Assembly: GCA_964016885.1 (NCBI GenBank)
Contig: OZ024740.1
Location: forward strand, 117,862,001 to 117,926,000
Source of the DNA: Eledone cirrhosa
Taxonomy: Eukaryota
Length of the DNA: 64,000 nt
Reading direction: 5' to 3'
Numbering within the stretch: the first letter of the stretch is position 1; the number at the start of each line of letters is the position of its first letter. Below the pieces are notes generated by a model. It searched no databases. It was not told the DNA's origin and saw only the letters and a program-made list of their open reading frames with translations. Below, one piece after another: positions 1 to 64,000 of the stretch. The position numbers and the translations under genes were made by a program.

Positions 1-3000
1 CAGGCTCGGGTAATAAGAACTAATGGGTGGATAAGCGAGCTGGAACTGGAGGAACTGAGCAGAGAGAATGGCTTGGAGATGGCGGGTGTAGTATGCCAGA
101 CAAGCGAGCCAGTGGGAAATGAAGGTGAAGAGGTCCTGAGAACGGAGGAACCACCCGAAGCAGACAATGATCTGAATACTGAGATAAATAATACCTGGAA
201 CAGAGATACGGCCACTGAGAAGATGAATGCTGACGGGCTAGGACAAGATTCGGTTGACATCCTAAATTTAGTGGTAGATGAATTGAACAATGATAGTGGG
301 AGACCTATGAACCTAAGATTTGTAGACAGGAAAAAGTTAAAAGAAACAACAGCTAAGGTAAACAAAGTCATCCCATACCTTGAGGCGAGGAGCCTTCACC
401 AGTGCAACAATATCCTCAAAGCAACAGCAAATACGGTGAGGAAACTACTTGGTATAAAAGCGAGAGGAAACAACAGACAAGAAAGAGCAGAGCCGTGGTG
501 GAAGAAGCTACTGAGTGGGCAAATCGGGGAAATGAGGAATGACATAGGAAAGCTTGAGTCACTACTGAATGGGACACTAAAAAACATAGGCACTAAAAAT
601 AGACTGGAAATAAAATACATAACTAGGAGTAAAAAGCTAAATATTATCATAGAGGAATTGAAGCAACGCATTGTAGCAAAGAGTGCAAAAATCAGGCGAT
701 ACGAGAACAGAGTCAGTCAGTATAAACAGAACCGCATGTTCGACAACAACCAGAAGATGCTGTTTGGACAGCTTGAGGGGAAAGAAAGAGGCAACGACTT
801 GATCCCTGGGGCGGAACAAACTAAAACATTCTGGAGAGGAATATGGGAGCAGGATGTTAGACACAATGCCCAGGCAGGGTGGATTGATACAGTACAGAGG
901 GAGATCGGTGAGCAGGCACAACAACAAACTGATTTGAGTATCACAGTTGAAACTCTTAAGGGGCAAGCCAAAAAACTAACCAACTGGAAATCACCAGGCC
1001 CAGATGGTGTGCAGGGGTATTGGATTAAACATTTAACATCCCTCCACCCGAAGCTGACGGCCATGTTCAATGACTGCTTGGTGTCGGGTGAGGTGACAGA
1101 GTGGTTGACAAAAGGTACCACAGTTCTGATAATGAAAGACCGAATCAAGGGTAATGATGTTACCAACTATAGACCTATCACATGTCTGTCCGTAATGTGG
1201 AAACTGTTGACGAGCATTGTGTCTGAGGAAATCTACCACCACCTCCACACAAACAACTTGTTACCGGACGAACAGAAATGATGCCGAAAGAAGTCACGTG
1301 GTACAAAGGACCAGTTACTTATTGATAAGATGGTAATGGGGAATTGCAGGAGGAGACACACTGATCTTGCCATGGGATGGATAGACTACAGAAAGGCATT
1401 TGACATGGTGCCTCATTCCTGGATCACCAAAAACCTGGAGATCTTCAGGGTGGCAGATAACATCAGACAGTTGCTGGGCAGGAGTATGGGGTCCTGGGAG
1501 ACAAAGTTGACATCAACTGGAGTATCCTTGGGAAGCGTGAAGATCAAGAGAGGTATCTTCCAGGGAGATAGCCTGTCCCCTCTGTTGTTTGTCCTTGCCC
1601 TGATGCCCTTGACCATTATGCTGCGAAAAGTGAGAGCAGGATACAAGTTGGGAAGGGGAGAGCTTACCATCAATCACCTCCTCTTCATGGACGATCTTAA
1701 GCTCTTCGGGAAAAGTGAGGAGTTGGATGTGCTTGTTGACACTGTCAGTATTTTCAGCAGTGATATATGTATGCAGTTTGGTATTGGTAAATGTGGAGTC
1801 ATTGTAATGAAGAGGGCCAGGTTGAGCAGAAGTAACGGGATCCAGATACCAACAGGTGAGATGATAAAGGAAATTGACTCTGAGGAAGGATACAAGTATT
1901 TGGGCGTTCTGGAGGCTGATGGCATAAAGAACAAAAAAATGAAGGAATTGTTAAGAACTGAATACATTCGGAGAGTAAGGAGCGTATTGAAGTCACATCT
2001 GAACAGCAGAAATGCCATAAGCGCAGTAAATTCCCGAGCTGTGTCTATTATTAGGTACAGTGCGGGAATTCTGAGATGGAATGTTGCTGAACAAAAAGAA
2101 ATGGATAGGAAGACTAGGAAGCTATTGACTATCTACAACATGTTCCACAAGAGGAGTGATGTCGATAGACTCTACCTAAGGAGATCTGAGGGTGGAAGAG
2201 GTCTTATCAGCATAGAGGACTGTGTTCGGATGGAGAAAAACAACCTATACAAATACGTGACCTATAGTAAGGAGCCAATGCTCAGAACTGTACTGAAGGA
2301 GGGGACAGTAGGCCAGGGGATGTCCAAGGAGGAAATAACATCAAGGAGGAAGAACAGCCTTAAGGGAAAATCCCATCATAGTACCTTCTTTGAGAAAACT
2401 GAATTTAGAGATCCACAGACATGGAACTGGTTGAGAAGAGGAGACCTCAAAAAGGCTACAGAAGGAATGCTAATGGCTGCGCAGGAGCAGGCACTCAAAA
2501 CGAAGTGGTTGAAGCACCATATCTACAAGGAGGAGGCTAGCCCACTGTGCAGGATCTGTGGAGAGAGAGAGGAGACTGTGGCTCACATTGTGTCCGAGTG
2601 TAAACACCTAGCCCAGACCCACTATAAGGGCTGGAGACACGATGTGATGGGCAGGGTGATCCACTGGCACCTGTGCAAAGTAAACAATTTACCACATTCT
2701 GAGAAATGGTATGAGCATAGGCCAGAGGCGGTGATGGAGAACAATCAGGTGAAGGTGCTGTGGGATTTTAGGATACAGACGGACAAAAAACTGGAACACA
2801 ATAGACCTGACCTGGTGGTTGTGGACAAAGAAAAAAGATCGTGCCTGATTGTGGATGTGGCCTGCCCGTTCGACACGAGAGTGCAAGAGAAGGAGAGGGA
2901 GAAAATTAACCGATACCAGGACCTAAAGTGGGAGGTGAAAAGGATTTGGAACTGCCATGAAGTCAAAGTGATCCCGATTGTCATAGGCGCACTGGGGACT

Positions 3001-3206
3001 ATCTCCAAAAGTTTCCAGGGATGGTTAAAGAAAATCGGCCCCTTCACGCTTTTTGGAACGCTTCAAAAGGCATGCTTGCTTGGAACAGCAAGAACCCTCC
3101 GATACGTCCTGAATATCTGAGGCTGCAGGTAGTTGCTTGATATTCAATCCAACGGACTTTCCAGTTAACCAACATCAATGACTGAGATTCAAGGAATAAC
3201 AATAAC

Positions 3207-3237
<31 letters not shown>
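1..3237 (+). mobile_element. R4/Dong-like non-LTR retrotransposon copy 1 (5' end outside window; one premature stop), ending in (TAA)n tail
   Basis: ORFs 73-1281 and 1330-3120 are in the same frame and split by TGA at 1279-1281, where sister copies have GGA. RT motifs [36 protein letters not shown]; CCHC knuckle CRIC..HIVSEC; RLE motif [21 protein letters not shown]. Short 3'UTR then (AAT)n. Confidence 0.93.
73..3120 (+). pseudogene. RT / zinc-knuckle / restriction-like endonuclease polyprotein, interrupted by a nonsense codon
   Basis: Motifs as in copy 1 above; in-frame stop at 1279-1281. Confidence 0.9.
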
Positions 3238-5082
3238 GTGAGGTACCAGAGTGGTTGACAAAAGGTACCACAGTTCTGATAATGAAAGACCGAATCAAGG
3301 GTAATGATGTTACCAACTATAGACCTATCACATGTCTGTCCGTAATGTGGAAACTGTTGACAAGCATTATGTCTGAGGAAATCTACCATCACCTCCACAC
3401 AAACAACTTGTTACCGGACGAACAGAAAGGATGCCGAAAGAAGTCACGTGGTACAAAGGACCAGTTACTTATTGATAAGATGGTAATGAGGAATTGCAAG
3501 AGGAGACACACTGGTCTTGCCATGGGATGGATAGACTACAAAAAGGCATTTGACATGGTGCCTCATTCTTGGATCACCAAAAGCCTGGAGATCTTCAAGG
3601 TGGCAGATAACATCAGACAGTTGTTGGGCAAAAGTATGAGGTCCTGGGAAACCGAGTTGTCATCAACTGGAGAATCCTTGGGAAGCGTGAAGATCAAGAG
3701 AGGTATCTTCCAGGGAGATAACCTGTCCCCTCTGTTGTTTGTCCTTGCCCTGATGCCCCTGACCAGTGTACTGCGAAAAGTGAGAGCAGGATACGTGTTG
3801 GGAAAGGGAGAGCTTACCATCAATCACCTCCTCTTCATGGACGATCTTAAGCTCTTCGGGAAGAGTGAGAAGGAGTTGGATGTGCTTGTTGACACTGTCC
3901 ATATTTTCAGCAGTGATATATGTATGTAGTTTGGTATTAGTAAGTGTGGAGTCATTGTGATGAGGAGGGGTAGGTTGAGCAGAAGTAACGGGATCCAGAT
4001 ACCAACAGGTGAGACGATAAAGGAAATTGACTCTGAGGAAGGATACAAGTATTTGGGCGTTCTGGAGGCTGATGGCATAAAGAACAAACAAATGAAGGAA
4101 TTATTAAGAACTGAATACATTCTGAGAGTAAGGAGCGTATTGAAGTCACATCTGTACAGCAGAAATGCCATAAGCGCAGGAAATTCCCGAGCTGTGTCTA
4201 TTATTAGGTACAGTGCGGGAATTCTGAGATGGAATGTTGCTGAACAAAAATAAATGGATAGGAAGACTAGGAAGCTATTGACTATCTACAACATGTTCCA
4301 CAAGAGGAGTGATGTCGATAGACTCTACCTAAGGAAATCTGAGGGTGGAAGAGGTCTTATCAGCATAGAGGACTGTGTTCAGATGGAGAAAAACAACCTA
4401 CACAAATACGTGACTGATAGTAAGGAGCCAATGCTCAGAACCATACTGAAGGAGGGGACAATAGGCCAGGGGATGTCCAAGGAGGAAATAACATCAAGGA
4501 GAAAGAGCAGCCTTCAGGAAAAATCCCTTCATAGTACCTTCTTTGAGAAAACTGAATTTAAAGATCCACAGACATGGAACTAGTTGAGAAGAGGAGACCT
4601 TAAAAAGGCTACAGAAGGAATGTTAATGGCTACAGAAGGAATGTTAATGGCTGCGCAGGAGCAGGCCCTCAAAACGAAGTGGTTGAAACACCATATTTAC
4701 AAGGTAGTTGTGGACAAAGAAAAAATATCGTGCCTGATTGTGGATGTGGCCTGCCCATTCGACACGAGAGTGCAAGAGAAGGAGAGGGAGAAAATTAACC
4801 GATACCAGGACTTAAAGTGGGAGGTAAAAAGGATTTGGAACTGTCATGAAGTCAAAGTGATCCCGATTGTCATAGGCGCACTGGGGACTATCTCCAAAAG
4901 TTTCCTGGGATGGTTAAAGAAAATCGGCCCCTTCACGCTTTTTGGAACGCTTCAAAAGGCATGCTTGCTGGGAACAGCAAGAACCCTCCGATACGTCCTG
5001 AATATCTGAGGCTGCAGGTAGTAGCTTGATATTCATTCCAACGGACTTTCCAGTTAACTATCATCAATGACTGAGACTCAAG

Positions 5083-5118
<36 letters not shown>
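3238..5118 (+). mobile_element. R4/Dong-like copy 2, 5'-truncated and decayed, directly following the (TAA)n tail of copy 1
   Basis: Starts mid-RT (gtgaggtaccagagtgg) right after (AAT)n. Stops at ~3927, 4251 and 4581; 21-bp duplication at ~4608-4650; internal deletion at ~4703 removes the CCHC region. Same 3'UTR and (AAT)n tail as copy 1. Confidence 0.92.
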
Positions 5119-5544
5119 GGGAAGAAGACGCACATGGTGGATAGAAGGTCGTGAAATCGCTCCCGTAAGTTTTGAATTTTTAACATATTTAAATCAATTG
5201 TGAAATAACAATTCTTAGTACAAATGATACATAAAACATCCGGCTTGAGTCCCAAAAAATTTCGGATCCATAATATATTGTTATATCGCTCAAATATTCA
5301 ATTTTCTATTATACATTTTATACTCAAAAATAGAAAATGGTTATAAATGCAAGAAAACCCCCTCTGTCTACACTATATAGAACAGCCAAATAACAGCAAT
5401 TTCACCAACGTCAGAAAATAGATACACCACCTATCCCATCATCCCTCTGTGTACACTAAACACAACAGCCAGATAACGGCAATTTCACCACCACCACCAC
5501 CACCAATCTCAGCATAATAATAATTATTACTCTTATTATTGCCT

Positions 5545-6420
5545 CAAGTTTTAGTTTTAACAAAATGTTTAATTCCAATATTAAATAAATATGTCAACAC
5601 ATACGCGACTAACGATAATTTCATTAAAGATAATTTCACTAAAGATAATTTCACCGCCACTACCACGATGAAAACTCTGGTCAAGTCGACTCAAATTTCT
5701 ACTCCAACTTCAACACCATCACTACAGTAATACGACCACATCACCACCACCACTGCCTCATTATCGCTACCGCCGCTATTCTCTCCCACTACCTCCTGCT
5801 AGTTGGTGCTAGAACAGCACCGCCACCACCACCACCACCACCACCACTGCCTCATTATCACTACCGCAGCTATTCTCTCCCGCTGCCTCCTGCTACATTG
5901 TAGAATTCCCACTAAAAAAGGAAGGCATCAAAATATATAAATAGACTGAATTGATGACCCGGTCAGAATAAAAAAAATAAAAAATAAAAATCAAGTTTTA
6001 GTTTTAACAAAATATTTAATTCCAATATTAAATAAATATGTCAACACATATACGCGACTAACGATAATTTCCCTAAAGATAATTTCACCACAAACACCAC
6101 CACCACTACCACGATGAAAACTCTGGTCAAGTCGACTCAAATTTCTACTCCAACTTCAACAGCATCACTACAGTAATACGACCACATCACCACCACCACT
6201 GCCTCATTATCGCTACCGCCGCTATTCTCTCCCACTACCTCCTGCTAGTTGCTGCTAGCACAGCACCGCCACGACCACCACCACCACTGCCTCATTATCA
6301 CTACCGCCGCTATTCTCTCCCGCTAGCCCCTGCTACATTGCAGAACTCTCACTAAAAGAGGAAGGCATCAAAATATATAAATAGACTGACTTGATGACCC
6401 GGTCAAATAAAAAAAAAAAA
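5545..6420. repeat. Diverged two-copy tandem duplication, unit ~445 bp, with (CAC)n tracts and internal sub-repeats
   Basis: caagttttagttttaacaaaat...ttgatgacccggtca occurs at ~5545-5990 and ~5992-6420. Confidence 0.85.
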
Positions 6421-6619
6421 TCAAAATCAAAGCAGCACAGCAACAACGAAAAACGTAAAGAAAATAAGAATGAAGAGAAAAACAAACAGACGGACAGAGA
6501 AGGGAAGGGGAAAACTAAGTCAGATATTCAAACACTACATTACAATGAAACTTATGCTTATTCATTTTTGGGTATTTTTCTGCCTGTTTGTTTGTTTGTT
6601 TATTTGTGTTCGTCTGCAG

Positions 6620-9600
6620 CGTGATAATGCCACACAAAAGTCACGTGGAGTGACGAAACCACCGGAGATGATGAATTCACCGGTGGTTATGTAACCATAC
6701 ATTCGCCAATCCTCGATAAGAGTGTTTAAATGCCGAACCTAAACAGTTCGAATAATGGTGAAATGGAGACTAGAATGTCATGTGACAGACGCTCACCCAA
6801 CAGGTGCTCCCTGGCTCAGCAGCAGGGACCTGGCTGTCAACCAAATACTGCTGGTGTCGGAGGAAGAAGAAGAAGGAAAGGGACCAGAACCAACTGGACG
6901 AAAGAATTGAATAGAACTGTTATGCAATGTTACCTGAAGAGTAACCCCAAGGAGAAAGGCTATAGGAAACAGATGCATAACATCTGGAACGAGATTGGTC
7001 TATTTAAATTAGATGAACAAAAATTGGCCGGGCAGGCTCGGGTAATAAGAACTAATGGGTGGATAAGCGAGCTGGAACTGGAGGAACTGAGCAGAGAGAT
7101 TAGCTTGGAGATGGAGAGTGGAGTATGCCTGGCAAACGAGCCAGTGGGAAATGAAGGTGAAGAGGTCGAGAGAACGGAGGAACCACCCGAAGCAGACAAT
7201 GATCTGAATGCTGAGATAAATAGTACCTGGAACAGAGATACGGCCACTGAGGAGATGAGTGCTGACGGGCTAGGACAAGATTTGGTTGATATCCTAAACT
7301 TAGTGGTAGATGAATTGAACAATGATAGTGGGAGACCTATGAACCTAAGATTTGTAGACAGGAAAAAGTTAACAGAAACAACAGCTAAGGTAAACAAAGT
7401 CATCCCATACCTTGAGGCGAGGAGCCTTCACCAGTGCAACAATATCCTCAAAGCAACAGCAAATACAGTGTGGAAACTACTTGGTATAAAAGCGAGAGGA
7501 AACAACAGACAAGAAAGAGCAGAGCCTTGGTGGAAGAAACGACTGTGTGGTCAAATCAGGAAAATGAGAAATGACATTGGAAAGCTTGAGTCCCTACTGA
7601 ATGGGACACTAAAAAACATAGACACTAAAAATAGACAGGAAATAAAGTACAAAACTAGGAAGAAAAAGCTAAATATTATCATAGAGGAACTGCAGCAACG
7701 CATTGTAGCAAATAGTGAAAAAATCAGGCGATACGAGAACAGAGCCAGTCAGTATAGACAGAACCGCATGTTCGACAACAACCAGAAGATGCTGTTTGGA
7801 CAGCTTGAAGAGAAAGAAAGAGGCAACGAGTTGATCCCTGAGGCGGAACAAATTAAACATTCTGGAGAGGAATATGGAAGCAGGATGTTGAACCTAATGA
7901 CCAGGCAGTGTGGATTGAGACAGTACAGAAGGAGATCAGTGAACAGGCACACCAACAAACTGATTTGAGTATCACAGTTGAAACTCTTAAGGGGCAGGCC
8001 AAAATACTAACCAACTGGAAATCACCAGGCCCAGATGGTGTGCAGGGGTATTGGATTAAAAATATAACATCCCTCCACCCGAAACTGACAACCATGTTCA
8101 ATGACTGCTTGATGTCAGGTGAGGTACCAGAGTGGTTGACAAAAGGTACCACAGTTCTGATAATGAAAGACCGAATCAAGGGTAATGATGTTACCAACTA
8201 TAGACCTATCACATGTCTGTCCGTAATGTGGAAACTGTTGACAAGCATTATGTCTGAGGAAATCTACCATCACCTCCACACAAACAACTTGTTAGCGGAC
8301 GAACAGAAAGGATGCCGAAAGAAGTCACGTGGTACAAAGGACCAGTTACTTATTGATAAGATGGTAATGAGGAATTGCAAGAGGAGACACACTGGTCTTG
8401 CCATGGGATGGATAGACTACAAAAAGGCATTTGACATGGTGCCTCATTCTTGGATCACCAAAAGCCTGGAGATCTTCAAGGTGGCAGATAACATCAGACA
8501 GTTGTTGGGCAAAAGTATGAAGTCCTGGGAAACAGAGTTTAGATCAACTGGCGAATCCTTGGGAAGCGTGAAGATCAAGAGAGGTATCTTCCAGGGAGAT
8601 AGTCTGTCCCCTCTGTTGTTTGTCCTTACCCTGATGCCCCTGACCAGTGTACTGCGAAAAGTGTGTGTAGGATACAGGTTGGGAAAGGGAGGGCTTACCA
8701 TTAATCACCTCCTCTTCATGGACGATCTTAAGCTCTTCGGGAAGAGTGAGAAGGAGTTGGATGTGCTTGTTGACACTGTCCGTATTTTCAGCAATGATAT
8801 ATGTATGCAATTTGGTATTAGTAAGTGTGGAGTCATTGTGATGAGGAGGGGTAAGTTGAGCAGAAGTAACGGAATCCAGATAGCAACAGGTGAGATGATA
8901 AAGGAAATTGACTCTGAGGAAGGATACAAGTATTTGGGCGTTCTGGAGGCTGATGACATCAAGAACAAAAAAATGAAGGAATTGATAAGAACTGAATACC
9001 TTCGGAGAGTAAGGAGCGTATTAAAGTCACATCTGAACAGTAGGAATGCCATAAGTTCAGTAAATTCCCGAGCTGTGTCTATTATTAGGTACAGTGCGGG
9101 AATACTGAGATGGAATGTTGCTGAACAAAAAGAAATGGATAGGAAAACTAGGAAGCTATTGACTATTTACAACATGTTCCACAAGAGGAGTGATGTCGAT
9201 AGACTCTACTTAAGGAGATCTGAGGGTGGAAGAGATCTTATCAGCATAGAGGACTGTGTTCAGATGGAGAAAAACAACCTACTCAAATACGTGACTGATA
9301 GTAAGGAGCCAATGCTCAGAACTGTACTGAAGGAGGGGACAATAGACCAGGGGATGTCCAAGGAGGAAATAACATCAAGGAGAAAGAGCAGCCTTCAGGA
9401 AAAATCCCTTCATAGTACCTTCTTTGAGAAAACTGAATTCAGAGATCCACAGACATGGAACTGGTTGAAAAGAGGAGACCTTAAAAAGGCTACAGAAGGA
9501 ATGTTAATGGCTGCGCAGGAGCAGGCCCTCAAAACGAAGTGGTTGAAACACCATATTTACAAGGAGGAGGCTAGCCCACTGTGCAGGATCTGTGGAGAGA

Positions 9601-10262
9601 CAGAAGAGACTGTGGCTTACATTGTATCCGAGTGTAAACACCTAGCCCAGACTCACTATAAGGGCTGGAAATATGATGTGATGGCCAGGGTGATCCACTG
9701 GCACCTATGCAAAGTAAACAATTTACCACATTCTGAGAAGTGGTATGAGCATAAACCAGAGTTGGTGATAGAAAACGATCAGGTGAAGGTGCTGTGGGAT
9801 TTTAGGATACAGACGGACAAGAAACTGGAACATAATAGACCTGACCTGGTGGTTGTGGACAAAGAAAAAAGATCGTGCCTGATTGTGGATGTGGCCTGCC
9901 CATTCGACACGAGAGTGCAAGAGAAGGAGAGGGAGAAAATTAACCAATACCAGGACTTAAAGTGGGAGGTAAAAAGGATTTGGAACTGCCATGAAGTCAA
10001 AGTGATCCCGATTGTCATAGGCGCACTAAGGACTATCTCCAAAAGTTTCCAGGGATGGTTAAAGAAAATCGGCCTTTTCACGCTTTTTGGAACGCTTCAA
10101 AAGGCATGCTTGCTGGGAACAGCAAGAACACTCCGATACGTCCTGAATATCTGAGGCTGCAGGTAGTGGCTTGATATTCATTCCAACACACTTTCCAGTT
10201 AACTAACATCAATGACTGAGACTCAAGGAGTAATAACAATAATAATAATAATAAGAAGAAGA
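6620..10262 (+). mobile_element. R4/Dong-like copy 3, apparently near full length, one frameshift
   Basis: ORFs 6730-7968 and 7908-10154 join across a 1-nt deletion at ~7853 relative to copy 1. N-terminal RTNWTKELNRTVMQCY region, RT, CCHC, RLE, 3'UTR and (AAT)n tail. 5' boundary uncertain. Confidence 0.92.
6730..10154 (+). pseudogene. Single-ORF RT-RLE polyprotein (~1140 aa) with one frameshift
   Basis: Colinear with the copy 1 protein; frameshift near 7853. Confidence 0.88.
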
Positions 10263-10343
10263 ACACATTTATATTCTCACATAAATAATTCTGATATACA
10301 CTTTACATAAGTGCACATATGTAAATGCACATACATACATGAA

Positions 10344-10560
10344 GGCGTGTGGCTGAGTGGTTAGAGAATTGGATTCGCAATCGTAAGGTTGTGAGTTCGA
10401 TTCCTGGACCAGGCGATGCGTTATGTCCTTGAGTAAGACACTTTATTTCACGTTGCTCCTTCTACCTGGAGTTGCGACCGATAGATAGTATTAGCAATTG
10501 GAAAGACCAACGGAAACATTGTTCCCTCGGTCCGATTTGACGAAAGTTGATCGTCTTTTC
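10344..10560 (+). mobile_element. tRNA-derived SINE with CORE-like domain
   Basis: A box tggctgagtgg, B box gagttcgattcc, then tgtccttgagtaagacactt (CORE-like). Related copies at ~31188-31350 and ~32750-33050. Confidence 0.75.
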
Positions 10561-10611
10561 ATACATACATATATAAAGACAGATAGAGACACATACAGAC
10601 AGGTAGACATA

Positions 10612-10945
10612 TGAAAGAGTACTGGCAGAATGTTCCAGTCAAAACCCTTATAAAATGCAAACACAACAAACATAGTGATGTGGGACAGAGAAAAGAAGGC
10701 ATCCACAGTAGTGAAGTCAGCTGTACAACAGATATCAATATAATGCTAAAAATCAATGAAAAGGAGAACATTTATGTTTAACTAATGAGAAATCTGCAGA
10801 TACTTCACCCTGACTATACTTTTAGATTATCCCTGCGATGATTGGGGCTCTGGGATATGTTACGAACTACCTCAGTACAAATATTGAAAAGCTGAGCTTC
10901 GCAGAACCAGAAAGAGCAAGGCTAGTTAGGGAGTTTCAACTGTAA
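10612..10945 (+). pseudogene. Decayed RLE-domain fragment of a second non-LTR retrotransposon family
   Basis: Nucleotide similarity to 61277-61610 (tactggcagaatgttccagt..., atgagaaatctgca...caccctga, gattggggc.ctgggatatgtt). Confidence 0.75.
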
Positions 10946-11432
10946 AACTATGTAGGAGCATTTGCACGTGTACTCATATAACGCAAAATATGTAGATACA
11001 CACACAATGATATCCACACGTGACCACACACACAACACACAACACACATACAGATACATATTTATCTTGATGTCCACGTAATGAAAGTCTCTCTATTGTT
11101 GAAAGTTTAGAAATAATAAAAACTGAAGAATATACATACATTGTCACCACGATACAGATATACATGCCCACTCACATTGCAAACAATTCGAACATAATTA
11201 TGTATACGAAAGCGCGACAGATTAATGGAACATGTGCCATAAACAATATCGTACCTCTATACGTTTCTAGACTCACATATACAATGCATGTTACTTATAC
11301 TAAAATTCACATCATAGATATATTGGCCTGTTAAAAAATATCCTCAAGATCATAAAAAAGAAAACTCATCAAATTTTGCATGCACATGCACGCACACAGG
11401 CACACATATACAAATATGTTCGCACACACACT

Positions 11433-11488
<56 letters not shown>

Positions 11489-11649
11489 GAGATAGATAGA
11501 TATATATGCACATGCGCATACACGCACATCAATATATATGAAGTGAAGTGTCCAGAGTTCGAAGAGGGACACCGAAAATCAGGATAATACTCGATACATA
11601 ATGAGGTGCAAAAGTAGGTATATATATATATATATAGTAATAATAATTG

Positions 11650-11800
11650 TTTCTACGTTTGGCACAAGGCCAGCAAATACCCAGTGCATTACTGGTACTT
11701 TATTTTATCGACCCCGTAAGGATGAAAGGCAAAGTTAACCTCGACGGGATTTGAACTCAGATCGTAAAGGGACGTAACTATGCTGGAAAGCATGGCGTCC
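11650..11800 (-). mobile_element. tRNA-derived SINE with Meta-like central domain
   Basis: Reverse complement reads gagttcaaatcccg...tttgcctttcatccttacggggtcgataaaataaagtaccag. Related copies at ~13385-13505, 22028-22140(+), 28280-28390, 28435-28520, 29920-30000 and 54625-54790. Confidence 0.75.
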
Positions 11801-12921
11801 GACCTTTAGTAATAATAATAAGCATATAAATATAAGCATCAAGAACTCTCAGTGAGCCATGAGTGAAGATGAATTCAGATGTTTCGATAACAACCAGAAA
11901 TGGTAGCTGAATATTCTGGAAAATATATACTGTTTATCAAAGAATGTACTGACATGAGCCCCAACTAACGGACTCACTTATTCTCGTAGCTTACGATCTA
12001 GCTATATCAGTGGAGTTTATTGGGCTAATAAATAAAATAATTAAATGATCTCATCACATGCCTCGGAGTGACCAGTATCTTCTGAAGGAAATTTAATAAA
12101 TGGAAACTGCACTGATGCCCGTTGGATCAACGTATCAGACTAATTGTAAATTTACCATTACTGAGCCCTCTCTTGATACGTGTACACTTTATGTAGTTCT
12201 CAGAAAGATGCTACCTGACACTTCGCAGACCTGTGAACTCTTACCACTTTTTGAATGGGTGAGAAATGTCTTCTCTTGTGAAAATGGTTATAGCTTTCAT
12301 TGTGTAAAATCTTCTTTTGCATCCTTTCTCGCCGTTTTGGGGCATTGTTTACAATGTACTCCTCTTTTTGTGCTTTTAGAGGTTGGCGGATCTGTACTTC
12401 ATGAGAAATATCTGGCCCTTTGTGTTACGGGGACAATCCACGTGACGTTCTGGGTGATGCCTGTGATATAGGAGCCGCAAACTATTAAACGCGAAAAGAA
12501 TTCGTTGAACATTAGGCAATGCAGCGTCCACTCAAAGTAATAGCTGATAACAGAACGGTAAATGAATTGTTGCCAGGATATTTAAAAAAAAGAAGAGCAA
12601 CAAAATGAAACAGTTCCTCTGTCGAAGAGTATTACGTGCTTTCTCAGAAGAAATAAACGGTAATAAAACACATAATTAGTAAAATATGTTTATGACAAAC
12701 GCCAGTTACCCGAGTGGCTTTTCATGCTTTTCCATTAGTGTATAAATTTGATGTTACAGACCACTTTTACATCTCTACAGCTATGTCGTACGTCGATAAC
12801 CTAAAGCTAGAGACGATGTTCTTTAACATCACAGAATATCAGATAAGCTAGCATTTAGTTACCGGGCTCGTATATGTGTCTCCTCCTTTGCCGCTTAATG
12901 TATGTATGTATGTACATACAC

Positions 12922-12997
<76 letters not shown>

Positions 12998-13930
12998 GTG
13001 TGTGGTGTATACATAATCATACATGTATATATAAATGTTCCTCTGTATGAATATGCATGCACATATACAGATACATTTATATAAATTTGCAAATATAGAT
13101 ACTCACATACACATACACATGCATATTCATATACGCATATCTACATATGTACACCATATCGTAAAACCACAGTGTGATTATCGATTCGTTGCAACTACAA
13201 ATAGCCTTTCACGTGTATATTAAGAGAACTTGGTATATAAAAGTAAAGTCTAACGATGTAATAAGAGGGCATATAGATTGCTTCAGCACACCGACTAGTG
13301 TTGTTTCTTTCTGCTTTCTTTTCTTATAACACTTCAAACGTACTTGTATTTTTCAATATGCACAAGTATAATTCATTGTAACATTAGCACAAGGCCGGCA
13401 ATTAATGGAATGGGAAAGTCGATTATGTCGACACAAGTACTTATCAACTGGTACTTTATTCTATTGATCCTGCAAGGATTAAAGGTAAGGTTGATCTTGG
13501 TCGTATCTGGAAAGAAAAATATTTCGTCCGACGTCCTAAGGTTTTTCCAATGCATCAAATTTAAGCAAAGATCTAATTGCAAACAATTACATATTTCCGC
13601 TCGAATGCGCACTTATAAACAGACAAACAATGACCCACGACCGAACACATATACCGACATGATTGTAACGTCTGCGGGAATTGATATTGTTCTATACTGG
13701 AAAACTGTACAAGACTACGATACGAAAACGACCAAATGTTGAGTATTTACAATCTTTACTGGATTAAACTTAGAATCATATCACTTGATGATCAACAGAA
13801 TAATCACGTAAAAACCAACCAACGAATCGCACCACTGAAATCAGCATAAACCAATCTTGCACTGGTTACTTCCTTGCCTACTGAGACGTTCCCCGAATTT
13901 AATATGGTATAATAATAATAATTATATATA

Positions 13931-14405
13931 CTAGCAGAAAAAACACCCTTTGAGTGGTTTTCTGCTAGCATGTGTAGTGTGTATATTGATATTATACGCA
14001 AGTATATATATATACATGTAGATATGATACATCAAATAAAATCGTAATTGACAATATATAATACATAGAAATTGAACGAAAACTACGTTACACTGTCTTT
14101 TGTAATCATTAACCTAATCCATGATACATTAAAAAAAGACGATATTATATATAAACTGCATTAGGAGAAAATTAGTATGTTTATTTAAGCGATCGCTATC
14201 AGGAAGTGTTGATATTTCAGAAATGTTAATGAAGTGAATATTTAAATAAACAAAATATATTTAATCAACAGCCACGAAATTTAGTAGATAAATTATGTAA
14301 TAATCATTCATTATTTATTCAAAGTAACCCAACTTATTTTACTAATGGGATAAAAAATTATAAACCGTACGCAGTCCCGCGCTCCTCCCTTTATTATAGT
14401 TTAGA
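13931..14405 (-). mobile_element. Non-autonomous Helitron-like element
   Basis: On the minus strand it starts A|TCTAAACTATAATAAA (14405) and ends CTAG|T (13931), with a subterminal inverted repeat ctagcagaaaa/ttttctgctag. Insertion is between A and T. Confidence 0.55.
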
Positions 14406-14407
14406 TA

Positions 14408-14658
14408 TATCAAAAGTATTAATAATGGAAACTATCTTTATAAAACCATATTTATTTTATTATATATATTTCAAGGGTACCAACATATTTGGTACGCTCT
14501 CATCGGATAAAATATAAAAGTTGTTTTGCAGATAGTGACATATTCAAAACAAGAACTTATCATTTTAAGTTCTGTTTGAAGAGAGCGTACCAACATATAT
14601 ATAATAAAATAAATATGGTTTTATAAAGATAGTTTGAATCTATTAATACTTTTGATAT
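14408..14658. repeat. Fold-back insert with ~60-bp inverted arms
   Basis: atatcaaaagtattaata...aaaccatatttattttattatatatat is mirrored at ~14596-14658; inner ttggtacgctct/agagcgtaccaa. Confidence 0.7.
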
Positions 14659-14791
14659 TATACTCCAGAAAAATATTGTAGAGTGCTTCTAATCTGTTAT
14701 AAACTAATTTTGTTGAATAACCAACAAATTACATAACTCATTGATTTTATATATATATATAAAATAAAATGTTCGCTCTACTGGCTGAATA

Positions 14792-15327
14792 CAATAAATG
14801 TAATCTGAGATTTTCGAATATTAATAATAACATTCGATTCGTTTGGAACTTTGCAAACAAGCCTCAATTTTATAGCCATGTCAGTAGAATGAACCCTTCA
14901 TTCTTACGAAACTTTCTGTTTTATTTGAATTTGGCAAAGCCGGCCAGTTATCGCTCGTATACCGGAAACTGGCTTGCCAGTCTGCTGATATGCAAATCTG
15001 GCTGAACAGTGGATCTGCTAATATGCAGATCTGACTGATCAGCCAGTCTGCTAATATGCAAAACAGGCCGATCAGTCACTGTGTATTTTCGAAACTAGCA
15101 TATATTTTCACTAGCTCTGACAGTTTGGCAGATGAAGAGTGAGCTGTACTGATGAAGGGTGATACCCAGAAACATTAGTGTCTGCAGTTCTGTTTACATG
15201 CCAACACAAGAGCAAGAATGAAGGGTTCATTCTACTGACATGGCTATAAAATTGAGGCTTGTTTGCACAATTACAAACGAATCGAATGTTATTATTAATA
15301 TTCGAAAATCTCAGATTACATTTATTA
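14792..15327. mobile_element. HHR-containing non-autonomous insert with inverted duplication of its 3' part
   Basis: 14792-14905 is the reverse complement of 15213-15327; flanked by TA tracts; contains the HHR at 15141-15190. Confidence 0.75.
15141..15190 (+). ncRNA. Type I hammerhead ribozyme
   Basis: gagctgta-CTGATGA-agggt gat accc a-GAAA-cattagtg-TC-tgcagttc. Stems I, II and III pair; GUC cleavage triplet. Confidence 0.85.
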
Positions 15328-15343
15328 TATATACATATACATA

Positions 15344-15376
<33 letters not shown>

Positions 15377-15399
15377 GTATACACCCCCACCACACACAC

Positions 15400-15460
<61 letters not shown>

Positions 15461-15463
<3 letters not shown>

Positions 15464-16015
15464 TAAAACATGTCTATAGAATCACAAGATAAAATATATA
15501 CCATTTCCTCTCCAAATTAGTATAATTAACTATATAAAAAATCGAATAGACCAGGCTATAAGAATGAGGTTTCTATGAAGAAATCTCCAACAAATAACCG
15601 AAACTAGCCCTTCGCGTCGGCCGCAACGGAATATTTATCGAATATTTCGACAGCGTAATTGCCCAGATACAGTCAATTAAACAGAATTAGGTGTAAAATA
15701 AACTAGGAGAAAATAGAATACATTTAAATACCTCTACCATGGTTTCGTCCGCATTTTGAGATTTCCAATAATTATGTAATAATTATGTAACTCGATCATC
15801 GGATTCATCAGGAGATTTGCTCTGATCTAGACACTAAATTTTCCAAAGTGATCGCGCCAAGAATTCATTCAAAATGGCTAAGAATTGTGACGTAGTAGCG
15901 GTCAGGTTGGAAGGGTGTGGTAGTTGCTTACGGCTGGTGGTTTTTTTGCTAGAAAGCACAGCACAATACAGCCAAATTTGTATCTCAACCTAATGGGAGA
16001 TTATTACATATAAAA

Positions 16016-16080
<65 letters not shown>

Positions 16081-16440
16081 CATATACGTGTTTTGCAACG
16101 GGTCACTTTGTGGCTCAATGAAAATTTAATAAATTATATAATCAGAGCTATATATCATAAAAGATGTCTATAGAATCACAAGATAAAATAAATACCATTT
16201 CCTCTCCCAATTAGCATAATTAACTATATAAAAAAATCGAATAGACCAGGCTATAATAATGAGGCTTCTATGAAGAATTCTCCAACAAATAACCGAAACT
16301 AGCCCTTCGCGTCGGCCGCAACGGAATATTTATGGAATATTTCGACAGCGTAATTGCCCAGATACAGTCAATTAAACAGAATTAGGTGTAAAATAAACTA
16401 GGAGAAAATAGAATACATTTAAAAACCTCTACCATGGTTT

Positions 16441-16442
<2 letters not shown>
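15461..16442 (-). mobile_element. Partial tandem of an HHR-bearing non-coding element
   Basis: 15461-15746 is repeated at ~16156-16441; flanked and interrupted by (TA)n. Confidence 0.7.
15726..15818 (-). ncRNA. Type I hammerhead ribozyme with extended stem II
   Basis: Reverse complement: aaatctc-CTGATGA-atccg...cggac-GAAA-ccatgg-TA-gaggtattt; palindromic stem III. Confidence 0.75.
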
Positions 16443-16502
<60 letters not shown>

Positions 16503-17599
16503 AACAAGTATGACCCCGACGGCAGAGCTCAAGCCGTTTCGATGGCTAATTCTAGACTAAGTAAAACTTTTTAGCCTGGTAAATAAATAGCCAAACTTAT
16601 CAAGGGGTACTTCCTTATATGGTAAGACAGTAATTGTCAAGAGGATTGGTTAAAATTTGTTATAAAGACAAATAAATCTATCATTGCATTTGGTGGGAGG
16701 TAGGGGTGGCGAACTTGCCGGTAGAACAAAGAGGGGGTGAAGAAATCCAGTCAGGTGTTGAAAGTGAAATCTATAAAGCAGATTCTATGGATAGTGTATA
16801 AAAAGTCGAAAAATTGTACTGGAGAAAAGGAGGGAGGGAGTTGAAAGAATAGGTAAGTCGAAAGGGAGTAAAATAAAAATAAAATAAAAATAATAATAAA
16901 TATATAAAAAAGTTTTGATAATGAGAAATGAATAAAAAAAACAAAAACAGTAGAGTCTAGAAACACCTGCTATAATTAGTAGGTGGTATTGCTAAGCTAT
17001 AGAAAAGTTTAATAGGTAGAGAATGGGAAAATACTAAATAGGAGATTGTAGTTGGTAGTGAAAAAATTTAAATCAGGCTTTACAGGGATCTAATACAGCT
17101 GCTATAAATAGTTAGTAAAGCGTATTCAGCCAATGCTATCTTACAAATACAGGTTAATAAGTTGAGAAAAAAACTAAAACTAAATAAGAAATTTAGAAAT
17201 TGTAGAATTGGAGTACCAACAAAAAAGAAGAAATTACAGGGGTCTAACACATCTGCTAAAAATAAGGCGTAATCGGCCAATTCTATCTTAAAATTACGGG
17301 GGTGGGAGTACTGAGGCTACAGAGGACCGATGGGCTGCATCAGGGTAGACGAAAGGTGAAAAACAGACAAGGAAGAAGATCTGGGGTGGAAGGAAGTCAT
17401 AGGATGAGATGGGGGGGGGGGGAGAAGGAAACGTAGAGGAAAAGAAAAAAGGTACGTCTACCTATGTAAGCAGGGGTTTCCCCTTCCAAAATCGGCAAGT
17501 GGCGGGTATCAGCCCTTGTCTACCCACCCGGGTCGTTATGGGGTTTGAGGGCGAGGTAAGTCCTACGCAATCAGTGTTTGCATGCGGGTACCAGTTCGT

Positions 17600-17637
<38 letters not shown>

Positions 17638-17902
17638 GTAATGTGTGTATGTATCGGTTACAAACAAGGTATTAGGGTTGAATTTATCGACTAAAATCTT
17701 TGATGTGGTGCATTTGCATGATTGCAGATTAATAATGGAAACGCATAAAATAATAAATGTATGAACAGAAGACAAGATAATATATTTTGTTCAGCTAGGT
17801 CCTCAATATTTTTTATCTTATGGTTTTTCTTTAATGTTTTACGTATCCATCGTTCATATATCCGTTCGATATACAGAAATGAGTACACACAAACACACAC
17901 AC

Positions 17903-17949
<47 letters not shown>

Positions 17950-18135
17950 TAATTTAATATATCAACTAACATAAGCGCACAGATGCACGCCTATGCCAGC
18001 AAATACACATGTTATGTCATAGTACCTAGGTGGTTCAATGCAGGAGGATGCAGAACAATAATATAAAAGACGTAAAATAAGAAAATCTTTAAAAAAAATT
18101 TTTTTTTTAATTTTTTACTTACTTACTTAAATTTT

Positions 18136-18217
18136 CACTCCAACTAATTAGTTTCTGCAATGGGATAAAGACAGTTACGTAATCTAACTGTCGAGAATTC
18201 ATTGCGTCATCAGGGAG
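18136..18217 (-). ncRNA. Hammerhead ribozyme (array A, left arm)
   Basis: Reverse complement of the motif at 19154-19235. Confidence 0.75.
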
Positions 18218-19153
18218 TCTATTCTCAGCTAAGTCTCCAGGCAATGCGCGGACACTGGCGGCTCATATAAAAATAATAATAATTCGGTAGATGGAACAGC
18301 TAGCGAGGACTGATTTCCATGCACTGAAATCCTCACTGCCTCTAGTCAAATGGCCGATTCTAAAGAATCAATCACGTGACACAGAGGCTAGTCAGAAGGA
18401 ATGGGATGGTAAGATGACAGACGCCTACTAACACCCCCCAAAAAAATTTTTTTAGAAGTGGTTTTGGCAGGTTTGCTCGACAAATTAGTGATTTGGAGAT
18501 AAATATAGATAATTTAATATATCAACTAACATAAGCGCACAGATGCACGCCTATGCCAGCAAATACACAGGTTATGTCATAGTACCTAGGTGGTTCAATG
18601 CAGGAGGATGCAGAACAATAATATAAAAGACGTAAAATAAGAAAATCTTTTTAAAAAAATGTTTCACTCTGGAGTGAAAATTTAAGTAAGTAAGTAAAAA
18701 TTAAAAAAAAAATTTTTTTTAAAAGATTTTCTTATTTTACGTCTTTTATATTATTGTTCTGCATCCTCCTGCATTGAACCACCTAGGTACTATGACATAA
18801 TCTGTGTATTTGCTGGCATAGGCGTGCATCTGTGCGCTTATGTTAGTTGATATATTAAATTATCTATATTTATCTCCAAATCACTGATTTGTCGAGCAAA
18901 CCTGCCAAAACCACTTCTAAAAAAATTTTTTTTTGGGGTGTTAGTAGGCGTCTGTCATCTTACCATCCCATTCCTTCTGACTAGCATCTGTGTCACGTGA
19001 TTGATTCTTTAGAATCGGCCATTTGACTAGAGGCAGTGAGGATTTCAGTGCATGGAAATCAGTCCTCGCTAGCTGTTCCATCTACCGAATTATTATTATT
19101 TTTATATGAGCCGCCAGTGTCCGCGAATTGCCTGGAGACTTAGCTGAGAATAG

Positions 19154-19235
19154 ACTCCCTGATGACGCAATGAATTCTCGACAGTTAGATTACGTAACTG
19201 TCTTTATCCCATTGCAGAAACTAATTAGTTGGAGT
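19154..19235 (+). ncRNA. Hammerhead ribozyme (array A); second copy at 19710-19791
   Basis: actcc-CTGATGA-cgcaatg...[inner hairpin gacagtta..taactgtc]...cattgca-GAAA-ctaattag-TT-ggagt. Confidence 0.78.
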
Positions 19236-19853
19236 GAAAATTTAAGTAAGTAAAAATTTTTAAAAAAAGTTTTTTTAAAAGATTTTCTTATTTTACGTCT
19301 TTTATATTATTGTTCTGCATCCTCCTGCATTGAACCACCTAGGTACTATGACATAATCTGTGTATTTGCTGGCATAGGCGTGCATCTGTGCGCTTATGTT
19401 AGTTGATATATTAAATTATCTATATTTATCTCCAAATCACTGATTTGTCGAGCAAATCTGCCAAAACCACTTCTAAAAAAATTTTTTTGGGGGGTGTTAG
19501 TAGGCGTCTGTCATCTTACCATCCCATTCCTTCTGACTAGCCTCTGTGTCACGTGATTGATTCTTTAGAATCGGCCATTTGACTAGAGGCAGTGAGGATT
19601 TCAGTGCATGGAATTCAGTCCTCGCTAGCTGTTCCATCTACCGAATTATTATTATTTTTATATGAGCCGCCAGTGTCCGCGAATTGCCTGGAGACTTAGC
19701 TGAGAATAGACTCCCTGATGACGCAATGAATTCTCGATAGTTAGATTACATAACTGTCTTTATCTCATTGCAGAAACTAATTAGTTGGAGTGAAAATTTA
19801 AGTAAGTAAATATAAAAAAAAAAAATTTTTTTAAAAGATTTTCTTATTTTCCG

Positions 19854-19889
<36 letters not shown>

Positions 19890-19892
<3 letters not shown>

Positions 19893-21145
19893 TTAAAATA
19901 ACAGATTAAAGTTTAAGCAAAGAATCGCTGCTTTCACCCTTAACGGGATATTCTGAAACTAACAAAGTCAATCTGTAAACGCAGGAGGAAGACAGGAAGA
20001 CGATACTTTGGTTCGTGGAAACGTTCGCTGGCAAAGAACGGGAAAAAACGAATATAATACGTCATTAATAGGAGCGGTGAAAAACAATTACACGCAAAGA
20101 CAGAACCACGTATATGGTATAAGAGAGGTCGTAGACTAATGTTCTCTCAGGTGGTTCATAGAGACGTTCTCTAGCAATGAACGAAAAAAACGAGGATAAT
20201 ACGTCATATGTGGAGCGTGGAGAACAATTGCACGCAAAGACAAAACCAGGTAAATGGTATAGCAGAAGTCGTAGACTAATATTCTAACTAGGAGACCGAA
20301 TGAATCTCCGCTACAGAGTTAAGAACAAAGTGAATAAATACAATACAGAAGTAATAGAAATAAATAAATACATACACGCAAACAAATACGTACATACACG
20401 AGCATACGCAAAAACTTACCATAGGTATACAAAACCCCGCACATATAAATATGTGTGTGTGTGTGTATACAAATAAATAAATAATTATATAAACATATAT
20501 AAATAAATAAATACGTATATAACAAGCGCACACACATACCTTCATATAAACACACGAATGTTCGGAGACGTAAGTCAATCAAAACATGAAGTACACATAT
20601 ACACACACCCACATACGTACGAACTAGCAAACTCACACAGATGCAAAACTCCCGTATACACATAGCCAAACCATATGTACCAGAATATATAAAATTATAA
20701 CCCATAACATAAACAATCAAATATACGTACGAGAGGGTATACGTACCTTCACTAAACATACGGGTAATATATACTTACCTATGCAAATAAGTAATGGTAT
20801 AAACAAAACATATACTTAGCTCCCACATCAAGACGTAAAATATCCACGTATAGATCGTACTATTCGTTAGGGTATAACGTGGGGCTGTAATACAGGAAAG
20901 TTTTGTGCAATTTATGTTTACAAGCCGAAATTGCCTCAGATTTTTTGTTTAAGATGTGGTCTGTGGCGTAGAGTATTTCCAGGGCCTCAGCGGCGCAGAC
21001 GTCACATGGTCTTTTATTTCCGTTATACGATCTAGCCCTAGCTAGGATCTCCCAGTGTAACTTATATTGGGTGTGGTTGTCTTTTAGACTCCAGATATAA
21101 GCTGAAAGTGATGTCATATTCCTTCTTAGGAGTCTAAAAGACAAC

Positions 21146-21146
<1 letters not shown>
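19890..21146 (-). mobile_element. 5'-truncated PLE fragment: GIY-YIG C-terminus plus long 3' region
   Basis: Minus ORF ...TSLSAYIWSLKD...HWEILARARSY...CDVCAAEALEI...LNKKSEAISACKHK is typical of PLE endonuclease C-termini. A 22-bp terminal inversion (21129-21150 vs 21071-21092) and a ~140-bp direct repeat at ~20020-20285 are present. Confidence 0.72.
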
Positions 21147-21216
<70 letters not shown>

Positions 21217-21217
21217 G

Positions 21218-22015
21218 CCAAGTATCGACCTCCGTGGTTTACCATTCGATTAATTGGTGAAATATATTTCTTTAATGAAATATATACAGGGAAGATTAAT
21301 CATATTATAAGGTATCTATTTTTGAAGTTCTAGTTAACTTTATTTAGTTACCTACCTAGCTATGTGTGCTTACACATTTGTAAAAATTATCCCCTGTGAT
21401 TGTTTCATATGTTTATTTATATGTTAATCAATTTCTAGTTGTTATAAAATGCTCGGACCTATTCATTAGAATCTTGGAGCTTATTTTACGGGTGATATGG
21501 CGCATGCCTTTCTGGCATGACACCCATCATTTTTATTTAGATTAAATTCATTTTGATTTATCTTAATTTTGGATATAGATATATAAATACGGCTCCTTAA
21601 TTGTAGAGCTAACTCTGTTGAAAGGACTTGACTGCTGTTTCTAGTTGTCGATAACCATATTCACGCCACTGGGACGAAGCTGGTATGATGTGTGTATTTC
21701 TAGTAGATACAGCACATGTTACTGGCCAGTCGCTGATTTTAACTTAATGCGTAAACACAGATCGCTGGACTTCTTCCTTGTTAAAAATCCAAGTATCGGC
21801 CTCCGTGGTTTACCGTTCGATTAATTGGTGAAATATATTTCTTTAATGGAATATATACAGGGAGGATTAATCATATTATAAGGTATCTATTTTTGAAGTT
21901 CTAGTTAACTATATTTAGTTACCTACCTAGCTATGTGTGGTTACACACTTGTAAAAATTATCCCCTGTGATTGTTTCATATATTTATTTATATGTTAATC
22001 AATTTCTAGTTGTTA
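21218..22015 (+). repeat. 571-bp unit partial tandem (1.4 copies) with degenerate HHR-like motif, between TA tracts
   Basis: ccaagtatcg.cctccgtggttt at 21218 and 21789. Motif cttccttg-TTAAAAA-...-GAAA-tatatttc..ggaatata-TA-caggg at ~21773-21865. Confidence 0.75.
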
Positions 22016-22027
22016 TATATATATATA

Positions 22028-22140
22028 TGAGTTCAAATCCCGCCGAGGTTGACTTTGCCTTTCATCCTTACGGGGTCGATAAAATAAAGTACCAGTAATG
22101 AACTGGTGATTGCTGGCCTTGTGCCTAAAGTAGAAACAGT
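22028..22140 (+). mobile_element. Meta-like SINE fragment
   Basis: gagttcaaatcccgccgaggttgactttgcctttcatccttacggggtcgataaaataaagtaccag. Confidence 0.75.
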
Positions 22141-22216
22141 TATATATATATATATGCGTATATATAACAATTACTTATCGCTCTAGATGTCTCTGACAGT
22201 TGCCAGATAAGCATTA

Positions 22217-22266
22217 AACTGTACTAATGAAGGGTAATCCCCCAGAAACATTAGTGTCTGCAGTTC
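22217..22266 (+). ncRNA. Mutated hammerhead (core CTAATGA), same family as 15141-15190
   Basis: aactgta-CTAATGA-agggt..ccca-GAAA-cattagtg-TC-tgcagtt. Confidence 0.6.
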
Positions 22267-22328
22267 TGTTATCATGCGAAAACAAGAGTGAATATTATTA
22301 TTAATATTCAAAAAACTCAGATACCTTT

Positions 22329-22370
<42 letters not shown>

Positions 22371-22397
22371 ACACACATACACACACACATACACACA

Positions 22398-22493
<96 letters not shown>

Positions 22494-22727
22494 TATATAT
22501 AAACAAGATATGTAAGTCAACAGGTTTAAATAAACTTCGTTTATTCATATTCGGTGTAATATATATTTCGCAGATAACCATTATTCAACAGCTATGACCT
22601 CATCAGGCAGCTAGAACTTGAACAGAAAAAACAGAAAAACATAATGATGGAACAAAGTTTACCTCTGCTATTTTCGTCTTTGATATGCCTTGTCCCGAAG
22701 TATGGTGTGGTTTCACAAAGAACTGGT

Positions 22728-22768
<41 letters not shown>

Positions 22769-22914
22769 GGGCACAAAGCAGGCATTGTTTACAAACGTCA
22801 TCCTTTTTTCCATTCAGAGGATTTTGAAAAATCTCAACTAACATACTAATTCTATTTAGTCAAATAGGACATAAGCACATGTTACTACCTAATATATATA
22901 TATCTATATATATA

Positions 22915-22988
<74 letters not shown>

Positions 22989-23034
22989 TATATATAGAAT
23001 TCACAAGAATCAAAGCTATGTTCAAAGCATTTAT

Positions 23035-23095
23035 TCACTTACAATTGTTTCATCCAAACCAAAGCTTGGTGACTTCGGAGCATTTTTCAATGTTT
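23035..23095 (-). ncRNA. Hammerhead-like motif, U3-A8 core variant, weak stem I
   Basis: Reverse complement: TTGAAAA-atgctccgaa...tttggat-GAAA-caattg-TA. Confidence 0.45.
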
Positions 23096-23589
23096 GTACA
23101 CATAATTGACCTCCTTTCCAACGCAAGAGACATACAGATACATATATATATATTGATGTACAGTGGAGTGGCATATATTATACTATACTATTTTTGTACA
23201 GCAATTCAAATTCAAAATCAAAATCAAAATTAAAATAAAAATAAAAATTAAAATTAAAATACATTCGGCAGATAACACAGATAATGCAAGAGGATAGTTT
23301 GATAGTCAGGTCTAGTAGGTAGTGTTAGTTACACGCGGAGCATGCAAGTGTCTCATTTTTATACTATTATTGTGTGGCAGGGTGATACGCGTAATGCAAG
23401 CACTTTAAGCGGGTAAGGAAGATTATTATGGTGGTTGTAGTAGTAAGGTATTTTTTGTATAGAACAAAAAAAAAATGTGTGCATAAAAATAAAAAGAAAA
23501 AGAAGAAGCAAAAGAAAGTTATGGTTTTCGTATCCACCATAATTTTCACATACAGAAAAAGTAAGGAAAAGTTTCTACATCCATCACAT

Positions 23590-23872
23590 AAGTAACGATG
23601 ATTCCGTATTGAATGTTTGATGCATTAAAATAAATTATTTTAACGTATTGAGGCTCAGTGTTATTTAATCCAAGTTTATAGAATAGGTTGATTCTGCTGC
23701 GAGAATTTACAGCGGTTTATTACCCGGAAGTATGTGTGTAATTAAGGGGAGTTAATGCGTAAGGGGATGTAACTAGTCGAATCTCATAACTAGTTATGAG
23801 ATTCGACTAGTTACCTCCCCTTAATAATTTATTTTAATGCATCAAACATTCAATACGGAATCATCGTTACTT
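23590..23872. repeat. Fold-back structure with 50-bp outer arms and a 64-bp near-perfect palindrome
   Basis: 23590-23640 mirrors 23823-23872; taaggggatgtaactagtcgaatctcataac|tagttatgagattcgactagttacctcccctta at 23760-23823. Confidence 0.85.
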
Positions 23873-23957
23873 GAGGCTTGTTTGCATAATTGCAAACGAA
23901 TCGAATGTAATTATTAATATTCGTAAAACTCAGATTATATTTATTATCATTATATAA

Positions 23958-23990
<33 letters not shown>

Positions 23991-23992
<2 letters not shown>

Positions 23993-24190
23993 AAAAGAAT
24001 AAGGACCCCGACGGCTGAGCTCCGGCTGTTTCGACAGCTAGATCCGAACAGTTCGAATCTAGTTGCTGAAACAGCCGGAGCTCAGCCGCCGAGGTCCTGA
24101 CTCATTTCCTATTACCCACTCTACTACCATAAGTATCGAGTTCTCTGGTGCGTTATGGTCCACCTGCTTCCTAACCACACTTTCTGTCAT
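23991..24190 (+). mobile_element. Palindromic mini-element (family F) carrying an HHR 3' half, between (TA)n
   Basis: 23991-24110 is an imperfect palindrome; GAAA-cagccggagctcagccg..gaggtcct. The tail is shared with 37701-37890, 39326-39487 and 60213-60283. Confidence 0.75.
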
Positions 24191-24209
24191 ATATATATAT
24201 ATATATATC

Positions 24210-25545
24210 TTTCTCAGGACCTTTCTACACTGGTTAGCTAATTTCCCTCCAGGGGTAGCGTCCACAAACATGACACTCTGGTATATCTGCTTGTCGTACC
24301 TTGAGGTGGGTTTCCCTATCTTATGTCTAGACCTATCTAAGCTATTCCATGATTTGCTGCTGTATAATGGGCAAATTCCTTTCATGTCCAGTTCTATGAG
24401 GGTCTTATACTTCTCCGTGGCTCCTTCGTATACTCTGATTCTGTCTTTTTGGTTGTAGCCAGAGAACTGCATGCGGTTGATGAAGTGTTGGATGTGTCTT
24501 TCCATTTCTGTTGGGTCGCACATGCGGGACACGTTCTTCATCACTCGTACCAAACTGAGAAAGACCCACTTAAAGATTAAGGTGGTAGAAAAGCCAGGAA
24601 CCACCATCAAATCCCTGATCAGCAAAACCTACCCTTTTAAGAAAACCCACTGTACTAATAGGAAATGTATCATATATAAAGTAAACCCCCGGATAAACTG
24701 TAAAACTAGAAACGTAGTCTATAGCATAAGATGTACAGAGGGTACTTGCAGAAACATGACAACAACATACATAGGCGAGACAGCTCGTAGCATAGGTGAA
24801 AGGATAGACCAACACTGGGGGGAACTAAAAGGACGAACAAACGGTTCAGTACTATACGAACATGCCAGACAACAACACAACGGTAACATAGACAACATAG
24901 ATGTTAGAATAATATCTAAACATAGAAATGACCCAGCAGATAGGCAAATCAGAGAGGCCAGCGAAATAGAACTTAAAAGGCCAAGGCTAAAAAGAAAAAA
25001 TGAATGGAATAACAACAACACCCAAACAAACAACACTGACCTAAGAGAAGTATAAATAAATAAATAAATAAATAAATAAACAAGCACAATAACAACACAC
25101 ACATATAAACACACACTAGTAAACAAAGATAGAATACATTAAACAATACACAGTTACCCAAACAAGAACACACATCAAACAAAACACTATACACACGCAA
25201 ACGCATACGCAGAGAAGACAAAAAAACAACAAATAAATAAATAAATAAACAGACTAAATAAAGATGGGGTAGCATACAATGCAACGGGAGGAAACATAAT
25301 AGCACCACTGGCGATGTTACAGATATGCAACGAAAGAACTTTGATTGACTATATATATGTGTTTGTGTCTATATTGTATCTGTATTTTTGACCGTTGGTC
25401 AGTCAATGGTAACATTGAGGACCGAATAAATTAATTTAACCGATATAAAAGATACAGAAGCGAAAATCAACCAAACAGTGAGTGTGTTCTGTTATTAATT
25501 CTGGTAATATTATTACACAAATATGACCCTCCCCAACTATAACAA
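24210..25545 (+). mobile_element. 5'-truncated, 5'-inverted copy of the PLE at 34.6-37.5 kb
   Basis: 24210-24553 is the reverse complement of ~36112-36456; 24555-25545 matches 36448-37437. GIY-YIG motif VVYSIRC..YIGETAR. (TA)n on both sides. Confidence 0.92.
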
Positions 25546-26135
25546 TATATATATATATATAAAAGAATCACCCACACCCAGCGCATCAGCAAGGAATCTC
25601 ACTTATTAACAAATACGGACCCCGTCTAAACACTTCTCCCTAAGACGAACCCACAACATACACACGTCAACATACATACCTACATCAGCATACATCTCTA
25701 TCCACATATAAACACAATTACATACGTAAACACACATGTTCTATGGTGCAACACAAATATACACAAATTTGCATACCTTTTGATGTCTATAGATATAAAC
25801 TTGCCGATACACACACATACATATACGCACACATGCATTGCACACTGATGGGCACATACTTATTTGTACACAAGTATTCCAATACGGCAAGGCCTAATGG
25901 ATTCCCCTTGCAGTACGTACAATCTGGACACTCACACACACCTTGGTATTATGCCAATACTATATATCATTTCGCACCTTTTATTATTAAGGGTTTTGAT
26001 GTTCTATTGAGAGAATCGTTTTTGCTGAGAATATCGAATAATGTACACCATTTTTACCAGTATCACAAAAATACTGGTCCACCGACACACATTCACCCCC
26101 CCCCCCCCCCCACCCACACACACACACACACACAT

Positions 26136-26168
<33 letters not shown>

Positions 26169-26353
26169 TATATATACACACACACATACACACGCGTACA
26201 TTAACATACGAAGAGACATATACACACATACACACACACACACTTCTCCGTATAAGACAAGAGCTGAAAAATATCTTTTAACATGTTAAAATATCCCCCA
26301 CACACGTACAGACACATTCCTACTGACCATCCCTCTACCACGAATTACTCTGC

Positions 26354-26385
<32 letters not shown>

Positions 26386-26930
26386 CACTTGTCTTAATAG
26401 GCATTTGAACTGTCAACAGGCTGCGGTTCGCACACACATTCCTGCTGACCATTATCATAACAATAAACGAACCTCTTTACTACTACTACTACTACTACTA
26501 CTACTACACCCCCCCACACACACGCACACACACACATATTTGTCTTGAAAGACTTATTTTTCAGTGACTTCTCAATCAGCCGAGACAAACCTACATTTGG
26601 CGCAAAATCAATTTTTAACATTTACATGACCTCTACCGACCAATCAAAATTGTTTTGACCACAATAATTTTTTCATACATCTGGAGCCACTTTTTTTTCA
26701 TAAAACAGGTAGAATTTCCAAAACTAATCAGATTAGAGCAAACATCACGGGCGCTCTATCTCAAAATTATTTTTGAAAAGCATTAGAAATGCGCAACCGG
26801 TAAAACTTAAAACCAAAACTGAATACTAACCAGTACTATTACTAATTTTTACTTATTCCTAATTAAACTATTTTCCCTGGGAACAATTTATCATCATTTT
26901 CTTTTCCTTTTACCAATATATATATATATC

Positions 26931-26961
<31 letters not shown>

Positions 26962-27682
26962 AGAAAAATGACTATGTTCGCATTTCAATCTTTTATTACC
27001 TTTTTCTTTTATTACCTTATAAGTTATTTTCAGTTAGTGTGTAATAACACATTTCCTTCATCAAAAATTCAATCGAATTATCTAGACTTTTGCAAGTGAG
27101 AGAGAGAGAGAGAGAGAGAGAACGTTTGTTTTTGAGTGTGGAACGGTCAAACATTTATTTACTTCAATGACAAAGAGAACTTTTACATTTCATAAGGAAC
27201 AACAATTATTCAAAAGCAACAGATAAATTTATTCAACAACAAACAAAATAGCGATAAATCTTTTTTAAAACATCTCTCAACGAACGTGGAAGAAAGAAGT
27301 ATCAGTTTATTTACACAATAATATTCTCTATGAGGTCACTAAACCTGCTAGAAGCAGCAGCTAACTCTCCCCCATATCACACCCCTCCCTACTGTCTTAA
27401 ATTTAGAAAACACACATTAAACAATCATGCAGAACAACTCCATCGCAGCTCTGTTGTTCGGCTGGCATCGTCTACGCGCGTGTTGCGCAAGTACTGTGAA
27501 ACAATAAATTTCAACGCTTCTTTGCACAGAGATAATATCCATAGGCGAAACTACAATTTTCACTGTTGGCGCAGCTCTTGCTTCGGCAGTCCAGGTCTGC
27601 AATTCATTCACCCAGTGCCTGTAAGACAAACAAGTGCTGCCATAAAATGGGTGGTGCAACCTAACTTTGGTAACTTACTGAC

Positions 27683-27710
27683 CCCGAGCAACGCCGGGCT
27701 TTAATGCTAG
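27683..27710 (+). mobile_element. Helitron-type 3' terminus
   Basis: GC hairpin cccgagcaacgccggg followed 8 nt later by CTAG|T; 5' end not identified. Confidence 0.55.
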
Positions 27711-27728
27711 TATATATATCTATATATA

Positions 27729-27804
<76 letters not shown>

Positions 27805-27855
27805 CATGCATATTTATATTCAGAAATATATATGTGTGCGTGCACGTGTGCGCGC

Positions 27856-27894
<39 letters not shown>

Positions 27895-30288
27895 ATACAC
27901 AGTGTAAAATATTGATTGGGTTTTCTGTTCATGCAAGAATATTTATAAATATACATACATATATTCAATTGCTTTTTCATATGATTTTCGCCCACTGACC
28001 GATTTTCTGATTAAATAGTTATAATTTCTTGCATCGATTTCTTGTAAGTAAAGAAAATAGGGACTGGTGAGTTTGTGTAAGTTAAATGGCCGTGCAAATT
28101 TCTTAGTGAATTTTTGAGATTATTGATTCTTTTCACCGGAGGCAGTTAACAAAGAAGAATCAATTTCAATGAATTTCTTCGTTGTTGGCAGAACTGACTT
28201 TGTGAACTACCACCTCTTTACTGCTGCACTGACGATCACTCAGCGACAACGATAACAACTATCTCTTGCGAGTAGGAGGGAAAAGTCAATTATATCTACC
28301 CCAGTACTTGACTGGCACTTTATTTTATCGACTTCGGAAAGATGAAAGACACAGTTGACCTCGTCAGGATTTGAACTCCAAATTTGAAGAGATCAGGAAT
28401 TCTGGTAATTCACAGCTTTAAATGGCTTGTAATTTAGGCACAAGGCTAGCAATTTGGGGGGCGGTAGGAAATCCCAGTATTTGACTGCTACTTTATTTTA
28501 TCGACTCTGGGATTCGAATTCACAATATAAAGAACCAGAAATAATGCCATTAAGCATCTTCCTTGCTGTTATAATGATTCACCCAATCTACTACCCTCAA
28601 CCACAACCATCATTATCACTAATATGTCACCAGCACATCCAAATCAATACCACTGTCGCCACTACCACTCAGGATCAGTATTACCATCAAGAACAACTAG
28701 ACATTCACCTAGGGCGCATACCTGAACCTTTAAGGATCAGTTTTATATAAATTTGTATAAATAAATTGGATATATAAACATTTCCTGCGATCAATAAATA
28801 AATCGCTAAATATTTGCTGCCTTTCAGCGTTGTAGTAATATCCAGAGTGGTTGAGCGGTTCGTACGGTGTTATAATTTATCACATGATTTGGCATAGGCT
28901 TGTGTGGACTGCGTAGAGGAAAGTGCACGTTTAGTAATTTTCTTAACAGAAATACCAAAAACAAGGTTCATAATCTCATAAAACTATAATTTGAAACCCT
29001 TTTATTTTTGGAGTATTGAGCGCAAATTCTAGGGCTAGCTTAGGGCACTAAATATCCACGCGCCCGCTCCACCACATCCACTTTCAACACTACGACAAAC
29101 ATGGGTTTATAAAGCAGCTTCGATGTGGGTGATCAACCTGTTAGAAATAATCGTCAAATCTCACTCAATACGCACTCAACTGTTTTTAAATCATTAAAAC
29201 AACATTGAGTTTATATAGTCTGGCATATGCTGTTTGTAAAGGCAAAGAAGTCAAGGCTAGAATACAAATTAATGTTTAATAGTCTGTTAGACTAAGGTAC
29301 AAGTTAACGATCATGGCTCTCCATCATTGTACTGACTCTAACTATCTGGATTGTGGTTATCGCCATCTCTATAGCCAAAGATTTCACTGAAGTCCTCATT
29401 CACACCTTTAGTTTAATTCCGTAAATAAATTTAATTGATGATTGTAAACTGGATACATAAATCAGTGATTTCACGTGAGCCAATAACACACTCGACACCA
29501 CCATTAATTTTTAAGTGTGAATAAAACCTGTTGTTACTGTTGTTGTTTAGTCCCAAGTCATAACCCAAATTTTACAGATGTGACCAACCAATATAATTTT
29601 TAAACATCGTTTCTAGGACCACATTATCCAATATCTCCATTGAGTTTTAAGATGGCTGGTTGTCGTTTGTGGCTGATATTTTCTGCCGCTTGAGTGACAA
29701 CATAGAGGTTCCTGCATTGGCTTGGAAAGAAAAATTCTTCCCAAGACTTTGAACTGTTCATAGAGTCTTAGGGGCACCGTTGCAATATACGGCTTGTCTT
29801 GTGTATTTAAACCTACTGGAGTCCATCCTTCTCTAGATCCGGACCTAGCCGGTTTCTTACAGAGAAATTGAGGGGAGTGACAGAGAAAGTGAGATAGAGA
29901 AAGAATCGAAACCAATGCAGTGCTGGTATTGATTTATCAAACTCGAAAAGATGAAGGCAAATATGATCCCTGTGAGATTGGAACTGAGAGGGCAGAAGGT
30001 GGGAAGAAATACTACAGAACATTGTATTTAACATTCTAACAACTTTGCCGATTCGCCACCTTAATAAAAAAAATCTTTAATATATGGTAAAGTAATAAAA
30101 TCTGAAGAAACTACTAATGTCGGAAAATAGGAATAGAAATAATTCAGTGAAATATGTTTTCGCCGCAAGGAAGAAGTGAAATAGTCTAAAGTTTCAGCCA
30201 GAAATCTTTGTCAGAGAAATGTGAAATATCAACGGGTGTTGAATGATATATAGATTGCAATTATTGTATAATTGTGTGTGTGTGAGGT

Positions 30289-30292
<4 letters not shown>

Positions 30293-30365
<73 letters not shown>
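30293..30365. repeat. (GA)n microsatellite
   Basis: Read directly; a similar tract lies at 37936-38036. Confidence 0.95.
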
Positions 30366-30370
<5 letters not shown>

Positions 30371-31187
30371 GGTGAGAGAGAAAGAAAGAAAGGGAGAGCG
30401 AGGGCGAGAGAGAAAGAAAGATAGATATATATAGAGAGAGAGAAAAAAAGAAAGAGAGGGAGAATGAGAAACTGATGGGGAGGTATAGGATGTTTTGGGG
30501 AAATGCAACGGTCAGAGAAACGCCAACAGATTTGAAAAATGCAAAGGACAATATAAAGAGTCAGTAACAAAGTAACACTGTTTAGAAATATAAATATACG
30601 TCAGCATTGTATTCACTTGTCATTATGGCCATTACTCCCCCCCCCCCCTCTCCACCAGACGTTTCTTTTTTCTTTTCAAATCTGCATTTCCTTTATTTCC
30701 TCATTGCTCTGGCTGTTGCCCTCCTGCCCTTACAGTTGTAACATTGCCTTTTACTCCACCTCCTACATTTCCTTTCCCTCGCCCTCTCACCCATCCGAAA
30801 TTAATGATATTTCAGTCCTAGTTCATATTTTTTCTTTATTCCCCTACAAAAGTTCTTCCCGAAATGTTAGACTTTTCCTCACCACACACAGTATATTCTA
30901 CTGTTTAATATATGGTGAAATGGTGAATGATGAAACAATGCAAATATGCTCTATTGGCCAACACAAGTTATTAAATGAATCTTAAAATCAGGATGATTTC
31001 CACGCTGGAAAATCACAAGTATGTTTCGTCTTACATATTGTTTATATGGGTATTATTAAGAAGCGATCTCATTTGAAGTAACTGAACATATTTGGTCCGC
31101 CTCTAAGCATTCATTACATATATAGACATTAGGATTCTTTAGATTTAGGTTTAAAGTTAGAGTTAAGGTTAAGGGTTAGTCGAATGA

Positions 31188-31350
31188 AGGTGTGTGACTT
31201 AGTGCTTAGCGTTTGATTCCGGGATCGGGCGATGCGTTATGTCCTTGAGCAAGACACTTTATTTCACGTTGATCTTTCTGCCAGAATTTGCGACCAGTAG
31301 ATCATATCAGCAACGGAAAGACAAGTGGCAACATTGTTTCCTTGGTTCTA
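31188..31350 (+). mobile_element. CORE-like tRNA SINE, decayed
   Basis: Similar to 10344-10540 (ggcgatgcgttatgtccttgagcaagacactttatttcacgttg). Confidence 0.7.
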
Positions 31351-31510
31351 TTTAATGAGTTCCATCTCACACGGTAAGCGATTGAGATCTGGGATATTGT
31401 CGATGGGGGCCTTCCTTCCAGAAGTAATTTCTCTTTGAAATAAATTTATATCCACTCTACAAATGTATTATGATATCTGTGACTTCATCCTATTTCCCTT
31501 CAGATAACCA

Positions 31511-31566
<56 letters not shown>

Positions 31567-31573
<7 letters not shown>

Positions 31574-31884
31574 ACCAAAGAAGCCTTCAATACATCAAAA
31601 GTCTTTATTAGCCAACAATGTTTCGTCCTATTAAGGACTCATCAGGGCAATTAAAGCTATAAGAAGCACTATCGGCCAATACAAGCCAAAAACTCAATTG
31701 CCCTTATGAGTCCTTAATAGGACGAAACATTGTTGGCTAATAAAGACTTTTGATGTATTGAAGGCTTCTTTGGTTTATTTTCATAATTTTTCGGCTCTGT
31801 TTAATTACATTGAGCTATACTTTTACTGTCATTTCTATAATACGAAGAGGGTGTTTAACTCCAACACACTCTAGTATTTTAATT

Positions 31885-31885
<1 letters not shown>
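31567..31885. mobile_element. Fold-back mini-element with two divergent hammerheads, between (TA)n
   Basis: 31567-31652 is the reverse complement of 31696-31781. Confidence 0.85.
31608..31652 (-). ncRNA. Minimal type I hammerhead ribozyme (the plus-strand mirror copy at 31696-31740 has core CTTATGA)
   Basis: Reverse complement: ttgcc-CTGATGA-gtcct taat aggac-GAAA-cattg-TT-ggctaa. Confidence 0.8.
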
Positions 31886-31972
<87 letters not shown>

Positions 31973-32066
31973 ATGAAATATCTATGATCGTCGGCAAATC
32001 ACTGATGAGGGACTCATTTTATTACTTGTTATCCATGCGCTACCTGCAGTATTTTTCTCCATATTT

Positions 32067-32105
<39 letters not shown>

Positions 32106-32273
32106 TATATATATATAAGTATTGAAGTTTCCGTTGAAAAATTGAAAAAGTCAGCGGAATGACGAGTGCTCTATGTTTGTCTGATGAACGAATGCGGACG
32201 TTTCTTGTATTCGTCTTATTCGGGAAAGCTCTGGTAATGAGGTAATTATACTGTATTGTTTATTATACATTAA

Positions 32274-32307
<34 letters not shown>

Positions 32308-32749
32308 GTACCTGTGCGTGTGTGTGTGCGAGCGCGCGTGTGTGCGTGTTTGAGGTGTGCGTGTGTGTGTGTGTGTGTGACTGGTTTTCTCACAGGTTTC
32401 ACTAATAAATTTAACCTAATAAAATATTGATATAGTAAAAGACACTTACCCAATGTACCACAGAGTTGTAACGAAATTCGTTCCAAAGCATTGCATGGTG
32501 ACATTCTTAACCACACTACACTGCCAGCGCCTAAAAACCTACATAGAAAGCCCAAGTACAACAAAAACAACACTCAAACAATATGTCATTAATTGATATT
32601 AATATGTATGATATATATTTCTGAAGAAATCGAAAAATTGAAGACAGGATTACATTGGAGACCTTATCAATTATCTATCCCCAGGTGTCATCTAGAGTAA
32701 TCTGTAAAGCTGTGTACACGACAATCGATAGGTATCTAGTGCGATTTGA

Positions 32750-33050
32750 AGGCGTCTGTCTTAGTAGTTAACGTGTTTGACTCATAATCGTATGGTTTTA
32801 AGTTTGATTCCTGTCGGTGTGTTCTGTACCTAAGCGAGAAACCTTATTATATTGTTTGAGTCCACCCTGCTGCAAAAATGAATTGTACCTATAATTCAAA
32901 GAGCCAACATTGACATACAGTGTCATGCACAATCTACATTAAAATTAAACGTGTCAGGGGGTTGCTCAGCCACTTACACCTTAAATTCACGAGCTGGCTA
33001 TATCATTATTAGAACAACTGGAACACTCTGCGTCGGAACTGACGGAGGTC
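32750..33050 (+). mobile_element. CORE-like tRNA SINE, decayed
   Basis: Degenerate A/B boxes and CORE-like segment similar to 10344. Confidence 0.55.
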
Positions 33051-33728
33051 CAAAGAAATATAGCGAAAGACTCGTCCAAAGATACACGATATTGGCACAG
33101 ACTGTTTGTTGGATGTAACAAACAAAAGTATAAAAAGCATCAACGTATAATACAAAACTCATTACTCAAACAGATGGTCATCCTTCAAATGTGCATACAA
33201 CGAGGAAGGGGGATACAAAAAAAAAAATTCAATCAAAAAAAAATAAAACTACTAGTATCTATCTTTCAAAACAATATACATAATTATGTACATACAGATA
33301 TATCTATATCTATACACACACACGCACACATATATATATATATATATGCCTGTGGAAAAGTAAGGCTGCAGCAGCCATTTATATACCCTAAAATCAGTTC
33401 GCCAAAGGCACGCCAATGAACTGAACAATAAAAGGAAAGAATGAAAAAATGCATAAAAGCCAAAATAAAGAAGCTCTTTAAGTTTGCCCAGAGGAACAAA
33501 CAAAACTCCTAATCTGACAGAAAAACGAAAACAAAGCATTCTACAAAAAGCTGTAACAAAATATATGATTTCCTTCAAGATGGCTGCATCTCAAAATGGA
33601 GATAATCATGTATATTTTGTTATATTTCTTTTTATTATGAGATAATATCATATATAAACAAGGAAAATATAAGTATATCCATCTCGATATCTTCGTCTCT
33701 CTTCTTTTTTCATCCAACATTCTCTTGC

Positions 33729-33798
<70 letters not shown>

Positions 33799-33918
33799 AT
33801 ATATATTTATATATTTATATATATATATATATGTACACACACACACACATATATATGTACATACATATACATACATATACATACTTATATATACATACAT
33901 ATATATACATATATATAG

Positions 33919-33962
<44 letters not shown>

Positions 33963-33993
33963 CATAATATCTATATATCTATATATATAATAT

Positions 33994-34037
<44 letters not shown>

Positions 34038-34039
34038 AT

Positions 34040-34130
<91 letters not shown>

Positions 34131-34699
34131 TAGATAGATATGTATATATATATACATAATATACATAATATATATATCTATATATAATATATATATATAT
34201 AATTTATTTATGTATATATATATATATACGTATATAGGATACATTGGGATTACTAGATATAAACACGTAATGACGTAAAACCTTATAGATACTAATATGA
34301 GCAACCGTAAACTTGCTCTCATATGCAACAACATAAGTACGAACAAACACCTACACACGTAAACACACAAACACATAAACACGCTGACACAACCAAAAAC
34401 AACTACCTCCGCATATCACGATGACTGCATGTTTGTCACGTTGAAGTGATGTGCATCAATCAATCTAAACAGGGGGATTAACCAGCGAGATAGAAACTAA
34501 CAAACGTTATATTTAAAATATACCTTATATAAAATACATAATAATATAATACAAAATATGATCATCTTGTTATAGAAGGGAGGTACTCGCTTTGCAATGA
34601 CAATGTAGAAAATGTATATAACTATCGATATATATATATACCACAACAAATAGATGACGAGACAGAGGCACAGTTCACCATAGCTAGAAATAAGATTAG

Positions 34700-36948
34700 A
34701 CAAATAGTAGACAGGTATACTAAGAGACAGAGCAGACCAGAGGCCCAACAACTTGGGAGAAAACCTGTAGAAGGCTTGGTTAGCCTCAAGCAGCGCATAA
34801 GGGATGGTGAGGTAGTATGTCTACCCATGGATAAGTCTGGTAGGATGTCAATAGATAGCATGCCGAACTACATCAAGGCTATGCAACCCACATCACCAAC
34901 ACCAGCGAAATTGCACAACAAACACACGATGGGAGAGAGAAAATCCTCAACGCTCACATGATGATGTGGACTGACATCCTAAAGCCAAGCAGACGCACTG
35001 CCAACAACTTCCAGGCGTCTAACAATGGCATACCACCATTCTATGGGCTCCGCAAAGACCACAAGACAGTCGACGACCCGACAACAGGACCACCAACAAG
35101 ACCCATATGCGGAGCTAATATAGCTAGTAACTACAGGATCTCCTACTTCCTCTCAATGGTTATACGCCCCATAATCAAGATGTCCCCAGATGTATGTGAC
35201 AGTACAGAGGACCTCCTCAGCAGAATCAGTGAGTGCAACAAAAACAGGAACCTATCCAACTGCATAATAGGCAGCATGGATGTGGTGTCACTGTACCCAT
35301 CCATTAACATTGATTTTGCTGTGAAAAGATGTGTGGAGATGATCATTGAGAGTGAGGTGGAGTTCTGCGACGTCGACACAGACGAACTGGGCCTCCTACT
35401 TAGACTTACCTACGACACTGACTACCTAGACAGCCATGACCTTAGACGTTTCTGCCCTAGTAGACCTATAAGAGGTAGACCCCCCACCATAACCTCAATG
35501 GCAAAAAAGACTCCCATGGGAAGGTGGATTGGGTGGACCAAAGCTATACGGACCCCCAAAAACAATGATCAGGTAAGAAAAATGGTCGCACATGCAATAG
35601 GGGCTAGTATCAAAACTACCCTAAAGGGCCACATATTTAAGTTCAACGAGAAGTCTACACCCAAAATGAGGGAGCAGCCATCGGCGTCAGCATAGCTGGT
35701 GATGTTGCCAACCTTTTCATGGTATGGTGGGAAAGGAGACTTGAAGTTCTGCTTAATGAGAGCTCCATAGACCTCATCATGTACTCTCGTTATGTAGACG
35801 ATATCAATATAGTTATAAGAACACCCCCACTAGAGAACACTAACAAGTTTGATTTAGAACGTAGCACGATGGAAAGCATCCAGCAGATAGCTAATTCCAT
35901 ACACCAGAGTATAACTGTAACTATTGACTTCCCTTCCAAACACCCTAACAATAGACTACCTGTATTAGACACAGAACTCTGGATTAACACTATAGACGAG
36001 AGAGCCCAAATTCTCCACTCACACTATGCTAAACCCATGGCCTCCAAATACCTGATACTCAAAAACTCAGCAATGTCCAGTAGTGCTAAGTTTAATATTC
36101 TGATCGCAGATTTGGTACGAGTGATGAAGAATGTGTCCCGCATGTGCGACCCAACAGAAATGGAAAGACACATCCAACACTTCATCAACCGCATGCAGTT
36201 CTCTGGCCACAACCAAAGAGACAGAGTCAGAGTATACGAAGGAGCCATGGAGAAGTATAAGACCCTCATAGAACTGGACATGAAAGGAAATTGCCCATTA
36301 TACAGGAGCAAATCATGGAATATCTTAGATAGGGCTAGACATAAGATAGGGAAAGCCACCTCATGGTACGACAACCAGAGATACCAGAGTGTCATGTTTG
36401 TGGACGCTACCCCTGGAGGGAAATTAGCTAATCAGTGTAGAAAGGCCCTGAGAAAGACCCACTTAAAAATAAAGGTGGTAGAAAAGCCAGGAACCACCAT
36501 CAAATCCCTGATCAGCAAAACCTACCCTTTTAAGAAAACCCACTGTACCAATAGGAAATGTATCATATGTAAGGTGAACCCCCGGATAAACTGTAAAACT
36601 AGAAACGTAGTCTATAGCATAAGATGTACAGAGGGTACTTGCAGAAACATGACAACAACATACATAGGTGAGACAGCTCGTAGCATAGGTGAAAGGATAG
36701 ACCAACACTGGGGGGAACTAAAAGGACGAAAAAACGGGTCAGTACTATACGAACATGCTATACAACAACATGACGGTAACATAGACAACATAGAAATTAG
36801 AATAATATCTAAACATAGAAATGACCCAGCAGATAGGCAAATCAGAGAGGCCAGTGAAATAGAAATTAGAAGACCAAGACTAAACAGAAAGAATGAATGG
36901 AATATCAACAACACCCAAACAAACAACACTGACCTAAGAGAAGTATAA
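34700..36948 (+). pseudogene. PLE reverse transcriptase / GIY-YIG endonuclease ORF with ~2 frameshifts
   Basis: ORFs 34776-34961, 34958-35695 and 35719-36948. Motif B (QNEGAAIGVSIAGDVANLFM) is restored by a frameshift near 35655. Confidence 0.88.
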
Positions 36949-37184
36949 ATAAGTAAATAAAATAAAATAAATAAATAAATAAATACATACACAAGCACAA
37001 TAACAACAAGCACATAAACACACACTAGTCACCCATCACACAGCAAACAAAACACTATGCACACACGCAAACGCATGCGCAAAGAAGACAAAATAAAATA
37101 AACAAACAAGCAAATAAATAAATAAATATATAGACAGACTGAATATAAATGGCGTAGACATACAATACAACAGGAGGAAAATAT

Positions 37185-37230
37185 AGCACCACTGACGATG
37201 TTGCAGATGTGCAACGAAAGATTTATGATA
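37185..37230 (+). ncRNA. Hammerhead-like core in the PLE 3' region (atypical stems I/III)
   Basis: gcacca-CTGACGA-tgttgca gatg tgcaac-GAAA-gattta. Copies at ~25302-25345 (CTGGCGA) and ~57122-57160 (-). Confidence 0.5.
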
Positions 37231-37584
37231 AACTATATATATGTGTTTGTGTCTATATTGTATCTGTATTATTTTTGACCGTCGGTCAGTCAATGGCAAC
37301 ATTGAGGACCGAGTAAGTTAGATTACCGATATAAATGACACAGAAGCGAAAAGCGAAAACCAACCAAACAGTGAGTGTGTTCTGTTATTCATTCTGGCAA
37401 TATTACACAAATATGACCCTCCCCAAGTATAACAATATTTGTTTCGACACACGATTTCATATAAAAAACCTCGCAAATCTAATTCATCACCGCTATGATA
37501 TATATATAGATAGATTGATATCTATATCTATCTGATTGTATATATATATACAAATACGTACATGCACACACACATGTATACATG

Positions 37585-37641
<57 letters not shown>

Positions 37642-37645
37642 ACAT

Positions 37646-38039
<394 letters not shown>

Positions 38040-39232
38040 GGATTAAAACCTTTCAAAACAAACTTTAAATGGTTAGATTGTAAATTATATTTTCTAAGTA
38101 GTAAAGTTCCATCTTTGTCGCTTGATCTGACTGCCAGATAAAGACTGACTAAACAGAAATTTGAGGTCAGAGCCATTGTTCTCTAAGAAAATAAATTATA
38201 ACTGGCAATAAATTATACTGATTCTAATGACTACTGTTTTTGAATGAAAATATATCCCGAGTCAAAATGTATGTATTGCGATGTATATGTCCTGGTTTTG
38301 AAGATACTGAAGCGTCTGGAAGAAGAAACAATTAATCGAAACTTCGAACATGATAGTCGATACACCATTAATTTCGGCAGGTGTGAGTATTATAATTTAC
38401 TATTTCATAATATGGTTTTATAACCTCCCCCTGCCTACATACATATGTATATATATATAAATTGTACATATAAATATATAACTGTATATACTGAAGACTG
38501 TATAATTTATAGGTAAATAGATTGAGTCTCGACGTTGAGATATTAAGGACTGGACTGTGTGTAATGCGGATGTTTAATTTAACATCTGTAAATATATGTA
38601 GATTATTTTGTTGCTAGTATATTTAGATCGATACATTCATATATTTCAATTAACTCTATCTCAAGATATACAACATATAACACTGGAATTATATATATGA
38701 ATAAGATATGTCATTTTATATATTGCTAGATTTAATTTAATACTTATCACCCTCCCAGTGAACTAGATCATTTTATATTATCAATATACACACATTTATT
38801 CCCCAGGAGATCTGAGCATGCATATATTACACTTAGGCTTGGTTGTTATGCTTGTTCAATCGTTTTTATTTTCTTTTATCAAACAGAGATCTCTGACAGC
38901 GACGGAGAAAATTATCAGAGGAAATAGATAGTTTCCAATATGTTTCAAAAACATTTACTTTAGTGATGTGTTCATACCCCAACATATATATATATATGTA
39001 GAAGTTCTATTTAAATTATTGGGATACAACAAGCAATTATTTTCATAACTGATATAAAGCACTCAACAAATTATTATTATATATATATATATATTAGAAA
39101 GTGAGATTTTTTTTTACAAAATGAAAAATAACCGAGGTGTCCTACACGAGTGAAAGTATAAAGAAAAAAAGATGAAATCGAAAATGCAACTGGAGTCTTA
39201 TTTAAAAAAAATATATATATATTTATTTGGTT

Positions 39233-39270
39233 CCTTTACCGGTTTCGCAGTTCTTCTGCTTTTCAAAAGT
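39233..39270 (-). ncRNA. Minimal hammerhead, U3-A8 core variant
   Basis: Reverse complement: ctt-TTGAAAA-gcag aagaa ctgc-GAAA-ccgg-TA-aagg. Sister copy at 59918-59956(+). Confidence 0.65.
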
Positions 39271-39325
39271 AGAGTTGAGATGGAGGGTCTGTGGTTTTTC
39301 TCACATTTATATATATATAGATATG

Positions 39326-39485
39326 AAAAGAGTTAGGACCCCGACGGCTGATACGAACGCTGTCGAAACGGCCGCAGCTCAGCTGTCGGGGTCCTGACTC
39401 TTTTCCTATTACCCACTCTACAACACTAATTATTGAGTACTCTGGTGTGTTATGGTCCACCTTGTATCTTACCATAACCTCTTTG

Positions 39486-39487
<2 letters not shown>
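39326..39487 (+). mobile_element. Family F mini-element with short inverted left arm
   Basis: gaaaagagttaggaccccgacggctga mirrors tcagctgtcggggtcctgactcttttc. Confidence 0.7.
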
Positions 39488-39567
<80 letters not shown>

Positions 39568-39671
39568 ATATATATGTATATATATGTATATAATTATGTA
39601 TCTATATATATATGTATATAATTATGTATCTATATATATATGTATATATATATAGAAATAAATATATATAT

Positions 39672-42600
39672 ATAAAAACAAATAACGAAACGAAATTAAA
39701 TTTCGTTTCGTTTGTAACTCACTTTTGTATGACTGACGCTTAAACAATTAAGTTAAAAATGTACATCCACATATGTATACTGAAATACTAGTATGCATAT
39801 GAATACACACACGTGTACATATGTAGATGTACCGAGTTTTTCACTGGACACTTTACTGTGAGTGTCCAGCTATTCTGTATGTAAACACACAGACAAACCG
39901 GTTTTTAGAGTTATACTGGTTTTCGAGGAAACACCTTTCCTCTATTCTCCAGAAAGCCAGACAAGGAATATTGGACTAGTTTCGATGTTGTTACATCTCA
40001 TCAGCAATATTTACCTATCTTCCGGCCTTTCTAGAGAATCGTAAAAGCACATATCGTTATATGCTTTTTCTATGAAAATTAGTAGTGGGCAGACTAATTT
40101 GCATAGAGCGTGAGTACGTACCGGTTCAGCGGAGACGATAAAAACAAATAACGAAACGAAATTAAATTTCGTTTCGTTTGTAACTCACTTTTGTATGACT
40201 GACGCTTAAACAATTAAGTTAAAAATGTACATCCACATATGTATACTGAAATACTAGTATGCATATGAATACACAGACGTGTACATATGTAGATGTACCG
40301 AGTTTTTCACTGGACACTTTACTGTGAGTGTCCAGCTATTCTGTATGTAAACACACAGACAAACCGGTTTTTAGAGTCATACTGGTTTTCGAGGAAACAC
40401 CTTTCCTCTATTCTCCAGAAAGCCAGACAAGGAATATTGGACTAGTTTCGATGTTGTTACATCTCATCAGCAATATTTACCTATCTTCCGGCCTTTCTAG
40501 AGAATCGTAAAAGCACATATCGTTATATGCTTTTTCTATGAAAATTAGTAGTGGGCAGACTAATTTGCATAGAGCGTGAGTACGTACCGGTTCAGCGGAG
40601 AGGATAAAAACAAATAACGAAACGAAATTAAATTTCGTTTCGTTTGTAACTCACTTTTGTATGACTGACGCTTAAACAATTAAGTTAAAAATGTACATCC
40701 ACATATGTATACTGAAATACTAGTATGCATATGAATACACACACGTGTACATATGTAGATGTACCGAGTTTTTCACTGGACACTTTACTGTGAGTGTCCA
40801 GTTATTCTGTATGTAAACACACAGACAAACCGGTTTTTAGAGTCATACTGGTTTTCGAGGAAACACCTTTCCTCTATTATCCAGAAAGCCAGACAAGGAA
40901 TATTGGACTAGTTTCGATGTTGTTACATCTCATCAGCAATATTTACCTATCTTCCGGCCTTTCTAGAGAATCGTAAAAGCACATATCGTTATATGCTTTT
41001 TCTATGAAAATTAGTAGTGGGCAGACTAATTTGCATAGAGCGTGAGTACGTACCGGTTCAGCGGAGACGATAAAAACAAATAACGAAACGAAATTAAATT
41101 TCGTTTCGTTTGTAACTCACTTTTGTATGACTGACGCTTAAACAATTAAGTTAAAAATGTACATCCACATATGTATACTGAAATACTAGTATGCATATGA
41201 ATACACACACGTGTACATATGTAGATGTACCGAGTTTTTCACTGGACACTTTACTGTGAGTGTCCAGCTATTCTGTATGTAAACACACAGACAAACCGGT
41301 TTTTAGAGTCATACTGGTTTTCGAGGAAACACCTTTCCTCTATTCTCCAGAAAGCCAGACAAGGAATATTGGACTAGTTTCGATGTTGTTACATCTCATC
41401 AGCAATATTTACCTATCTTCCGGCCTTTCTAGAGAATCGTAAAAGCACATATCGTTATATGCTTTTTCTATGAAAATTAGTAGTGGGCAGACTAATTTGC
41501 ATAGAGCGTGAGTACGTACCGGTTCAGCGGAGACGATAAAAACAAATAACGAAACGAAATTAAATTTCGTTTCGTTTGTAAATCACTTTTGTATGACTGA
41601 CGCTTAAACAATTAAGTTAAAAATGTACATCCACATATGTATACTGAAATACTAGTATGCATATGAATACACACACGTGTACATATGTAGATGTACCGAG
41701 TTTTTCACTGGACACTTTACTGTGAGTGTCCAGCTATTCTGTATGTAAACACACAGACAAACCGGTTTTTAGAGTCATACTGGTTTTCGAGGAAACACCT
41801 CTCCTCTATTCTCCAGAAAGCCAGACAAGGAATATTGGACTAGTTTCGATGTTGTTACATCTCATCAGCAATATTTACCTATCTTCCGGCCTTTCTAGAG
41901 AATCGTAAAAGCACATATCGTTATATGCTTTTTCTATGAAAATTAGTAGTGGGCAGACTAATTTGCATAGAGCGTGAGTACGTACCGGTTCAGCGGAGAC
42001 GATAAAAACAAATAACGAAACGAAATTAAATTTCGTTTCGTTTGTAACTCACTTTTGTATGACTGACGCTTAAACAATTAAGTTAAAAATGTACATCCAC
42101 ATATGTATACTGAAATACTAGTATGCATATGAATACACACACGTGTACATATGTAGATGTACCGAGTTTTTCACTGGACACTTTACTGTGAGTGTCCAGC
42201 TATTCTGTATGTAAACACACAGACAAACCGGTTTTTAGAGTCATACTGGTTTTCGAGGAAACACCTTTCCTCTATTCTCCAGAAAGCCAGACAAGGAATA
42301 TTGGACTAGTTTCGATGTTGTTACATCTCATCAGCAATATTTACCTATCTTCCGGCCTTTCTAGAGAATCGTAAAAGCACATATCGTTATATGCTTTTTC
42401 TATGAAAATTAGTAGTGGGCAGACTAATTTGCATAGAGCGTGAGTACGTACCGGTTCAGCGGAGACGATAAAAACAAATAACGAAACGAAATTAAATTTC
42501 GTTTCGTTTGTAACTCACTTTTGTATGACTGACGCTTAAACAATTAAGTTAAAAATGTACATCCACATATGTATACTGAAATACTAGTATGCATATGAAT

Positions 42601-45600
42601 ACACACACGTGTACATATGTAGATGTACCGAGTTTTTCACTGGACACTTTACTGTGAGTGTCCAGCTATTCTGTATGTAAACACACAGACAAACCGGTTT
42701 TTAGAGTCATACTGGTTTTCGAGGAAACACCTTTCCTCTATTCTCCAGAAAGCCAGACAAGGAATATTGGACTAGTTTCGATGTTGTTACATCTCATCAG
42801 CAATATTTACCTATCTTCCGGCCTTTCTAGAGAATCGTAAAAGCACATATCGTTATATGCTTTTTCTATGAAAATTAGTAGTGGGCAGACTAATTTGCAT
42901 AGAGCGTGAGTACGTACCGGTTCAGCGGAGACGATAAAAACAAATAACGAAACGAAATTAAATTTCGTTTCGTTTGTAACTCACTTTTGTATGACTGACG
43001 CTTAAACAATTAAGTTAAAAATGTACATCCACATATGTATACTGAAATACTAGTATGCATATGAATACACACACGTGTACATATGTAGATGTACCGAGTT
43101 TTTCACTGGACACTTTACTGTGAGTGTCCAGCTATTCTGTATGTAAACACACAGACAAACCGGTTTTTAGAGTCATACTGGTTTTCGAGGAAACACCTTT
43201 CCTCTATTCTCCAGAAAGCCAGACAAGGAATATTGGACTAGTTTCGATGTTGTTACATCTCATCAGCAATATTTACCTATCTTCCGGCCTTTCTAGAGAA
43301 TCGTAAAAGCACATATCGTTATATGCTTTTTCTATGAAAATTAGTAGTGGGCAGACTAATTTGCATAGAGCGTGAGTACGTACCGGTTCAGCGGAGACGA
43401 TAAAAACAAATAACGAAACGAAATTAAATTTCGTTTCGTTTGTAACTCACTTTTGTATGACTGACGCTTAAACAATTAAGTTAAAAATGTACATCCACAT
43501 ATGTATACTGAAATACTAGTATGCATATGAATACACACACGTGTACATATGTAGATGTACCGAGTTTTTCACTGGACACTTTACTGTGAGTGTCCAGCTA
43601 TTCTGTATGTAAACACACAGATAAACCGGTTTTTAGAGTCATACTGGTTTTCGAGGAAACACCTTTCCTCTATTCTCCAGAAAGCCAGACAAGGAATATT
43701 GGACTAGTTTCGATGTTGTTACATCTCATCAGCAATATTTACCTATCTTCCGGCCTTTCTAGAGAATCGTAAAAGCACATATCGTTATATGCTTTTTCTA
43801 TGAAAATTAGTAGTGGGCAGACTAATTTGCATCGAGCGTGAGTACGTACCGGTTCAGCGGAGACGATAAAAACAAATAACGAAACGAAATTAAATTTCGT
43901 TTCGTTTGTAACTCACTTTTGTATGACTGACGCTTAAACAATTAAGTTAAAAATGTACATCCACATATGTATACTGAAATACTAGTATGCATATGAATAC
44001 ACACACGTGTACATATGTAGATGTACCGAGTTTTTCACTGGACACTTTACTGTGAGTGTCCAGCTATTCTGTATGTAAACACACAGACAAACCGGTTTTT
44101 AGAGTCATACTGGTTTTCGAGGAAACACCTTTCCTCTATTCTCCAGAAAGCCAGACAAGGAATATTGGACTAGTTTCGATGTTGTTACATCTCATCAGCA
44201 ATATTTACCTATCTTCCGGCCTTTCTAGAGAATCGTAAAAGCACATATCGTTATATGCTTTTTCTATGAAAATTAGTAGTGGGCAGACTAATTTGCATAG
44301 AGCGTGAGTACGTACCGGTTCAGCGGAGACGATAAAAACAAATAACGAAACGAAATTAAATTTCGTTTCGTTTGTAACTCACTTTTGTATGACTGACGCT
44401 TAAACAATTAAGTTAAAAATGTACATCCACATATGTATACTGAAATACTAGTATGCATATGAATACACACACGTGTACATATGTAGATGTACCGAGTTTT
44501 TCACTGGACACTTTACTGTGAGTGTCCAGCTATTCTGTATGTAAACACACAGACAAACCGGTTTTTAGAGTCATACTGGTTTTCGAGGAAACACCTTTCC
44601 TCTATTCTCCAGAAAGCCAGACAAGGAATATTGGACTAGTTTCGATGTTGTTACATCTCATCAGCAATATTTACCTATCTTCCGGCCTTTCTAGAGAATC
44701 GTAAAAGCACATATCGTTATATGCTTTTTCTATGAAAATTAGTAGTGGGCAGACTAATTTGCATAGAGCGTGAGTACGTACCGGTTCAGCGGAGACGATA
44801 AAAACAAATAACGAAACGAAATTAAATTTCGTTTCGTTTGTAACTCACTTTTGTATGACTGACGCTTAAACAATTAAGTTAAAAATGTACATCCACATAT
44901 GTATACTGAAATACTAGTATGCATATGAATACACACACGTGTACATATGTAGATGTACCGAGTTTTTCACTGGACACTTTACTGTGAGTGTCCAGCTATT
45001 CTGTATGTAAACACACAGACAAACCGGTTTTTAGAGTCATACTGGTTTTCGAGGAAACACCTTTCCTCTATTCTCCAGAAAGCCAGACAAGGAATATTGG
45101 ACTAGTTTCGATGTTGTTACATCTCATCAGCAATATTTACCTATCTTCCGGCCTTTCTAGAGAATCGTAAAAGCACATATCGTTATATGCTTTTTCTATG
45201 AAAATTAGTAGTGGGCAGACTAATTTGCATAGAGCGTGAGTACGTACCGGTTCAGCGGAGACGATAAAAACAAATAACGAAACGAAATTAAATTTCGTTT
45301 CGTTTGTAACTCACTTTTGTATGACTGACGCTTAAACAATTAAGTTAAAAATGTACATCCACATATGTATACTGAAATACTAGTATGCATATGAATACAC
45401 ACACGTGTACATATGTAGATGTACCGAGTTTTTCACTGGACACTTTACTGTGAGTGTCCAGCTATTCTGTATGTAAACACACAGATAAACCGGTTTTTAG
45501 AGTCATACTGGTTTTCGAGGAAACACCTTTCCTCTATTCTCCAGAAAGCCAGACAAGGAATATTGGACTAGTTTCGATGTTGTTACATCTCATCAGCAAT

Positions 45601-48600
45601 ATTTACCTATCTTCCGGCCTTTCTAGAGAATCGTAAAAGCACATATCGTTATATGCTTTTTCTATGAAAATTAGTAGTGGGCAGACTAATTTGCATCGAG
45701 CGTGAGTACGTACCGGTTCAGCGGAGACGATAAAAACAAATAACGAAACGAAATTAAATTTCGTTTCGTTTGTAACTCACTTTTGTATGACTGACGCTTA
45801 AACAATTAAGTTAAAAATGTACATCCACATATGTATACTGAAATACTAGTATGCATATGAATACACACACGTGTACATATGTAGATGTACCGAGTTTTTC
45901 ACTGGACACTTTACTGTGAGTGTCCAGCTATTCTGTATGTAAACACACAGACAAACCGGTTTTTAGAGTCATACTGGTTTTCGAGGAAACACCTTTCCTC
46001 TATTCTCCAGAAAGCCAGACAAGGAATATTGGACTAGTTTCGATGTTGTTACATCTCATCAGCAATATTTACCTATCTTCCGGCCTTTCTAGAGAATCGT
46101 AAAAGCACATATCGTTATATGCTTTTTCTATGAAAATTAGTAGTGGGCAGACTAATTTGCATAGAGCGTGAGTACGTACCGGTTCAGCGGAGACGATAAA
46201 AACAAATAACGAAACGAAATTAAATTTCGTTTCGTTTGTAACTCACTTTTGTATGACTGACGCTTAAACAATTAAGTTAAAAATGTACATCCACATATGT
46301 ATACTGAAATACTAGTATGCATATGAATACACACACGTGTACATATGTAGATGTACCGAGTTTTTCACTGGACACTTTACTGTGAGTGTCCAGCTATTCT
46401 GTATGTAAACACACAGACAAACCGGTTTTTAGAGTCATACTGGTTTTCGAGGAAACACCTTTCCTCTATTCTCCAGAAAGCCAGACAAGGAATATTGGAC
46501 TAGTTTCGATGTTGTTACATCTCATCAGCAATATTTACCTATCTTCCGGCCTTTCTAGAGAATCGTAAAAGCACATATCGTTATATGCTTTTTCTATGAA
46601 AATTAGTAGTGGGCAGACTAATTTGCATAGAGCGTGAGTACGTACCGGTTCAGCGGAGACGATAAAAACAAATAACGAAACGAAATTAAATTTCGTTTCG
46701 TTTGTAACTCACTTTTGTATGACTGACGCTTAAACAATTAAGTTAAAAATGTACATCCACATATGTATACTGAAATACTAGTATGCATATGAATACACAC
46801 ACGTGTACATATGTAGATGTACCGAGTTTTTCACTGGACACTTTACTGTGAGTGTCCAGCTATTCTGTATGTAAACACACAGACAAACCGGTTTTTAGAG
46901 TCATACTGGTTTTCGAGGAAACACCTTTCCTCTACTAGTCCAATATTCCTTGTCTGGCTTTCTAGAGAATAGAGGAAAGGTGTTTCCTCGAAAACCAGTA
47001 TGACTCTAAAAACCGGTTTGTCTGTGTATTTACATACAGAATAGCTGGACACTCTCAGTAAAGTGTCCAGTGAAAAACTCGGTACATCTACATATGTACA
47101 CGTGTGTGTATTCATATGCATACTAGTATTTCAGTATACATATGTGGATGTACATTTTTAACTTAATTGTTTAAGCGTCAGTCATACAAAAGTGAGTTAC
47201 AAACGAAACGAAATTTAATTTCGTTTCGTTATTTGTTTTTATCGTCTCCGCTGAACCGGTACGTACTCACGCTCTATGCAAATTAGTCTGCCCACTACTA
47301 ATTTTCATAGAAAAAGCATATAACGATATGTGCTTTTACGATTCTCTAGAAAGGCCGGAAGATAGGTAAATATTGCTGATGAGATGTAACAACATCGAAA
47401 CTAGTCCAATATTCCTTGTCTGGCTTTCTGGAGAATAGAGGAAAGGTGTTTCCTCGAAAACCAGTATGACTCTAAAAACCGGTTTGTCTGTGTGTTTACA
47501 TACAGAATAGCTGGACACTCACAGTAAAGTGTCCAGTGAAAAACTCGGTACATCTACATATGTACACGTGTGTGTATTCATATGCATACTAGTATTTCAG
47601 TATACATATGTGGATGTACATTTTTAACTTAATTGTTTAAGCGTCAGTCATACAAAAGTGAGTTACAAACGAAACGAAATTTAATTTCGTTTCGTTATTT
47701 GTTTTTATCGTCTCCGCTGAACCGGTACGTACTCACGCTCTATGCAAATTAGTCTGCCCACTACTAATTTTCATAGAAAAAGCATATAACGATATGTGCT
47801 TTTACGATTCTCTAGAAAGGCCGGAAGATAGGTAAATATTGCTGATGAGATGTAACAACATCGAAACTAGTCCAATATTCCTTGTCTGGCTTTCTGGAGA
47901 ATAGAGGAAAGGTGTTTCCTCGAAAACCAGTATGACTCTAAAAACCGGTTTGTCTGTGTGTTTACATACAGAATAGCTGGACACTCACAGTAAAGTGTCC
48001 AGTGAAAAACTCGGTAGATCTACATATGTACACGTGTGTGTATTCATATGCATACTAGTATTTCAGTATACATATGTGGATGTACATTTTTAACTTAATT
48101 GTTTAAGCGTCAGTCATACAAAAGTGAGTTACAAACAAAACGAAATTTAATTTCGTTTCGTTATTTGTTTTTATCGTCTCCGCTGAACCGGTACGTACTC
48201 ACGCTCTATGCAAATTAGTCTGCCCACTACTAATTTTCATAGAAAAAGCATATAACGATATGTGCTTTTACGATTCTCTAGAAAGGCCGGAAGATAGGTA
48301 AATATTGCTGATGAGATGTAACAACATCGAAACTAGTCCAATATTCCTTGTCTGGCTTTCTGGAGAATAGAGGAAAGGTGTTTCCTCGAAAACCAGTATG
48401 ACTCTAAAAACCGGTTTGTCTGTGTGTTTACATACAGAATAGCTGGACACTCACAGTAAAGTGTCCAGTGAAAAACTCGGTACATCTACATATGTACACG
48501 TGTGTGTATTCATATGCATACTAGTATTTCAGTATACATATGTGGATGTACATTTTTAACTTAATTGTTTAAGCGTCAGTCATACAAAAGTGAGTTACAA

Positions 48601-49034
48601 ACGAAACGAAATTTAATTTCGTTTCGTTATTTGTTTTTATCGTCTCCGCTGAACCGGTACGTACTCACGCTCTATGCAAATTAGTCTGCCCATTACTAAT
48701 TTTCATAGAAAAAGCATATAACGATATGTGCTTTTACGATTCTCTAGAAAGGCCGGAAGATAGGTAAATATTGCTGATGAGATGTAACAACATCGAAACT
48801 AGTCCAATATTCCTTGTCTGGCTTTCTGGAGAATAGAGGAAAGGTGTTTCCTCGAAAACCAGTATGACTCTAAAAACCGGTTTGTCTGTGTGTTTACATA
48901 CAGAATAGCTGGACACTCACAGTAAAGTGTCCAGTGAAAAACTCGGTACATCTACATATGTACACGTGTGTGTATTCATATGCATACTAGTATTTCAGTA
49001 TACATATGTGGATGTACATTTTTAACTTAATTGT
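39672..49034. repeat. Retrozyme-like array B: 466-bp unit, ~15.6 copies then ~4.5 inverted copies, inversion at ~46934
   Basis: Period 466 (ORF track 39862, 40328, ...). Copies nearly identical, one HHR per unit; both ends in (TA)n. Confidence 0.97.
47369..47413 (+). ncRNA. Minimal type I hammerhead ribozyme of array B (repeats every 466 bp; minus strand in the left arm, first at ~39967-40011)
   Basis: aatattg-CTGATGA-gatgt aaca acatc-GAAA-ctag-TC-caatatt. Perfect 7-bp stem I, 5-bp stem II, palindromic stem III, GUC site. Confidence 0.92.
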
Positions 49035-49334
49035 ATATATATATATATATATATATCAAAGGCATGTATTGAGTTAGAAATTCAAAATAGTCTCATTACC
49101 ATGAATTAGCTCTAGGAAAGAGGTTTTTCCGAACCGTATAGTATGACTGATCAAAACAGAAAAACGAACACAGACATATACATATATGTGTTCAAATCGT
49201 AAGGGACCAGAATCGCTAAGGTGAAAAGAATACTAACTACAGTCAATAGAGATTGCTAGACTCAATTTAAGAATAAATCAAGAAAAGTAAATACAAACCA
49301 GAATTAATTGTGGTAACTACCGATCGGTAGTTAC

Positions 49335-49431
<97 letters not shown>

Positions 49432-49450
49432 CATATATATATATATATAT

Positions 49451-52961
<3,511 letters not shown>

Positions 52962-53455
52962 TGAATATATGAGAGGGATGAACACCGATACAAGTATACA
53001 TGTGTTCGAATTGTAAATGACCAAGTTAGCTAGGTTGAAAAAATACAAATTTAAAACAATATGGTTTGCCTGTCTCAATTTAAAGTGATAAATCATTAAA
53101 AATAACAAACCTATATCGGGCAACTGCCGTTTGATATCCGGACAGATCTAAATCTGTTCCGCAAGAATTATTAAGTGGAAGCCACCATTCATGTGCTCTT
53201 CTGCGGGTATCCAGGAAATTCGTACCTTTCAATTCAAAAGATCTAAGACGACTGAACTATGTGTTGATATAAAATCACAGAATGAGGGTATAGAGCTTAG
53301 ACATATCTGTAACGATTCACATTCATATATATATATATCCCCATGGCAACATATCACGTTTTCAGATGAGAAATCTCGCAAACCAAATTCAAAAAGGAAT
53401 TATATATATATATCAAGTAAGTATGTTTTGAAACAGTGAGCAGGTTTGAAATTAG

Positions 53456-53629
53456 AAAATAGAATAGCTTTCACCGTATTTTTGACTAAAGGAATTTTAG
53501 TCTGATAATGGGGTTTAGAATCCTCAGATAACCAAAGATGTGGGTTCGACTCCCATCTACGTCAATACTCATCTTTTTCCATTTATCAGACTAAAATTCC
53601 TTTAGTCAAAAATACGGTGAAAGCTATTC

Positions 53630-53635
<6 letters not shown>
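53456..53635. repeat. 53-bp perfect inverted repeat enclosing a tRNA-like fragment
   Basis: 53456-53508 mirrors 53583-53635. The spacer contains gatgtgggttcgactcccatc (T-arm/B box). Confidence 0.8.
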
Positions 53636-53692
<57 letters not shown>

Positions 53693-53697
<5 letters not shown>

Positions 53698-54208
53698 ACA
53701 GGGAGAAAGAGACGATTATTAGGAAGAAAAATATATTTTTTTCCTTTTTTGTTTCTCTCTCTCTTTTTTCTGGGTTAGAAAATGATTAAAACTAAATGTT
53801 TTACTTTGTTTGAAGTGTTAAGGTATTAGTTCATTTATTTATTATTTAACAATGGCATTTATATTTATTTATCTATTTATATATTTAATAATTATCTATT
53901 ACCGGTTTCAGCATTTTTATGCATTATCAAATGATAGTGAAATGTATTAGTGTGGTGTCGCACGTGTTAAACAGAAGGTGCAGAAAGAATAATGTTATTT
54001 ACAAACAAGGTTTGTGAAGTGAAAAGAAAAAAGAAAAAGGAAAAAAAAAAACGTGCATAATGTAGAGCATAAAAAGTCAATGTGGAAGAAAAAATAATGT
54101 AAGCAGATCAAAATGTGTTAATATAGCAAGAGTGCTTAGTTGATCCATGATTCCATGATGGAGGCAAATGATGGACTGAGGTCTTAATAATCGTCTCTTT
54201 CTCCCTGT

Positions 54209-54213
<5 letters not shown>
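53693..54213 (-). mobile_element. ~520-bp insert with ~28-bp inverted ends, between (TA)n, carrying a variant HHR
   Basis: tgaaaacagggagaaagagacgattatta / taataatcgtctctttctccctgttttca. Confidence 0.75.
53894..53937 (-). ncRNA. Minimal hammerhead, U3-A8 core variant
   Basis: Reverse complement: tatcat-TTGATAA-tgcat aaaa atgct-GAAA-ccgg-TA-atagata. Confidence 0.6.
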
Positions 54214-54284
<71 letters not shown>

Positions 54285-54624
54285 GCATGTGTGCATGAAT
54301 TTGTTACCACTATGAGACTAGTCTGCAGGCGAATACGTTATTGAGAACGCATATGGGCAACCGAGTATTGAGTGTAATATATATTTTTCTACAGCCTCAT
54401 TAATAAGGACAATTTTTTTTCTTCTCCCAATTCATAAAACACCCGGAAAGATGAGTAATTGGTATTTTCATCTTTCTGTTACTTCAGTATTTCTTTGCAA
54501 TTCTGTGATTTTTTTACGCTTTCAACTGGTTGATATCTGAACCAGCTACATATATATCCGGGGTGTTCCAAAGTCACTATGTATATATAAATATATTATA
54601 TATATATATATAATATATAGAGTT

Positions 54625-54790
54625 TCTACTTTTGGCACAAGACCACCGATTAACGCAGTGCACCATTGGTACTTTATTTTATCGACCTCGTAAGGATGAA
54701 AGGCAAAGTTAACCTCGGCGGATTTGAACTCAGAACGCAAAGGGCCATAACTATGCTGCAAAACATGGTGTCTGACGCTATACCGATACT
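54625..54790 (-). mobile_element. Meta-like SINE lying inside an inverted-repeat insert (54285-54910)
   Basis: ggtactttattttatcgacctcgtaaggatgaaaggcaaagttaacctcggcggatttgaactcag; flanking arms 54308-54375 and 54800-54889 are inverted. Confidence 0.72.
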
Positions 54791-54929
54791 GCCAAACCAC
54801 ACACTCAATACTCGGTTGCCCATATTGCAGACTCAAGAAGATAAGGTTTGAACGTATTCGCCTGCAGACTAGTCTCTAGTCTCATAGTGCTAAGAAATTC
54901 ATACACGCATGTATGTATGTATATATATA

Positions 54930-55618
54930 ATTCATTTTCGAATTTATTTTGCGAGATTTCGTATATGAAAAGGAGTGTTGAAACCGATATTGTTATACTT
55001 TACGAGGGTCTTGTTGCCAATAAAAACACACGCACCTGTTGGTTTTCACTTCAATTTATTATAAATTTCCGGATGGTTGGTTCGATAACCGGAAGGTTGT
55101 TTATATATTGTTTATATATTCTGTCCTACACCATCTTGTTTTTGTGTGTTGTGTGTTGTGTGCTGTGTGCTTAGTTTGCGCATGCATTACATCCGGGTGT
55201 GTGTATGTGTGTTTATTTATTTATTTATGCGTTTATTAATTTGTCACTAGTTGTTTGTTTGTTCTATTGTGCGTCTGTATGTCTTCATTTTGTCCTTAAT
55301 TACTCTATATTCCATGCAAAAATAGAACATAGGGACACATTAGAGAACATAGAGATAAAAATCATATCCACACACAGAAAATATACAATGCTCAGGAAAA
55401 TCACAGAGGCAACAAATATAAACGAACTCCAACCAAAATTAAACAGAAAACATGAGTGGAATAGCAACATTATAACTAGTAATTAAGAACAAAATGAAGA
55501 CATACAAAACAGAACTAACAAACACACACACACAAAACAGAACTAACAAAACTAATCAGACACATACAGTTGGAACAAACAACTAAGTAATGACAAATAA
55601 ACATATAAATACATGAAT

Positions 55619-55652
<34 letters not shown>

Positions 55653-55913
55653 GGATGTAACGCATGCGCAAACTCAGCACACAAAACACAACACACAAAA
55701 ACAAGATGGTGTAGGACAGAACAAAGGAGATACACACAAAATAAAAACCTAGCCACTGAGGAGATCACAGAATGTGTGACGAAAAAGCTTTAACAATATA
55801 TAAACAACCTTCCGGTTATCGAACCAACCAAACGGAAATTTATAATAAATTGAAGTGAAAACCAACATGTGCGTGTGTTTTTATCGGCAACATGACCCTT
55901 CCAAAGTATAACA

Positions 55914-55915
<2 letters not shown>
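54930..55915 (+). mobile_element. Second PLE family: GIY-YIG C-terminus plus 3' region, preceded by an inverted copy of the 3' region
   Basis: HAKIEH..ENIEIKIISTH...EATNINELQPKLNRKHEW at ~55312-55486. ~54990-55302 is an inverted copy of ~55478-55915. HHR-like CTGAGGA-gatcaca..tgtgac-GAAA-aagctt-TA at 55756-55792. Confidence 0.82.
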
Positions 55916-55994
<79 letters not shown>

Positions 55995-56704
55995 GGTTTA
56001 TCCGAGTGAGCACTCGATGCGTAGTTTCCAGTCTGTAGAGAGGTGTAGACCTAAGCAGAGTGCAAATATAATAGTAAAAGGATGATTTGTTATTCCTTCC
56101 TTTATTGATCTGTATCGATCGGACCCGGCTCTGGAATCAAAAGCTCGTCGGGTCTCTGCTGTGGTAATGACAGAATGAAGATATAGAGCTTAGAAATATC
56201 TGTAACGATTCACATTCATTTATGGTGGTCAGTTACTGTTGTTTTGATTGGTGGATTTGCTAAAATGAATGTTTTGGTATGTGGGATAGGTGGGGGGGGG
56301 GGGGATCATAATGATGATCTTGGCTGTTTCATAGACATTATGGTGTGTATGTGGTGAGGCGAAGGTGCTAGGTGAGTATTGGGAGGTGGCTATGGGCGAT
56401 GCGTGACTGGTCAGCGGTTTGTCGAAGAGGTATAAAAGAAAAGGAAAGATAAAGAAAAAGGAAAAAAAGATAAGTAGGTTAACCTAGGTTAGGGTGGGGC
56501 TTTGGTGTAAACTATCTATATCCTTAAAGGCTATTTGTGCTATAGAGAGTTAAGGATTGTGGTTAGTGTTTGAAAAGACTATAAATAAATAGTTAGATGA
56601 AAAGGTTGTTAAACTAAGGGGGTTAAGCCATACATCGGTGCTGTGCATGGTGTGTGAAAGGAATATAAATATGCACAGAGAGGCACACACGCATGCACAC
56701 ATAT

Positions 56705-56900
<196 letters not shown>

Positions 56901-56906
56901 ATATAC

Positions 56907-57432
56907 ATATTGTTATACTTGGGGAGGGTCATATTTGTGTAATATTGCCAGAATTAATAACAGAACACACTCACTGTTTGGTTGGTTTCGCTTCTCGCTG
57001 TCTTTTATATCTGCGATCTAACTTAATCGGTCCTCAATGTTGCCATTGACTGACCGACGGTCAAAAATAATACAGATACAATATAGACACAAACACATAT
57101 ATATAGTTTACATAATTTACATAAATCTTTCGTTGCACATCTGCAACATCGTCAGTGGTGTTATATTTTTTCCTCCTGTTGTGTTGTATGTCTACGCCAT
57201 TTTTTATTCAGTCTGTCTATATATTTATTTATTTATTTGCTTGTTTGTTTATTTTATTTTGTCTTCTTTGCGCATGCGTTTGCGTGTGTGTATAGTGTTA
57301 CGTTTGCTGTGTGACTAGTGTGTATAGTGTTGTGGCAATATTACACAAATATGACCCTCCCCAAGTATAACAATATTTGTTTCGACACACGATTTCATAT
57401 AAAAAACCTCGCTAAACTAATTCATCGCCGCT
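56907..57432. mobile_element. Non-coding 3' region of the 34.6-kb PLE family as an inverted insert
   Basis: 56907-57318 is the reverse complement of ~37024-37438; 57334-57432 matches 37395-37493. (TA)n on both sides. Confidence 0.88.
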
Positions 57433-57440
57433 ATATATAC

Positions 57441-57471
<31 letters not shown>

Positions 57472-57478
57472 TAAATCC

Positions 57479-57690
<212 letters not shown>

Positions 57691-58057
57691 ATATATATAT
57701 ATATATTTATATAAAATTGAAAAAGTGGAGAATAACATGGTCAACAGTACAAAAAAGGGGATTTATTTACAGTCTAACAATTGTTTCACTGATAAAGATG
57801 TCGAAAAATTGCTGAACACTAGAAGCAGTGCCACTCAATTTTAAATACAATGTTAGCTCGATCAGATCTTCGGAAACTTTTATACAAATACAAAATATAT
57901 ATAACCGGCAAATTAAACAAATTCAAATTACATCATCAATAATAATATAAATAATAAAGATAGAGAGAGAAAAGAAGGAAGAAATGCAGATAGATACAGT
58001 AAAGAAAGAAAGGAAAGGAAAAAGAAAAAAATGGAAAAAGAAATGATTACAAATAGA

Positions 58058-58440
58058 TGCCTAGAGACAAATATACTATACCTATGTTCTATAAATCCAG
58101 GTAGCTTAGCATGGCATTACATTGGTTCCACAGCTGGGGAGTTGAAGAAAAGGTGGTACGTACATAGACACTCTATGATTAACAGGAATCTCTTAAATAC
58201 ATCGACTCTCGCCAATAAAATGTGGCAACTCAAGGATGCAAACATGGAATATAAAATCAGCTGGACCACGCTTATAAAAAGCAAGAGTCTATCAAATTGG
58301 TATTTCCCACTGCGGTCTCTGAAATATGGAACTTTTCCAAATTTTAAATTACAACAAAATGCTTCTTAACAGTAAAATTGAAAGAACTATCTTTTGCCGA
58401 CATAAACCGGCGACAAAATTTCAAAACTTAGACCAGCTTA
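58058..58440 (+). pseudogene. GIY-YIG endonuclease remnant (PLE-type)
   Basis: CLETNILYLC...YIGSTAGELKKRWYVH...TLANKMWQLKD...ISWTTL, continuing after a frameshift as LLNSKIE..FCRHK. Confidence 0.7.
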
Positions 58441-59917
58441 ATTCCATCTTATCTATTCCATAACCCAGATTGTACCACCTAGATCTATTGTTATATCACA
58501 TTATCAGCATCAACATCATCATGATTATGATTATAATTATAATTGTCATCATCTATCAAAGAACAGCATCAAAACCTCTTATATTTACACTCTTATTTTA
58601 TATATATCTATCTTTCACTCTCTATATTTATATTTCTCTCCCTTAATTTATATAATATAAATTAAAACTAATTAATTTATTTATTTATTAAAATAACCAA
58701 TACACACATAAATATATTTAACATTATCATATGTTTACCTTCATATCTCTCCTTATATTTTAACAATACTCAAAAACCACTCTCAATAATTTTAATATGT
58801 TTAAATATTCTTCGCACATCTTTACTTCTTTTACGTACTTATTTTCATACTTCATTTTTCACATTTTATACCATTTTATATCATATTAGATATAATTTAC
58901 TTGTGTGTGTGTGTGTTGGGAGATGATTAGTAGAAATGGAGGAGGGAGTTCTGTGAGTGTTTGGGTGTTATGTAAGTGTGTGTGTATCTGTATGTGGGGA
59001 GTATGGTTAGCATGTTAAGATGGAGAGAATATATATATTTGTGTGAGTGTGTGTAGGAAAATGATTCCGTTAGTAGAAATGGGGGAGGGAGTATGTGTGT
59101 CTGTGGGTGGGGTGGGTGGGGGTGTTAGCATGTTAAGGTGTTAGAGTATTAACGTATCTTAAGGTTTATTTAGTTCTGGTTTTTATTTTCTAAAGTAGGT
59201 GTTATGTGTGTGTGTATGTATGTGTCTGTTTGGATGGTTAGCATGTTATGGTGTTGACATAATGTATATTAAACTATATTTAATGCTGGAACACACACAC
59301 ACACACACTCACACACAGAAGCACACAAATAAACATACATATCTCTACTTTCTTTATTTCAATAGAAAGTCTGAATTCTGACACCCCAGCGAACCAGCCA
59401 CATTCACTGAACCAGAACAATTCTCCCCGTCCCATTTCTCTTGACCATTATCTTTTGTTTGACACAAAATTCTCTAAAAGACTACAAAATAAATTCCAAA
59501 ATACGGGCGCGAAATTTAATGAACTTGTTCACGTGATAGTCATAATTTCATTTATAAGCAATCAAATTACATGAAAAAAAAAAAGCCTTCGCGAGACACT
59601 TTTTTTAAGTAAAAAGAAAATCAAACAAACTGGCGCTAAAGCTGATGTGCTTATTCACGTGACTGCATCAACCAACCAAACTTCACTCATATATGAAAAA
59701 ACACCCTGAGTCCCCCCCCCCCCTTCTTTTTTGTTAAAGGCAAATATAATAAGAACTTTCCCCGCCTTTGTTTGAAGAACTTTGTAACGCGAACTGGCGA
59801 GAAATGTATTATATTTATTCATCAACCAATCAAATTACTTCTCTAAAAACCTGGCATTTCGAGCCACCTTTTGCCATATAAAACAAGTAACATTCAAAGA
59901 CCAACCATCTCAACTTT

Positions 59918-59956
59918 ACTTTTGAAAAGCAGAAGAACTGAGAAACCGGTAAAGGA
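59918..59956 (+). ncRNA. Minimal hammerhead, U3-A8 core variant
   Basis: actt-TTGAAAA-gcag aagaa ctga-GAAA-ccgg-TA-aagg. The region 59905-60023 is the reverse complement of ~39160-39283. Confidence 0.6.
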
Positions 59957-60143
59957 ACCAAATAAATATATATATTAAAAGAAAAAAGACTCCAGTTGCA
60001 TTTTCGATTTCATCTTTTTTCTTAATGTATATATATATATTTGTGTATATATATGTATATATATATATTTGTATGTATGTATGTATGTATGTAAGTATGT
60101 ATGTATGTATGTATGTATGTATGTATGTATGTATGTATGTATG

Positions 60144-60212
<69 letters not shown>

Positions 60213-60214
<2 letters not shown>

Positions 60215-60283
60215 CAAAGGAATTGTGGTAAGGAGCCAGATGGACCATAACGCACCAGAGTACTCAATACTTAGGGTAGTAGA
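60213..60283 (-). mobile_element. Family F 3' tail fragment
   Basis: Reverse complement matches ctctactaccctaagtattgagtactctggtgcgttatggtcca. Confidence 0.7.
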
Positions 60284-60318
60284 GTATATAAATGTGTGTG
60301 TGTGTATATGTATGTATG

Positions 60319-60358
<40 letters not shown>

Positions 60359-60429
60359 CATACATATACACACACATATATATATATATACATACATATA
60401 TACATACATACATACGCACATACATACAT

Positions 60430-61885
60430 AACAAAACAGTGGCTCACAATGTGTTTGCTGTGACTGTCCTAACACCAACGTTTGAAATACTCAATTGGAC
60501 GATAGACGAAATCCGAACAGTTGATGTTGGAACTCGAAAAATACTGAACAACACCGGAAATTTCCACATCAACAGTGAAATAGACCGCCTTTACTTGAAA
60601 CGTAAGCAGGGAGGCAGAGGCCTAACATCAGTCCAGACAACATTTGAATGTCGCATCTTATCTCTCCGACAACATCTACGAACCTCGAAGCGTAGGAGCC
60701 CGCTTCTTGAGCAAGTCTATCTGCATGAAACAGATGAGATCATGAGAGTTGGGAAGGAACTCCTTGAGAGATATTCCCTGTGTGATTATCAAAAACTCAC
60801 ACACAGGGAAGTCGCTCAGCAGTATCGCAGTGAATCCATGGATGAAAAACTGCAAGCCTATCAGCAAAAAATCATGCATGGATATGTTGCCAGGAAGCTT
60901 AGAGTGAGAGTAATATAGGTAAGGAAATTAGTCTATCTTGGATCAACAACCGCTATATTGGCTCCCACTTTGAAGGATATGCTTTTGCAATCCAAGAACA
61001 GGAGATTAGCACGAAATACCTGATTCATAAAAGAGATAGGGATGCAGGCAAAACACCTAGATGTGATAACAAGTGCAGATTCTGCAGAACTAACATTGAG
61101 GATATCACCCACCCATGTCATCAGCAGCTGCCCAAAGATGTCATTGCGGTACTATTAACCTATGAGGCATGATGTGGCCAAAACACTGTACAATGCAGTT
61201 CGTAAAAAAGATGGCCCCGATATTAAACACATTAAAAGCTACAACAATGTGGAAGACATCCATGTACATAATATGAAAGACTACTGGTGGAATGTTCCAG
61301 TAAAAACCCGAATAAAATGCAGGCATAACAGACGAGATATTATGATATGGGACAGGGAGAAGAAAACATGCACAGTAGTGGAAATTAGCTGCCCAGCAGA
61401 TGCCAATATAATATCAAAGATTAGCGAAAAGGAGAATATTTATGCAGAAATGATGAGAAATCTGCACATACTCCACCCTGATTACACCTTCAGATTTATG
61501 CCTGTGATTATTGGGGCACTGGGATATGTTAGTAACTGCCCCAATACAAATCTTGAGAAGCTAGGCTTCACAGGAACAGAAAGAACACAACTAGTTAGGA
61601 AACTACAAGTACAATCCATTAATGGAACAGTAAAAATATGTAAAACATTCCAAAAATGTTGCATCTAATAACTGCATATACACATGTACAGATACAAAGC
61701 ATATACACATGCACACATACAACTCAAAATATACACATCCACACATACAATAACATCCATATCTACACATGCATGCATACATACATATCTACCTAGTTGA
61801 TGTTGTGTAAATTCCAATGAGAGAGTCTTGTGTCTATGTTAGAAACCGAGTCTCTCTCTATTGGTAAAAGGCAGAATTCTAGGAG
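60430..61885 (+). mobile_element. 5'-truncated, decayed R4-like RLE non-LTR retrotransposon (second family)
   Basis: IDRLYLKRKQGGRGL, AIQEQ, CRFC..H..SSC, RHDVAK, R.DIMIWD..VVEISCPAD..KENIY and PVIIGALG motifs; frameshifts present; (CATA)n context. Confidence 0.85.
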
Positions 61886-62297
61886 AAGGAAAACTCTGAT
61901 ATCACACCTGCAACTCTGATGGTATCCAATGATGTTGACTTGTTCTTCTTTTTGGTAAATATCATCTTGGTTAAGAGAGTGTGACTGGCTTTGTGCAGTG
62001 CCTTTGCTCCCTATAAAAGCTTCACGGCACAGGCATTGCTTTATATCTGGAGATCTCTCTGCACTTGTCGTCACATGGTACCATGGGCCCAGCACTATGT
62101 GTCAATAATTGTCACAAGTGTAGTGTTTGTACCAGAGTTTTCAAGTCGCTGGCTGGACTAAAAAGTCACACTAGTTCAGCGCATCGGTAGGGGTTCTCCT
62201 ACATGGATATAAAGTAGTCGCCGTTCTCGAATACGAGTTGGCAGCCACCAAATATATATATACATACATATATACATACATACGCACATACATACAA

Positions 62298-62330
<33 letters not shown>

Positions 62331-62343
62331 CATATATATACAT

Positions 62344-62380
<37 letters not shown>

Positions 62381-62516
62381 GGTGTGTATGTAGGTGTTTA
62401 TATATTTTTATATTTTTATATTTGTATGTCTGTGTATATATATATATGTATATACATATATATATATATTGAAAGGATAACAAGGACGATTGGTTACTCC
62501 TTCATTACATTTATTG

Positions 62517-62606
62517 GTAGGTGACGCGCGTTTCGCCACTGATCAGCTAAAGCTTCGATCTGTATCGATCCTACCCGACTCAATGATCGGCAGCTCGACG
62601 GACCCT
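62517..62606 (-). ncRNA. Hammerhead-like motif with long stem II and altered core
   Basis: Reverse complement: gggt-CCGTCGA-gctgccgatca...tgatcagtggc-GAAA-cgcgcg-TC-acct. A related fragment at ~56107-56160 has CCGACGA. Confidence 0.5.
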
Positions 62607-62704
62607 TTAAAATGCTATAAGAAAATGAAATACATGCTATGTGGTAAAGACAGAAGTTCAAGAGTTTGACAATATGAGTTGTCTTGATTGGTGGGAAGGA
62701 TCAA

Positions 62705-62980
62705 TGTATTGGCCTGTAGTGCATGTGGGGGTGGATGTGAAGATAAAATGTTGGTGACGGTCGTTGGCTGCGGTGGGCTGTGGTGTGGTGGTGGCGGATT
62801 GGCTTTGGCCCGTAGTGTATGTGGTGGTGGAGGAGATGATAAGATGTTGGTGACGGTCGCTGGCTGCGGTGGGCTGTGGTGTGGTGGTGGCGGATTGGCT
62901 TTGGCCTGTAGTGTATGTGGAGGTGGTTGTGATGATAAGATGATGGTGATGGTCGGTAACTGGGATGGGCTGTGATGTGG
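62705..62980. repeat. 96-bp GT-rich minisatellite, ~2.8 copies
   Basis: gtagtg.atgtgg.ggtgg...gataa.atgttggtgacggtcg recurs at 62716, 62812 and 62908. Confidence 0.85.
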
Positions 62981-63138
62981 GCTTAGTGTGTTGTCGGTAG
63001 ACGGGTGGGCGTGTGTGGGGTGTGGTTGTGGTGTTGTTGTTTCTGGTAGTGGCGTTTGAGGTGGTGTGGTGTATGTGTTGGTGGTGCCGAGCCCATGGGG
63101 AGATACATACCTAGACACTCTTAGTCTGACAAATACGT

Positions 63139-63199
<61 letters not shown>

Positions 63200-63516
63200 G
63201 TGCCTATATACTGACATATATACATATGTACACACCTACATACACACACATGCACGCGCCCACATAGATCCACACACACATATAGCTATATGCATATATA
63301 CACACCTGCATGTGCATGCGCGCGTGTGGATATATATAGAGTGGGGGAGTATCGGTGGCGTTGGCGTAGAACAAAGATAGAGGGAAGGTGAGAGCCAATG
63401 GGGATGGTGTTGTACCTATAGACATATACACACATACACACATACTGATATGCACACATACACGTACACACACGTATACATAAACATACACATACACACA
63501 TACATACATACATACA

Positions 63517-63548
<32 letters not shown>

Positions 63549-63558
63549 CACACATATG

Positions 63559-63630
<72 letters not shown>

Positions 63631-63633
<3 letters not shown>

Positions 63634-63831
63634 TTAATATAGATGAGATTCTACAGGACTAGAACTGTTTCATTCTTTAGAAATCATCAGGATTCTCAGT
63701 GATTCCTGATGATTTCTAAAGAATGAAACAGCTCTAGTCCTGTAGAATCTCATCTATATTAAAACCTTTATACTCTGCAATGTATTGAGTACCTTACTTA
63801 CTGTGGTTACCTCCGATTCAACACGGAATAA

Positions 63832-63834
<3 letters not shown>
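63631..63834. mobile_element. Palindromic mini-element with two divergent hammerheads, between (TA)n
   Basis: 63631-63765 is a near-perfect palindrome. Plus HHR at 63701-63749: gattc-CTGATGA-tttct aa agaat-GAAA-cag..ctg-TA-gaatc; mirror copy at 63647-63695(-). Confidence 0.85.
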
Positions 63835-63862
<28 letters not shown>

Positions 63863-64000
63863 CGTATTAATTATACTATTTATGGTTATGTAAATACAAG
63901 AACCTTTTGCAGTTATATATATATTTTTTTTTATACAAACCCTAAATAGTGGTAGGCAGTAATATATTACTACCTTATTACCAGTAAGTTAAGTAGCTCA

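Follow-up and report, generated by a model that had tools for sequence, protein, structure and literature searches.

A head-to-head hammerhead repeat array with a Penelope-type insertion footprint, joined at the predicted self-cleavage site

Animal non-LTR retrozymes have been described by Cervera & de la Pena 2020 (PMC7229834) and in a 2026 preprint by Li, Clavereau & Pollet (10.64898/2026.07.22.740005). Retrozyme RNAs occur in linear, circular and multimeric forms (PMC7229834), and the elements were proposed to be copied from circles by a Penelope reverse transcriptase (RT), the case for Penelope-driven spread being argued from co-occurrence and phylogeny (PMC7229834; 10.64898/2026.07.22.740005). 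Head-to-head arrays or junctions are not discussed in the main texts of these papers: a count of the words "inverted", "opposite" and "orientation" in PMC7229834 gave 0, and in the available part of the preprint "inverted" appears only in a reference and "junction" 0 times.

Penelope-like elements are marked by inverted 5′-truncated copies, partial tandems and (TA)n targets, and the function of the hammerhead in them was stated to be unclear (Craig et al. 2021, PMC8557442). Arkhipova et al. 2013 interpreted the palindromes found at inverted junctions as self-priming (PMC3846280). For an anole element, the Penelope protein was shown to nick both strands and to extend them, with internal initiation at AT-rich DNA (Frangieh et al. 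2024, PMC11167929). The hammerhead of the anole element is protein-assisted and dispensable in vitro, with hammerhead mutants inserting normally; no RNA-seq reads began or ended at the cut, and uncut RNA was the dominant substrate in vitro (PMC11167929). In the R2 retrotransposon, the site at which an HDV-like ribozyme cuts is correlated with the kind of 5′ junction (Eickbush et al. 2013, PMC3774820). For Penelope-like insertions, the available text of PMC8557442, PMC3846280 and PMC11167929 describes no junction at the hammerhead cut, and no report of a retrozyme inversion junction at the cut was found in the literature searched.

In this study, a head-to-head array of a hammerhead-bearing repeat (array A, formed by repeat family A) was analysed in a window of 64 kb, the whole stretch of DNA under analysis, which is microsatellite-rich animal DNA and has non-LTR retrotransposon ORFs at 1–10 kb. 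Several tandem and partly broken non-LTR retrotransposon copies with an RVT_1 match were seen at 1282–10154, and their C-terminal region is presumably endonuclease-like. As listed in Table 1, array A consists of an antisense arm (L1 and L2) and a sense arm (R1, R2 and R3), placed head-to-head between two (TA)n tracts. The full units R1, R2 and L1 showed 6–8 differences over 506 compared positions. The two outer ends are internal to the monomer, at positions of about +77 and +197 counted from the predicted cut, where AT-rich sequence merges with the (TA)n. Neither is the 3′ end expected from the ribozyme, and the two are about 120 nt apart in the monomer, a distance looked at with regard to the 30–40 bp tail that Penelope-like insertions may have at one end.

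Array A is non-coding, no ORF of at least 100 aa overlapping it. An ORF with RT and GIY-YIG, the mark used for an autonomous Penelope-like element, was absent from the array, and no tRNA was found in it. Rfam gave only sub-threshold miRNA-hairpin matches on array A, which were caused by the inversion, and did not score the hammerhead; at the gathering threshold, no hammerhead score was obtained for arrays B and C (see below) either.

Table 1. Positions of array A, its parts and the elements compared with it in the window
Feature	Positions	Strand	Remark
Left (TA)n target tract	17903..17948		
L2, partial monomer, +1 to about +195-199, into (TA)n at internal AT-rich site	17945..18141	-	
L1, antisense-arm monomer, 529 nt, intact predicted hammerhead, head without about 32 nt	18142..18670	-	
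L1 hammerhead	core 18213-18207	-	motif scan; predicted cut 18142/18141
Head-to-head junction, 8-bp inverted repeat	18662..18679		2-nt centre 18670-18671 = predicted cut
R1, full monomer, 560 nt	18671..19230	+	predicted cut to predicted cut
Type I hammerhead motif across R1/R2 boundary	19137..19251	+	predicted cut 19230/19231
8-bp hairpin extending stem II	19180..19202	+	double-sided changes in another organism's contig
R2, full monomer, 556 nt, GC 0.365, second hammerhead	19231..19786	+	predicted cut 19786/19787
R3, partial monomer, +1 to about +77, into (TA)n at internal AT-rich site	19787..19863	+	
Right (TA)n target tract	19859..19889		
Control E, head-to-head hammerhead pair	31567..31781		centre about 60 nt upstream of predicted cut
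Frameshifted Penelope-like RT + GIY-YIG element	34859..36948	+	motifs, homologue domains
Array B, 466-nt hammerhead monomer, GUC	39672..49037		head-to-head junction at 46934
Array C, 310-nt hammerhead monomer, GUA	49505..52775		blunt junction 50387/50388
Control D, short head-to-head hammerhead pair	63631..63765		centre 46 nt upstream of predicted cut

A motif scan detected the hammerhead in 3 of the 3 full units (R1, R2 and L1), with the predicted cuts given in Table 1. Across the R1/R2 boundary, the type I motif comprises the core CTGATGA at 19159–19165, GAAA at 19217–19220, stem III CTAATTAG and a GUU triplet, so that the initial annotation, which had predicted cleavage after GUU at this boundary, was borne out in this respect. 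Its description of stem II as long and branched held for the length only: the branched form was rejected, since positions 19166–19216 (about 50 nt) fold as one unbranched helix made up of 6 bp, a 7 × 7 internal loop and an 8-bp hairpin. Stem I has 5 bp and, by way of internal loops, reaches about +21; stem II begins with a C.A mismatch (19166/19216), which the initial annotation does not mention; and stem III (19221–19228) is palindromic, which allows pairing between two copies (8 bp, −5.6 kcal/mol). In the fold, which is a 2D model only, the active hammerhead lay 3.8 kcal/mol above the minimum and stem III had a pair probability of about 0.1. Hammerheads with U17 cleave slower than those with C or A at that position.

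The hairpin extending stem II was changed on both sides, in a compensatory manner, at 19180/19202 and 19182/19200 in one contig of a second organism, compared without a shuffle control. One contig of a third organism, also without a shuffle control, covered 19144–19243 and had 1 difference, placed at 19187; the GUU and the C.A are therefore kept there. Natural hammerheads include some with a mismatch where stem II begins and some with a weak palindromic stem III (PMC3088659). Solo hammerhead-bearing repeats were also seen in the window, at 15125–15212 and 22191–22288 and at 15461–15830 and 16155–16441, where cleavage is predicted after 15182 (+) and 15735 (−); in the copy at 22.2 kb, the core is mutated.

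At the centre of array A, the sense arm matched the monomer from 18671 (+1), in agreement with the initial annotation, which had placed its start exactly at the cut. That start is −1 or +1 and not uniquely +1, because T18670 also matches U17 (−1). The antisense arm, said to converge on nearly the same point, does so: it ends in TTTCACTC (18662–18669), the reverse complement of monomer +2 to +9, which gives a start at +2/+1. An 8-nt head match of this kind arose in 0 of 1089 monomer-derived 11-mers and in 8 of 29989 background 11-mers, and is not due to chance. With the arm matches at −1/+1 and +2/+1, both arms begin within 1–2 nt of the predicted scissile bond, and this coincidence is real.

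Past its +2 to +9 head, the antisense arm resumes at about +42, a gap left out of the initial annotation, and the absence of about 32 nt is explained by a single deletion between two AAAATTT repeats (+7 and +39), with 2 mismatches. The centre reads CT/GG instead of CC/GG and is thus one C-to-T off a perfect join of two cut ends; a C-to-T change at the new CpG, an added base and a −1/+2 join fit equally, and any of them could have given the CT.

Other head-to-head junctions in the window served as controls. Arrays B and C are young head-to-head hammerhead arrays between (TA)n tracts, and their 3′ ends also are internal to the unit and run into (TA)n. At the junction of array B, the sense arm starts at −7/−6 and the antisense arm at +30, with an overlap of 1 nt; in array C, the arms start at −55 and −124, with an overlap of 0 nt. 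Variable sites across both arms numbered 15 in B and 1 in C (near-homogeneous). Two variants of array B recur four of its monomers apart (L2/L6 and L3/L7 of that array), which suggests a block duplication of 1864 nt or an assembly effect, and its first sense monomer has three private changes within the first 115 nt. Controls D and E are mini palindromic insertions with a hammerhead in each arm; E has a predicted GUU triplet and a mutated core in the right arm.

Short head-to-head insertions of a further type (F) were seen beside (TA)n at 37701–37810, 23991–24109, 39321–39409 (F3) and 16501–16558. They have only the 3′ half of a hammerhead-like motif (GAAA, stem III and mostly GTC), with no core visible, and an extension of about 80 nt on one side. 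The centres of F1 and F2 are 38 and 40 nt upstream of the predicted cuts, which are tentative for the F elements. Inverted-repeat structures in which no hammerhead was recognised were present at 14407–14658, 23760–23823 and 53457–53634.

Seven head-to-head junctions were mapped in the window, with F3 omitted as not cleanly mappable and with D, E and the F elements picked up because they hold hammerhead pieces. Only that of array A (1/7) is at the cut. Comparison with the junctions of other copies, proposed with the initial annotation as a refuting test, thus went partly against it: the footprint of a ribozyme-made 5′ end is found at array A, but the other mapped junctions are off the cut, and on the evidence in hand a junction exactly at the cut is not a general rule. 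If starts were uniformly distributed, the probability that one arm or more among three arrays falls within 1 nt of the cut would be P = 0.042, and that of one arm at most 10 nt from the cut in 2 of 3 arrays P = 0.006, the latter with a distance chosen post hoc. The chance of the hit in A was about 0.9% per junction, and about 0.07 with symmetric junctions and 8 tries.

Reads or contigs from 4 of the 18 listed sequencing runs were compared with one family-A monomer. Family A is multi-copy and diverse: 1698 contigs in mixed identity bands were obtained from run X1, their depth not being a copy number, as well as 7426 reads from run X16 and 13 and 33 contigs from two other organisms. Pattern scans gave 0 matches in metagenome contigs and 0 in viral contigs; a single pattern-scan match (L001), with only 31 nt matching, was taken as chance. 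In one X1 contig (depth 6.7), 19275 is linked to 19225 through nine intervening letters, the reverse complement of +15 to +23; the antisense letters that come next would be TTA, identical to 19225–19227. This contig suggests a second family-A head-to-head junction, of presumed orientation, in which the sense arm would start at −6 to −3 and the antisense arm would start at +15 to +12, with a microhomology of 3 nt; it was the only other family-A candidate among the loose ends listed. In the raw-read run X16, reads end at AATT, which occurs at 19223, 19239 and 19255; the depth at the cut is therefore about 10–25, and the run is nearly blind there. The one opposite-strand joint of this run, at 19116/19138 (3 reads, 2 starts), spans an AATT site and was not counted, since it could be a chimera from library preparation.

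Among the 40 of 180 variants listed, which were polarised by the majority letter of the runs, R1 and R2 have two derived bases in common that are absent from L1 (monomer 127 and 452), and R1 has one in common with L1 (monomer 384). Such mixed sharing suggests later conversion between units. It therefore does not separate two-sided priming from fold-back, nor does it show two independent templates, and its use as an arbiter between twin priming and fold-back was dropped.

The frameshifted element with RT and GIY-YIG in Table 1, which we take to be Penelope-like from the motifs recognised alongside the Pfam domains of homologues, had its best homologue in Octopus vulgaris (63% identity), which makes a cephalopod host probable. 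Some other matches carry PF00078 and PF01541, and Pfam named 0 of the 2 ORF pieces themselves. The ORF shows that this enzyme class is present in this genome; its element had no sequence similarity to array A. A minimal hammerhead-like motif lies at 37192, downstream of the ORF, in an element span of 34859–37490, and truncated and inverted Penelope-like fragments were seen at 24208–25545 and 56908–57431.

We take array A to be a single insertion of a high-copy non-coding hammerhead repeat that was probably copied in trans by a Penelope-like RT-endonuclease. Penelope-type copying is supported because inverted 5′-truncated copies and (TA)n targets are Penelope hallmarks (PMC8557442), and by the presence of a Penelope-like ORF in the window. 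The enzyme would nick both strands of the (TA)n tract and prime cDNA on each side at internal AT-rich sites, which is supported by the same activities of the anole protein (PMC11167929). It would then read through the uncut hammerheads of a linear multimer, or jump the nick, a multimeric template being supported by the forms known for retrozyme RNAs (PMC7229834). Finally, it would run off at the ribozyme-made 5′ end, and the two cDNA ends would be joined almost bluntly. The left head would have lost its 32 nt between the two 7-nt repeats, either while being copied or later. With its GUU, the C.A where stem II begins and a short palindromic stem III, the ribozyme would be weak, which would favour multimers that are cut only in part. 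Ends made by the ribozyme would count among several stopping points and would not be the rule.

For this locus, run-off of a Penelope RT at a 5′ end cut by the ribozyme has, in our judgement, about an even chance. Run-off is supported by the junction of A at −1/+1 and +2/+1 with its 8-nt head match, rare by chance; by the two arrays of three with an arm at most 10 nt from the cut (the post hoc P = 0.006) together with the X1 candidate at −6 to −3; and, as regards a junction shaped by a ribozyme, by the correlation in R2 (PMC3774820). It is weakened because only 1 of the 7 mapped junctions is at the cut, with P = 0.042 or about 0.07, and because the starts in B and in the X1 candidate lie a few nt before the cut, in sequence for which a cleaved end alone provides no template. 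It is weakened also because anole hammerhead mutants insert normally and no reads end at the cut (PMC11167929), and because in the 2D model the active fold is above the minimum and stem III improbable. A ribozyme-made template end is taken to be more probable than stalling near the ribozyme or other causes.

Stalling, the main alternative, which is possible though doubtful, would mean that RT on an uncut circular or multimeric template stalled or switched template in or just past the hammerhead, array A being one draw from a cluster. At each of the 7 mapped junctions, one arm or both start upstream of the predicted cut at a distance of 1 to about 60 nt (D, E and F having been selected by hammerhead pieces), and the match of T18670 to U17 fits this pattern. 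The arms of B, with 15.6 and 4.5 nearly identical copies, and those of C, with 2.8 and 7.7, are as rolling-circle copying predicts, and uncut RNA as the dominant substrate in vitro (PMC11167929) points the same way. However, stalling does not predict that both arms of A end within 2 nt of the scissile bond, and in the predicted fold the RT would meet strong barriers in stem I, at about +21, and in stem II, at about −15, rather than at +1.

Fold-back or self-priming at a palindrome is improbable. Here the second arm would copy the first, and the 8-bp central repeat would be a snap-back remnant whose position is unrelated to cleavage, in line with the interpretation of such palindromes by Arkhipova et al. 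(PMC3846280). Although D, F1 and F2 are near-symmetric and the two arms of C differ at a single site, the joins in B and C overlap by 1 and 0 nt, and the one derived base common to R1 and L1 stands against the two common to R1 and R2 and absent from L1 among the variants listed. The centre at the cut (about 0.9% per junction) would be left to explain. Pairing of two cDNA ends via the stem III palindrome was also considered and rejected, as it predicts a symmetric junction at −6/−7, which is absent in A and B.

It is very unlikely that the junction was reshaped once inserted, a long palindrome undergoing conversion and deletion at its centre, and came to lie at the cut by chance: the 6–8 differences in 506 positions between units, the deletion and 2 mismatches of the left head and the mosaic of shared variants would suit such reshaping, but random trimming would reach this site in <1% of junctions. 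As for an assembly fold-back artefact, it is unlikely because the arms end in different unique flanks, and on these flanks and the divergence of the arms it was discarded.

Beyond this locus, we propose only tentatively that Penelope-type reverse transcription stops where the hammerhead has cut, the RT primed on both (TA)n strands running off or jumping the nick; one junction at the cut is, on its own, suggestive only. If true, head-to-head retrozyme junctions would be a genomic record of in vivo cleavage, in which junctions at the cut and short arrays come from weak ribozymes, and long arrays with scattered junctions from circles, and the hammerhead would gain a role in the Penelope/retrozyme cycle. 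Because three different hammerhead arrays in one window carry the full Penelope insertion footprint and one of them is joined at the predicted cut, this role is testable by counting junction positions across the genome of the high-copy family A.

Judged from its sequence, array A is a retrozyme-type repeat with a Penelope-type insertion footprint and an unusually long monomer and stem II, its self-cleavage being predicted. Family A resembles the retrozymes, as these are described in the available texts (PMC7229834; 10.64898/2026.07.22.740005), in being a non-coding, low-GC (<45–50%) tandem repeat with a type I hammerhead motif per full unit, a short palindromic helix III and a mismatch where helix II begins (U.U in axolotl HHR_Amex2; C.A here), and in co-existing with Penelope-like elements. 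It differs in its monomer of 556–560 nt, above the reported range of 150–450 bp, in its stem II of about 50 nt and in its GUU triplet. With endonuclease-bearing Penelope-like insertions, as far as the cited texts describe them, array A shares partial tandems, an inverted 5′-truncated copy adjoining the 5′ end, a palindrome at the inverted junction, a (TA)n target and internal initiation; unlike Penelope-like elements, it is without an ORF and has no sequence link to the Penelope-like element of the window. R2 has another class of ribozyme and of RT, is site-specific in rDNA and is without an inverted arm, but it is like the proposal made here for array A in that a ribozyme-made 5′ end of the RNA shapes the 5′ junction of the element (PMC3774820).
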